Source of the DNA: an uncultured Clostridia bacterium
GTDB taxonomy: Bacteria; Bacillota; Clostridia; TANB77; CAG-508
Assembly (NCBI GenBank): GCA_947624365.1
Contig: CANQJY010000002.1
Coordinates: 1 to 36,720 of the forward strand
Direction of reading: 5' to 3'
DNA length: 36,720 nt
Shown: piece after piece, positions 1 to 36,720 of the stretch
Layout of the letters: each line of letters opens with the position of its first letter
Numbering within the stretch: the first letter of the stretch is position 1
The notes under the pieces: generated by a model
The model's database searches: none
What the model saw: the letters and a program-made list of their open reading frames with translations, nothing else
What the model was told of the DNA's origin: nothing
Made by a program: the position numbers and the translations under genes

Positions 1-31
1 GTCCCCAGTTCGAATCTGGGAAGTGGCTCCA
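1..31 (+). tRNA. 3' end of a tRNA gene (T-arm, acceptor 3' strand, encoded CCA). The 5' part lies outside the window
   Basis: T stem-loop cccag-ttcgaat-ctggg at 4-20, then a 7-nt acceptor strand, a discriminator and CCA at 29-31. There is no anticodon in the window, so the identity cannot be called. Confidence 0.7.
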
Positions 32-136
32 ATAAGGTCAGTAGTCTTGAATTATCTTGGTTGCTGGCTTTTTATTTAAAAATAAACTAGAGAGTATGTG
101 TATAATAAATGCACATACTTTTTAAAAGGAGAGAAT

Positions 137-871
137 ATGGAAAGACAAGTAATTATAGTAACAGGGGGAGCTAGAGGAATAGGGAAAGAAATAGTAAAGA
201 CACTTGCAACTGAGGGGCATATTATTATTTGTAATTATAACAAGTCAGAAAAACAAGCAATAGAATTAAAAAAAGAATTAGAGCCAAAAGGAATACAAAT
301 AGAAATATTTCAAGCAAATATTACCAAAAAAGAAGAATGTGCAAAATTAGTTCAATTTACATTAGATAAATACAAAAAAATAAACGGACTAATAAATAAT
401 GCAGGAATTGACAAAATTCAAATGATAACAGAAGCAACAAGACAAGATTGGGATGAAATAATAAATACAAATTTATATGGTGCATTTTGTATGTGTCAAG
501 AAGTTGCAAAAGGCATGATAAAAAATCACAAAGGATGGATTATTAATATTTCGTCTATTTGGGGACAAGTAGGAGCATCTATGGAAGTAATATATTCTAT
601 TTCAAAAGCAGGGATGGATGGAATGACAAAAGCATTAGCTAAAGAACTAGGACCATCAGGAATTCGAGTTAATTCAATTGCACCTGGTGCAATTGATACA
701 GATATGAATGCTAATTTAACAAAACAGGAGTTAAAAGAATTAGAACAAGAAATTTTATTAGAGAAAATAGGAAAGCCATCAGATATTGCAAAATGCGTAA
801 AATGGTTAGTAGAAGATGAATATACAACAGGACAAATAATATCAGTTAATGGAGGATGGGTAATTACATAA
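137..871 (+). CDS. Short-chain dehydrogenase/reductase, FabG-like (3-oxoacyl-ACP reductase family)
   Basis: TGGARGIGKE Rossmann motif, NNAG, and a catalytic S...YSISK (YxxxK). AAAGGAGAG RBS lies 6 nt before the ATG at 137, which I prefer over the ORF-track start at 98. Confidence 0.85.
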   Translation: MERQVIIVTGGARGIGKEIVKTLATEGHIIICNYNKSEKQAIELKKELEPKGIQIEIFQANITKKEECAKLVQFTLDKYKKINGLINNAGIDKIQMITEATRQDWDEIINTNLYGAFCMCQEVAKGMIKNHKGWIINISSIWGQVGASMEVIYSISKAGMDGMTKALAKELGPSGIRVNSIAPGAIDTDMNANLTKQELKELEQEILLEKIGKPSDIAKCVKWLVEDEYTTGQIISVNGGWVIT

Positions 872-885
872 AAATACAAAAAAAT

Positions 886-915
886 GCTCACATTGATTAA
901 TTTTTCAATGTGAGC
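886..915. terminator. Bidirectional hairpin terminator between convergent genes
   Basis: gctcacattga / tcaatgtgagc 11-bp stem, A/T-rich flanks on both sides. Confidence 0.6.
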
Positions 916-922
916 TATATTA

Positions 923-1396
923 TTATTCATTAACTTGTTTAGGCTTTCTTTTATAATTACCGGAAATTAATTTTGGAAGATAAGTAATAATTTTGTATAC
1001 TGCCAAACGTACTTTTTTACTCCATAAATAAGATCTTCTTAATTTTCTAGCTGTTCCTAGTGTGTTAGCTTCTTCTTCTAAAACAAGTAATTCAGTTTGA
1101 GGTTTTTCTATTTCAAATATATAATTTTGACCTTCATTATTATCCCATTCACCAGCTTCATTTCTAAAACAGAAATTAAAAGTTTCACCACAACCTAAAG
1201 TCAATTCAGCTTGAAATCCTAATTCTGTTTTCTGCATTTTTATTTCATTAATATCATCCCAATCTAAGCCAAAGCCATAATGAATAAAAACATCTTCACA
1301 ACCATCCTGAAAAAACTTACCAGTGTAAGATATCTTAACATCAGTATTCTCAATTAGTTTATCTGTATTAAAAAATATATTTTTCATTAATTCCAT
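923..1396 (-). CDS. Small protein with a CBM25/CBM53-like carbohydrate-binding fold and a basic C-terminal tail
   Basis: Beta-sandwich-like pattern ending in GEWDNNEGQNY, the WDNN-x-G-x-NY signature of starch-binding CBM25-type modules. AAGGAG RBS 9 nt upstream. No signal peptide. Confidence 0.5.
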   Translation of the reverse strand: MELMKNIFFNTDKLIENTDVKISYTGKFFQDGCEDVFIHYGFGLDWDDINEIKMQKTELGFQAELTLGCGETFNFCFRNEAGEWDNNEGQNYIFEIEKPQTELLVLEEEANTLGTARKLRRSYLWSKKVRLAVYKIITYLPKLISGNYKRKPKQVNE

Positions 1397-1643
1397 TTCT
1401 TAAAACTCCTTATTTATCTTTTGCTATCAACATTATAATATTAAATTCTACAATGTTCAAGTATTTTTATCAAAAATTTCAAAAAAATTGTCAAATTTTT
1501 TTGAAAGGGAATAAATCCAATCTGCAAACATGTGATAAAATATAGGGTTTTAGCAATTTTAAATAAATCAAAAAATAACAAAAAAATATTGTAAAAAACA
1601 TTTTTTTGTGGTAATATAAAAAAGAAGGATGAGGGGAGATATT

Positions 1644-3443
1644 ATGGAAAAGGAAACTGTACAAGAAAATGCACAAAAAACAGAAACAAAATTCAATCAT
1701 ATTCAGAATCAACCAAAAAAAGTAGAAAAAAATTTAGAAAAAATGATTGAAAAAACAAAAAAGAAAAGAAAAATAAAACTTACAGTTATAATTACAATTA
1801 TTACAATAATTGTTTTAGCAATAGTTGTTTCTACAATATTTGCATTATTAAATATGAATAAAACAACTATTGTAAGTGGTGTAAAAATTGAAGGAATAGA
1901 AATGTCAGGCTTAAGTAAAGAACAAGCAAAAGGAAAACTAGAAACAATTTACCAAGAAAAATTAGAAAAAGAAATTCCAGTACAATATCAAGATTATGAA
2001 ACAACTATAAATGCAACACTATTAGAGACAACATATAAAATAGATGAAGCTGTAGAACAAGCCTTAAAAATAGGTAGAAACAGTAACATATTTGTAAACA
2101 ACTATGAAATTTTAGGAGCTTTATTAGGAAAAACAAATATAAATGTTGAAATGGAATTAAATGAAGAAATTGCAAGAAAAACAATTGAAGATATTGGAAC
2201 AAATTTACCAGGAGTAATGATAGATTCAGCATATTATATAGAAGAAGGAAAATTAACAATTACAAAAGGACAAAAAGGAGTAAAAATTAATACAGATTTA
2301 ATGTTAGACAAAATTAAAGAGAATTTAAGCAATATTGAAATAAAAGATGAATATATAAAAATACCAATCACTGAAAAAAGTCCAGATAAAATAGATATTG
2401 ATGCAATACATGGAGAAGTATATAGAGAAGTGCAAAATGCATATTATACGAAAGATCCATTTACAATTCATCCAGAAGTAGAAGGAATAGACTTTGACCT
2501 CGAAGCAGCTAGAAAATTATTAGAAGAAGACCAAGAACAATATGTAATAGACTTAATTATTACAAAACCAAAAATAACAACAGATCAAATTGGAACAGAA
2601 GCATTTCCAGATCAATTGGCAATATTTAAAACAAATTATGATGGTGGAGATGTAGATAGAACTACAAATTTAAGATTAGCATGTGAAAAGATTAATGGAA
2701 AAGTAGTATTAGCAGGAGAAACATTTTCATATAATAAAACATTAGGGCCACGATCAGCAGCTACAGGATATAAAAATGCAAAAGTATATTCTGCAGGGCA
2801 AGTTGTAGATGGTATTGGAGGAGGAATTTGTCAAATATCATCAACATTATATAATGCAGTATTAAGAGCAAATTTGGAAATTGTAGAAAGAAAAAATCAT
2901 CAATTTGTTACATCATATGTAGATGCAGGAATGGATGCAACAGTAGTATATGGAATGACAGACTTTAAATTTAAAAATACAAGACAATATCCAATCAAAA
3001 TCATAGCATCAGCTAAAAATGGGGTAGCAACAGTAGCTATTTATGGAATTAAAGAGGCAGAAGAATATACATTTTCTTTTAGAACAGTAACAGTTTCAAC
3101 AATACCAACAACAACAAAATATATAGAAGATTCAACAATCGCAGCAGGAGTAGAAGTTATAAAGCAAAAAGGAGTAAATGGAAAGAAAACAGAAACATAT
3201 ATGATAAAAATGTTAAATGGAAAAGTTATATCATCAACATTGTTATCAAAAGACACATATGATGCTATGCAAAAAATCATCTTAAGAGGAACAAAAGGGG
3301 CAAATAAAAATACGAACACTAATACAACAACCCAAAACAAACCAACTCAAACACCAGCAACAAATACTAATACAGTTACAAATACTTCAGTAAATACAGT
3401 AGAAACAAATGTAAGTGCAGAAACTAAAAATGAGATAAACTAA
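1644..3443 (+). CDS. VanW-family protein with N-terminal TM anchor and C-terminal G5 domain plus Asn/Thr-rich tail
   Basis: VanW core GGGICQISSTLYNAVLRANLEIVERKNH. G5-like segment IKQKGVNGKKTETYMIKMLNGKV...LRGT. GAGGGGAG RBS favours the ATG at 1644 over 1629. Confidence 0.85.
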   Translation: MEKETVQENAQKTETKFNHIQNQPKKVEKNLEKMIEKTKKKRKIKLTVIITIITIIVLAIVVSTIFALLNMNKTTIVSGVKIEGIEMSGLSKEQAKGKLETIYQEKLEKEIPVQYQDYETTINATLLETTYKIDEAVEQALKIGRNSNIFVNNYEILGALLGKTNINVEMELNEEIARKTIEDIGTNLPGVMIDSAYYIEEGKLTITKGQKGVKINTDLMLDKIKENLSNIEIKDEYIKIPITEKSPDKIDIDAIHGEVYREVQNAYYTKDPFTIHPEVEGIDFDLEAARKLLEEDQEQYVIDLIITKPKITTDQIGTEAFPDQLAIFKTNYDGGDVDRTTNLRLACEKINGKVVLAGETFSYNKTLGPRSAATGYKNAKVYSAGQVVDGIGGGICQISSTLYNAVLRANLEIVERKNHQFVTSYVDAGMDATVVYGMTDFKFKNTRQYPIKIIASAKNGVATVAIYGIKEAEEYTFSFRTVTVSTIPTTTKYIEDSTIAAGVEVIKQKGVNGKKTETYMIKMLNGKVISSTLLSKDTYDAMQKIILRGTKGANKNTNTNTTTQNKPTQTPATNTNTVTNTSVNTVETNVSAETKNEIN

Positions 3444-3470
3444 AAGAACTTCACCAAGAAGTTCTTTTTA
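3442..3470 (+). terminator. Rho-independent terminator after the VanW-family gene
   Basis: aagaactt / aagttctt stem with flanking A/T extension and a T-tract. Confidence 0.6.
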
Positions 3471-3488
3471 AACTCTATAAAAATAGTA

Positions 3489-3518
3489 TTGACAAAATTG
3501 CTAAAAAGGTATTATAAT
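3489..3518 (+). promoter_or_regulatory. Sigma-A-type promoter for tRNA-Lys
   Basis: TTGACA (3489-3494), 18-bp spacer, TATAAT (3513-3518), about 18 bp before the tRNA 5' end. Confidence 0.55.
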
Positions 3519-3535
3519 AAATATGCGCAAAATTT

Positions 3536-3611
3536 GGGCCATTAGCTCAGTTGGTAGAGCAGCAGACTCTTAATCTGACGGTCGGAGGTTCGAACCCTCT
3601 ATGGCTCACCA
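3536..3611 (+). tRNA. tRNA-Lys (anticodon CTT), CCA encoded
   Basis: 76-nt cloverleaf: acceptor GGGCCAT/ATGGCTC, D arm GCTC-AGTTGGTA-GAGC, anticodon loop CT-CTT-AA, T arm GGAGG-TTCGAAC-CCTCT, terminal CCA. Confidence 0.95.
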
Positions 3612-3615
3612 TTTC

Positions 3616-3652
3616 AGAGATTTTAAATCTAAGTATTTAAAATCTCTTTTTT
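3616..3652 (+). terminator. Rho-independent terminator after tRNA-Lys
   Basis: 13-bp stem agagattttaaat / atttaaaatctct, 6-nt loop, T-tract. Confidence 0.7.
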
Positions 3653-3733
3653 CAATTAGCCACAAGATTTAATAAAATTAATAATTGAAAAAATAATAAA
3701 ATAAATGATATATTATTAGAATTAGGGAACGAA

Positions 3734-3762
3734 TTGAAATTTAAGCAAAAATATAGTATAAT
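3734..3762 (+). promoter_or_regulatory. Sigma-A-type promoter for the DUF1385-like gene
   Basis: TTGAAA (3734-3739), 17-bp spacer, TATAAT (3757-3762). Confidence 0.5.
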
Positions 3763-3796
3763 AATGGTAATAAATTGCAAAAAAGGAGATAAGCAT

Positions 3797-4501
3797 ATGA
3801 AAACAAAAAAAATAATAAAGGAGGCCGTCTCGAAACCAGATGGAATAATCTTTTATTCAAACAATTATCCATTGGTTGGCGTGATGAGTTTTCAAGATAA
3901 ATCTGGAAAAGTTCAAACAAAAAAAGTTATACGGATAGAACAAAGCAACCGCATAACTCTAAGAGAAAAACAAATAAAATTGTTACTAGAGGTGATGCTT
4001 ATAGTTATAGGAGCGATAACAAACATAGGATGCTTTATGGCTTCCATATATTTTGTTTTATTCGTATCAACCCATTTAACTATAGTATTAAAAAACGATA
4101 AGGCAACAGGAAAGTACCACGCGGCAGAGCATAAGGCAATTGCAGCATATGAAAAGTATCAGAGAGTGCCAAACTTAGAAGAAGTAAGAACTTTTTCTAG
4201 GTTTTCCCCAAAATGCGGAAGTCGGTTTATCCTCAATGGTTTAGCAAAAAGAATCTGTTTTACTATAGATATATATGTGATATTTCAAAATATAATTATG
4301 GGTATTTTTCTTTTACTTATAATAGAAATGATCATGTATATAGCAAAAAAAACAGGCTGTTATAAATATCTGCAAATATTTGTAACATCAAAACCAACGG
4401 ATAAAGAGTTAGAAGTCGCGATTGCTGGTCTTCAGCAGTTTGAGGTGATGGAACAAGAGCTTACAAGTGAACACGGAATATCTATCATAAAAACTAACTG
4501 A
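3797..4501 (+). CDS. DUF1385 (YqhQ-like) family membrane protein, short N-terminus
   Basis: KYHAAEHKAIAAYE and PKCGSRF motifs, plus C-terminal LQIFVTSKPTDKELEVAIAGL. These match the family pattern as I remember it (YHGAEHK, RCGTxF, LQxLTTxEPxDxQxEVAI). AAAGGAG RBS before the ATG at 3797. Confidence 0.6.
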   Translation: MKTKKIIKEAVSKPDGIIFYSNNYPLVGVMSFQDKSGKVQTKKVIRIEQSNRITLREKQIKLLLEVMLIVIGAITNIGCFMASIYFVLFVSTHLTIVLKNDKATGKYHAAEHKAIAAYEKYQRVPNLEEVRTFSRFSPKCGSRFILNGLAKRICFTIDIYVIFQNIIMGIFLLLIIEMIMYIAKKTGCYKYLQIFVTSKPTDKELEVAIAGLQQFEVMEQELTSEHGISIIKTN

Positions 4502-4515
4502 TGGTAAAATCTCCT

Positions 4516-4555
4516 AGGAACCCGAAACCTAAATTAGTTAGGGTTCCTTTTTTAT
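4516..4555 (+). terminator. Rho-independent terminator
   Basis: aggaaccc / gggttcct stem followed by tttttt. Confidence 0.6.
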
Positions 4556-4574
4556 TTAAAAAAAGACAAAAATA

Positions 4575-4603
4575 TTGCCAAATGTAAAAAAATGAGATAT
4601 AAT
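4575..4603 (+). promoter_or_regulatory. Sigma-A-type promoter for metK (short leader, no riboswitch)
   Basis: TTGCCA (4575-4580), 17-bp spacer, TATAAT (4598-4603). Only about 25 nt of leader before the RBS. Confidence 0.5.
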
Positions 4604-4632
4604 ACCAAAAAACAAAAAAGGAGTAATAAAAA

Positions 4633-5757
4633 ATGAGCAAATATTATTTTACAAGCGAAAGCGTAACAGAGGGGCATCCAGACAAATTATGTGACTACAT
4701 ATCAGATAGTATTTTAGATGAATATATAGAAAAAGATCCAAGAGCAAGAGTTGCAATTGAAACATTTGCAGCAAAAAACGAAATCACTATTGCAGGACAA
4801 GTTACATCAACAGCTAATATAAATAAAAAAGGAATAGAAGAAATAGTAAGAAACACAATAAAAGAAATAGGATATGAAAATAGTGAGATAGACTTAGATT
4901 ACAAAACTTGCGAAATTAATATAAATATAACAGAACAAAGTGCAGACATTGCGCTAGGTGTAGACATAGGAGGAGCAGGAGATCAAGGTATTATGTTTGG
5001 ATATGCTACCGACGAAACTCCAAATTATATGCCATATCCAATAGCAACAGCACATAAACTAGCAAAAAAATTAACACAAGTAAGAAAAGACGGAACAATT
5101 CCATATATAAGGCCAGACGGCAAAACACAAGTAACCGTAGAATATGAAAATGAAAAACCAAAAAGAATAGAAAACATTTTAATTTCCATACAGCACACAG
5201 AAGAAGCTGATTTGGAAACATTGAAAAAAGACATAAAAGAATATGTAATAAAGGCAGTAATTCCAGAAAATATGATAGATGAAAAAACAAAAATATATAT
5301 TAATCCAACAGGAAGATTTATAATAGGAGGACCTTTAGGAGATACAGGATTAACGGGAAGAAAAATTATAGTAGATACATATGGTGGAATGGCAAGACAT
5401 GGAGGAGGAGCATTTTCAGGGAAAGATCCAAGTAAAGTAGATAGATCAGGAGCATACATGTTAAGACATATAGCAAAAAACATAGTAGCAAATGGTCTAG
5501 CAAAAAAATGTGAAATACAAATTTCATATGCAATAGGAATGAAAGAACCGCTATCAATTTGGATAAATACTTACGGAACAAACACAATTCCAGAAGATGA
5601 GATAATAGAAATAATACAACAAAACTTCGATTTAACACCAGATGGAATTATAAGATACCTAGATTTACAGAAACCAATTTACAAATTGACAACAAACTAC
5701 GGACATTTTGGAAAAACCGAATTACCATGGGAAAGAATAATAAAATTAGAAAAATAA
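4633..5757 (+). CDS. metK: S-adenosylmethionine synthetase
   Basis: N-terminal [44 protein letters not shown] motifs. AAAGGAG RBS. Confidence 0.95.
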
Positions 5758-5787
5758 AGAGAGTTCATTTTAATTTGAACTCTCTTT
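5756..5787. terminator. Bidirectional terminator shared by metK and the convergent CapA-family gene
   Basis: 12-bp stem aaagagagttca / tgaactctcttt. It overlaps both stop codons. Confidence 0.6.
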
Positions 5788-7092
5788 TCCAACAATTGAA
5801 TGAATTTTTTGAAGTTGAACTTTCAAATCTTGATATTTTGCTTGACCAATAGAAGTATCAGAGCCTTCTTCATAAAATGAAATTGTTTTTTCAATATCTA
5901 AAACTTTAAATTTATGTGTAGTAACATTTGGATTTTTATACATATGAATAGGAGTATAAGTAACACTATCAATAGAAATTTTATCATCATCATTACGAGT
6001 TATTCGTAAATTTAATATAATAGAATTGCGAGTATTTTCGGCATTTTGATCACAAATAAAATTTCCTAAAGCATAAATCACAAAACAATCTTTAGTTGAA
6101 CCATCAGATAAAGTAACAGTCCTCTTTTCCATTGGCTCTAAGGTATGAGGGTGGTTTCCCAAAATAATATCAACACCATTTTGGAAAAGAAAATCAGCTA
6201 AATCTTTTTGCTCTTGATTTGCAGTTGTTCGATATTCCGTACCCCAATGCATACAAGCAACAATAAGTTGAGCACCTTCGGACTTTGCCTTATCCAATTG
6301 AGATTTTATAAAATCTCTATCAATCAAATTAACACAAAATGATTTATCACGGGGAATAGAAATTCCATTTGTACCATATGTATAATTCACAAAAGCAATT
6401 TTTGTTCCACGTACATATTGATATAAAATTTGTTCGCTATCTTCTTGAGTTTTATATGTACCAAGATGAGCCAAATGATAATTATCTAAAACATCAATAG
6501 TTCTAGACAATCCAGAAAATCCCATATCTAAACAATGATTACCAGCTGTAGAAAGTACATCAACACCAATTCTATGCAAACTATATGCTAAATTATCAGG
6601 AGAATTGAAAGTAGGATAATTACTATAACCTACATCTTCACCAGCAAAACTTGTTTCTAAGCTTCCAATTGTAATATCAGGAGATTGAGTATATTTTACA
6701 ATATCATCAAAAACATAAGAAAAATCATATTCTCCGGTAGTTTTATTATAAGCATCCCAATATTGAGTATTATGGCACATAACATCACCAATAGCACATA
6801 AAGTAAAAGATCGACTATCTTTAAAATTTGAAGAAACCGTATTTTCCTCTTGAGTATTTTCAATAATCTCATTTTGAACTGTTGAATTTGTTAAAGAAAG
6901 AACTTTTTGAGTATCATACTCAATGGCTTGTTTAGAAGCAGAAATAATATACAATCTTGTAGAAAAAAAGGCAATTAAAAATATCAAAAAGAAAATCAAT
7001 AATATGCAAACTATTTTTGAAGTATTAACTTTTAAAATACTTTTTAAAGTTACATTTTTCCTATTTTTTCTAGTTCTGGTATTTCTTGCCAT
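5770..7092 (-). CDS. CapA-family (PGA_cap metallophosphatase-like) membrane-anchored protein
   Basis: N-terminal TM, GDVMCH, AGNHCLD, HWGTEY and GNHPH motifs. GAGGTG RBS. Confidence 0.8.
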   Translation of the reverse strand: MARNTRTRKNRKNVTLKSILKVNTSKIVCILLIFFLIFLIAFFSTRLYIISASKQAIEYDTQKVLSLTNSTVQNEIIENTQEENTVSSNFKDSRSFTLCAIGDVMCHNTQYWDAYNKTTGEYDFSYVFDDIVKYTQSPDITIGSLETSFAGEDVGYSNYPTFNSPDNLAYSLHRIGVDVLSTAGNHCLDMGFSGLSRTIDVLDNYHLAHLGTYKTQEDSEQILYQYVRGTKIAFVNYTYGTNGISIPRDKSFCVNLIDRDFIKSQLDKAKSEGAQLIVACMHWGTEYRTTANQEQKDLADFLFQNGVDIILGNHPHTLEPMEKRTVTLSDGSTKDCFVIYALGNFICDQNAENTRNSIILNLRITRNDDDKISIDSVTYTPIHMYKNPNVTTHKFKVLDIEKTISFYEEGSDTSIGQAKYQDLKVQLQKIHSIVGKESSN

Positions 7093-7222
7093 AGCATCAC
7101 CTCATACATGGATAATTTTTATCAAAATATAATAAAATAAAAAAAAAAGCAATCAAAATGTATAAAAAATGAAAAAAGGCATATCATAATAAAAAGAAAT
7201 GAAAAAGAAAGGGGTAAAAACC

Positions 7223-7411
7223 ATGAAAGTAATAGATAAAATAGCTTTAGTATTAGTCATCATTGGAGCTATCAACTGGGGGCTAATTGGCATTTTTAAT
7301 TTTAACTTAGTAGCAGCAATTTTTGGAGACATGACATTAATCTCAAGAATTATATACGGATTAGTAGGTGTTTCAGGATTATGGGCAATCAAATTATTAT
7401 TTGATGACTAA
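7223..7411 (+). CDS. DUF378 small membrane protein
   Basis: VIGAINWGLIGIFNFNLVAAIFG signature. GGGG RBS before the ATG at 7223. Confidence 0.75.
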   Translation: MKVIDKIALVLVIIGAINWGLIGIFNFNLVAAIFGDMTLISRIIYGLVGVSGLWAIKLLFDD

Positions 7412-7413
7412 AA

Positions 7414-7444
7414 AGAAATGAGAGAAATCTCATTTCTTTTTTTC
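7414..7444 (+). terminator. Rho-independent terminator
   Basis: agaaatgaga / tctcatttct stem, 4-nt loop, T-tract. Confidence 0.7.
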
Positions 7445-7449
7445 TAAAC

Positions 7450-7478
7450 TTGAAAAATCCATAAAAATAAGATATAAT
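7450..7478 (+). promoter_or_regulatory. Sigma-A-type promoter for the ABC-F/tex pair
   Basis: TTGAAA (7450-7455), 17-bp spacer, TATAAT (7473-7478). Confidence 0.5.
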
Positions 7479-7510
7479 AGGCAAGTACAAAACAAAAAGG
7501 AGGAAAAGCC

Positions 7511-9094
7511 ATGATAACCACAAATGGTGTAACCGTAAGATTTGGAAAAAGAGTATTATTTGAAGATGTTAATATCAAATTTACAAAAGGTAACTGCTAT
7601 GGAATTATAGGAGCAAATGGAGCAGGAAAATCAACATTTTTAAAAGTTTTATCAGGAGAAATAGAACCAAGCAAAGGAGATGTAAGTTTAGAAAAAGGAG
7701 CAAGACTATCTGTTCTAAAACAAGACCACTTTGCATATGAAGAATATACTGTAATGGATACAGTAATTATGGGAAACAAAGAATTATATGATATTATGAA
7801 AGAAAAAGATGCAATATACAGTAAGCCAGACTTTTCAGAAGAAGATGGTATGAAAGCAGCAAAATTAGAAGAAAGATTTGCAGAACTTGATGGTTGGAAT
7901 GCAGAATCAGATGCAGCAATTTTATTAAATGATTTAGGAATTATTCCAGAAGATCATTATAAATATATGAAAGAAATTGAACCACACCAAAAAGTAAAAG
8001 TACTGCTAGCACAAAGTTTATTTGGAAATCCAGATGTTTTATTATTAGACGAACCAACAAATGATCTAGATTTAAAAAGTATAAACTGGTTGCAAGAATT
8101 TTTAATAAATTATGAAAATACAGTAATTGTTGTATCACATGATAGATATTTTTTAAACAAAGTATGTACATATATTGCAGATGTCGACTTTGGAAAAATC
8201 ACTTTATATCCAGGAAATTATGACTTTTGGTATGAATCAAGTCAATTAGCATTAAAACAAGCAAGAGATCAAAATAAGAAAAAAGAAGAAAAAATAAAAG
8301 AATTACAAGACTTTATCGCAAGATTTAGTGCAAATGCATCAAAATCAAAACAAGCAACATCAAGAAAAAAGACACTAGAAAAAATACAATTAGAAGAAAT
8401 AAAACCATCTAATAGAAAATATCCATATATTGATTTTAAACCAGATAGAGAACCAGGGAAAGAAATTTTACAAGTAAAAAATATATCAAAAACAGTAGAT
8501 GGTGTGAAATTGTTAGACAAACTATCATTTACATTTAAGCAAGATAATAAAATTGCAGTATTAGCAGACAATGAAAACGCAAAAACAGTATTATTCCAAA
8601 TTATCGCAGGAGAATTAGAACCAGATGAAGGAGAAATTATTTGGGGAACAACTATTACGCAAAATTATTTCCCAAAAGATAACAACTATTTATTTGAAAC
8701 AAACGAAAATATAACAGAATGGTTACGCAAATACTCAAAAGACCCAGATGAAACATATATAAGAAGTTTCCTAGGTAGAATGCTATTTTCAGGAGATGAA
8801 GCATTAAAAAATGTAGAAGTACTATCAGGTGGAGAAAAGGTAAGATGTGTTTTATCAAAAATGATGTTATCAGGTGCAAATTTCCTTATCTTTGATGAGC
8901 CAACAAACCATTTAGATATGGAAAGCATAACAGCATTAAACAATGGTATGCAAAACTTTAAGGGAAATATGATATTTACATCACATGACCACCAATTAAT
9001 GCAAACAGTTGCAAATAGGATTATAGACATAAAATCAAATGGACAAGTAATTGACAAAGAATTAACATATAATGAATACTTAGGAATTGAATAA
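7511..9094 (+). CDS. ABC-F family ATPase (two ABC domains, no TMD; YbiT/Uup-like translation factor type)
   Basis: Two Walker A motifs (GANGAGKST and a degenerate second one), LSGGEK signatures, LLLDEPTN / LIFDEPTN Walker B motifs, and a charged inter-domain linker. Confidence 0.85.
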   Translation: MITTNGVTVRFGKRVLFEDVNIKFTKGNCYGIIGANGAGKSTFLKVLSGEIEPSKGDVSLEKGARLSVLKQDHFAYEEYTVMDTVIMGNKELYDIMKEKDAIYSKPDFSEEDGMKAAKLEERFAELDGWNAESDAAILLNDLGIIPEDHYKYMKEIEPHQKVKVLLAQSLFGNPDVLLLDEPTNDLDLKSINWLQEFLINYENTVIVVSHDRYFLNKVCTYIADVDFGKITLYPGNYDFWYESSQLALKQARDQNKKKEEKIKELQDFIARFSANASKSKQATSRKKTLEKIQLEEIKPSNRKYPYIDFKPDREPGKEILQVKNISKTVDGVKLLDKLSFTFKQDNKIAVLADNENAKTVLFQIIAGELEPDEGEIIWGTTITQNYFPKDNNYLFETNENITEWLRKYSKDPDETYIRSFLGRMLFSGDEALKNVEVLSGGEKVRCVLSKMMLSGANFLIFDEPTNHLDMESITALNNGMQNFKGNMIFTSHDHQLMQTVANRIIDIKSNGQVIDKELTYNEYLGIE

Positions 9095-9112
9095 AAGAAA
9101 GAGGTACAAAAC

Positions 9113-11296
9113 ATGGACAAAATTAACAAAACAATTGCAGAAGAATTGCAGGTTAAAGAAAGCCAAGTAGAATCAGCAGTAAAATTAATAGATGAAGGCA
9201 ATACAATACCATTTATTGCTCGTTATAGAAAAGAAGCAACAGGAGGATTAAGTGACGAAATACTTAGGGATTTAGGAGAAAGATTAACTTATTTAAGAAA
9301 TCTAGAACAAAGAAAATCTGAAGTTATAAAATCAATTGAAGAACAAGGAAAATTGACAGATGAAATCCTACAAGCTATTGCGATTAGCAAAACACTAGCA
9401 GAAGTTGAAGACATATATAGACCATATAAACAAAAGAAAAAAACAAGAGCAACTGTTGCAAAAGCTAAAGGATTAGAGCCACTAGCGGAAATTATCATTG
9501 AACAACAAGAAACAACACCAATTGAAGAAATAGCAAAACAATATATTAATATTGACAAATTATCAGAAGAAGATAAACAAAATAAGGATAAAGTAGTGGC
9601 AACAGAAGAAGAAGCAATACAAGGAGCTTTAGACATTATAGCAGAAAACATATCAGACAACAGTAAATATAGGAAAGAAATAAAAAGGCAATGCTATAGA
9701 GAAGCGGGAATAGACACAAAAGCAGTAGATGAAGAAAAAAAATCAAATTATGAAATGTATTATGACAAACAAGAGCCAATAAAATATATTCCAAGCCATA
9801 GAATTTTAGCAATCAATAGAGGAGAAAAAGAAGAATTCATAAAAGTTAAAATTCAAAAGCCAGAAGAAAAAATTATAAATTACATTGAAAGAGACATATT
9901 AAAAGGAGAAACGCAATTTACAAATATGTTAAAAGAAACTATATTAGATAGTTTCAAAAGACTAATAGAACCATCTATAGAAAGAGAAATACGTTCAGAT
10001 TTAACAGAAAAAGCAGAAGAAAAAGCAATTAAGGTATTTGGACAAAATGCGAAACAACTATTATTAGGAGCACCAATCAAAGGAAAAACTGTTATGGGAT
10101 TTGACCCAGCATATAGAACAGGATGTAAAATAGCAATTATAGATGAAACAGGAAAACTTTTAGATTATACAACAGTATATCCAACAGAACCACAAAATGA
10201 TGTAGAAGGTGCAAAAAAGGAATTATTAAAATTAATTGAAAAAGACAAAGTTGACATGATAGCAATTGGAAATGGAACAGCCTCAAGAGAATCTGAAATG
10301 TTTGTAGCAGAAATGATAAAAGAAGCAAATAGAGATATTCACTATGTAATTGTTAGTGAAGCAGGAGCATCTGTATATTCTGCATCAAAACTAGCAACAC
10401 AAGAATATCCAGATATTAATGTATCTATAAGAGGAGCAATATCAATTGCAAGAAGACTACAAGACCCATTAGCAGAACTAGTAAAGATAGATCCAAAAGC
10501 TATTGGAGTAGGCCAATATCAGCATGATGTAAATCAAAAAAAATTAGCAGAAAGTTTAACAGGAGTTGTAGAAGACAGTGTTAATAAAGTAGGAGTAGAT
10601 GTAAACACAGCAACACCATCATTGCTATCATATGTATCAGGAATAAATAGTACAATAGCAAAAAACATAGTTAAATATAGAGATGAAAATGGAAAACTAA
10701 AAAACAGAAAAGAATTACTAAAAGTACCAAAGCTAGGGAAAGTAGCATTTGAACAATGTGCAGGTTTCTTAAGAATATTTGATGGAGACAATCCACTAGA
10801 AATAACAGCAGTTCACCCAGAAAGCTATGAACAAACAGAAAAACTATTAGAAAAAATAGGATTTAAAAAACAAGATATTAAAGACAAAGAAAAATTAAAT
10901 GAAATACAACAAAAATTGAAAACAATAGATATTGAAAAAACAGCAAAAGAGTTAGAAATAGGTGAAATGACACTAGCAGATATAATATCAGAGTTATCAA
11001 AACCAGGAAGAGACCCAAGAGAAGACATGCCAAAACCAATACTAAGATCAGATGTTTTAAAAATAGAAGATTTAAAAGAAGGAATGATTGTAACAGGAAC
11101 AGTTAGAAATGTAATTGATTTTGGAGCATTTGTAGATATAGGAATAAAACATGATGGGTTAGTACATATTTCAGAAATGAGTGACAAATACATAAAAAAT
11201 CCAGCAGAAGTTGTATCAGTAGGAGATATTGTTAAAGTAAAAGTTATAAAAATAGACTTAGAAAGACAAAAAGTAGGTCTATCAATGAAAGTATAA
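9113..11296 (+). CDS. tex: Tex (RNA-binding transcription accessory protein, YqgF/HhH/S1 domains)
   Basis: N-terminal IPFIARYRKEATGGL, central YqgF-like GFDPAYRTGCK, and a C-terminal S1 domain GTVRNVIDFGAFVDIG...DGLVHISE. Confidence 0.95.
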   Translation: MDKINKTIAEELQVKESQVESAVKLIDEGNTIPFIARYRKEATGGLSDEILRDLGERLTYLRNLEQRKSEVIKSIEEQGKLTDEILQAIAISKTLAEVEDIYRPYKQKKKTRATVAKAKGLEPLAEIIIEQQETTPIEEIAKQYINIDKLSEEDKQNKDKVVATEEEAIQGALDIIAENISDNSKYRKEIKRQCYREAGIDTKAVDEEKKSNYEMYYDKQEPIKYIPSHRILAINRGEKEEFIKVKIQKPEEKIINYIERDILKGETQFTNMLKETILDSFKRLIEPSIEREIRSDLTEKAEEKAIKVFGQNAKQLLLGAPIKGKTVMGFDPAYRTGCKIAIIDETGKLLDYTTVYPTEPQNDVEGAKKELLKLIEKDKVDMIAIGNGTASRESEMFVAEMIKEANRDIHYVIVSEAGASVYSASKLATQEYPDINVSIRGAISIARRLQDPLAELVKIDPKAIGVGQYQHDVNQKKLAESLTGVVEDSVNKVGVDVNTATPSLLSYVSGINSTIAKNIVKYRDENGKLKNRKELLKVPKLGKVAFEQCAGFLRIFDGDNPLEITAVHPESYEQTEKLLEKIGFKKQDIKDKEKLNEIQQKLKTIDIEKTAKELEIGEMTLADIISELSKPGRDPREDMPKPILRSDVLKIEDLKEGMIVTGTVRNVIDFGAFVDIGIKHDGLVHISEMSDKYIKNPAEVVSVGDIVKVKVIKIDLERQKVGLSMKV

Positions 11297-11303
11297 AAAT
11301 ATG

Positions 11304-11345
11304 GGGATGAACTTTTTGAAAATTATATTTTAAAAAGTTCATCCC
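11304..11345. terminator. Bidirectional terminator between tex and the convergent response-regulator gene
   Basis: 14-bp stem gggatgaacttttt / aaaaagttcatccc. Confidence 0.7.
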
Positions 11346-11352
11346 TAATTAA

Positions 11353-12408
11353 TTACTTTTGCATAATTTTTTGAATAGAAGAAAAATCATTTTTAATAAT
11401 ATCTAAAAACAAATCATCAAGTTCTGGATCGAACTGTGTTCCTCGGCAACGCTCAAACTCAGAAATAACTTTTTCCATAGGGAGAGAATCACGGTAAGAA
11501 CGTTTAGAAGTCATTGCGTCAAAACTGTCAGCAATAGATGTAATTCTAGCTAAATATGGAATATCATTACCAGCTAAACGACTAGGGTAACCAGTTCCAT
11601 CATATTTCTCATGATGATGTTCAACCATTGGTAAAATATCCTTAAAAATAGAGGCATTTGACAAAATATGAACACCAATATTAGGGTGTTGCTTAATTTG
11701 AGAATATTCATCATCTGTTAATTTAGAATCTTTTTGTAAAATACTATCAGGTACCCCTATTTTTCCAATATCATGGAAAAGCCCCCCAAGATGTAAAAGT
11801 TTTAAATCATCATCAGAAAGACCTAGTTTTTTTCCAATTAAAACAGAGTACTCAGCAACTCTTTCAGAGTGGCCTCGAGTGTAAATATCTTTTGCCTCAA
11901 CAGTATAACGAAGAGTCTCAATACTTTCTAGATAAGCCTTCTCCAATTTTTCATAAGTATCTTTTAACTCGTTATTAATATTTTTTATTTCGTTCATTTG
12001 TTTAATAGACTTAATACCAGACTCTATTAACAATAACAATTGATCAAATTTATCACTTTTTTCGCAATATCCTTGTATATCCAGTCTTTTAATAGTTTCC
12101 AAAGGAGGTGCTAAATCTTTATGCCCTGTTAAAAGTAAAATATATAAATCTTTATTAAATTTACGAATTTCTTCAACTACCTGGTCACCATGGTAAGGTG
12201 TCATAATGAAATCTAAAATCATTAAATCAAAATGTTCATTTCTTACACGTTCAACGGCTTCCATAGGATCAGTAACACCTGTAAATTGGTATCCAGTTCT
12301 TTTTAAAAATATGGATAAAGAATCAACAATTCCCATTTCATCATCAACAGCAATAATTTTATATGAATTATTCTCGGCGTTTTCCAAATTTTGTAAGCCT
12401 TTTCTCAT
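11353..12408 (-). CDS. Response regulator with REC receiver and HD-GYP (c-di-GMP phosphodiesterase-type) output domain
   Basis: REC: IIAVDDE...DLMILDFIM...LLTGH. HD-GYP: HSERVAEY, HDIGK, HHEKYDGTGYP. No DNA-binding domain. GGGGG RBS. Confidence 0.9.
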   Translation of the reverse strand: MRKGLQNLENAENNSYKIIAVDDEMGIVDSLSIFLKRTGYQFTGVTDPMEAVERVRNEHFDLMILDFIMTPYHGDQVVEEIRKFNKDLYILLLTGHKDLAPPLETIKRLDIQGYCEKSDKFDQLLLLIESGIKSIKQMNEIKNINNELKDTYEKLEKAYLESIETLRYTVEAKDIYTRGHSERVAEYSVLIGKKLGLSDDDLKLLHLGGLFHDIGKIGVPDSILQKDSKLTDDEYSQIKQHPNIGVHILSNASIFKDILPMVEHHHEKYDGTGYPSRLAGNDIPYLARITSIADSFDAMTSKRSYRDSLPMEKVISEFERCRGTQFDPELDDLFLDIIKNDFSSIQKIMQK

Positions 12409-12435
12409 ATGCAGTCCCCCTTTAAAATTTTCTTT

Positions 12436-12464
12436 ATTATATTAGTAAAAAACAATAAATGCAA
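12436..12464 (-). promoter_or_regulatory. Possible internal sigma-A-type promoter for the response-regulator gene
   Basis: On the minus strand: TTGCAT (12464-12459), 17-bp spacer, TATAAT (12441-12436), in the 71-bp HK-RR gap. Confidence 0.4.
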
Positions 12465-12479
12465 GTATTTTGGACAAAT

Positions 12480-14285
12480 TTATTCAATTGGTAATATAAT
12501 ATTAAAAGTAGTACCAGTACCTTTTTTAGTTTCAAAAGTAATATCTCCGCCGAAATGAGCTTTAATAGTTGAATATGACATATATAAACCAAGTCCAGTT
12601 CCGTTTTTTCCTTTTGTTGTAATCATTTCTGTAAATATTTTATCTTTTACTTTATCAGGTAAACCTGGACCATAATCCTTGATAGAAATAGTTAAGTGAT
12701 TACTATCATCTTTATGAACAATTAAATCAATTGTTTGATTAGGCTTACCAGCATATGCCTGTATAGAATTAGAAATCATATTATTAATAACTTGAACTAA
12801 GCTATTAATGTCTCCATGTAATTGAGTGTTTTCAGGAACTTCTAAAGATGTATTTAAATACACAATAGCATTTTTTAATTCATGTCTCATTAAAATATCA
12901 ATACGTTTTACAAGCTCTTCTACATCAAAAGTAACAGTATCTGACTCTGACATAACAACGGCCTGGCCTTTAACAGCAGTAATAACATCAGACATATATT
13001 CTGAATATTCCTTTATTTTTTTAGTCCAAGTCATCATATCCCTAGCGATTTCGTGATGATCTTGAGAATTTACTTCAGGGTCATCAATTGAAGAATCATA
13101 TTCTTTTATCAAATCGGAAATTCCTTCAGTAGCACCAGCAATTGACATTATAGGAGTTTTTAAGTTATGAGCAATTCCACCAATTAATTGTCCAAGAGAA
13201 GCTAAACGTTCAGCTTCCATTAAAGTTTCTTGACTATCTTTTAGTCTTTGCATATCTGTTACATGTTGAGTAATATCTTTAAATAAAACTAAAGATCCAA
13301 TAAAAATTTTTTTATTATATAAAGGGCTAAGCTCTATATTAAAGTGTTTATCAATAGCAGAATCAAAAAACTCAATGCTACATGTTTTACCTGTTTTAAT
13401 AGCAGAATAAAAAGACTGTTTAAAATTCTCTATATTTTTTGTATCATGGAACAAATCAAAAATTTTCTTTTTACGAATAGATTGATTTTGCATTTGAAAA
13501 GTTTTAACAAATGTACCATTGTAATCTATAATAGATTCATCTGTATCAAGTACTAAATAGCTGTCTGACATAACATCCACAATACGCTGTAAAGCAATAG
13601 GGGACACATTAAGCAGACTAAATTTAAAAATTGCAAATCCATATAATAAAACCGTAATAGCAAAACTGATTGGAGTCAAAAATACATTCATACTAATTAT
13701 TTTTGTTGTTCCTAAAACATTAATGGCAATTGGTATTAAAGATCCAATCAACAATAAAATAGATTGAATAGAAAATAAACCAGAAGTCTTAAATGATGTA
13801 GTAAGTAATATAACCATACTTACAATAAACAAAGCATAAGTGTATATAGAATGTATATAAAAATATTGGCCATAAACAGTGTCTGATATTATAGAAGAAT
13901 ATTTTATATAAAATAAATGATGAAGATCATTAGTCCATAATATCAACAAAGTAATAATTGGTACAACAAACAAAAGTAGATAAGATTTCTGAAACTTGAT
14001 TTTTGTATTTTTAAATGTTAATGCTAAGAAGAAAAAAGCAACAGGCAAAAAGCAAGTACCAATATAAATAAAATATTCATAGTAAATAGGGTTTACCCCA
14101 AAAGTTTCAGACATAATACTCTGTAGTAATACCCCAATACTAATTAGTATAATACAACTTATTGTACAAAGAAAAGCTTTATGCAATTGTTTTAAAGGAC
14201 GTTGGCGTAGTACGTAAAGTACAAGTATAATAGACAAAACAATTGATATAATTAATAAAATAAAAGGGATTGTTACAATTTCCAT
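12480..14285 (-). CDS. Sensor histidine kinase: multi-pass (about 7 TM) N-terminal domain, PAS-like segment, HisKA, HATPase_c
   Basis: About 230 aa of hydrophobic helices, then the H-box GGIAHNLKTPI, an N-box NNMISNSIQA, and G-boxes DYGPGL and GTGLGL. The AGGAG RBS overlaps the NRPS stop codon. Confidence 0.9.
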   Translation of the reverse strand: MEIVTIPFILLIISIVLSIILVLYVLRQRPLKQLHKAFLCTISCIILISIGVLLQSIMSETFGVNPIYYEYFIYIGTCFLPVAFFFLALTFKNTKIKFQKSYLLLFVVPIITLLILWTNDLHHLFYIKYSSIISDTVYGQYFYIHSIYTYALFIVSMVILLTTSFKTSGLFSIQSILLLIGSLIPIAINVLGTTKIISMNVFLTPISFAITVLLYGFAIFKFSLLNVSPIALQRIVDVMSDSYLVLDTDESIIDYNGTFVKTFQMQNQSIRKKKIFDLFHDTKNIENFKQSFYSAIKTGKTCSIEFFDSAIDKHFNIELSPLYNKKIFIGSLVLFKDITQHVTDMQRLKDSQETLMEAERLASLGQLIGGIAHNLKTPIMSIAGATEGISDLIKEYDSSIDDPEVNSQDHHEIARDMMTWTKKIKEYSEYMSDVITAVKGQAVVMSESDTVTFDVEELVKRIDILMRHELKNAIVYLNTSLEVPENTQLHGDINSLVQVINNMISNSIQAYAGKPNQTIDLIVHKDDSNHLTISIKDYGPGLPDKVKDKIFTEMITTKGKNGTGLGLYMSYSTIKAHFGGDITFETKKGTGTTFNIILPIE

Positions 14286-14296
14286 AAAAAAACTCC

Positions 14297-17200
14297 TTAT
14301 AAAAATTTCATTCTTTTAAAATATTTTATATATTGTATTATATAATTTTTGTCAATATTTTTCCAGTAAAATCCGATAGATTGTAAAAATTTTTCAGAAA
14401 AAGTACTATCCAATCGAATTCTAGAGGTATATACCAACTGTTTCTGGCTATCCAAATCATGGATAATACCAGACAAAATTTGCTTTTTATCATCATCTTC
14501 TAATATTTCATTAATCAATTTTGTCATTTCTTCATTTGAAACAGGCAATATATTATATCCAAATTCAGTTAAAGTATCAGCAAACAATTGTAATGAAAGT
14601 AGTTTAGTATCATAGATATGTAAAACAGTACAATCACTAGTATAGCCAGTTAAACGAATAATAGCATCAGCACATAAATCAACAGGTGTTACTTCAACTT
14701 CATGTTGTAATGCATAAGCAGGAAATGCTCCTAATTTAACAAAAGATTGAATACGTTTTGCAAAAGCGTTTTCATCAATATTTCTTTGAAATCTACCATC
14801 ACGATAACGATTTGAAATATTACCAATACGCAAAATCATTGCATCTAAACCATCTAAAATAGCTTCTAACACAATACGTTCAGCCTTAAATTTAGTTATA
14901 GTATAAATACCTTTTAAATGTTGACCAACAAATAAATCTTTTTCACTAAAAATAACTTTATCATTTATATTTTCAGAAGTTTCTACAATGGCTTCTTCTT
15001 TTTCACCATTACCAGAAACACTAATTGTAGAAATATGGAAAAGCCTTTTATTAAATTCTTTACACCATGAAACAACATTAGCAGTGCCTAAAATATTTAT
15101 GTTTTCAAACAATTCTTTATTACCATAGTGTTTTACAATTGCACCAGCGTGAATTACAGTTGAAACTTCTTGTTTTAAAAGATTTGTATCTTCTTCAGAA
15201 AGAGATAGATTTTGTTCTGTAATATCACCTTCAATTACATGTATGCGAAAACTATATTGATCATAAAAAGCTTCACCAAAATAATATTGTAAAGTATTTT
15301 TCAATCTTTCATAAGGAATTATATTATCTTTTTTACGTATTAAGCAATAAATATCACCAGTTTTCCTTTTTAAAAATGAACCAATCAAATGAGCCCCAAC
15401 ATAGCCAGTACCACCAATTAAAAATACATTTCCAGTATCTACTTTTTTAATAGAATTCAAATATTCTTCAGAATTCTTTGAAAGTAATTCATCAAATTTT
15501 TGATAATTATAATTTTCAATATCACCTTTTTGTAAACGGTGTCTAGTTTTAGCAGACAATTGGTGAATAGTAGGAAAATTGAAAATATCAGCATATTCAA
15601 AATCAAAACCTTCACGTAAAGCATCAATTTGCATATTAATTGCCAAAATAGAATCTCCACCAATATCGAAGAAATTATCATAAATAGATATATCATCTAA
15701 ATGTAAAATACGTTTCCAAATATTCCATAATTTTTTCTCATTTGGTGTTTTTATTTCATCAATAATTTTTGCAACTTTACGCTCATTTATATCAGGAATT
15801 GGTAATGCTTTTCTATCAATCTTACGATTAATTGTATAAGGCATTTCTTCCAAACGGAAAATATAAGTAGGAACCATATATGCTGGTAAATTTTTTTTAA
15901 GAATATCTTTTACGTCACCTTCTGTAATATATGAATTTTCATCACAAACATAGTATCCACACAAAAATTCACGATCTTCAATACATACTTTATGAGCAAC
16001 ACTAGATATAACACCAGGAATTTGTTCCATAACACCTTCAATTTCACCAAGCTCTATACGCAATCCACGTAATTTAATTTGATTATCTATACGCCCTAAA
16101 CATTGAACTTTTCCATCAAAAGTCCATTTACCAATATCGCCAGATTTATACATTTTGCCAGTTCCAAAAGGATTATCAATAAATTTATCATGAGTCATAT
16201 CAGGTTTACCAAGATAACCAAGGCCAACTTGAATACCAGAAATATAAATTTCACCAACAACACCAATTGGAACAGGGCGAAGATATTTATCTAATATATG
16301 AATTTGCGTATTCAAAATAGGAGGGCCGATTGTAATACGATCTTCACCATTTAAATTTTGAACATTACAAAGTACAGTAATTTCACTAGGACCATAAATA
16401 TTGTAAATAGTAACATTATCAGATAATTCACGTAAATCTTTTACAAATTTTTCAGGTAAAGGTTCTCCACCAAAAACCATATGTTTGATTTGGGACAAAG
16501 CAGAAGGTGATACACGATTATCATAATTTATTTTCATTAAGCTAGGAGTTACAGTCATAACATCTCCACCATATTGTTTGATTAATTTATCTAGTAGGAT
16601 AGGATTTCTATGTTCTTCGTTATTTGCCATTAAAATACGTAACCCATGCCCTAAAGAAACTAAAATTTCATAAACAAAAATATCAAAAGGTGTAGAAGTA
16701 ACAGAAACTAAGCAATGTTCATTTCCATCTTTTAAATATTCTAAAACTTTACCCATTGCAATAACCATATTTGCAAGTCCAATCTGATGTAACATAACTC
16801 CTTTAGGCTTACCCGTAGAGCCAGAAGTATATATAACATAAGATAAATCCATAGAATTAACAGTTACATTTGGATTATTGAAATGCTTTAAATATATAGG
16901 GCTATCTAAATCAATTTCTATACAATGTTCTATATTTTTAACAAGTTTTTTTAAAGACTTTTGTACCAAAACATATTTTGCCTTACAATCTTTTAAATAA
17001 TATTTTGTACGTTCTATGGGATATGTAGGGTCAACATTCAAAAAGGCAGCTCCAGCTTTTAAAATTCCAAGCATACATACAATAGTTTCAAAAGAACGAT
17101 TAGTCATAATACACACAATATCATTTGGCTTAATTCCTTGTGAAATCAAATAATGAGCAAGCGAATTTGCCTTTTTATTTAATTCTTTATATGTTAAATT

Positions 17201-20200
17201 TTTTCCATCACAAATAATAGCAATATCTTCAGGATGTAGCATTACTTGATTCTCAAATATTTCAACAAATGAATTGTATTCAATATCACCAGCTGTATTA
17301 TTAAAAGATTGCAACAAATTATTTTCTTCTTCTGTTAAGGCAGGTATTTTATGCAAAGGAAGATCCATAAAAGAAGATAAATGTTGTAAAATATATAAAT
17401 AATGTTTATATAAACTGTCAATAGTTTCCTCTGCAAATAATGCAGTTTGATATTCAAATGAAATCTCTAAAGTAGAAGGATTAATTTCTACTGTTAAAGG
17501 AAATTTTGCTGTATGTGTATGAGCACCATATAATTCAACAGATTTGTTATTAAGAGAAATTTGTTCTACTTCTTCATTTTGATATGTAAATACCACATCA
17601 AAGACAGAAGAATTTGCAGGAACATTAATATCTTTTACAAAAGTATTATAAGGATAAGGCTGATGAGATAGACCATCTAAAACCGTTTCTTTTACTTGTT
17701 GTAACAAATCTAAAAAACTACAATCACTATTAATATCTATTGCCAAAACAACATTATTAACAAACATACCAATCATATTATTTAATTCTTTATGATAGCG
17801 AGACTCAATTGGAGAACCAATAATTAGAGTTTCTTGCCCAGTATATAAATATAGTAATAAATATAAAGCACTTAAAAATACCATATATTCAGAAACATGG
17901 TGATTAGAAGCTATATCAGAAATTGCATTAAATAAATCAGTATCAAATTTAAAAGTTAAGCGTTCTCCATCATATGATTTTTGATTTGTTACTGGATAAT
18001 CATAAGGTAAGTTAATAACAGGAATTGATAAATCTTTAAATTTATTTTTCCAATATTCTTGATAATCTAAAAATGCCTCAGAAGAAAACATATCATTTTC
18101 CCACATAGTATAATCTGTATAAGAGTATCTACTTTTATCTAATTCTTGACCTTGATATAATTTGCAAAAATCAGATAGCAAAATATATAAAGAAGTACCA
18201 TCTAATATAATATGATGAGAATCCAGTAATATTAAAGTAGAAGAATTAATATAATGTACTTCTACACGTAACAATGGAGCAAAGTCTAAATCAAATATTT
18301 TAGGAAAATTATCAACCAACTCAGAAATATATTCAGGAGTTGAAATACCATCATCATAATAAGGAATGTCTAAGTTTACATGTTTTAAAATAAACTGTCT
18401 TACTTCTCCATTTTCTATTTTAAAATAAGTACGGAAAATAGGATGTCTTTCTACTAATTCTGAAAAAGCTTCACGGATTTTTTGAATATCTAATAAATCA
18501 TTAATTAAAATACCACCACTTACATGATAAACAAGAGAATCACCAGCCATTTTTGTTGCATAATAAATTCTTTCTTGTGCTGAAGAAAGTGGATAAGAAG
18601 GCATAGGCGTTGCTTTCTTAAGTTTTACTATACAATCTTTCTTGTCCTTTCCACTTAAAAATATTGCCAAAGATTGAATAGTAGGATATTGGAATAAGTC
18701 AGTAATAGAAATAGCCTTTCCTGAAAATCCTTCTATCTCTAAGCAGAAACGAATTCCTTGCAAAGAGTCCATACCTAAAGTAAAGAAATTTTCATCAATA
18801 GAAATTTGTTTTAATCCTAATAAATGGCATAAAGAGTCATGCAATTTTGCTTGCATAGAATTTGTGGGACCAACAAAATCCCTACGGAAATCTGCAAAAT
18901 CAGGCAAAGTAGATATATCAATTTTACCATTTTTTGTAACAGGAAATTTATCTAATAATATAAAATGTGAAGGTATCATATAGTAAGGTAAAAGTTTTGA
19001 AAGTTCCAATTTTAAATTTTCAATAGACAAAGAATTATCTTCTAATATTACATAAGCACAAAGACAATCTATCTTCTCAATAGATTTCACAAGAATAAGT
19101 GCATTTTTAACACCTGAAATATTTTTTAATCTATTTGTAATTTCTTGTAATTCAATACGATGGCCATGTAATTTAATTTGAGAATCATTTCTACCCATAA
19201 AGCAAAGATACCCCTTTTTATCCCAACGAACAATATCACCGGTTCTATAAAAAAGGGAAGAGCCAAATCCAGGTAATAATATATAACTTTTTTCATTCAT
19301 TGAAACATTATGCAAATAACCTTTCGAAACATTTTCTCCACTAATACATAATTCTCCAGGGTATCCAATAGGCATAATATTTCCAAAGTGATTTATAACT
19401 ACAATTATATTATTTTTTAAAGGATATCCAATAGGAACAATCCCATCAGAATCATCTTCTTTAGTATATTTATAAAATGTAGAGCAAATAGTAGCCTCAG
19501 TAGGGCCATAGCCATTTACAATTTCTATGTTTTCATTTAAATTAAAATATTTACGCAAATCTGCTTTTTTTATTGCTTCTACACCAACTAACATTTTATT
19601 TAATGCAATTGTTGAACAATGTGAATATACATAGTTATATACATCATTTAAAATATTTGGAGGAATATATAAAAAGGTAATTTGTTCTTCTTCCAAAAGT
19701 TCGCATAAAAGAGGAATATCTGTTAATGTGTTTTGAGGATATAAAACTAAAGTAGCTCCAAAACATAATGGAGTGAATAGTTCACACACACTCACATCAA
19801 ATGAAATATTTGTACTAGATAAACAAACATCTTCATTTGAAAATCCATTTTCAAAACAATTAGAAAAAGTATATAAAAAATTAACTAAATTACGATGTGT
19901 AAGCATAACTCCTTTTGGCCTTCCAGTAGAACCAGAAGTATAAATTACATAGCATAAACGATTACTAGCAATAGACACATGTAAAGAGTCAGAAGAATAA
20001 TCATCTAAAGAAATATCAGTTGCACGTGAAACAACCAAATTTTTAATATCATTTAACTTGAATAATTGATCTGTTAAAAATAGTTTAGCATGACTATCAG
20101 TTAAAATATATCGAATTCTATCTTCAGGATAATCAAAAGACATTGGTAAATAAGCAGCACCCAATTTTAAAATTGCTAAAATACTAATAACAAAGAAATC

Positions 20201-21739
20201 ATTTTTATGCATACATACTCCAACAATATCATTTGACTTTACACCTTGATTAGAAAGGTAATGTGCTAATTGATTTGCTTTTTTATCTAATTGACTATAA
20301 GTAAGTCGTGTATCTTGATAAACACATGCTATACTATCTGGATGAAGTCTTACCTGTTTTTGAAAAAGGTCTATAATAGTGCAATCCAAAGGACAATCTA
20401 AAAAGCCAGATTGAAGATTTTGAGTCAATTGTAATCTTTCTTTATCTGTTATAAATTGCACATTTTGAAGTAATATATCAGGCATAGATACAACCTGTTC
20501 AATCATAGAACATAAACGATTGTGCCAAACCATTACATCAGCTTGAGTATATTTAGAATTAACGAAATCATAATCTACTTCCAAACTACCAATATCATTT
20601 AAATCATACAAGTGAATACTAATATCATTCATACAATTACCAGTAAAAGCCCAATTTAACTCACAATCCCCATTATCATGAGACAAAGTTTTTGTAATTT
20701 GATAAGAAACAGCAATATTATATAAATGAGAAATAGAATTATCTTTATTACCCAAATCTTCCATCAATTGAGAATAAGGATATTTCTGATGGCGCAAAAT
20801 AGAGGTAAAAGCAGAGCGATTTGCTTCTAAAAATTCTGAAAAGCGCATATTTTTAAAAACATGAGTACGAAAAGGAACAGTAGTTACAAACATACCAGTA
20901 GAACGTTTTTCCTTAAAATTTGCGCGATTTAATATTGGTGTACCAATAAGTACATCATCAACATTGCCAGCATTTGCTAAAAATAGTGAAATTACTGACA
21001 TAAAAAATACATAATTAGAAACACGAAAGTCTGAACATAATTTATTGATACGTTCCATAATTTGTTTGTCCAAACGAAATGTAAGCCTAGAACCATCAGG
21101 AGAATCCACAAAATTATCTGATAAAGAAGGAATACTAGTAGGAGTAGGTGGATCCTGTAGATAAGACATCCAAAAAGTTTTATCTTTCTGAAAATTTTTG
21201 CTATCCAAATATTTTTGTTCTGCTAATATATGTTCAGTATATGAAACAGTATCAGAAACATAATCTTTATTAGATAATAGACAATGATAAATTTTTACAA
21301 TTTCCTGAATAGTGATACCCATAGACCACGAATCAGAAATAATATGATGTAAATTTAAAACAACTGCTACATATCCATTAGGAAATACAGCAAGTTTAAA
21401 AGTAAAAAGACGAGAATCAAGCAATGAAAACGTCTCTTTTACAAATTCTTCTTCAAAAGACATGAGATATTCAGTAGAAGGTAGATTTACAACAGAAATA
21501 TCATCTACTCCATATATATCATCAGCAGCAATATATTGGAAAGGTTCACTATCATTTACAGTTAGGCGAATACGAAAACTATCATTTTCTTGTACAAGAC
21601 GTACAATAGCCTGTTTTAACAAAGGAATATCAACTTTTTCTTTTATTAAACCAGAACCGCAAATATTACAAGCATTTGAATCTTTTAAAAATTGCTGTGA
21701 AAACCAAATATTTAATTGAGGATTTGTTAATTTAAACAT
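14297..21739 (-). CDS. Dimodular nonribosomal peptide synthetase, C-A-T-C-A-T-R (terminal thioester reductase)
   Basis: Motifs in order, numbered from the ORF-track Met at 21751. C1: HHIISDS (135-141). A1: YTSGSTGRPKG (604-614), NGYGPTE, YRTGD, NGKID. T1: LGMDS (Ser996). C2: HHIILDG (1179-1185). A2: YTSGSTGKPKG (1641-1651), NIYGPSE, YKSGD. T2: IGGDS (Ser2034). R: GGTGYVG (2113-2119) and YTITK (2283-2287). A GGAG 6 nt upstream favours Met5 (21739) as the start. Confidence 0.95.
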   Translation of the reverse strand: MFKLTNPQLNIWFSQQFLKDSNACNICGSGLIKEKVDIPLLKQAIVRLVQENDSFRIRLTVNDSEPFQYIAADDIYGVDDISVVNLPSTEYLMSFEEEFVKETFSLLDSRLFTFKLAVFPNGYVAVVLNLHHIISDSWSMGITIQEIVKIYHCLLSNKDYVSDTVSYTEHILAEQKYLDSKNFQKDKTFWMSYLQDPPTPTSIPSLSDNFVDSPDGSRLTFRLDKQIMERINKLCSDFRVSNYVFFMSVISLFLANAGNVDDVLIGTPILNRANFKEKRSTGMFVTTVPFRTHVFKNMRFSEFLEANRSAFTSILRHQKYPYSQLMEDLGNKDNSISHLYNIAVSYQITKTLSHDNGDCELNWAFTGNCMNDISIHLYDLNDIGSLEVDYDFVNSKYTQADVMVWHNRLCSMIEQVVSMPDILLQNVQFITDKERLQLTQNLQSGFLDCPLDCTIIDLFQKQVRLHPDSIACVYQDTRLTYSQLDKKANQLAHYLSNQGVKSNDIVGVCMHKNDFFVISILAILKLGAAYLPMSFDYPEDRIRYILTDSHAKLFLTDQLFKLNDIKNLVVSRATDISLDDYSSDSLHVSIASNRLCYVIYTSGSTGRPKGVMLTHRNLVNFLYTFSNCFENGFSNEDVCLSSTNISFDVSVCELFTPLCFGATLVLYPQNTLTDIPLLCELLEEEQITFLYIPPNILNDVYNYVYSHCSTIALNKMLVGVEAIKKADLRKYFNLNENIEIVNGYGPTEATICSTFYKYTKEDDSDGIVPIGYPLKNNIIVVINHFGNIMPIGYPGELCISGENVSKGYLHNVSMNEKSYILLPGFGSSLFYRTGDIVRWDKKGYLCFMGRNDSQIKLHGHRIELQEITNRLKNISGVKNALILVKSIEKIDCLCAYVILEDNSLSIENLKLELSKLLPYYMIPSHFILLDKFPVTKNGKIDISTLPDFADFRRDFVGPTNSMQAKLHDSLCHLLGLKQISIDENFFTLGMDSLQGIRFCLEIEGFSGKAISITDLFQYPTIQSLAIFLSGKDKKDCIVKLKKATPMPSYPLSSAQERIYYATKMAGDSLVYHVSGGILINDLLDIQKIREAFSELVERHPIFRTYFKIENGEVRQFILKHVNLDIPYYDDGISTPEYISELVDNFPKIFDLDFAPLLRVEVHYINSSTLILLDSHHIILDGTSLYILLSDFCKLYQGQELDKSRYSYTDYTMWENDMFSSEAFLDYQEYWKNKFKDLSIPVINLPYDYPVTNQKSYDGERLTFKFDTDLFNAISDIASNHHVSEYMVFLSALYLLLYLYTGQETLIIGSPIESRYHKELNNMIGMFVNNVVLAIDINSDCSFLDLLQQVKETVLDGLSHQPYPYNTFVKDINVPANSSVFDVVFTYQNEEVEQISLNNKSVELYGAHTHTAKFPLTVEINPSTLEISFEYQTALFAEETIDSLYKHYLYILQHLSSFMDLPLHKIPALTEEENNLLQSFNNTAGDIEYNSFVEIFENQVMLHPEDIAIICDGKNLTYKELNKKANSLAHYLISQGIKPNDIVCIMTNRSFETIVCMLGILKAGAAFLNVDPTYPIERTKYYLKDCKAKYVLVQKSLKKLVKNIEHCIEIDLDSPIYLKHFNNPNVTVNSMDLSYVIYTSGSTGKPKGVMLHQIGLANMVIAMGKVLEYLKDGNEHCLVSVTSTPFDIFVYEILVSLGHGLRILMANNEEHRNPILLDKLIKQYGGDVMTVTPSLMKINYDNRVSPSALSQIKHMVFGGEPLPEKFVKDLRELSDNVTIYNIYGPSEITVLCNVQNLNGEDRITIGPPILNTQIHILDKYLRPVPIGVVGEIYISGIQVGLGYLGKPDMTHDKFIDNPFGTGKMYKSGDIGKWTFDGKVQCLGRIDNQIKLRGLRIELGEIEGVMEQIPGVISSVAHKVCIEDREFLCGYYVCDENSYITEGDVKDILKKNLPAYMVPTYIFRLEEMPYTINRKIDRKALPIPDINERKVAKIIDEIKTPNEKKLWNIWKRILHLDDISIYDNFFDIGGDSILAINMQIDALREGFDFEYADIFNFPTIHQLSAKTRHRLQKGDIENYNYQKFDELLSKNSEEYLNSIKKVDTGNVFLIGGTGYVGAHLIGSFLKRKTGDIYCLIRKKDNIIPYERLKNTLQYYFGEAFYDQYSFRIHVIEGDITEQNLSLSEEDTNLLKQEVSTVIHAGAIVKHYGNKELFENINILGTANVVSWCKEFNKRLFHISTISVSGNGEKEEAIVETSENINDKVIFSEKDLFVGQHLKGIYTITKFKAERIVLEAILDGLDAMILRIGNISNRYRDGRFQRNIDENAFAKRIQSFVKLGAFPAYALQHEVEVTPVDLCADAIIRLTGYTSDCTVLHIYDTKLLSLQLFADTLTEFGYNILPVSNEEMTKLINEILEDDDKKQILSGIIHDLDSQKQLVYTSRIRLDSTFSEKFLQSIGFYWKNIDKNYIIQYIKYFKRMKFL

Positions 21740-21771
21740 CTTTTTCTCCATTTACACATCTTTGTCAATTT

Positions 21772-21845
21772 TGTCCATTTTGGGACGGTCCTTTTTTGGA
21801 CATTTTGAAACAAATGTCCAAAAAAGGACCGTCCCAAAATGGACA
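21772..21845. repeat. Perfect palindrome (31-bp core arms, extendable to 34 bp) in the NRPS leader, possibly a MITE-like element
   Basis: GTCCATTTTGGGACGGTCCTTTTTTGGACAT (21773-21803) is the exact reverse complement of 21814-21844. Each arm is two tandem GTCC-N6-GGAC units. It is flanked by the direct repeat ACACATCTTT (21754-21763 and 21848-21857). Confidence 0.9.
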
Positions 21846-21866
21846 TGACACATCTTTATTAAGGCA

Positions 21867-21895
21867 ATTATATAAATAACACAAAAAAAATGCAA
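21867..21895 (-). promoter_or_regulatory. Sigma-A-type promoter for the NRPS-HK-RR operon
   Basis: On the minus strand: TTGCAT (21895-21890), 17-bp spacer, TATAAT (21872-21867). The predicted TSS near 21860 puts the palindrome inside the 5' leader. Confidence 0.5.
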
Positions 21896-21966
21896 TAGTT
21901 TAGAAAATAAATTTCATAAAATGTCGAAATTTATCAAATTTTGCGATGAAAAGTTAACGGAAACAA

Positions 21967-21995
21967 TTGAAAAACACTACATTTTATGTTAATAT
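21967..21995 (+). promoter_or_regulatory. Divergent sigma-A-type promoter for the Rpn-like gene
   Basis: TTGAAA (21967-21972), 17-bp spacer, extended -10 TGtTAATAT (21987-21995). Confidence 0.45.
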
Positions 21996-22027
21996 ATGCA
22001 TACCATATTGACCAAAGGAGAAGTACA

Positions 22028-22678
22028 ATGAAAATATTTACATACGAAGAATATATAGAATATAAAAAGCAAGTAAAAATATATGCAGATAAACATTTTA
22101 AACTTAGCATAGAAAAACAAATTTTTTTAGAAATGTATAATGGAAAAGAAGAATTAAAGACCGGTGAAATATACGAGTATTGGAAAAATTCAAAAAGAAA
22201 AATAAATAATATACAATTACAAAAAAAATTAGAAAATAAAACAAAAATAATTCCTATTATCAATAATGCCGTAAAAGATAATTTACACCTTACACCAGAG
22301 ATGCTACAAATGTATAAATCTAGCTATATAAATACAATGTTTCAAAATGGCCAAATAAGTATTATATATCGAATTATTGGAACTAATATATTTTTTTTAA
22401 TTACGCATCAAGAGAAAATTGATTATACTATGCCAGCAAGAATTCTTAGTTATATTATAGGAGTTATAGATAAAGCATTAAAAAATGTTGAAATTAGAAG
22501 ACATATGAAAATCCCAACAGTTATACCTATTATAGTATATACGGGAAACGAACAATGGAATATGGAACAATTTATAAAAAATAGTCAAAAAAAGCTATAC
22601 CCATTTCAAAAAATAGGTTTAGGAGAATATAATATTTTAAAAATGTTTAAAAATAAAAATAATTGGGAACACTTGTAA
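22028..22678 (+). CDS. Rpn/YhgA-like PD-(D/E)XK family protein (putative transposase/recombination-promoting nuclease family), truncated and probably catalytically degenerate
   Basis: YKSSYIN...ISIIYRIIGTNIFFLITHQEKIDYTMPARILSY...IPTVIPIIVYTGNEQW matches the clostridial Rpn core pattern (xDIVYK...LIEHQSxIDYSMPxRxxxY...PxVIPIVLYTGxxxW). AAAGGAG RBS before the ATG at 22028. Confidence 0.6.
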   Translation: MKIFTYEEYIEYKKQVKIYADKHFKLSIEKQIFLEMYNGKEELKTGEIYEYWKNSKRKINNIQLQKKLENKTKIIPIINNAVKDNLHLTPEMLQMYKSSYINTMFQNGQISIIYRIIGTNIFFLITHQEKIDYTMPARILSYIIGVIDKALKNVEIRRHMKIPTVIPIIVYTGNEQWNMEQFIKNSQKKLYPFQKIGLGEYNILKMFKNKNNWEHL

Positions 22679-22690
22679 CGAGGTGTTTTC

Positions 22691-23827
22691 ATGAAAAGTA
22701 AAAGAGGAAAAAGGACAGATCCAAAAAAAAGAATATTAATAATAGCAATTATTTTAATATTATTATGGATAAGCGCATTCTATATTTATACTACATATAA
22801 AAATATAGAAATTGAACCTTCAACATATGAAACATCAAGAGTATTATCCACACCAAACGAACAAACTGTGGAAAACACAGAAGAAAAAAGCAAAACTATT
22901 TCAGATATGATAGAAGAAACAACTAAAAATGTTGTAGGAATATCAAAATTAAGAAACACAGGGAATTCAATTTTAACTTCAAGTAATGAAGCAGAGTTAG
23001 GTTTAGGAACAGGAGTAATTGTAACTGATAATGGATATATACTAAGTAATGAGCATGTAACTGGAAGCAAATATAGTAAATGTTATATAACTTTAGAAAA
23101 CGGACAAAATTATGAAGGAATAGTTGCATGGAGTGATACAGATTTAGATTTATCTCTAACAAAAATTGCAGCTAAAAATTTATCATATGCAAAATTAGGT
23201 GACTCTAGCCAAATAAGGGTAGGAGAAACGGTATATGCAATTGGAAACCCAATTGGATTTGAATTTAGAAGAACTGTAACATCAGGAATTATTAGTGCCA
23301 AAAATAGAAGCATTAAAATAGAAGAAGAAAACAATGAAGCATACATGTCAGACCTTATTCAAACAGATGCAACAATTAACCCTGGAAACAGTGGAGGACC
23401 ACTTATCACGCCAAATGGTGAAGTGATTGGAATTAACACAGTAAAAATAACAACAGCAGAAGGAATAGGGTTTGCTGTTCCAATCAATACTGTAAAAAGT
23501 ATTATTGAAAATTATCAAAAACAAGGAAGTTATGAACAAGCAACAATCGGAATTTATGCATATGACAAAGAAGTAATACCGTATTTAAATAGTAATATTT
23601 CTTTTGAACAGGGAATTTATATAGCACAAATTACGCCAAATGGACCTGCAGACAAAACTGGATTGCAAGAAAAAGATATAATATTATCTATTGATGAAAA
23701 ACAATTAAATACGATGAACGATCTAAGAGAATACATTTATACAAAAAAACCAGGAGACCAAGTAACATTAAAAATAGCTAGAGGAAAAATTAATAAAGAA
23801 ATTAGCATAACACTTGGGAAGAAATAA
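22691..23827 (+). CDS. htrA: HtrA/DegP-family serine protease (trypsin-like domain + PDZ), membrane anchored
   Basis: N-terminal TM. Catalytic His (SNEHV), Asp (TDLDLSL) and Ser (GNSGGPL). C-terminal PDZ (GIYIAQITPNGPADKTGLQEKDIILSID). Confidence 0.9.
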   Translation: MKSKRGKRTDPKKRILIIAIILILLWISAFYIYTTYKNIEIEPSTYETSRVLSTPNEQTVENTEEKSKTISDMIEETTKNVVGISKLRNTGNSILTSSNEAELGLGTGVIVTDNGYILSNEHVTGSKYSKCYITLENGQNYEGIVAWSDTDLDLSLTKIAAKNLSYAKLGDSSQIRVGETVYAIGNPIGFEFRRTVTSGIISAKNRSIKIEEENNEAYMSDLIQTDATINPGNSGGPLITPNGEVIGINTVKITTAEGIGFAVPINTVKSIIENYQKQGSYEQATIGIYAYDKEVIPYLNSNISFEQGIYIAQITPNGPADKTGLQEKDIILSIDEKQLNTMNDLREYIYTKKPGDQVTLKIARGKINKEISITLGKK

Positions 23828-23828
23828 C

Positions 23829-23866
23829 ACTAGCCTTTACAAAATTTTTAAAGGCTAGTATTTTTA
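23829..23866. terminator. Bidirectional terminator between convergent htrA-like and M23 peptidase genes
   Basis: actagccttt / aaaggctagt stem, T-tract after it. Confidence 0.65.
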
Positions 23867-23871
23867 TAAGT

Positions 23872-24750
23872 TTATTCTTCTAAATTTTTCTCCATAAAAT
23901 CAAATTTTCTTGCATAATCTTTTGTTACAGAATTTGCCATATATACACTAGAGCGATTTTTTTTCAAAAATTCCACAATTTGATAAACATCTATCCAAAT
24001 TTCGTTAGGGCTATCTACTTGAGATTCATCAAAAATTAATTGCAGACCAAAATGCAAATGAGGAACATTAATGTTATTCACATTTTCCTTTACACTATAT
24101 CCAGTCATTCCTAAATAACCAATTACATCACCAGCTTTTACAATAGAGCCTTCCTCTAAATTTTCAACATATGGATGATTTTTTCGTAAATGAGCATAAT
24201 AATAGTAGCGTTTACCGTCAAAACTACGAATACCAACACGCCAACCTCCATATTGATTCCAACCAAGATGTTCTACAATACCAGACTCAACGGCAATTAT
24301 AGGAGTACCAATAGAACCCATTAAATCATTTCCTAAAACAGCAGAATAACTTTCATAATAATAATCATAAAATTTTAAATCAGAAGTCAAATCAGACATA
24401 TTTTGGCCATTTTTTAATTGTGTAATTAGATTATTCAAATCTTTTTTACTATAATTTTTAAAATTGCCACCATTTTTACAAGCTAAGTATGCTAAAAGTT
24501 CAATCCAATTATAAACAATTCCATCCTCAGTTTCGTTTTGATGAGAATCAATATCTAATTTAGAAGTATCTAACAAGGCTTGGCAAGACACATTAAAATC
24601 TACCCATTTGATAAAATCTTTTTTTTCAGAAGGAGTTTCTTGAGTAGCGGAAATTGCAAAAGAATATACAAAAATTGAGGCTATCGTGAAAATTAAAATA
24701 GAACAAAAAATAAAAATTTTTTTAGAAATTTTAAATGATCTAATAAACAT
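23872..24750 (-). CDS. M23-family metallopeptidase (LytM/peptidoglycan endopeptidase type), N-terminal TM/signal anchor
   Basis: YYYAHL...GDVIGYLGMTGYS...PHLHFGLQ (HxH) motifs. GGGGGG RBS. Confidence 0.8.
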   Translation of the reverse strand: MFIRSFKISKKIFIFCSILIFTIASIFVYSFAISATQETPSEKKDFIKWVDFNVSCQALLDTSKLDIDSHQNETEDGIVYNWIELLAYLACKNGGNFKNYSKKDLNNLITQLKNGQNMSDLTSDLKFYDYYYESYSAVLGNDLMGSIGTPIIAVESGIVEHLGWNQYGGWRVGIRSFDGKRYYYYAHLRKNHPYVENLEEGSIVKAGDVIGYLGMTGYSVKENVNNINVPHLHFGLQLIFDESQVDSPNEIWIDVYQIVEFLKKNRSSVYMANSVTKDYARKFDFMEKNLEE

Positions 24751-24829
24751 GAAAAGCCCCCCTTAAAATACATATTGTAAAATTTTGAATGTTATGATAA
24801 AATATCGCTAGAAAAGTGAGGAGAATGTT

Positions 24830-25447
24830 ATGAAAGATACAGACATATTCATTTTTGGGGATAGTATTACATATGGAGAAGGAGACAACGAAAAATGTGG
24901 ATGGGTAAATCGTCTTAGATTAAATTTAGAAACTAATACTCAAAGAGATTTTTATGTTTATAATTTAGGCATATCAGGAGATATTTCAGAAGGCATAAGA
25001 AAACGATTTGATTTTGAAATACAAACAAGAAAAGATGAAGAAAATGAAACAATAATTATCTTTGCTATAGGGATTAACGATACACAAGATATTAATGGAA
25101 AAGATAGAGTAACAATAGAGAAATTTGCAGAAAATATATTGTATTTAATTAAACAAGCAAAAAAATATTCTAACAAAATTTTATTTATTGGACTTTCAAA
25201 AGTAGATGAAACAAAAGTAGTGCCAGTACCATGGAGCCAAGAAAAGAGATATTTTAATAGAAAAATTATTCAATTTGACAATAAATTAAAAGAAATTTGC
25301 CAACAAAATGAGATTAGATATTTTTATATGTATGATAAACTAACCTTAGATAAGTTAGCAGATGGGCTTCATCCAAATAGCAATGGACATCAGATAATCT
25401 GTGATAAAATAATAGAGGAAATAAAAATCCTTGACAAGGAAAAATAG
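24830..25447 (+). CDS. SGNH/GDSL-family hydrolase
   Basis: Block I FGDSITYG, block III GINDT, block V DGLHPNSNGH. GAGGAG RBS. Confidence 0.85.
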   Translation: MKDTDIFIFGDSITYGEGDNEKCGWVNRLRLNLETNTQRDFYVYNLGISGDISEGIRKRFDFEIQTRKDEENETIIIFAIGINDTQDINGKDRVTIEKFAENILYLIKQAKKYSNKILFIGLSKVDETKVVPVPWSQEKRYFNRKIIQFDNKLKEICQQNEIRYFYMYDKLTLDKLADGLHPNSNGHQIICDKIIEEIKILDKEK

Positions 25448-25483
25448 CGAATATATAATAAAAAAGAAAAGGAGAGATAAACA

Positions 25484-25747
25484 ATGGAATATATAATGGA
25501 AACAGAAAATACATGTGCAAAAAGAGTGAAATTCACACTAAATGGAAATGTTGTAACAAATGTACAGTTTTTAGATGGAGGATGTCCAGGAAACTTACAA
25601 GCACTTCCAAGATTACTAGAAGGAATGACAGTTGAAGAAATTGAAGAAAAAATAGGAGGAATTAAGTGCGGATATAGAGGAACATCTTGTGCAGACCAAT
25701 TAGTAAGAGCAGTAAAGAAAGCATATGAGCAATCAAAAAAAGCTTAA
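25484..25747 (+). CDS. Small TSCPD-domain protein (TIGR03905-like)
   Basis: GGCPGNLQALPRLLEGMTVEE...CGYRGTSCADQL. AAGGAGAG RBS. Confidence 0.75.
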   Translation: MEYIMETENTCAKRVKFTLNGNVVTNVQFLDGGCPGNLQALPRLLEGMTVEEIEEKIGGIKCGYRGTSCADQLVRAVKKAYEQSKKA

Positions 25748-25763
25748 AATATAGAGAATAAAG

Positions 25764-25795
25764 AAAGCAGGCTTTAAAACAAAGGCCTGCTTTTG
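25764..25795 (+). terminator. Rho-independent terminator
   Basis: agcaggc / gcctgct stem followed by tttt. Confidence 0.6.
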
Positions 25796-26057
25796 TATCT
25801 TCATTATCAAAAACAAAAATTTGTCAAATATTTTTTCCTAGCTCATATGCATCTTGAATTTCCTTTTGGTGATATGTAAGTAAATCCGTCAAATTACTTG
25901 TTTGTGTAACAGATATTCTTCCAATAGGTATTATTTCCATATGTCCAAAATAATGTTCAATCGAATTGATAATGTTAATCTTTTCTATAAATTGCAATTC
26001 TAAAATTTTTATGCTATTATTTAAACATAGTGAGTAGAAAGAGAGAAAAAAATATTT

Positions 26058-27620
26058 ATGAAAAAACATTTATTAGTAATATTACTAATTATCCAAACCA
26101 TTATATATATCATAGTAGGAAATTACAAACAATATATACACATAGATGAAGCATACTCATATGGATTATCAAATTATGACAAAGTTGAAATACAAAACAA
26201 TGAAGACTTTTACAACAATTGGCATACAAAAGAATATTATGAAGACTATTTATCTGTTGAAAAAGATGAAATCAAAAACTATGCACCAGTATACGAAAAT
26301 CAAAAAAATGACGTACATCCACCATTATATTATCTTATATTAAGAACAGCAATGCAATTTACAATAGGGCATTTTTCTAAATGGACAGGCATAACAATAA
26401 ATATTATAATATATATTTTTATTACTATTTTCATGTATTTAATCTTAAAGAAAATATTAAAAGAAGAAAAAAATGCAGAAACAAAAGCAACAATACTAGC
26501 ATTTATATCATCTATTACATTAGCATCTATAAGTAATGTTATTTATATAAGAATGTATTCATTATTAACATTAGAGATACTAATAACAATATTTTTGCAC
26601 ATAAAACTATTAGAAACTGAAAAAACAAACTTTAAATTATTAATAATGATAGGTATAACTATACTCTCTGGAATTTTAACACACTACTATTATTTGTTTT
26701 ATTTAGTAGGAATATATTTTATATTTATGATAAAATATATGAAAGAAAAGAAATATAGAGAATTAACATATTATACAATATCAATAATCATAGCAGGAAT
26801 AGTATCACTTATTATATTTCCATATTCAATTCAACATATGTTTTTCGGATATAGGGGAAAGGGCGTTATAAGCAATCTAGAAAATATAAGTGAAATGGCA
26901 GTAAGTATATTTACGCACATATACAATTTAAATTATTATGGATTTAACGGATTAATGCCAGTAATCTTAATTATTATACTTATACTTTTTACTTATGAGA
27001 AATTCTATAAGAAAAAACAACTAAAAATAAATAAAGAAAAAAAGGAAATATTAAGAATTATATACATACCATCAATATTTTTCTTTATTATGTCTGCAAT
27101 AGGTTCACCTTGGAGAGTTTTAAGATATATAGTTCCAATATGTGGATTATTCTTCATTCTTGCTATATATTTCTTATATAAATTATTGCAAAAAATATAT
27201 AATGAAAAATGGAGCAATATCATAATAAGCATTATCCTTTGTGCAACTTTAATATCACCATTCATCTTACATTTAGAACCAGAACTATTATATCAAGATA
27301 GAAAAGAAATAGTTGAAGAATTAAAAGGAGAACTAAATTTACCAACCATATATTTTTATCAACCACAAGGAGGAAGCTTTTTAGACGACATTTTATTATT
27401 TTCTATAATAGACGAATCCTATATTGCAAAAGATATAGAGTACACAGAAGAAAATATAAGAAACATATTCAAAGATAAAGATATTTCTAAAGGCATTATA
27501 ATTTTTAGCACTGAAGAACAAAATAATACAAATATAGAAATGATAAAAAAATATCTAAATTTCACAAATTGCCAACATTTAAAGAAATTAACATCATATA
27601 ATGTATATCATATATATTAA
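26058..27620 (+). CDS. Polytopic membrane protein, GT-C fold glycosyltransferase (GT39/ArnT-like)
   Basis: About 11 predicted TM helices. An early periplasmic-loop DEAYSYG, and HPPLYYLILR typical of ArnT/PMT_2-type enzymes. Confidence 0.6.
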   Translation: MKKHLLVILLIIQTIIYIIVGNYKQYIHIDEAYSYGLSNYDKVEIQNNEDFYNNWHTKEYYEDYLSVEKDEIKNYAPVYENQKNDVHPPLYYLILRTAMQFTIGHFSKWTGITINIIIYIFITIFMYLILKKILKEEKNAETKATILAFISSITLASISNVIYIRMYSLLTLEILITIFLHIKLLETEKTNFKLLIMIGITILSGILTHYYYLFYLVGIYFIFMIKYMKEKKYRELTYYTISIIIAGIVSLIIFPYSIQHMFFGYRGKGVISNLENISEMAVSIFTHIYNLNYYGFNGLMPVILIIILILFTYEKFYKKKQLKINKEKKEILRIIYIPSIFFFIMSAIGSPWRVLRYIVPICGLFFILAIYFLYKLLQKIYNEKWSNIIISIILCATLISPFILHLEPELLYQDRKEIVEELKGELNLPTIYFYQPQGGSFLDDILLFSIIDESYIAKDIEYTEENIRNIFKDKDISKGIIIFSTEEQNNTNIEMIKKYLNFTNCQHLKKLTSYNVYHIY

Positions 27621-27647
27621 TAATTTATTAGAGAGGAATGATACTAT

Positions 27648-29063
27648 ATGGAAAAAGCATTAAAAGTAAAAGATATTATTGATATAGCACAAGCAAAATT
27701 AATACAAGGAAATACACAAGAAGTTTGTGGAGCATTTTCATATGATACAAGAAGTATTCAACCAAATGAAGTATTTATTGGAATAAAAACAGGAGAAATA
27801 GACGGAAGCAACTTTTGGGAAGAAGCATTTCAAAAAGGAAGTCCAATAGCGATTATAAACCAAATTGAATTAAAAAAAGAAGCATTAGAAAAATGGAAAA
27901 ACAAAACAGTTCTTGTTGTAAAAGACTCTTTAGAAGCATTACAAAAAATAGCAAAATACAAAAGAGAACAATATGGAAAACAATTAAAAGTAATTTCAAT
28001 AACGGGAAGTGTAGGTAAAACTAGTACAAAAGATATAATAGCAAATGTAATATCTCAAAAATATAAAACTCTAAAAACATTAGGAAATTACAATAACCAT
28101 ATAGGATTACCACTAACCCTATTACGTTTAAAAGATGAAGAAGTAGCAGTTGTAGAAATGGGAATGAACCATTTTGGAGAAATCAGTCAATTAACAAAAA
28201 TAGCAAAACCAGATATTGCGGTAATTACTAATATAGGAACATCACATATTGGTAATCTAGGCTCAAGAGAAAACATTTTAAAAGCAAAACTAGAAATATT
28301 AGAAGGAATGGAACAAAAAGAAATTGTAGTAAACAATGACAATGACCTATTACACAAATGGCAATTAGAAAATCAACAATCTAAAGACATAAAAATTCAT
28401 ACATTCGGAATAGAAACGCCATCAGAAGTATGGGCAGAAAATGTAGAACTAAAAGAAAATAGCAGTACATTTTTATGCCATATAGGAAAAGAAACAGCAC
28501 AAATAGAAATCCCAGTAGGAGGAATGCACTTTGTTTATAACGCACTATGCGCAATAATAATAGGAAAACAACTTGGGATTGAAATTGACAAAATTAAAAA
28601 AGGAATAGAAACATTTGAACTAACCAAAAAAAGAATGGAAATCATAAAAAAAGAAAACGGAATAACAATAATCAATGACGCATACAATGCCAGCCTAGAA
28701 TCCATAAAAGCAGCAATACAATACTTAGAAAGATGCCAAGGAAGCAGAAAAATAGCCATTTTAGGAGACATATTTGAACTAGGAACACACGCAGAAACCA
28801 TTCACAGGCAAGTAGGTCAAGTTGTAGCAAACTCAAATATAGACATACTCATCTGTTGTGGAGAAAACAGCAAATACATAGTAGAAGAAGTCCAAAAACA
28901 CAACAACCCAAACAACAAAAACAACAACAATAAGCAAAAAGAAATATATTATTATGAAACAAAAGAAAAAATAAAAAAATACTTAAAAAACGAAACAAAA
29001 CCACAAGACACAATATTAATAAAAGCATCAAACGGAATGAAATTTTACGACCTATGCACATAA
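27648..29063 (+). CDS. murF: UDP-N-acetylmuramoyl-tripeptide--D-alanyl-D-alanine ligase
   Basis: FSYDTRSIQPNEVFIGI, the ATP site ITGSVGKTSTKD, EMGMNHFGEI and DAYNASLESIKAA. It contains an Asn/Lys-rich insertion near the C-terminus. Confidence 0.9.
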   Translation: MEKALKVKDIIDIAQAKLIQGNTQEVCGAFSYDTRSIQPNEVFIGIKTGEIDGSNFWEEAFQKGSPIAIINQIELKKEALEKWKNKTVLVVKDSLEALQKIAKYKREQYGKQLKVISITGSVGKTSTKDIIANVISQKYKTLKTLGNYNNHIGLPLTLLRLKDEEVAVVEMGMNHFGEISQLTKIAKPDIAVITNIGTSHIGNLGSRENILKAKLEILEGMEQKEIVVNNDNDLLHKWQLENQQSKDIKIHTFGIETPSEVWAENVELKENSSTFLCHIGKETAQIEIPVGGMHFVYNALCAIIIGKQLGIEIDKIKKGIETFELTKKRMEIIKKENGITIINDAYNASLESIKAAIQYLERCQGSRKIAILGDIFELGTHAETIHRQVGQVVANSNIDILICCGENSKYIVEEVQKHNNPNNKNNNNKQKEIYYYETKEKIKKYLKNETKPQDTILIKASNGMKFYDLCT

Positions 29064-29097
29064 TGTCCATTTTGGGACGGTACTTTTTTGGACATTT
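29064..29097 (+). repeat. Solo copy of the 31-bp palindrome arm seen at 21773-21803 (33/34 identity)
   Basis: tGTCCATTTTGGGACGGTaCTTTTTTGGACATtt starts 1 nt after the murF TAA. There is a single C>A difference at 29082. Confidence 0.9.
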
Positions 29098-29132
29098 ACT
29101 CATTTTGGAACAGGTTTTAAAAAATTATTTAG

Positions 29133-29162
29133 AAAAATCCATAAAACTATGGATTTTTTTTT
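29133..29162 (+). terminator. Rho-independent terminator after murF
   Basis: aaaaatccata / tatggattttt stem, 4-nt loop, long T-tract. Confidence 0.7.
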
Positions 29163-29253
29163 CAAGTTATAGTACAATATGATTACCTATTTTTATTTTT
29201 AGGTAATATATTTCCTACAAGATAAAAAACAAACAAGTGGGAGAGGATGTCAA

Positions 29254-30135
29254 ATGGTATATAAAGATTATTATAAAATATTAGATTTAGAAACTAGTAG
29301 AGTTTCAATAGAAGAAATAAAAACAGCATATAGAGCTGCAGCAAAAAAATATCATCCAGATGTAAATGTTGGAAATAATTTAGCAGAAGAAAAAATAAAA
29401 GATATTAATGAAGCATATAGAATATTATCTATACCAGCTTCTAAGAGAAAATATGATAGAAAATGGAATGCACATTATGCAAGCACTCACCAAAAAAATT
29501 TGAGGAATAAAGAATCTATATTTGAAATGTTTTTAGGAAATATAGAAAATGATGCAACAACTAAAAAAGGCCAGAATCCAATATGTGGAGAAGATATAGA
29601 AACGGAAATACAAGTTCCAATTGAAGAAGCATATTTTGGCATAGAAAAGAAAATATCACTAAAAACAGTAGAAGGAAAAAACAAAACATTTTCTATTACT
29701 ATACCAAAAGGAATTCAAAATGGTGCTAGAATTAGATTAATAGGGCAAGGAAAACAAGGAAAAAACGGTGGAAAAAACGGAAATTTATATATAAAAATTC
29801 AAATTCAAGATAACAAAAAGTTTAAATTAAATGGAAGTGATTTATATACAAACTTACTATTGACACCGTGGGAAGCAAGTTTAGGAACAAGAGTAACAAT
29901 ACCAACTATTGAAGAAGAAACAAAAATATATATTCCACAAGGAATACAAAGTGGAGAAAAAATACGTATACCTAACAAAGGATACTACAAAGAGAAAGGC
30001 GAAAAGGGTGATTTAATTGCAGAAATAAAAATTGTAGTTCCACGAGAAATAACAGAAGCGGAAAAAGCAATATATGAGCAATTAAAAGAAGTTTCAAAAT
30101 TCAATCCGAGAGAAAATATTGAGAAAAATGCTTAA
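29254..30135 (+). CDS. J-domain co-chaperone, CbpA-like (J domain + DnaJ C-terminal domains, no zinc-finger region)
   Basis: DYYKILDL...KKYHPDVN (HPD). The C-terminal beta-domains carry GEDIETEI, GQGKQGKNGGKNGNLYIKI and GDLIAEIKIVVP. No CxxCxGxG repeats. Confidence 0.85.
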   Translation: MVYKDYYKILDLETSRVSIEEIKTAYRAAAKKYHPDVNVGNNLAEEKIKDINEAYRILSIPASKRKYDRKWNAHYASTHQKNLRNKESIFEMFLGNIENDATTKKGQNPICGEDIETEIQVPIEEAYFGIEKKISLKTVEGKNKTFSITIPKGIQNGARIRLIGQGKQGKNGGKNGNLYIKIQIQDNKKFKLNGSDLYTNLLLTPWEASLGTRVTIPTIEEETKIYIPQGIQSGEKIRIPNKGYYKEKGEKGDLIAEIKIVVPREITEAEKAIYEQLKEVSKFNPRENIEKNA

Positions 30136-30161
30136 AAACAACAATTTACATAAATTTTATA

Positions 30162-30190
30162 TTGACAAATAGCTTGTTTTCCTGTATAAT
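30162..30190 (+). promoter_or_regulatory. Strong sigma-A-type promoter for the orphan-ORF/T4CP cluster
   Basis: TTGACA (30162-30167), 17-bp spacer, extended -10 TGTATAAT (30183-30190). Confidence 0.55.
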
Positions 30191-30249
30191 AAAAAGTGGG
30201 CATGCAAAAGACAAGCTATGTATAAATCATAGGAGTGAGGTGTCAAAAA

Positions 30250-30774
30250 ATGGAGATGTGGCAAGGAAAGCACTTTAGTATCACAGATCCTAAAGATGTA
30301 AAAACAGTAATATATCAAGTAAACAAAACAGAAAAAGAATTTTTAGAAAATGCACCAAAATATACAATACAAAGATTAGACTTTACTCAAGAACTTAGAG
30401 GTGAAAATACTAGAAAAACTTTTTATGTTGATAACCCATCAGAAGATGAAGATCATTTAGTAATATTATCTTTTGGAAAAGATAGAGTAGTAGTAAATAT
30501 GGCATTATTAGAAGATGACAAAATATCTATTTCAAAAAAACCAATGCCATTAAAATTTAACAGTATCTATAATGAGAAAGAAACAGAGTATAAAGATTTT
30601 CAATATACACCAAATTTAAAGAGACCAATATGCATTATTGACCCAGAGACTACAGAAGAAGTAGAGCCAATGCTTTATTTTGATGAAAACACAAATGAAG
30701 TAAAAGGCAAATGTAAATTAAAACCATATAAATCTTATTTTGCCTTTGAAATCAGGGACAAAAAGGATGTTTAA
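30250..30774 (+). CDS. Hypothetical protein (about 174 aa), no family recognised
   Basis: Long ORF with coding-like composition. AGGAGTGAGG RBS about 9 nt before the ATG at 30250. Tightly followed by the next ORF. Confidence 0.6.
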   Translation: MEMWQGKHFSITDPKDVKTVIYQVNKTEKEFLENAPKYTIQRLDFTQELRGENTRKTFYVDNPSEDEDHLVILSFGKDRVVVNMALLEDDKISISKKPMPLKFNSIYNEKETEYKDFQYTPNLKRPICIIDPETTEEVEPMLYFDENTNEVKGKCKLKPYKSYFAFEIRDKKDV

Positions 30775-30788
30775 GGAGGAAAACAAAA

Positions 30789-31094
30789 ATGGGAAATCCA
30801 GGAGTAGCAAGCACAAATAATGCTTTTGAAGTTAATTTTATAATGACAACAGGACTAGAACTAGGTAAAAAAATACAAACAGTAGGTGAAGGATCAAAAG
30901 ATTCTAATATAGGACCAAAAATTGATACAGAAGTTTCTAAACATGAATGGGGATATGATCCTGAAACAAAAAAAGGAATTAGAGTTAGAAATTTAAATGG
31001 AAGAAAAGTACAAGAAGAAGGAAATGCTAAAATAATGAAACAAGAATATGATATTCGTATTCAAAAAGAAAAAAGCAAAGAAAATGAAAGATAG
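30789..31094 (+). CDS. Hypothetical protein (101 aa), no family recognised
   Basis: Strong AAGGAGG RBS 8 nt before the ATG. Charged, Lys/Glu-rich C-terminus. Confidence 0.55.
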   Translation: MGNPGVASTNNAFEVNFIMTTGLELGKKIQTVGEGSKDSNIGPKIDTEVSKHEWGYDPETKKGIRVRNLNGRKVQEEGNAKIMKQEYDIRIQKEKSKENER

Positions 31095-31122
31095 AATAAA
31101 CCAAAGATAGTAGGTGAATTGT

Positions 31123-33109
31123 ATGAACTACAAGATACAAGGAGCAATTAAAAGAAATAAAAAAACTTTTATAATATGTGCAATACTATGGGTATTTTTA
31201 ACCATAGTATTTGTTTCGCCTGTATCACTTAGTATATTCCAAGCAAAGCAGGGAGCCAAATTAGGAAATATAACAATCTTTCAAGCAATTGGAGAAAACT
31301 TCATGCACCCATTTGTATCATTCGGAAAAATATTTGAGCAAGGAGCAGTTGGAGACTTTACATCCTTTCTTGTTGGATTTACAATATTTTATTTAATATT
31401 CTTTTTTATTGGATTTGTAAAATCAGCACCTAAAAATGAATATTCAGACATTGAGCATGGATCTAGTGACTGGAGCCAAAGAGGAGAACAATACGAAATT
31501 TTAAATAAAAACAAAGGAATAATTTTAGCAGAAAACAATTATCTACCAGTAGACAAGAGAGGAAATGTAAACGTATTAGTAGTTGGACGGATCAGGTTCT
31601 GGTAAATCAGCATCATATTCTATACCAAATGCATACCAAATGTTAGGCTCATATGTATTTACAGACCCAAAAGGAGAATTATATGACAGAACAGCAGGAT
31701 ATTTAAGAGATCATGGATATCAAATAAAAGTATTAAATTTAGTAAGACCACAATATAGTGATGGATATAACCCACTAAGGCATATCAATTCAGAAATTGA
31801 TGTTGATGTAATTGCAAATACAATTATTAGAGGACAAAAATCAGAAGGAAGCACAGCGGAGCCATTCTGGGATGATTCAGCAGAGATGTTATTAAAAGCA
31901 TTAATATATTATTTACTAGCAGTTAGACCAGAAGAAGAGCAAAACCTAGCCAGTTGTGCAGAACTTGTTAGAGCAGCAAATAATAAAGGTGGAAGTAATT
32001 TATTAACAGAACTAATCAGTGTATTACCATATGACCATCCAGCAAGAATGTACTACAAATCAATAGAAATTGCACCAGAAAAAACATATAGCTCTATTTT
32101 AAGTACATTACAATCTAAATTAGGAAAATTTGACTCAAAAGAAATTGCAGAATTAACATCAACAGACACAATAAACTTTGAGGATATAGGAAACAGAAAA
32201 ACAGCAGTATATGTTATTTCATCAGATACTCATACAGCATATGATTTCTTATTAACAATATTCTTCTCTCAAATGATACAACAACTATATGACTATGCCG
32301 ACAGGAACGGAGGAGCATTAAAAATTCAAACATTCTTTATACTAGATGAGTTTGCCAATATTGGTAAAATACCAGACTTTGACAAGAAAATATCAACATC
32401 TAGAAGTAGAAAAATATCATTTAGTGTTATTTTACAAAACGTAGACCAATTAGAAGCAGTATATGAAAAGTCATATGAAACCATTATGGGTAACTGTGAC
32501 ACGCACTTATTTTTAGGAAGCAACTCATACAAAACAGTAGAATATTTCTCAAAGCAACTAGGAGAAAAAACAATAGAAAGAGATAGTATTTCAATCAACA
32601 AAGATAGGCAAAACTGGAGAACAGGAAAAAGTGTATCTGATCAGGTCATGGCAAGAGCATTAATGACACCAGACGAATTACGTAGAATGGATATAGATGA
32701 CTGCATAATATTTGTAAAAGGATTAAAACCAATAAAAACAAAAAAATTCTACTATTTCAAAAAGCCAATGGCAAAAGAATTAGCAGAACATGAAATTAGC
32801 CATAATGATATCGGAGAAATTGAAAGAGGAACTTGGAGAAAATACAACCCATACAATCCATATGTACCAGAAGAAGAGCAAGAAAAAAATGCAGAAAATC
32901 TAAAAATAGAATCTTTAGATGACCTGTTTGAAGATGTAGAAGAACCAAAAACATTACAGGAACAACAAACACAAACAAGTCCAATAGGAGTTTTAGAAAA
33001 GACAGAAGAAGATGCACCAATGTTACCACAAGAAGATACATATGATTTACAAAAAGAATTAGAAGCAAAATTTGACGAATTATTTGGGCCATTAGATGAT
33101 AATGATTAA
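31123..33109 (+). pseudogene. VirD4/TraG-type type IV coupling protein (T4CP), interrupted by a +1 frameshift in the Walker A region
   Basis: ORFs 31114-31605 and 31583-33109 are adjacent pieces. The first carries TM helices, EHGSSDWS and NVLVVG. The second carries GSGSGKS, FILDEFANIG, SRSRKIS, LQNVDQL and an acidic tail. Deleting C31588 restores NVLVVGGSGSGKS. Confidence 0.8.
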
Positions 33110-33138
33110 AAGATATGTTAAGCACATATCTTTTTTTG
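33108..33138 (+). terminator. Rho-independent terminator after the T4CP gene
   Basis: aagatatgt / acatatctt stem, 5-nt loop, T-tract. Confidence 0.7.
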
Positions 33139-33167
33139 TTGACAAACTTCCGTTTGTATGATATAAG
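33139..33167 (+). promoter_or_regulatory. Sigma-A-type promoter for the SbcD/SbcC-like pair
   Basis: TTGACA (33139-33144), 17-bp spacer, extended -10 TGaTATAAG (33159-33167). Confidence 0.45.
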
Positions 33168-33196
33168 GATAATATAAATAAAAAAGGAGAATAATT

Positions 33197-34282
33197 ATGA
33201 AATTTGTTCATATTGCAGACATGCATTTTGACAGCCCATTTATAAATTTATCAAACAAAGAAATCTTAGGAGATACACGTAGATTAGATCAAAGAAAAAT
33301 ATTAAAAAAAGTAATTACATATATTCAAGAACACCAAATTCCAATATTATTAATTTCAGGAGATTTATATGAGCATAAATATATTAAGCAATCAACAATA
33401 CAGTATATAAACAATGAATTTAAAGAGATTCCAAATACACAAATATTTATTAGTCCAGGAAATCACGACCCATATTTACAAAATTCATATTATGCACAAT
33501 ATGAATGGAACAAAAATGTACATATTTTTAATTCAAAATTTGAAAAAATCAGTTTACAAGATGCAGATATTTATGGATATGGATTTAATGACTTTTATTG
33601 TACAAATTGTGGCATAGAGGAATTAAAAATAGAAAATCCAGAAAAGCTAAATATAGCAATTCTACATGGTTCAATAAATTCATCTAACACAGAAGATAGA
33701 CAATACAATCCAATTCCAAGAAAAACATTGGAAAATAAAGGATTTGACTATGTTGCAATGGGGCATATACATAAACCATCATATAAAGATGAGCCAAATC
33801 AAAGAATAGTATATCCAGGCTCTTGCATTTCCCTAGGATTTGACGAATTAGGAGAACACGGAATGATTGTAGGAGATGTAACAAAACAAGAAATTAAATT
33901 AGAATTAATTTCATTAGACGAAAAAGCATTTATAGAAAAAGAAGTTGATGTTACAAACATTTTGTCAAAAGAAGAATTAATAGAAAAAATAAATCAACAA
34001 GAATATTCAAATACAGAATTTATAAAAATAATATTAACAGGAACACGACACTTTGAAATTGATACATATAAGATATATCAATTTATAGAAAGTGAACAAA
34101 TAATCAAAATAAAAGATAAAACAAAACCATATTATGATTTACAAAAAATAAAAAATGATAGCACCTTGAAAGGAATGTTTGCAGGAAAAATGTTAGAAAG
34201 AATGCAAAATAAGGAATTATCAGAAACAGAAAAAGAAGTATTAGAAAAGGCCATTGAAATTGCATTTGATGCACTTCAATAG
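33197..34282 (+). CDS. Metallophosphoesterase, SbcD/Mre11-like DNA repair exonuclease (YhaO-like)
   Basis: MKFVHIADMHFD, SGDLYE, GNHDP, HG and GHIH calcineurin-like phosphoesterase motifs. AAGGAG RBS. Confidence 0.85.
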   Translation: MKFVHIADMHFDSPFINLSNKEILGDTRRLDQRKILKKVITYIQEHQIPILLISGDLYEHKYIKQSTIQYINNEFKEIPNTQIFISPGNHDPYLQNSYYAQYEWNKNVHIFNSKFEKISLQDADIYGYGFNDFYCTNCGIEELKIENPEKLNIAILHGSINSSNTEDRQYNPIPRKTLENKGFDYVAMGHIHKPSYKDEPNQRIVYPGSCISLGFDELGEHGMIVGDVTKQEIKLELISLDEKAFIEKEVDVTNILSKEELIEKINQQEYSNTEFIKIILTGTRHFEIDTYKIYQFIESEQIIKIKDKTKPYYDLQKIKNDSTLKGMFAGKMLERMQNKELSETEKEVLEKAIEIAFDALQ

Positions 34283-34295
34283 AAGGGAGATAATT

Positions 34296-36167
34296 TTGAA
34301 AATACAGCAATTAAAAATCAATCATTATGGCAAATTACAGAATAAAGAAATAAAATTTGGTAATAACATAAATTTAATTTATGGAAAAAATGAAGCGGGA
34401 AAATCCACAATTTTATCATATATTGTAAATATTTTTTACGGTATTTCTAAAAATAAAAAAGGGAAAGAATATTCAGACTTTGAAAAATATGAACCATGGG
34501 TAGGAGAAGAATTTTCAGGAAAATTAACATATCAATTAGATAATAAAAAAACATATGAAATTCAAAGAGATTTTAAAAAGAAAAACCCAAAAATCTTTAA
34601 TGAAAACATGGAAGATATTTCAAAGGAATTTCCAATTGATAAATCAACAGGAAATAGTTTTTTTTATGAACAAACAAAAGTAGATGAACAACTATTTTTA
34701 TCAACACTTGTAGCAAATCAGCAAGAAACACGATTACAAAAAAGTGAGCAAGGAATATTAGTACAAAAAATAGCAAATTTAGTAGGCACAGGAGAAGATA
34801 AAGTATCATATAAAATAGCAGTAGACCGTTTAAACCGTAGGCAATTAGACGAAATCGGAAGCAGTAGAACACGCGAAAAGCCTATAAATTTAATAGAAAA
34901 AAAGATTATACAAATTGAAGAAGAAAAAGAAAAATTACAGCAATATCAAGACAAACAATATGAAACAGAAACAAAGGAAAAGCAACTATTAAAACAAATC
35001 CAAGAATTAGAAAAAGAAATGCAAGAAATACAGCAATTAAAAATCTCTTATGAAGAACAAGAGATGGAAAATCAAAAAATAGCAGTAAAAGAAAACATAA
35101 AAGAGCAAAACTCAGAAAAAATCAAAGAAATTAATGAACGCCTTAATGATATTATAAAAACATGTGAAGAGAAAAAAACAAAAAGCGAAAAGGCTCAAAA
35201 ATACGGAAAATACTTATTCGTAATTACAGCAATAATATTAATTTTAAATGCTATTTTACAACCAATATTTTTGGGAAATGTAATTATAAACATAGTTACA
35301 ATAGCAGTAAGTATCATATTTTTAGCTATTGCAATTCTAGTAATAACAAAAAAACATAAACAAGATATAAAAGAACAAAAAGAAAATTTAAAGCAATATG
35401 AAATATTAAAAGAAAAACAAAATTTATTAGAAAATGAAATAAAAATTTTAGAAAAAAGCAATGAAGAAATAGAAAAAGAAATACAAACATTAAAAAAATA
35501 TCCTAAAATTGCAAAAGAACAAATGGAAACAATTACATCTAAGAATATATTATACAAAATGCAATCAACACAAAATAACATTAATGATAAAAAAATTGAA
35601 TTACACGCATTACAATTAGACAAAAACAATATAATACCAAGTTTAGAAAAATTAGCAAAAATGGAAGAAGAATATGCAAATTTACAAGAGCAAAGGCAAG
35701 AATTACAAAAATTAAATACTGCAATTGATATAGCAAAGCAAGTATTAGAAGAATGTTATGAAACTATGCGTCATACAGTAACACCAAAGTTTACACAAAA
35801 TTTATCTAATATAATTTGCAATATTACAAACCAAAAATATACACATGTACGTTTCCATGATGAACAAGGTTTAATTGTAGAAAATGAAAAAGGAGAATAT
35901 ATTCCAGCTACAAAATTAAGTATAGGAACAATTGAACAGTTATATCTTTCTTTACGATTATCTATGATAGATGATTTATCTTCAGAACAATTGCCAATAA
36001 TCTTAGATGAAACATTTGCATATTTTGACGAAGAACGTTTAGAAAATTTCTTGACATATATGTCAAAAACATATTCAAACAGGCAGATTTTAATATTTAC
36101 ATGTACAAATAGAGAAAAAAATATTTTAGACAAACAAAAAATACCATATGATTTGATAGAACTATAA
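34296..36167 (+). CDS. AAA/SMC-like ATPase with long coiled coil (SbcC/YhaN-like), internal TM hairpin
   Basis: Walker A GKNEAGKST, and C-terminal LSIGTIEQLYLSLRL plus PIILDETFAYFD. AGGGAG RBS 7 nt before the TTG at 34296, which I prefer over the ATG at 34254 because that one lies inside the upstream gene. Hydrophobic stretch YLFVITAIILILN...IAILVI in the mid-protein. Confidence 0.8.
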   Translation: MKIQQLKINHYGKLQNKEIKFGNNINLIYGKNEAGKSTILSYIVNIFYGISKNKKGKEYSDFEKYEPWVGEEFSGKLTYQLDNKKTYEIQRDFKKKNPKIFNENMEDISKEFPIDKSTGNSFFYEQTKVDEQLFLSTLVANQQETRLQKSEQGILVQKIANLVGTGEDKVSYKIAVDRLNRRQLDEIGSSRTREKPINLIEKKIIQIEEEKEKLQQYQDKQYETETKEKQLLKQIQELEKEMQEIQQLKISYEEQEMENQKIAVKENIKEQNSEKIKEINERLNDIIKTCEEKKTKSEKAQKYGKYLFVITAIILILNAILQPIFLGNVIINIVTIAVSIIFLAIAILVITKKHKQDIKEQKENLKQYEILKEKQNLLENEIKILEKSNEEIEKEIQTLKKYPKIAKEQMETITSKNILYKMQSTQNNINDKKIELHALQLDKNNIIPSLEKLAKMEEEYANLQEQRQELQKLNTAIDIAKQVLEECYETMRHTVTPKFTQNLSNIICNITNQKYTHVRFHDEQGLIVENEKGEYIPATKLSIGTIEQLYLSLRLSMIDDLSSEQLPIILDETFAYFDEERLENFLTYMSKTYSNRQILIFTCTNREKNILDKQKIPYDLIEL

Positions 36168-36175
36168 TACATATC

Positions 36176-36204
36176 TTGACAAAGCCATGCAAATGCAGTA
36201 AAAT
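36176..36204 (+). promoter_or_regulatory. Sigma-A-type promoter for prfA
   Basis: TTGACA (36176-36181), 17-bp spacer, TAAAAT (36199-36204). Confidence 0.45.
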
Positions 36205-36234
36205 AGTACAGTAATTTAGAAAAAGGAGAGAAAT

Positions 36235-36720
36235 ATGTTTGACAAATTAGAACTCGTTGAAAAACGATATGAAGAATTAACTCAAATGATAAGTGACCCA
36301 GAAGTAATTAATAACCAAACAGAATGGCAAAAATTGATGAAAGAACATTCTAGTATAGAAGAAGTGGTTCTAAAATATAGAGAATACAAAAAGGTAAAAC
36401 AATCAATGGAAGAGGCAAAAGAAATGCTCCAAGACCCAGAACTAAAAGAATTAGCCGAAGCAGAATATTATGAGGCAAAAGAAAAGATACCAGTAATAGA
36501 AGAAGAATTAAAAATCTTATTAATCCCAAAAGACCCAGATGATGATAAAAACATTATATGTGAAATCCGCGCAGGAGCAGGAGGAGAAGAAGCAGCATTA
36601 TTTGCAGGAACTCTATTTAGAATGTACACCATGTATGCAGAAAAAAAGCATTGGAAATTAGAAGTATTAAACGAAAATGAAACAGGGCTTGGAGGATATA
36701 AAGAAGTAAACTTTATGATT
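36235..36720 (+). CDS. prfA: Peptide chain release factor 1, 5' part (runs off the window)
   Basis: Not in the ORF track because it has no stop. AAAGGAGAG RBS, then [24 protein letters not shown]...[22 protein letters not shown], which is typical of the RF1 N-terminus. Confidence 0.9.

Follow-up and report, generated by a model that had tools for sequence, protein, structure and literature searches.

Gene organization of the locus

The analysed stretch of DNA (the window, 36,720 nucleotides) carries a non-ribosomal peptide synthetase (NRPS) gene followed on the same strand by the genes for a sensor kinase (HK) and a response regulator (RR), the last of which converges on the housekeeping gene tex. 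The features are as follows (window coordinates).

11304–11345, no strand: hairpin with a 14-bp stem, lying where RR and tex converge
11353–12408, minus strand: RR, 351 amino acids; Response_reg plus HD_5/HD (Pfam)
12436–12464, minus strand: RR promoter; TTGCAT (12464–12459), 17-nt spacer, TATAAT (12441–12436)
12480–14285, minus strand: HK, 601 amino acids; Pfam HisKA_7TM, PAS, HisKA, HATPase_c
14293–14297, minus strand: ribosome-binding site AGGAG of HK, overlapping the NRPS stop codon
14297–21751, minus strand: NRPS open reading frame; Pfam Condensation (two), AMP-binding (two), PP-binding (two), NAD_binding_4
21772–21845, no strand: perfect palindrome (34 + 34 nt with a 6-nt spacer, 74 nt in all) in the NRPS 5' leader
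21867–21895, minus strand: promoter of the NRPS–HK transcript; TTGCAT (21895–21890), 17-nt spacer, TATAAT (21872–21867)

The NRPS has the domain order C-A-T-C-A-T-R and comprises 2,484 residues, or 2,480 if translation starts at the alternative ATG at 21739, which has GGAG 7 nt on its 5' side. As read from the sequence, HHxxxD is present in both C domains, the carrier serines lie in GMDS and GGDS, the A10 lysines are in place and the R domain contains GGTGYVG and YTITK. The partial specificity codes are DVC.LG.GIC (A1) and DIY.VG.IVL (A2). The predicted product is an (N-acyl-)dipeptide aldehyde, released reductively.

The NRPS stop codon (TAA, 14299–14297) runs into the AGGAG (14297–14293), which is followed by seven T and the HK ATG at 14285, leaving a gap of 11 nt. 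This junction is equally tight in 79 related loci (median gap 12 nt), with overlapping reading frames in 12. Folding was compared with that of shuffled sequence; neither the NRPS–HK junction (z = +0.7) nor the HK–RR junction (z = -1.2) folded better. For the hairpin between RR and tex the folding energy was -20.1 kcal/mol (z = -6.3; 0 of 200 shuffles folded as well), and it is likely to be a bidirectional terminator.

The element 5' of RR lies in the 71-nt HK–RR gap. In 63 of 74 loci TTG(A/C)(T/A)T-N17-TATAAT lies 25–45 nt 5' of the start of RR, loci with an inverted or displaced RR included. A TTG-N17-TATAAT-like element is present in most of 72 related NRPS upstream regions (judged by eye, untallied), mostly about 35–60 nt 5' of the NRPS ATG. 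The NRPS promoter was not listed by a generic promoter scan of the window because its -35 hexamer fits the consensus at only three of six bases. Promoter-like matches across the AT-rich window are no more frequent than chance predicts (64 found against 78 expected); the NRPS and RR elements are credible because their position and sequence are conserved across relatives.

An earlier note on this DNA had described the 11-nt spacing between the NRPS stop and the HK start at 14285, the overlap of the HK AGGAG with that stop, the lack of a hairpin from NRPS to RR before the first terminator at 11304–11345, and TTGCAT-N17-TATAAT elements at 21867–21895 and in the HK–RR gap. All of these were recovered here.

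Sensor kinase and response regulator

Residues 1–230 of HK form seven membrane helices, residues 231–345 a PAS domain and residues 346–601 the core (DHp and ATPase), in which GGIAHNLKTP is the H-box. Hydropathy and the positive-inside pattern give an N-out/C-in topology with outer loops no longer than 22 residues, by which the PAS domain is predicted to be cytoplasmic. The HK sensor thereby belongs to the intramembrane type, to which receptors for small hydrophobic signals also belong. Among solved structures the nearest is that of ThkA (3a0r), a PAS-kinase.

RR consists of a REC domain (phospho-acceptor D66) and an HD-GYP phosphodiesterase domain. The REC residues D22, D23, D66, T94 and K117 are intact, as are the HD-GYP residues H180, H212–D213, H241, H265–H266 and E267 and the motif HHEKYDGTGYP; none of these catalytic and phospho-acceptor residues varies among 73 orthologues. 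The absence of a DNA-binding domain and the completeness of the HD-GYP output stand as the earlier note had them. The best solved homologue was V-cGAP3 (5z7c, E = 5.6e-43), a 3'3'-cGAMP-specific HD-GYP protein, and the c-di-GMP enzyme PmGH (4mcw, E = 1.2e-40) ranked behind it. As judged from family membership, c-di-GMP is a presumptive substrate. No GGDEF-type gene was found in 1.83 Mb of locus DNA, which is weak evidence against the mechanism proposed below because only the locus flanks were sampled.

Conservation of gene order

Hundreds of uncultured Clostridia from the gut carry a gene for a predicted two-module peptide-aldehyde NRPS, and in them the gene for a membrane sensor kinase always comes directly after it. 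A synteny survey of the kind suggested in the earlier note was carried out. In the clade of the window (clade 1), 76 species-level loci have 3 kb or more of upstream DNA, and in 76 of 76 the NRPS (about 2,480 amino acids, C-A-T-C-A-T-R) ends within 400 nt of the start of HK (median gap 12 nt), so the adjacency is not accidental. It persists where NRPS identity to the window has fallen to 33–38% and the flanking genes have changed.

The position of RR is more variable. Of 80 species-level clade 1 loci, 50 have RR next to HK in the same direction and seven have it inverted (four adjacent and three displaced); in 12 it keeps its direction but is displaced by about 0.7–8 kb, so that 15 are displaced in total. 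It was not found within at least 4 kb in eight, all relocated NRPS–HK loci, and in the remaining three the contig ends too early to place it. The HK–RR gap is never below 33 nt in this clade. The earlier note had proposed a single NRPS–HK–RR operon; the NRPS–HK part holds, being always tight, and the inclusion of RR does not hold as the conserved clade 1 state, given its own promoter and its occasional inversion, displacement or absence.

A second, distant clade (clade 2), which includes the cultured Zongyangia hominis, has 34–36% (HK) and 27–29% (NRPS) identity to the window proteins. Here all informative loci keep the order NRPS–HK–RR–acyl-AMP ligase–ACP–PPTase (45/45, 64/64 and 47/47, the first two counts being those of NRPS–HK and RR adjacency), and the RR reading frame overlaps that of HK by 4 nt. 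In one clade 2 genome the whole block lies with a serine recombinase within a split feoB gene, which suggests that it moved as one island. One further lineage carries an HK–RR pair, overlapping by 20–26 nt, with no NRPS within 6.7–10 kb. The linkage of NRPS, 7TM-PAS kinase and REC-HD-GYP regulator pointed out in the earlier note is conserved across both clades, and gene order supports their being a functional unit rather than a chance neighbourhood.

Co-variation of the sensor with the NRPS

The main new result is that HK is a mosaic, of which the 7TM/PAS half follows the NRPS and the kinase core follows, together with RR, the neighbouring tex. In clade 1 the correlations of pairwise distances with those of NRPS and Tex were r = 0.85 and 0.29, respectively, for the 7TM region, 0.43 and 0.69 for the kinase core, and 0.37 and 0.56 for RR; p-values for such correlations are nominal because species pairs are not independent. 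With Tex controlled, the HK core and RR retained a partial r of 0.61, and the HK–RR pairing is of the cognate type.

Between sister species, HK is variable over residues 1–330 and conserved over residues 331–601. Such species may share about 96% identical Tex, about 95% HK core and about 95% RR, with sensors that are only 53% identical. For one pair of loci (L021 and L030) the distances were 0.03 (Tex), 0.05 (RR) and 0.05 (HK core) against 0.47 (7TM) and 0.41 (NRPS); HK identity was 30–80% over residues 1–330 and 87–100% (mostly 97–100%) from residue 331 on, and their DNA shows exchange in blocks. All close pairs that were examined had this boundary at the PAS/DHp junction. A single Tex clade contained six NRPS/sensor types.

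Pairs matched for Tex (Tex distance up to 0.15) were divided according to their A-domain pocket residues. The 7TM distance was 0.25 with the same residues and 0.54 with different residues, against 0.21 and 0.24 for the HK core and 0.19 and 0.20 for RR. In clade 2, where co-variation was computed without a host marker gene, the difference between sensor and core was not reproduced and all cluster genes co-vary (r = 0.60–0.94).

Proposed mechanism and alternatives

These results suggest that the peptide may be a self-made signal that is read by the kinase and relayed to a cyclic-dinucleotide-degrading RR. The earlier note had offered two scenarios, in which peptide production is coupled to a fall in c-di-GMP or the sensor perceives the NRPS product or another cue. 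Sensing of the product gains support, because the sensor half, and not the core or RR, co-varies with the NRPS and its pocket residues. We infer the following course, from the product to every downstream phenotype. The sigma-A-type promoter at 21867–21895 would drive a bicistronic NRPS–HK mRNA, with HK translation coupled to NRPS termination. With its starter C domain, two A-T modules and terminal reductase, the NRPS would yield the aldehyde or a derivative of it, to be recognized by the membrane-embedded 7TM sensor, possibly with the PAS domain. Sensor specificity would diversify alongside the peptide, giving pherotype-like variants. The kinase core would phosphorylate D66 of RR, itself expressed from its own promoter, and RR would then alter the hydrolysis of a cyclic dinucleotide (c-di-GMP or 3'3'-cGAMP) without binding DNA. 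We give about even chances to the locus being such a signal-and-receptor cassette, with a signal made by the NRPS, its cognate receptor in the kinase and an HD-GYP output like that of Rpf. Against it count the uniform co-variation in clade 2, the lineage whose HK–RR pair has no NRPS nearby, the eight clade 1 loci with no RR close by and the lack of a visible feedback route to the NRPS promoter.

The kinase might instead sense another cue (host, dietary or envelope), with co-transcription merely pairing peptide production with second-messenger signalling. Since NRPS and sensor are physically adjacent, their co-variation could come from recombination tracts alone, those that replace the NRPS taking with them the 5' half of HK next to it. 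The exchange in blocks and the HK–RR pairs without an NRPS are consistent with this. Among the NRPS domains the abutting R domain is the strongest partner of the 7TM region (partial r = 0.81), and controlling for it lowers the partial correlation between 7TM and pocket code from 0.70 to 0.21. The PAS region, however, correlates best with the most distant domain, C1 (r = 0.75), and linkage alone leaves the constant boundary at the PAS/DHp junction unexplained. Kinase core, RR and tex are equally linked physically yet behave differently, and the adjacency survives moves to unrelated genomic contexts and is shared by two deep clades. No pair keeps its NRPS type while changing its sensor, or the reverse; none with an NRPS distance below 0.30 has a 7TM distance above 0.30. 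We hold this reading, in which another cue is sensed, to be unlikely.

It is similarly doubtful that the kinase monitors the production of its own cell, the sensor or the cytoplasmic PAS domain detecting the reactive aldehyde or a membrane acylated intermediate. The HD-GYP RR would then adjust physiology (e.g. envelope, export or growth state) as a producer checkpoint or self-protection, not as communication. The co-variation data fit this equally, being blind to intracellular versus extracellular sensing; PAS is the least conserved part of HK, and no dedicated exporter is conserved in clade 1. Peptide aldehydes are moreover reactive protease inhibitors (PMC12327764). Self-monitoring gives no obvious reason for so many specificity types among sister species, and variability peaks in helices one and two and in those parts of the sensor that face the outer loops, not in PAS alone. 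A functionless arrangement, in which HK and RR are chance neighbours of the NRPS or RR is an unrelated tex-side resident rather than the kinase partner, is highly improbable. It would accommodate a clade 1 RR that has its own promoter, tracks Tex rather than the NRPS, is often beside tex and is missing from the relocated loci. Against it, chance adjacency of NRPS and HK is very unlikely from the counts in both clades, and RR is always adjacent in clade 2, with overlapping frames. RR also remains close despite changed orientation or flanks, no other REC gene lies near HK, and the HK core co-varies with RR beyond Tex.

Comparison with known systems

The earlier note knew of no NRPS-aldehyde cluster with such wiring. 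A precedent for the wiring exists in the rpf cluster of Xanthomonas, although synthase and sensor differ; there the RpfF synthase is clustered with the sensor kinase RpfC and the REC-HD-GYP regulator RpfG (PMC6337780). As is proposed for the NRPS locus, the gene that makes the signal lies in a cluster with that of a membrane sensor kinase, and RpfG shares the domain order of the window RR. Its output being an HD-GYP phosphodiesterase and not a DNA-binding domain, the perceived signal is translated into turnover of a cyclic dinucleotide (PMC6337780). RpfF is an enoyl-CoA hydratase that makes a fatty acid, unlike the reductive-release NRPS of 2,480 amino acids, and RpfC is a hybrid kinase (PMC8895600), unlike the non-hybrid HisKA_7TM-PAS protein. 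The hosts of window-type loci are Gram-positive gut Clostridia. We know of no pherotype-like diversification for rpf.

Bacillus comQXP and streptococcal comCDE are pherotype loci. By analogy, the mosaic HK locus resembles the staphylococcal agr and the comQXP pherotype loci, and in agr, comQXP and comCDE alike the genes that produce the signal share a transcript with that of a polytopic membrane kinase. The hypervariable agrB-agrD-agrC region takes in the genes for the signal and the sensing part of the kinase, with kinase domain and regulator conserved (PMC10482373); in window-type HK the corresponding step lies at residue ~330. The predicted window signal is non-ribosomal, whereas theirs is made on the ribosome and then processed by AgrB or ComQ; HK does not belong to the HPK10/LytTR-partner type, RR lacks their DNA-binding domain, and diversification is seen between species.

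An autoinducer synthase gene adjoins a polytopic receptor kinase gene in CqsA/CqsS and LqsA/LqsS, as the small-molecule synthase and kinase genes do here. Synthase-adjacent two-component quorum-sensing pairs are known as a class (PMC8895600). The abstract of an account of Pseudomonas Pvf shows that signalling molecules can be made by an NRPS that ends in a reductase, and mentions no receptor kinase (PMC10194917). Enzyme chemistry and receptor family in Cqs, Lqs and Pvf are unlike those of the NRPS–HK locus. To our knowledge, no receptor kinase is encoded with Pvf.

NRPS clusters of gut Clostridia (Fischbach group) release dipeptide aldehydes, the free-amine ones being isolated as pyrazinones, and the rup cluster of Ruminococcus bromii (Schneider and Balskus) makes ruminopeptin, an N-acylated dipeptide aldehyde (summarized in PMC12327764). 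Such clusters have been taken to supply inhibitors directed against proteases of the host or of competitors. They are likened to the window NRPS by architecture (gut-commensal Clostridia, two modules and a terminal reductase), and the acyl-AMP ligase, ACP and PPTase of clade 2 are as expected for N-acylation. In the literature searched, neither an embedded sensor kinase with an HD-GYP RR nor a co-diversifying receptor was found described for these clusters.

Repeat in the NRPS leader

Since RR lacks a DNA-binding domain, no direct autoinduction loop is visible, and neither a riboswitch nor a conserved operator that could feed back on the NRPS promoter was seen. The palindrome between this promoter and the NRPS start codon, overlooked in the earlier note, would form an RNA hairpin of -66.5 kcal/mol (z = -11.9); in Rfam only generic hairpin models match it, all below threshold. 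Its unit was not found in the NRPS leaders of 88 related loci, and elsewhere there are only two unrelated GGGACGGTCC matches. A third copy lies in the window at 29064–29097, and the palindrome is a genome-specific repeat unit inserted in the leader, not a conserved operator.

Gene organization of the cluster

The cluster comprises three genes, co-directional on the minus strand of the window (G+C 24–31%).

14297-21751, minus strand: peptide synthetase (NRPS), 2,484 aa; Pfam Condensation (two), AMP-binding (two) and PP-binding (two), then NAD_binding_4
12480-14285, minus strand: sensor histidine kinase (HK), 601 aa; HisKA_7TM, PAS, HisKA and HATPase_c
11353-12408, minus strand: response regulator (RR), 351 aa; Response_reg and HD_5/HD

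The flanks are housekeeping genes. The convergent 3′ side carries tex, used below as a host marker, followed by genes for an ABC-F ATPase, a PGA_cap protein and metK; the 5′ side carries a YhgA-like PD-(D/E)XK 'transposase', an HtrA-type protease and an M23 peptidase.

The earlier note had described the NRPS as operonic with the HK and RR, linking a secondary metabolite to c-di-GMP turnover, and each of its statements at the level of the sequence was found to be correct. An AGGAG motif (14297-14293) overlaps the NRPS stop codon (14299-14297), with the HK ATG 11 nt on. The HK–RR gap is 71 nt and carries TTGCAT-N17-TATAAT at 12464-12436; the element upstream of the NRPS (21895-21867) is identical to it in hexamers and spacing. 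Shuffled sequence folds as well as the NRPS–HK and HK–RR junctions do but not as well as the hairpin separating the RR gene from tex (11304-11345; −20.1 kcal/mol, z = −6.3), and the REC and HD-GYP residue sets of the RR are complete.

The 'transposase' gene, YhgA/Rpn-like (21986-22678, plus strand), sits between htrA and the NRPS gene; in many relatives htrA is the nearest of the window's genes 5′ of the NRPS. YhgA/Rpn-like genes also flank NRPS–HK in two relocated loci, L007 (1532-2299) and L083 (8764-9483), and may be relevant to cassette exchange.

Conservation among the relatives of the window (clade 1)

Many full-length relatives of the HK were found at 58–83% identity. Contexts were looked up for five of them (60–76% identity), and NRPS, HK and RR lay together in all five, through differing flanks and an RR on the opposite strand. 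When one genome per species was scanned with an alignment of the HK, at least 569 species had an HK relative; the best 80 loci, searched with the window proteins, form the clade 1 set. They derive from metagenome-assembled genomes (MAGs) and assemblies labelled as uncultured Clostridia, from human, rabbit, mouse and ruminant guts and include 'Clostridium sp. CAG:389'. Identity to the window reaches down to 33–38% for the NRPS and 52–60% for the HK; it is 68–88% for the RR (one outlier at 61%) and 74–93% for Tex.

An NRPS of ~2,480 aa, encoded on the same strand, ends within 400 nt of the HK start in all 76 of these loci that have at least 3 kb of upstream DNA. The median gap is 12 nt, and the reading frames overlap in 12 loci. 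NRPS–HK is thus an invariant, translationally coupled unit in clade 1. The RR is adjacent and co-directional in 50/80 loci, adjacent and inverted in 4/80, displaced by ~0.7–8 kb in 15/80 (three of them inverted) and absent within at least 4 kb in 8/80; in 3/80 the contig ends too soon to tell. Where it is absent, the genes 3′ of the HK are unrelated (Bax1-I, MecA, a T4SS coupling protein, CobW). The HK–RR gap is never shorter than 33 nt.

In DNA this rich in A+T a generic promoter scan is without power (64 matches observed in the window, 78 expected) and misses both TTGCAT elements because TTGCAT fits only 3/6 consensus positions, so promoters were judged by cross-species conservation. The sequence TTG(A/C)(T/A)T-N17-TATAAT lies 25–45 nt 5′ of the RR start in 63/74 loci, also where the RR is inverted or displaced. 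The RR in clade 1 is a separately promoted gene, usually but not always beside NRPS–HK. Of the operon proposed earlier, the linkage of the three genes therefore stands, and a single three-gene operon as the conserved clade 1 state does not.

Inversion of the RR relative to the HK, with its own promoter kept, was seen in several independent lineages: L001/L010 (11870-12931), L007/L008, L033, L034, L038, L049, L065 and L069. In L001/L010 the NRPS is frame-shifted and tex is split, which may reflect MAG assembly errors or decay. In L047 and L079 the NRPS frame is open for ~3,300 aa, with NRPS similarity extending to position 17–30 of the locus DNA; this suggests a larger, perhaps three-module synthetase before the same type of kinase.

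A distant clade and an NRPS-less lineage

The HK sensor region (residues 1–345) was searched against 1.84 billion representative proteins; 154 clusters passed E ≤ 1e-30 and 5,748 passed E ≤ 1e-10, most top matches being 575–630 aa long. A second clade (clade 2) was reached from a remote representative (25% identity), and its relatives and their contexts were retrieved. In three of its genomes (Zongyangia hominis, an Oscillospiraceae MAG and GCA_902363445.1) an NRPS (C-A-T-C-A-T-R) is followed after 3–27 nt by the HK, then by a REC-DUF3369-HD-GYP RR (4-nt overlap with the HK), an acyl-AMP ligase, a carrier protein and a phosphopantetheinyl transferase (PPTase). Z. hominis is a cultured member of the Oscillospiraceae (PMC8140505). 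Identity to the window is 27–29% for the NRPS, 34–36% for the HK, 48–53% for REC and 41–50% for HD-GYP. The flanks are unrelated among the three loci. In GCA_902363445.1 (L092, 553-17625) the six-gene block and a serine recombinase lie between gene fragments for the C- and N-terminal parts of FeoB, which suggests a ~15-kb island integrated into feoB and moved as one piece.

A metagenome scan with the kinase alignment returned 80 clade 2 loci. Counting informative loci only, the NRPS abuts the HK in 45/45, the RR abuts the HK in 64/64 (4-nt overlap where genes were called) and the acyl-AMP ligase comes next in 47/47. The RR of these loci (L090-L092, L094-L173) comes in two sizes, a long one of ~500 aa in which DUF3369 separates REC from HD-GYP and a short one of ~350–390 aa resembling that of the window. 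No acyl-AMP ligase, carrier-protein or PPTase gene was found near the window's cluster.

The loci retrieved with the HK bear out the association of synthetase and kinase, at 76/76 loci in clade 1 and 45/45 in clade 2. According to the earlier note, an HK–RR pair at this position in relatives lacking the NRPS would mean accidental adjacency. Such a pair was found, only in a deeper lineage and at a different chromosomal position: in L089 (6691-9841) and L093 (10001-13235) the HK and REC-HD-GYP genes overlap, with no NRPS within 6.7–10 kb. These loci show HK and RR to be a genuine pair; they also show that members of the wider HisKA_7TM family can lack the link to an NRPS, without making the adjacency accidental. 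Accidental adjacency is effectively excluded. The surroundings of L089 and L093 are conserved: one flank has TsaD, ABC-F, TetR, SpoIIM, GntR and an ECF-riboflavin S component, and the opposite flank has PTS EIIC.

Protein features

In the NRPS a C domain separates the two A-T modules, and the terminal NAD(P)H reductase retains its motifs (GGTGYVG and YTITK). HHxxxD is present in both C domains, as are the carrier serines (GMDS, GGDS) and the A10 lysines, and from these motifs the enzyme looks functional. The enzyme is predicted to yield an aldehyde, or a pyrazinone formed from that aldehyde. The N-terminal C domain (C1) may be a lipo-initiation (starter) domain; a PDB sequence search with it matched mixed C-domain types, and the acyl-AMP ligase, acyl carrier protein (ACP) and PPTase of clade 2 fit N-acylation.

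The HK matches HisKA and HATPase_c, the latter a GHKL ATPase domain, and its predicted phospho-accepting H-box GGIAHNLKTP is invariant in the alignments. Its sensor has seven hydrophobic segments with outer loops of at most 22 residues, and K/R-rich loops at 27–36 and 91–102 indicate an N-out/C-in topology; the sensor is of the intramembrane type. Within the sensor, conservation peaks at WTNDLHHLFY, where helix 4 ends, and is lowest over the first 50 residues and in the PAS core. Among solved kinases the PAS-kinase ThkA (3a0r) is closest, and TrrA, the partner of ThkA, ranks with the RR's best matches to stand-alone REC proteins.

In 73 RR orthologues the REC residues D22, D23, D66, T94 and K117 are invariant, as are H180, H212-D213, H241, H265-H266, E267, G271, G273-Y274-P275 and D294 of the HD-GYP domain. 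They comprise the acidic pocket, phospho-Asp, Thr and Lys of REC and the HD metal ligands and HHExxDGxGYP motif of HD-GYP. The RR scores 127 bits against Pfam HD_5 (cut-off 27.2 bits). The closest solved HD-GYP protein is the 3′3′-cGAMP-specific V-cGAP3 (5z7c, E = 5.6e-43), followed by the c-di-GMP enzyme PmGH (4mcw, E = 1.2e-40); in the 4mcw alignment the RR has Tyr at the position of what we take, by number and role, to be the third-metal glutamate of PmGH. The RR is accordingly a predicted cyclic-dinucleotide phosphodiesterase with c-di-GMP, 3′3′-cGAMP and pGpG as candidate substrates, c-di-GMP, named in the earlier note, being one possibility among these. No ORF with the diguanylate cyclase motif RxGG[DE]EF was found in 1.83 Mb, which covers locus flanks only and is hence uninformative.

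Divergence of the kinase sensor with the synthetase

Pairwise protein distances were calculated over 40 clade 1 loci with intact NRPS, HK, RR and Tex, the HK being divided into 7TM, PAS and core regions.

Mean pairwise distances and correlations (r) with NRPS and Tex distances over 40 loci
Protein or region; mean distance; r versus NRPS; r versus Tex
Tex; 0.18; 0.32; 1.00
RR; 0.23; 0.37; 0.56
HK core (346–601); 0.28; 0.43; 0.69
HK 7TM (1–230); 0.51; 0.85; 0.29
HK PAS (231–345); 0.54; 0.70; 0.39
NRPS; 0.57; 1.00; 0.32

The HK is thus a mosaic, and the mosaic is more than an effect of evolutionary rate, since pairs with equal Tex distances have very unequal 7TM distances. Some pairs at a Tex distance of 0.02–0.04 differ by only 0.01–0.07 in 7TM. 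For locus L021 compared with L030 or L017, the distances are 0.03–0.04 for Tex, 0.05 for RR and 0.04–0.05 for the core, with 0.47 for 7TM and 0.41 for the NRPS. Six NRPS/sensor types occur inside one Tex clade (average-linkage distance <0.12), and one NRPS type is spread over four Tex clades. HK identity between L021 and L030 is 30–80% up to residue 330 and 87–100% (mostly 97–100%) from 331; in nine further pairs of close species it also rises near the PAS/DHp junction, in some less sharply. The DNA of these two loci has a block structure, with identities of 75–86% in C1, 46–64% in A1-T1-C2, 84–88% in part of A2, 61–76% in T2-R, 58–67% in HK 7TM, 81–86% in the HK core, 81–84% in RR and ~90% in tex.

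The A-domain pockets were compared at eight motif-anchored positions (PheA numbering 235, 236, 239, 299, 301, 322, 330 and 331). The window residues, read from the alignment, are DVCLGGIC (A1) and DIYVGIVL (A2). Among the other types are pockets that we take, in the manner of Stachelhaus codes, to be Gly-like (DIL.LG.IW), Thr-like (DFW.IGMVH), Val-like (DAF.LG.TF) and Pro-like (DVQ.IAHVA). By the same assumption the A1 pocket is Gly-like in L030/L017 versus Thr-like in L021, loci with a common A2, nearly identical Tex, HK core and RR, and different sensors. Among pairs matched at a Tex distance of up to 0.15, the HK 7TM distance was 0.25 with the same pocket residues and 0.54 with different ones; the corresponding values were 0.21 and 0.24 for the HK core, and 0.19 and 0.20 for the RR. 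No pair with an NRPS distance <0.30 had a 7TM distance >0.30. The suggestion in the earlier note that the sensor perceives the NRPS product is supported by this co-variation of 7TM with the NRPS and the A-domain pocket.

The HtrA-like protease was considered as a co-evolving target or immunity gene and gained no support: over the only 10 loci that could be used, it follows Tex (r = 0.87) more closely than the sensor (0.61).

Interpretation

In the best-supported model the locus is a signal-and-receptor cassette. The NRPS would make an (acyl-)dipeptide aldehyde (its N-terminal C domain suggests acylation, as do the clade 2 genes for ligase, ACP and PPTase); the co-translated 7TM kinase would recognize this product, the conserved kinase core would phosphorylate the REC-HD-GYP regulator, and hydrolysis of a cyclic dinucleotide would change as a result.

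That the kinase reads an external cue, its sensor co-varying with the NRPS by recombinational hitch-hiking, remains a competing explanation. Sensor and NRPS are physically adjacent, and the partial Mantel correlation of 7TM distance with pocket-code distance (r = 0.70 controlling Tex) drops to 0.21 once the adjacent R domain is also controlled; p-values for such correlations are nominal because species pairs are non-independent. With Tex controlled over the 40 loci, 7TM correlates best with the R domain (partial r = 0.81), and PAS correlates best with the farthest NRPS domain, the N-terminal C (partial r = 0.75, against 0.51 for the neighbouring R domain); helices and PAS domain might each read a different part of the product. 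A sensor-versus-core mosaic was not seen in clade 2, where all cluster genes co-vary (r = 0.60–0.94) and no host marker is available. Co-variation of sensor and synthetase is likewise what a kinase monitoring its own cell's product would give, and such a checkpoint, in place of communication, also remains in contention.

An RR that is not the partner of the HK might be read from its displacement or absence in some clade 1 loci and is unlikely on the clade 2 evidence. The RR is adjacent to the HK in 54/80 clade 1 loci and 64/64 clade 2 loci, and HK core and RR distances are correlated in clade 1 with Tex controlled (partial r = 0.61). By their residues and gene coupling, HK and RR are probably a cognate two-component pair, with phosphotransfer predicted.

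Beyond the cassette model, we propose tentatively, with somewhat less than even confidence, a system of cell–cell recognition in gut Clostridia in which an NRPS-made (acyl-)dipeptide aldehyde serves as signal, with the co-encoded 7TM kinase as its receptor and the REC-HD-GYP protein as output, synthetase and sensor having co-diversified into private 'dialects'. Such a system would be a previously unrecognized one in a large group of mostly uncultured gut Clostridia, its dialects analogous to agr groups.

In the gut Clostridia of humans and animals, few biosynthetic gene clusters are as widespread as dipeptide NRPS clusters that end in a reductase; such clusters have so far been read as sources of protease inhibitors against host or competitor enzymes. 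Here the NRPS is always followed by a kinase, in clade 2 within a tight co-directional block with a kinase and a predicted cyclic-dinucleotide phosphodiesterase, and the sensor shifts with the predicted peptide. This offers a testable alternative, in which the products are self-recognized signals of many specificity types, and casts a widespread gut natural-product family in a new light. If the proposal is true, the family would be primarily a device for communication or kin discrimination, rather than or besides a source of host-protease inhibitors; it would provide the first two-component signalling with a dedicated co-encoded receptor kinase for an NRPS product, extend pherotype-style diversification beyond ribosomal peptides and tie a gut natural-product family to second-messenger control in almost wholly uncultured organisms. 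The presence of the cluster in cultured Z. hominis makes the hypothesis directly testable.

Comparison with known systems

The wiring matches that of rpfF, RpfC and RpfG in Xanthomonas (PMC6337780) in that synthase, sensor kinase and REC-HD-GYP regulator are encoded together. The synthase here is however an NRPS rather than an RpfF-type enoyl-CoA hydratase, and the HK lacks REC and HPt domains whereas RpfC-type kinases are hybrid, so the locus would work like Rpf without being a member of it. The evolutionary pattern, in clade 1 only, matches the hypervariable agrB-agrD-agrC block (PMC10482373) and comQXP: signal genes and the sensor half of the kinase are hypervariable, and the kinase core and regulator are conserved. 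The signal gene here is an NRPS in place of a ribosomal precursor and processing enzyme; where those systems have a DNA-binding regulator that autoinduces the operon, the RR has no DNA-binding domain, and no conserved operator or riboswitch was found 5′ of the NRPS. With a differing synthase and sensor family and no DNA-binding regulator, the locus belongs to neither the rpf nor the agr family.

Full-text searches turned up no account of a HisKA_7TM kinase and HD-GYP regulator embedded in an NRPS cluster, or of NRPS–receptor co-diversification, though the primary dipeptide-aldehyde paper may mention the kinase genes. The arrangement would be a variation on synthase-linked two-component signalling, with pherotype-like diversification.

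NRPS leader and further elements of the window

A TTG-N17-TATAAT-like element was seen, by eye and without a tally, in most of 72 NRPS upstream regions, mostly ~35–60 nt before the ATG. The NRPS promoter of the window aligns with these elements, its leader being lengthened by a palindrome. Within the 3′ end of the NRPS gene, ~50 nt before the HK start, TGGAAA-N17-TATAAT (10/12; 14337-14365, minus strand) could be an internal HK promoter, such matches being no commoner than chance in this DNA.

The palindrome, 74 nt long and not mentioned in the earlier note, is a perfect one of 34+34 nt; it occupies 21772-21845, in the stretch that separates the NRPS promoter from the start codon. Folded as RNA, it gives a hairpin of −66.5 kcal/mol (z = −11.9). 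The 34-nt unit TGTCCATTTTGGGACGGTCCTTTTTTGGACATTT occurs three times in the window, as this inverted pair and as a single copy with one mismatch at 29064-29097, directly after the stop codon of a Mur-ligase gene. A role as a conserved operator was ruled out, the palindrome not occurring in the NRPS leaders of 88 related loci; among these only two matches to GGGACGGTCC were found, both outside NRPS leaders, and a metagenome scan for the unit gave no match. With no counterpart in the relatives' NRPS leaders and a third copy beside an unrelated gene, the unit looks like a small genome-specific dispersed palindromic repeat. The effect of a 34-bp stem in the leader RNA on NRPS expression could be substantial.

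As a possible feedback route, the NRPS leader was examined for a c-di-GMP riboswitch and for other known RNA elements. Rfam at gathering threshold gave one tRNA only in the whole window, and a run on 21700-22000 with permissive settings turned up nothing but sub-threshold matches to generic hairpin (miRNA) models; by Rfam on the window and comparison of related leaders, no riboswitch or conserved operator was found 5′ of the NRPS.

The right end of the window (30235-36167) carries genes for a T4SS coupling protein (31583-33109), a metallophosphoesterase and an AAA ATPase, with several small ORFs that have no Pfam match; this region may belong to a conjugative or defence element. A coupling-protein gene like that of the window lies directly 3′ of the HK in the related locus L068 (11827-13350).

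Follow-up and report, generated by a model that had tools for sequence, protein, structure and literature searches.

An NRPS of the gut-Clostridia dipeptide-aldehyde kind that varies together with the sensor of its neighbouring kinase: a candidate signalling operon

In more than 150 related loci from gut bacteria, a non-ribosomal peptide synthetase (NRPS) is near-universally the immediate upstream neighbour of a membrane sensor kinase. Between near-identical strains, the first adenylation domain (A1) and the seven-transmembrane (7TM) sensor of the kinase, along with the C-terminal subdomain of the terminal reductase (R), are swapped together as alternative cassettes. Since the sensing domain changes with the A1 pocket, these patterns suggest that the NRPS makes a bacterial signal, whether or not its product also inhibits proteases. 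To the fuller reading, in which the locus would encode a signal synthase, its cognate receptor and a circuit with c-di-GMP as output, its specificity coming in allelic types, we give an even chance. Here we describe the locus in one window, a 36,720-nucleotide stretch of DNA from an uncultured Clostridia bacterium (GCA_947624365.1 CANQJY010000002.1:1-36720), and in its relatives. The searchable literature makes no mention of such an NRPS being paired with a 7TM kinase and HD-GYP regulator, nor of its occurrence as allelic cassettes.

The NRPS gene and its domains

The NRPS is encoded by a single ORF of ~7.4 kb, a length far above chance expectation in this DNA (28% G+C), with the following features.

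14297–21751, minus strand: NRPS gene, C-A-T-C-A-T-R; longest ORF 2484 aa, probable start ATG at 21739 giving 2480 aa
20432–21739, minus strand: C1, N-terminal condensation domain (aa ~5–440); HHIISDS at aa 135–141; presumed N-acylating
18902–20365, minus strand: A1, adenylation domain (aa 463–950); code DVCYLGGICK; the variable determinant of the family
18659–18847, minus strand: T1, carrier domain (aa 969–1031); GMDSL, Ser996
17312–18595, minus strand: C2, condensation domain (aa 1053–1480); HHIILDG at aa 1179–1185
15797–17254, minus strand: A2, adenylation domain (aa ~1500–1985); code DIYTVGIVLK, near-invariant in the family
15542–15733, minus strand: T2, carrier domain (aa ~2007–2070); GGDSI, Ser2034
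14300–15427, minus strand: R, terminal thioester reductase (aa 2109–2484); GGTGYVG at aa 2113–2119, S/T and YTITK at aa 2283–2287
21772–21845, no strand assigned: perfect inverted repeat in the NRPS 5′ leader, formed by a 31-nt element that is present twice
21867–21895, minus strand: promoter-like TTGCAT-N17-TATAAT, read from the sequence and below the promoter-scan threshold

The original prediction of one ORF at 14297–21751 holds as to the ORF, whereas its start is probably the second ATG (21739), since a GGAG ribosome-binding site lies 7 nt 5′ of it and the gene-caller product (P0001) is a 2480-aa NRPS. A Pfam scan of the protein returned two Condensation, two AMP-binding (with AMP-binding_C) and two PP-binding domains and NAD_binding_4 at aa 2112–2364, and found no thioesterase domain; combined with the motif positions, this gives the order C-A-T-C-A-T-R in one protein without a TE, the architecture of the gut dipeptide-aldehyde family. 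Two modules followed by an SDR-type R domain, as first proposed, are thus recovered by profile search, which also calls the C-terminal region as a reductase, and the domain spans originally given differ by no more than a few tens of bases from those implied by Pfam and the motifs. The catalytic motifs of all seven domains are intact (HHxxxD, A3–A10, carrier serines, GxxGxxG, S/T-Y-K), among them the predicted HHIISDS, GGTGYVG and YxxxK at the positions listed; A1 and A2 each carry A3, A4, A5, A7, A8 and A10, with D235 and K517. Judged by its sequence, the gene encodes a functional two-module NRPS that belongs to the gut-Clostridia dipeptide-aldehyde kind. The nearest other protein among 5.8 billion shares at most 65% identity with it.

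C1 had been regarded as an ‘extra’ domain, a view that does not survive comparison: the published architecture of the gut family is C-A-T-C-A-T-R, which makes a C domain at the N-terminus normal for its members, and the motif xHxxxD[S/A], with its catalytic His and Asp, is conserved in 65 of 65 dimodular relatives. In pairwise scoring, C1 reached 97.7 bits to TycC6 (LCL), against 62.8, 58.7 and 50.6 bits to the starter domains of SrfAA, RzmA and CDA. C2 is by the same measure clearly LCL-like (239.6 bits to TycC6 versus 50–60 bits to starter C domains).

Upstream of the gene, the promoter-like pattern combines a perfect −10 with a weak −35 element, and it occurs again in the gap between the kinase and regulator genes. 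A third copy of the 31-nt leader element lies at 29064–29094, and the inverted-repeat element was not found in any of the 79 related loci described below.

Every other ORF of 80 aa or more in the window was scanned with Pfam. In agreement with the original claim, no PPTase, MbtH, type II TE, tailoring enzyme or membrane-domain transporter turned up beside the NRPS; the one ABC protein is the following.

7511–9094: ABC protein of ABC-F type without a membrane domain (Pfam)

The further proposal that the single protein and its regulators make up the whole pathway is right in that the window lacks accessory genes; a PPTase must, however, come from another part of the genome, which leaves the window slightly short of the whole pathway.

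The reductase and the predicted product

Among solved structures, the best relatives of the R domain are the PCP-R didomain of Mru_0351 (6VTJ, E = 1.3e-54) and the AusA reductase (4F6C, E = 1.1e-39), with a further match to MxaA (8e-24); it is thus a homologue of aldehyde-forming thioester reductases. The dipeptide-aldehyde interpretation put forward at the outset is therefore supported by the domain order, by an SDR-type R domain related to that of AusA, by the lack of a TE and by the published chemistry of the family. Gut NRPSs studied by the Fischbach group are organised C-A-T-C-A-T-R and lead to pyrazinones by way of dipeptide aldehydes (PMC10979478); the Clostridium NRPS cluster BGC0001686 yields N-octanoyl-Met-Phe-H, and ruminopeptin is an N-acylated Leu-Glu aldehyde (PMC8518294; for family chemistry see also PMC8210680). 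By analogy, A1 would load a hydrophobic residue that varies between alleles and A2 a residue that is near-invariant in the family, both pockets here being hydrophobic by their specificity codes, which point to no particular substrate; C1 probably N-acylates residue 1, C2 would couple residues 1 and 2, and the terminal R domain would use NAD(P)H to release the thioester as an aldehyde, which, were the N-terminus free, would cyclise to a (dihydro)pyrazinone.

We consider it rather unlikely that the product is not an N-acyl aldehyde, either because C1 is idle and a pyrazinone forms or because a four-electron reduction yields a dipeptide alcohol. C1 does not clearly belong with the lipo-initiation starter domains, and for C-A-T-C-A-T-R members of the family the reported products are 5-unsubstituted pyrazinones (PMC10979478), yet the catalytic residues of C1 are kept in all 65 relatives and N-acylated products are documented for both BGC0001686 and ruminopeptin. 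As for the alcohol, the extent of reduction by an R domain, and with it aldehyde versus alcohol release, is not predictable from sequence (PMC8024701), but the nearest characterised reductase with a known product is that of AusA, which forms an aldehyde.

The downstream kinase and response regulator

Downstream of the NRPS lie two signalling genes and a hairpin.

12480–14285, minus strand: histidine kinase, 601 aa; HisKA_7TM sensor at aa 1–230 (13596–14285), PAS at aa 231–345, then the HisKA/HATPase core
11353–12408, minus strand: response regulator, 351 aa, REC and HD-GYP; HDIGK and HHEKYDGTGYP; no DNA-binding domain
11304–11345, no strand assigned: hairpin with a 14-bp stem (GGGATGAACTTTTT / AAAAAGTTCATCCC) and a 14-nt loop, read from the sequence

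The kinase matches PF16927 (HisKA_7TM) at aa 10–229 (E 1.4e-40), followed by PAS, HisKA and HATPase_c, and its H, N, G1 and G2 boxes are intact. Pfam Response_reg and HD_5/HD matches, with the HD and HHExxDGxGYP motifs, mark the response regulator as RpfG-type, a predicted c-di-GMP phosphodiesterase; its score against the NCBIfam NosR-family regulator is 197.5 bits, below the cut-off of 400. The GGAG ribosome-binding site of the kinase abuts the NRPS stop codon, across a gap of 11 nt that is also the median of 73 loci, and the hairpin, a probable operon end, sits between the stop codon of the response regulator and the convergent Tex gene. While the original prediction spoke of regulators, these are not transcription factors; the kinase and response regulator behave as genes co-transcribed downstream of the NRPS, and as a cognate product sensor rather than as regulators of the NRPS gene.

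Linkage across related loci

Two sets of loci were compared: 79 genome loci related to the NRPS, and 77 metagenome loci retrieved via the kinase. The 79 closest genome loci all come from MAGs of gut or rumen origin, and nearly all of these carry the label Clostridia or Clostridium. The kinase is directly downstream of the NRPS in 78 of them, the 79th having no downstream DNA, and the response regulator is present in 70; conversely, the NRPS R domain is directly upstream of the kinase in 77 of the 77 metagenome loci. Housekeeping synteny around the locus is common (Tex in 55, HtrA in 57 and ABC-F in 39 of the 79), and part of the NRPS–kinase linkage thus reflects common descent. Nevertheless the pair is retained even where all other neighbours differ. 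Telling against a fixed three-gene circuit, six distant loci keep the kinase with no HD-GYP regulator within 6–10 kb.

Joint variation of A1 and the kinase sensor

In all strain pairs that carry alternative cassettes the kinase core is ~91–100% identical. Between L096 and L105, for example, the core is identical while the sensor is 37% divergent, and A1 is of Gly type in one and Thr type in the other; Pro, Gly and Thr types of A1 occur as alleles within a single species-level group. Over disjoint close pairs, which are not fully independent, sensor distance is 0.135 where the A1 code is the same and 0.424 where it differs (p = 0.0002), whereas kinase-core distance is equal in the same, not fully independent, pairs (0.106 and 0.090 respectively). 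The R C-terminal subdomain (aa ~2316–2484) varies jointly with A1 and the sensor. DNA profiles of L020/L026 and L043/L068 resolve two separate islands of ~50–75% identity, one at A1 and the other spanning the R C-terminal subdomain and the kinase 7TM region, and the ~4 kb between them is 98–100% identical in the former pair and ~83–95% in the latter. The variable block stops sharply at the sensor/PAS junction within the kinase gene. Across species, the nearest neighbour of a locus by sensor sequence has the same A1 class in 50/56 cases, compared with 26/56 when the kinase core is used and 33/56 when C1 is used; sensor type also predicts A1 class better than do the NRPS domains C1, C2, A2 or R. 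In sequence terms the arrangement is agr-like: A1 varies jointly with the sensor of the putative receptor, whereas the kinase core and the flanks are conserved. Some pairs (e.g. L096/L105 and L029/L105) instead show one contiguous divergent block from A1 to the sensor, and there hitch-hiking could explain the divergence of the sensor.

A proposed signalling circuit and its alternatives

We propose a three-gene operon, with the NRPS first, the 7TM-PAS histidine kinase second and the REC-HD-GYP response regulator third. The lipophilic product, or its pyrazinone, would be recognised by the 7TM domain of the co-transcribed kinase (self-signalling), and phosphotransfer from the kinase would control the HD-GYP phosphodiesterase and hence c-di-GMP degradation. 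Residue 1 would set specificity, in interchangeable allelic types that each combine one A1, one R C-terminal subdomain and one kinase sensor. A precedent exists in K. oxytoca, where peptide-aldehyde-derived pyrazinones act as autoinducers (PMC11480411). More tentatively, and with somewhat less than even confidence, we suggest that dipeptide aldehydes or pyrazinones are primarily pheromones in a prevalent, uncultured, low-G+C lineage of gut Clostridia, serving an NRPS-based quorum sensing with kin discrimination and pherotypes, the output of which would be c-di-GMP hydrolysis by the HD-GYP regulator. If true, this would hint at what the gut dipeptide-aldehyde NRPSs as a wider family do in their native hosts.

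It is also conceivable, though in our view unlikely, that the product is purely a secreted inhibitor of host or competitor proteases, the kinase sharing its transcript while sensing some other cue (from the host or the envelope), and the co-diversification of A1 and sensor arising from a hot spot of recombination or from diversifying selection on each independently. In favour of this, activity of family products on cathepsins has been published (PMC8518294, PMC12282076), and a serine protease gene of HtrA type lies divergently upstream in 57 of the 79 loci; with the whole locus syntenic, adjacency alone is weak evidence, and in L096/L105 and L029/L105 the variable block is contiguous. Against this stand the two-way linkage and its persistence in unrelated contexts, the well-conserved ~4 kb between the two islands, the accuracy with which the sensor predicts A1 class, and the sharp edge of the block inside the kinase gene. 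The inhibitor and signalling readings are not mutually exclusive. Very unlikely, as we see it, is a role of the 7TM domain in feedback, export or self-protection, by sensing product accumulated in the membrane and adjusting physiology, or by docking the R domain at the membrane, rather than in communication between cells. The R C-terminal (substrate-binding) subdomain and the sensor do form one contiguous variable island and no exporter gene is nearby. Against it, the available data do not separate such a role from extracellular sensing, and HisKA_7TM, with 6080 representatives at E <= 1e-3, is a broad family of sensors that is not known to act in transport.

Comparison with known systems

The gut-Clostridia dipeptide-aldehyde and pyrazinone NRPS family was reportedly described by Guo et al. 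in Cell in 2017, with MIBiG BGC0001686 as an example. Compared by published description rather than sequence, it shares with the window NRPS the order C-A-T-C-A-T-R, reductive release and gut-Clostridia relatives, its N-acyl or free aldehyde chemistry being taken from the papers (PMC10979478, PMC8518294). As far as the searchable literature goes, the window NRPS is set apart by its obligate pairing with a 7TM kinase and HD-GYP regulator and by its allelic cassettes. The ruminopeptin (rup) NRPS of Ruminococcus bromii is said to have been treated by Schneider and Balskus in Tetrahedron in 2018. Its predicted product, an N-acylated dipeptide aldehyde made by a widespread gut NRPS (PMC8518294, PMC12327764), resembles the product class predicted here, by description only; it is, however, Leu-Glu and from another host lineage, whereas both pockets of the window NRPS are hydrophobic.

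AusA/PznA of Staphylococcus aureus, which makes the aureusimines, is likewise dimodular with a homologous terminal R domain, but is A-T-C-A-T-R, so that the window NRPS has an added N-terminal C domain; the AusA equivalog NF047350 is its best NCBIfam match at 1759.8 bits, below the cut-off of 2500. The partner of AusA is the PPTase AusB, not a kinase (PMC12153313). Mru_0351 of Methanobrevibacter ruminantium, also a gut organism, provides the closest solved PCP-R didomain (6VTJ/6VTZ; PMC8024701). It is, however, a much larger archaeal NRPS, with its R domain at residues ~3701–4187.

In its logic, the proposed circuit recalls the Rpf/DSF locus of Xanthomonas, where the synthase RpfF, the sensor kinase RpfC and the REC-HD-GYP c-di-GMP phosphodiesterase RpfG are clustered. 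The likeness, of synthase, membrane kinase and REC-HD-GYP protein in one locus, implies no homology of synthase or sensor: the Rpf system is proteobacterial, with a fatty-acid signal made by a crotonase-family enzyme and a hybrid kinase of another family. In the agr system of staphylococci a hypervariable block spans the signal determinant AgrD/AgrB and the membrane sensor of AgrC, while the kinase domain is conserved. Although agr uses a ribosomal thiolactone peptide and a DNA-binding output regulator, with neither NRPS nor c-di-GMP, it is like the circuit proposed here in having an allelic block that joins the determinant of signal specificity to the sensor of its receptor.

Domain organization of the synthetase

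The NRPS is encoded by a single ORF of 2484 aa (14297..21751, minus strand) in DNA of ~28% G+C. Pfam calls a pair each of Condensation, AMP-binding (with AMP-binding_C) and PP-binding domains, together with an NAD_binding_4/Epimerase match at aa 2109-2364, and finds no thioesterase domain. A motif scan placed HHIISDS in C1 (aa 135-141) and HHIILDG in C2 (aa 1179-1185), located motifs A3, A4, A5, A7, A8 and A10 in both adenylation domains and the carrier serines in GMDSL and GGDSI, and found GGTGYVG (aa 2113-2119) and YTITK (aa 2283-2287) in the R domain. The order is therefore C-A-T-C-A-T-R, as originally predicted, and the gene encodes an intact reductive-release dimodular synthetase. The domain spans of the original prediction were accurate against these positions, its terminal reductase without a thioesterase agrees with the Pfam calls, and the motifs it had cited, HHIISDS, GGTGYVG and YxxxK (here YTITK), were recovered. 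The real start is probably 21739, because this second ATG is preceded by a GGAG ribosome-binding site and the database copy of the protein has 2480 aa.

Among solved structures, the R domain is closest to a PCP-R didomain found in Mru_0351 of Methanobrevibacter ruminantium (6VTJ, E = 1.3e-54), with MxaA also among the best relatives and the aldehyde-forming AusA reductase matched at E = 1.1e-39 (4F6C). The extent of reduction, aldehyde versus alcohol, cannot yet be read from sequence (PMC8024701). C2 scored 239.6 bits to TycC6 versus 50-60 bits to known starter C domains, a clear assignment to the LCL type. C1, which scored 97.7 bits to TycC6 versus 62.8, 58.7 and 50.6 to the SrfAA, RzmA and CDA starter domains, is by these scores a divergent condensation domain. 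Its motif xHxxxD[S/A] occurs in 65 of 65 dimodular relatives, with the second His and the Asp unchanged throughout, which argues that C1 is in use. The domain had been regarded as an extra N-terminal C domain; it is instead the family norm, being part of the published C-A-T-C-A-T-R organization (PMC10979478).

Relatives and published chemistry

At E <= 1e-50 the NRPS matched 2149 proteins, the closest non-self match at 65% identity, followed by hundreds at 48-58% (2472-2493 aa) and including three-module versions of about 3510-3550 aa. The Fischbach-group gut NRPSs share the C-A-T-C-A-T-R order and yield 5-unsubstituted pyrazinones via a dipeptide aldehyde, the aldehyde being the protease-inhibiting species (PMC10979478). 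A Clostridium NRPS cluster, BGC0001686, makes N-octanoyl-Met-Phe-H in E. coli, and ruminopeptin is an N-acylated Leu-Glu aldehyde (PMC8518294); the N-acyl tail possibly stabilizes the aldehyde (PMC8210680). The predicted release of a dipeptide aldehyde is supported by this work and would thus represent established family chemistry.

A scan of one genome per species gave 79 loci, nearly all from MAGs or metagenome-derived assemblies of uncultured gut Clostridia, with sources that include human cohorts (Hadza, Nepal, Brazil), rabbit, goat and roe deer; Clostridium sp. CAG:452, CAG:389 and CAG:780 are among them. Two loci with Clostridia-type synteny, L019 and L067, come from records labelled Bacteroidaceae and Erysipelotrichaceae, probably through mis-binning or mislabelling of MAG contigs. 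In three-module versions of about 3510-3570 aa (L063, L069 and L079; P0029, P0030, P0040 and others) the same kinase follows the synthetase and the middle module has the Gly-type code DILQLGMIW; these would make tripeptide aldehydes in the same system.

Adenylation specificity codes

Specificity codes were taken from an alignment to a GrsA-PheA fragment, depend on this fragment and on standard motif anchors, and read DVCYLGGICK for A1 and DIYTVGIVLK for A2. Both pockets are hydrophobic and keep Asp235 and Lys517, so the substrates should be alpha-amino acids. The A2 code, DIYTVGI[V/I]LK (15797-17254), matched no canonical code; it lies closest to codes of the Phe type. Conservation among the relatives is much stronger in module 2 than in module 1: in the dimodular ones DIYTVGI[V/I]L is nearly invariant (46/64) and the A2 domain carries long invariant stretches, which implies a conserved C-terminal (P1) residue across the family. 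A1 codes vary between relatives, and include types recognizable as Gly (DILQLGMIW), Pro (DVQFIAHVA), Thr (DFWNIGMVH) and Val (DAFWLGGTF), besides several further classes.

A putative operon with a kinase and an HD-GYP regulator

The NRPS is followed by two genes on the same strand:

12480-14285, minus strand: histidine kinase directly 3' of the NRPS, 601 aa, with HisKA_7TM sensor, PAS and intact H/N/G1/G2 core
11353..12408, minus strand: response regulator 3' of the kinase, 351 aa, REC and HD-GYP domains with HDIGK and HHEKYDGTGYP, a predicted c-di-GMP phosphodiesterase

The regulator has no DNA-binding domain. The kinase's GGAG site lies immediately 3' of the NRPS stop codon (gap 11 nt). Between the regulator and the convergent Tex gene there is a hairpin whose stem spans 14 bp. 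This arrangement indicates that the three genes form an operon. In agreement with the original prediction, genes for a PPTase, an MbtH protein, a type II TE, a membrane transporter and tailoring enzymes are all absent from the window.

Consensus scans for promoters and terminators gave no promoters above shuffled expectation. A promoter-like pattern, TTGCAT-N17-TATAAT, occurs both 5' of the NRPS (21867-21895, minus strand) and in the 71-nt gap before the regulator (12421-12449, minus strand); in AT-rich DNA such a repetition may arise by chance; alternatively, the second copy may be the regulator's own promoter.

Linkage of synthetase and kinase

Of the 79 genome loci, 78 have a kinase homologue as the next gene after the NRPS, and the remaining one ends 5 nt past the NRPS. 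The median gap between the two genes, taken over the 73 loci in which the ORFs are intact, is 11 nt. The REC-HD-GYP regulator occurs in 70 of the 79. Synteny extends to Tex (55 loci), ABC-F (39) and HtrA (57), and common descent therefore accounts for part of this adjacency. The NRPS-kinase pair also persists in six more distant loci whose other neighbours differ widely (CobW, RelA/SpoT-like, DUF2752, ArsC and NUDIX genes); in none of the six was the regulator found within 6-10 kb. In the reverse search, metagenome loci were found by kinase alignment, and an NRPS reductase domain lay immediately 5' of the kinase in all 77 with upstream DNA among the closest 80 of 486 relatives; the very abundant clusters P0112 and P0037 have the same gene order. 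The linkage is thus two-way and near-obligate in the loci sampled. It was reported in no paper found by our literature search, which is weak evidence of novelty and not proof of it.

Cys78 in the kinase 7TM region (motif YIGTCFLP) is invariant in 74 of 74 NRPS-linked kinases. We dropped it as a candidate aldehyde-reactive residue, since it is present in some distant or hybrid HisKA_7TM kinases and replaced in others and is not diagnostic.

Co-variation of A1 with the kinase sensor

Co-variation was examined in 56 non-redundant loci of the common A2 class, close relatives being defined by a kinase-core distance < 0.15; the pairs so compared are interrelated. At equal kinase-core distance, pairs with different A1 codes diverged in A1, in kinase TM4-7 and in R:

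Table. Distances between close relatives by region, given first for the 26 pairs that share an A1 code, then for the 33 pairs that do not
A1: 0.17; 0.53
Kinase TM4-7: 0.12; 0.38
R: 0.13; 0.32
PAS: 0.18; 0.23
Kinase core: 0.10; 0.10
Regulator: 0.07; 0.08

With disjoint pairs, in which each locus is used once, compared at equal kinase-core distance, the sensor distance was 0.135 for the same and 0.424 for different A1 codes (p = 0.0002). Nearest neighbours agreed with A1 class for 50 of 56 loci in the sensor and 45 in the R C-terminal subdomain, against 38 in C2 and A2, 33 in C1 and PAS and 26 in the kinase core. In partial Mantel tests r was about 0.4-0.47; such tests are not dependable where sequences are related, and the matched-pair, disjoint-pair and DNA-profile analyses take their place.

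Individual pairs locate the boundaries. L096 (Gly-type A1) and L105 (Thr-type) have identical kinase cores and differ by 0.8% in PAS and 37% in the sensor; for L029 (Pro) and L105 the divergence is 0.4% in the kinase core, 3.4% in PAS and 45% in the sensor. These three alleles occur within one species-level group. At the DNA level, L020 and L026 differ in two islands, both of which recur between L043 and L068:

Table. Nucleotide identity between L020 and L026
C1: ~100%
A1: 52-56%
C2 to R N-terminal subdomain: 98-100%
R C-terminal subdomain and kinase 7TM region: 61-73%
Remainder: 90-96%

Some pairs show a single unbroken variable block. Between L096 and L105 it extends from A1 as far as kinase residue ~205, and its flanks are 96-100% identical. 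As judged from these comparisons, the residue-1 A domain, the reductase substrate-binding subdomain and the kinase membrane sensor behave as allelic cassettes.

Leader and neighbourhood of the NRPS

Other features of the window are as follows:

3536-3611, plus strand: tRNA-Lys(CTT), housekeeping
21986-22678, plus strand: YhgA-like (Transposase_31) gene, divergent from the NRPS, between HtrA and the NRPS
22691-23827, plus strand: HtrA-type serine protease (Trypsin_2 and PDZ), divergent from the NRPS
29254-33109, plus strand: DnaJ-like gene, two small ORFs and TraG/VirD4 coupling protein, ~7.5 kb 5' of the NRPS
33197-36167, plus strand: SbcD-/SbcC-like pair (Metallophos and AAA_23/AAA_27) at the window end, housekeeping

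A 31-nt element, TGTCCATTTTGGGACGGTCCTTTTTTGGACA, occurs in three copies (21772-21802, plus; 21815-21845, minus; 29064-29094, plus). Two of the copies, in inverted orientation, pair into a perfect hairpin within the 166-nt NRPS 5' leader, which folds at -77 kcal/mol (z = -13), and the third, with one mismatch, directly follows a Mur-ligase stop codon. We rejected a riboswitch or c-di-GMP leader: Rfam gave no match at the gathering threshold, and in a permissive scan the palindrome matched nothing but generic hairpins (miRNA models). The element, found in none of the 79 related loci, may be a genome-specific terminator-like or REP/MITE-like repeat.

L005 alone has a homologue of the YhgA-like gene in the same position (46% identity). 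The gene seems to have been inserted recently, since HtrA abuts the NRPS promoter region in most relatives. HtrA is divergently adjacent to the NRPS in 57 of 79 loci, including L045 and L074 with altered downstream context; this may be no more than synteny, or else the protease may be targeted by a peptide-aldehyde product or act as its partner. The DnaJ-TraG/VirD4 block, whose small ORFs (179 and 163 aa) have no Pfam match, lies between kinase and HD-GYP regulator in L020, L026, L034, L037 and L066 (47-74% protein identity) and is apparently a small mobile unit targeting the NRPS neighbourhood.

A possible signal-receptor module

In the human microbiome, gut dipeptide-aldehyde NRPSs belong to the most widespread biosynthetic genes, and Guo 2017 reportedly places them in about 88% of HMP stool samples. 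The family comprises 47 clusters and is highly prevalent in stool (PMC12282076). The sole activity assigned to its products is inhibition of host cathepsins, by compounds from heterologous hosts.

The original finding is real and its interpretation supported. As merely one more family member the NRPS would be routine genome mining; the synthetase itself is of a known type, and the locus is best described as set apart by the conserved, co-diversifying kinase and HD-GYP regulator, that is, as a known biosynthetic type apparently built into a signal-receptor module. We suggest that the product would be an N-acyl-X-Z aldehyde, or a pyrazinone if the N-terminus is free, and that the kinase would bind it as its ligand, residue X determining the specificity; through the regulator, the kinase would in turn control c-di-GMP hydrolysis. 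A protease-inhibitor role may coexist with signalling. If this is true, the cognate kinase, the c-di-GMP output and the natural specificity alleles offer a testable handle on the role of these compounds in their producers.

Known systems offer parallels: the circuit logic of the NRPS-kinase-regulator module matches that of RpfF/RpfC/RpfG, and the allelic structure of the NRPS-kinase cassettes that of the agr specificity groups. A further analogy is Klebsiella oxytoca, in which peptide-aldehyde-derived pyrazinones are autoinducers (PMC11480411).

Follow-up and report, generated by a model that had tools for sequence, protein, structure and literature searches.

The perfect palindrome in the 5' UTR of an NRPS gene of a gut bacterium is most probably, at roughly 80%, an inserted copy of a non-coding mobile repeat family of the MITE/REPIN-like type, collapsed to its two termini. 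Copies of this family are scattered between the genes of low-GC gut Clostridia that form spores. Bacterial MITE/REP-like repeats are a known kind of element; this particular family seems to be undescribed, judging from the lack of an Rfam model and from a literature search for its core string, which returned only unrelated primers. The palindrome would thus be explained, striking as it is, without a new regulatory mechanism. A sequence-only reading of the window, i.e. the whole stretch of 36,720 bp analysed here (28% GC), had offered three explanations for the palindrome, namely a mobile repeat with a target duplication, an operator array for a dimeric regulator and an RNA element controlling the 7.4-kb mRNA. 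The first of these is supported by other copies of the repeat and by an empty orthologous leader.

The perfect inverted repeat reported in that reading was recovered by a repeat search as two 34-nt arms, complementary along their entire length, around a 6-nt loop (Table 1). The four GTCC-N6-GGAC units that it had placed within the palindrome, at 15-bp spacing inside each arm, were all located as claimed (21773, 21788, 21816 and 21831), and a fifth occurs at 29065, making five in the window where shuffles give 0.03. The direct repeat, ACACATCTTT, was also present where described; in extended form it matches at 13/15 positions, and a direct repeat of at least 10 nt around a 75-bp segment, within 25 nt, is met by chance at 0.39% of window positions. 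This 10-bp bracket is offset from the TGTCC/GGACA ends of the palindrome by 8 and 2 nt. As for the GTCA...TGAC ends ascribed to the element, both exist, but the TGAC overlaps the right direct repeat by 2 nt, and the left GTCA falls within TGTCAATTT, in which the 9 nt at the element's end, TGTCCATTT, are partially repeated in tandem. Two metagenome loci (L171, L103) contain family members whose ends show this feature too.

Table 1. Coordinates of the palindrome, its flanks and related features in the window
Feature	Position	Strand	Basis
NRPS gene, C-A-T-C-A-T-reductase, intact; 5' UTR bears the element	14297-21739	-	domain order
NRPS start codon (21737-21739) and RBS GGAG (21746-21749)	21737-21749	-	ortholog start, predicted fold
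ACACATCTTT, left copy, target-site-duplication-like	21754-21763	+	repeat search, ortholog alignment
TGTCAATTT, partial terminal duplication	21763-21771	+	repeat search
Segment of ~94 bp absent from L088/L089 and L084	21764-21857		leader alignment
Left arm, one 34-nt family unit	21772-21805	+	outer end TGTCC at 21772
GTCCATTTTGGGAC and GTCCTTTTTTGGAC, held in left arm	21772-21805	+	sequence
Left-arm profile match	21772-21806	+	nhmmer E 1.4e-7
Loop TGAAAC, where full-length members have a ~70-nt interior	21806-21811		repeat search, family comparison
Right arm, left-arm unit inverted	21812-21845	-	34/34 complementary
ACACATCTTT, right copy, target-site-duplication-like	21848-21857	+	repeat search, ortholog alignment
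Probable NRPS promoter, -35 TTGCAT (21891-21896), -10 TATAAT (21867-21872)	21867-21896	-	both motifs, L088/L084 conservation
Solitary unit, second locus	29064-29097	+	33/34 identity to arms
Degenerate third module ACTCATTTTGGAACAGG after solitary unit	29098-29114	+	sequence, relatives' alignment

Bacterial MITEs generally measure less than 200-400 bp, lack a transposase gene, carry terminal inverted repeats and duplicate their target (PMC3184786). The window element, at 74-84 bp and with no ORF inside, agrees with this description in its small size and its lack of a transposase, and the family as a whole carries terminal inverted repeats, the core being reduced to 6 nt in the window copy. An invertible promoter is not indicated, as just 6 nt separate the window arms, and the interior was in identical orientation in the two assemblies compared for each of three full-length loci, with no inverted state among them.

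The host gene is the minus-strand ORF 14297-21751, which codes for the NRPS and is followed downstream by a 7TM histidine kinase and then by a response regulator with an HD-GYP output domain. The real start of the NRPS lies at 21739, where a GGAG stands 6 nt upstream and where the called start of the ortholog aligns. The divergent gene (22028-22678) codes for a YhgA/Rpn-like PD-(D/E)XK protein and is succeeded by HtrA. The palindrome is sited, as had been stated, between the -10 and the NRPS start. The TATAAT is present and kept in two relatives, L088 and L084, in which the -35, the 17-nt spacer and the -10 are all conserved. A generic promoter scan made no call at this position, because the -35 matches at only 3/6 bases. 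From this arrangement we infer a transcription start for the NRPS near 21860.

The closest relatives of the window are uncultured gut Clostridia MAGs, with identities of at most 74% for the Mur ligase and at most 85% for HtrA. One of them, L088, exhibits the gene order of the window, and its NRPS is 72% identical in amino acids over the first 400 residues. The leader shared by L088 and L089 aligns on both sides of the palindrome but is devoid of the intervening segment (Table 1), as is that of L084. The segment missing from L088 corresponds to the element together with one copy of the direct repeat, which is the empty site with a single repeat that had been proposed as a check. The start region of this leader is conserved alongside the -35 and -10, and all three relatives keep equivalent NRPS and kinase genes without the palindrome. 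L081 was considered as a further empty-site comparator and rejected, its NRPS being a different gene (29% identity). Presence and absence also vary in the other direction: four loci of the same genus (L186, L152, L204 and L132), syntenic with window 7.5-14.3 kb at ~86% amino acid identity, bear a unit where the window has none. At one orthologous site, moreover, L151 has an element of 139 bp and L111, from another species, a collapsed form of 71 bp, joined terminus to terminus, with the same architecture as the window palindrome.

A third copy of the 34-mer, overlooked in the first reading, lies in an unrelated spacer of the window, at 29064, with one mismatch to the arms; a search with the 31-mer found it at 29065, again with one mismatch. 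This unit starts 1 nt past the stop codon of the Mur ligase and is co-oriented with transcription. The unit and the ACTCATTTTGGAACAGG module that follows it amount to ~52 bp which are missing in relatives, upstream of a conserved terminator; in L001, L002, L003 and L005 the site is empty and the neighbouring terminator hairpin is kept. Since the orthologous sites are empty at both loci, both window copies are lineage-specific gains. Further copies, the other check proposed, were thus found both in the window and in related genomes, and they are dispersed, with presence and absence among relatives, as expected of a MITE. The outcomes named in advance as arguing against mobility, i.e. a repeat with no other copies and relatives carrying the identical sequence, were not what was observed.

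Exact 29-mers of the palindrome had 0 matches in reference genomes and metagenomes, and the window variant is therefore lineage-specific; the family was found solely by a structure-based degenerate pattern, ATGTCC-N5/6-GGAC-N1/2-GTNC-N6-GGACAT. This pattern matches at least 120 gut-metagenome stretches, and those among the matches listed are mostly gut contigs of 26-32% GC with a common GGGACGGTTC core. Every metagenome locus was chosen for carrying the pattern, so presence or absence among these loci is uninformative. A profile of the unit had 177 matches in the listed metagenome stretches and three in the window; 1.57 Mb of unselected loci from relatives contained no match. The unit itself is a module of ~33 nt, TGTCC-N6-GGAC-G-GTYC-N6-GGACA(T), which is hairpin-forming (fold z = -3.4). 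Among the matches listed, 24 non-redundant full-length members of 131-141 bp, none with an ORF, exhibit conservation that starts exactly at TGTCC and stops at GGACA. Their termini of ~31-34 nt, TGTCCWTTTGGGGACGGTTCTTTTTGGGACAT, are near invariant, and enclose an interior of 69-74 nt which is fixed in length and variable in sequence, with conservation well below that of the termini within a single assembly too. On its own the interior shows no more tendency to fold than shuffled sequence does (mean z = -0.09 over 21 elements).

The 75 non-redundant elements among the listed matches include 27 inverted doublets and 46 solitary units. With gene calls on the metagenome loci that are crude (ORFs of at least 90 aa), 92 of the 109 units among the listed matches (84%) are intergenic, in surroundings that are 81% coding. 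The neighbours of the elements serve housekeeping and sporulation and are unrelated to one another, units adjoining more than 80 such genes, and it is from these flanking genes that the hosts are taken to be spore-forming Clostridia. Units have been retained at orthologous sites in different species, with flanks that are ~87% identical. The three window units differ mutually by 0-1 nt and stand at least 2 nt from all 36 other variants; two substitutions common to the three never co-occur among those 36, which points to copying within the window lineage.

The proposed course of events would start from a full-length element, in which two units form terminal inverted repeats around the ~70-nt interior. 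In the window copy the interior would have been reduced to 6 nt, so that the termini could pair as a perfect 34-bp stem. The insertion would have occurred after the split of the window lineage from that of L088, ~3-12 nt downstream of the probable transcription start, presumably duplicating 8-10 bp of target, ACACATCTTT, and the element would have been mobilised in trans by a separate enzyme, either DDE-type or RAYT-like. The bracketing repeat of the window copy and its empty site favour integration by staggered cuts, while the inconsistent duplications in the family, together with its REPIN-like architecture, keep a RAYT-type mechanism open: at most ~6 of 24 copies are flanked by a 5-bp A/T repeat and many by none. 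Several observations count against the mobile-repeat reading. The 10-bp repeat is atypical of the family, no autonomous element was found in the loci searched, and the variable interiors are unlike those of a young burst of IS-derived MITEs.

The search for a mobilising enzyme covered the window and ~0.7 Mb of repeat-bearing loci, and no transposase with matching ends was found there. In the window the only transposase candidate was the YhgA/Rpn-like 'Transposase_31' gene, which was rejected as mobiliser, the ortholog in L088 occurring without the element and a second terminus being absent. Among 83 genes that flank 75 elements, scanned against Pfam, no transposase family was enriched, and megablast for multi-copy segments of 0.6-5 kb returned only syntenic housekeeping blocks and no IS-sized repeat. 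Tblastn with IS200 and IS608 TnpA queries recovered just two Y1 candidates, namely an IS200 copy of the ordinary kind (L099) and a degenerate fragment (L161), neither of which is flanked by units. An ORF of ~198 aa between inverted units, present in six samples, was examined as a RAYT and turned out to be an NT5C-type nucleotidase; other ORFs bracketed by units code for an amidase, RadA, RNase J and similar proteins, and were likewise set aside. No relevant match to the element turned up in plasmid or phage collections or among viral contigs.

The alternative that survives best, although it is considered unlikely, is a REPIN-type population, in which 33-nt REP-like units, replicative as doublets, are copied via single-stranded hairpins by a single-copy RAYT-like (HUH/Y1) transposase; the window palindrome would then be a minimal REPIN and not an IS-derived MITE. 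REPINs of Pseudomonas and Enterobacteria consist of two highly conserved inverted ends around a spacer conserved in length and not in sequence, and are accompanied by many singlets (PMC3116915). The family matches this published architecture in its near-invariant termini, its variable interior of constant length and its mixture of doublets and solitary units, and resembles REPINs also in the strongly extragenic position of its hairpin-forming units and in the absence of a consistent target duplication and, among the loci searched, of a parent IS. RAYTs of groups 2 and 3, which are firmly associated with REPs, have been characterised in Escherichia and Pseudomonas, and those of group 1 occur in Clostridia (PMC5581495). 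Yet no Y1/RAYT gene adjoins any unit in the loci searched, and the genes flanking the 75 elements are not enriched in transposases. The interiors, furthermore, are not self-complementary, unlike REPIN spacers, and the GTAG-type 5' motif is absent. Finally, neither the 10-bp target-duplication-like bracket of the window copy nor its empty orthologous site would be expected from HUH-type insertion. A broader version of this idea, to which a similarly low probability is assigned, would have the family not as the debris of decaying IS but as the Clostridial counterpart of REPINs: long-lived, protein-recognised GTCC-N6-GGAC modules, served by a single-copy domesticated enzyme or a master recombinase and put to use by the host at gene boundaries such as stop codons and 5' UTRs. 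Were this true, the copy in the NRPS leader would belong to a network that spans the genome and is controlled in trans.

Somewhat less credit is due to the proposal that the units are hairpins exapted by the host at gene boundaries, terminator-like or RNA-stabilising in the manner of pneumococcal SPRITE or of REP/BIME, so that the leader copy would act as a barrier to transcription or processing which tunes NRPS expression. Of the solitary units flanked by tandem genes, 21 run in the direction of those genes and 8 against it, and in ~12 of 38 the unit begins at, or overlaps, the stop codon of the gene before it, much like the copy at 29064. The co-oriented strand also folds better (-12.7 against -7.0 kcal/mol), each unit is scored terminator-like by generic scans, A-run and T-run brackets are common (25/37 and 22/37), and units are retained at orthologous sites across species. 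The T-runs, however, comprise just 3-5 nt and are as frequent in anti-oriented copies, and the 29064 copy is followed by a distinct terminator of canonical form, which is conserved; presence and absence vary among close relatives. A terminator-like role of the solitary units, exapted by the host, receives weak support. The 74-bp palindrome, for its part, is not a terminator, because a U-tract is lacking on either side: the stem is followed by AAAAUUGACAAAG in the NRPS sense, for which this had been correctly noted, and by UGACACAUCUUU in the opposite sense, and the generic terminator pattern matches only sub-hairpins of 5-6 bp within it.

That the four GTCC-N6-GGAC palindromes form an operator array, with which a dimeric regulator represses or roadblocks the NRPS just past its start site, is very unlikely. 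Each 14-mer is a perfect dyad with half-sites ~10 bp apart (TGT-N10-ACA), the sites would occupy ~+12 to +86, four are found against 0.03 expected, and a kinase/response-regulator pair lies downstream of the NRPS. Against this, the array is absent from the leaders of L088/L089 and L084, which nevertheless conserve the promoter-like elements, the NRPS and the kinase. The same sequence recurs in many unrelated spacers, including one after a stop codon in the window, and the output domain of the adjacent response regulator is HD-GYP, not DNA-binding. The operator proposed in the sequence-only reading is not supported, orthologous promoters being without it and the sequence recurring beside more than 80 unrelated genes.

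Still more improbable is a dedicated cis-acting RNA element for the NRPS mRNA, such as an attenuator, a riboswitch-like structure or a stability determinant. The hairpin in the 5' UTR would be very stable if transcribed, but orthologous leaders do not share it, and it offers no alternative pairing for the RBS and carries no U-tract. At the gathering score the sole Rfam match in the window is a tRNA, and at permissive thresholds the palindrome yields only generic, sub-threshold hairpin matches of the miRNA-precursor type. Identical arms on both strands, in addition, imply symmetry at the level of DNA and not selection at that of RNA. This third suggestion of the earlier reading is not supported, in view of the absence of an Rfam family and of a conserved leader. 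An assembly artefact, for which one might invoke the single metagenome-type contig and the perfect inverted repeats that chimeric reads can yield, can practically be dismissed, as the palindrome is internal and short, its collinear flanks can both be aligned to orthologs, the arm has an independent copy 7 kb away, and the family, collapsed forms included, is present in many independent assemblies.

If the palindrome is a mobile repeat, the hairpin in the leader would be a by-product of its insertion rather than a purpose-built regulator. The NRPS mRNA would gain a hairpin of about -65 kcal/mol, at ~+10 to +95 of a ~120-nt leader, with the RBS left free. In the predicted fold of the NRPS-sense RNA the 34-bp perfect stem reaches -65.1 kcal/mol (z = -11.6), and both the start codon and the RBS, 22 nt past the foot of the hairpin, are unpaired. 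The insertion has been tolerated, given that the NRPS gene remains intact. Its likeliest consequence would be altered processing or stability of the NRPS mRNA, a suggestion made because Correia elements in comparable positions engage RNase III. These elements bind RNase III and are either cleaved or protected by it (PMC2649163). By analogy, the duplex of the leader may serve as a substrate for a double-strand-specific RNase or as a 5' stabiliser.

The Correia elements (CREE/Nemis) of Neisseria resemble the family in several further respects, being non-coding repeats of ~100-157 bp whose terminal inverted repeats are long, scattered through intergenic regions, variable in presence among strains, often located 5' of genes and co-transcribed with them (PMC3184786, PMC2649163). 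They fold into long hairpins, and the window copy, also in a 5' UTR, is predicted to form a long perfect duplex. The two show no sequence similarity, however; Correia elements duplicate TA, whereas the window copy has its ~10-bp bracket and the family no consistent duplication, and Correia cores are conserved, with IHF sites and promoters, whereas the interiors of the family vary and neither feature occurs in the window copy. Among the Firmicutes, the pneumococcal RUP, BOX and SPRITE repeats are likewise intergenic and composed of short modules; RUP is a MITE of 107 bp, and SPRITE resembles Rho-independent terminators, much as the solitary units appear terminator-like in scans and occur after stop codons (PMC3184786). 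The sequences of all three are unrelated to the family, and BOX modules are arranged in tandem, not inverted. The ERIC/IRU repeats of Enterobacteriaceae, imperfect palindromes of ~127 bp, are also intergenic and co-transcribed and exist as size variants at orthologous sites, but they are conserved along their whole length and flanked by TA, whereas the family conserves its termini only and, unlike ERIC, exists in solitary and collapsed forms as well. The parent IS of RUP is IS630-Spn1, and its target is TA; for the present family the loci searched yielded no parent.

The mobile-repeat reading guards against annotating an operator or a riboswitch in a dipeptide-type NRPS cluster of a gut bacterium. 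Uncultured low-GC gut Clostridia contain the family in abundance; in them it breaks assemblies and alters 5' UTRs and the 3' ends of genes, and could serve as a marker for strain typing. Its REPIN-like features, in a Gram-positive lineage, make it a test case for REPIN-type replicators outside the Proteobacteria, and the window and L088 constitute a natural pair, with and without the insertion, for the effect of a 34-bp leader hairpin on expression. Variants of the terminus with higher GC were also encountered, and these adjoin ordinary genes. One unit of the family supplies the stop codon of a gene.

The inverted-repeat unit was seen in compound form in five of the metagenome loci chosen for carrying its degenerate pattern (L102, L127, L153, L157 and L192), as well as in related loci, where an outer inverted repeat, TTGGGGACGGTTCCTTTTGCGAAAA ... 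TTTGCAAAAAGAACCGTCCCCAA, surrounds a CATTGGGACCGGTTC-type unit. Such nesting shows that the modules recombine, giving compound hairpins. A variant family with TGTCCTCAAAGGGACGGTTCTTTTGAGGACA termini occurs in four further loci (L118, L124, L150 and L194), mostly as elements of about 227 bp, the copy in L150 being 134 bp, and its neighbours are ordinary genes. These contigs have a much higher GC content (0.53-0.58), and the terminus type is thus not limited to the low-GC lineage. The degenerate pattern also picked up two unrelated palindromic families, one with CTACCGCTATA/TATAGCGGTAG flanks (L097, L122, L159 and L184), the other adjoining TTGTCAA (L106, L126, L138, L168 and L208; GC 0.37-0.46).

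The family unit can also form part of a coding sequence. In the metagenome locus L112, a nucleotidase ORF runs into a unit, which supplies the final residues and the stop codon of the protein (...EKEMSILGQMS*), and this arrangement was seen again across six samples. The solitary unit following the Mur-ligase gene of the window is accompanied by a canonical terminator hairpin, which is kept across species, being present downstream of the Mur-ligase gene in the relatives' loci L001, L002 and L005 as well. Since this separate hairpin is conserved just downstream, the solitary unit is not needed as the Mur-ligase terminator. The window's sole Rfam match at gathering score is a tRNA gene.

Near the NRPS leader palindrome, the ‘Transposase_31’ gene has no evident link to the element, because an ortholog (180 aa) is present in the relative's locus L088 without it. 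Orthologs of the NRPS itself were found in L088 and in a second relative, L084, and the equivalent position in the closest relative, L081, is occupied by a different, split NRPS beside HtrA, with 29% identity to that of the window. Judged from these comparisons, the NRPS locus is variable among close lineages. From its domain matches, the host appears to encode a nuclease that attacks long DNA palindromes; the perfect 74-bp palindrome is kept in spite of these apparent SbcCD-like genes.

Features of the window and of the compared loci
Feature	Location	Coordinates	Remark
tRNA gene	window	3536-3608	Rfam, gathering score
NRPS	window	14297-21739	
YhgA/Rpn-like PD-(D/E)XK ‘Transposase_31’ gene	window	22028-22678	182 bp from palindrome
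Terminator hairpin AAAAATCCATAAAA..TATGGATTTTTTT	window	29125-29160	just downstream of solitary unit
SbcD-like (Metallophos) and SbcC-like (AAA_23/AAA_27) genes	window	33197-36167	domain matches
Split NRPS	L081	3836-8108	
IS200 copy	L099	1-560	
NT5C-type nucleotidase ORF	L112	2606-3225	
Higher-GC-variant unit	L172	8984-9016	
RadA-like gene (two ORFs)	L178	3059-4433	

The metagenome locus L172 carries another reductase-terminated NRPS fragment, which is followed 28 nt downstream by a unit of the higher-GC variant, a proximity that is probably coincidental. The locus L099, from a repeat-rich assembly, carries an ordinary IS200 copy with a structured right end and 59% identity to an IS200 TnpA query sequence; no family unit was found beside this copy. 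In L178, a RadA-like gene shows up as two consecutive ORFs, the N-terminal zinc-ribbon/ATPase part followed by the C-terminal Lon-like part, which could be due to a frameshift or an assembly error.
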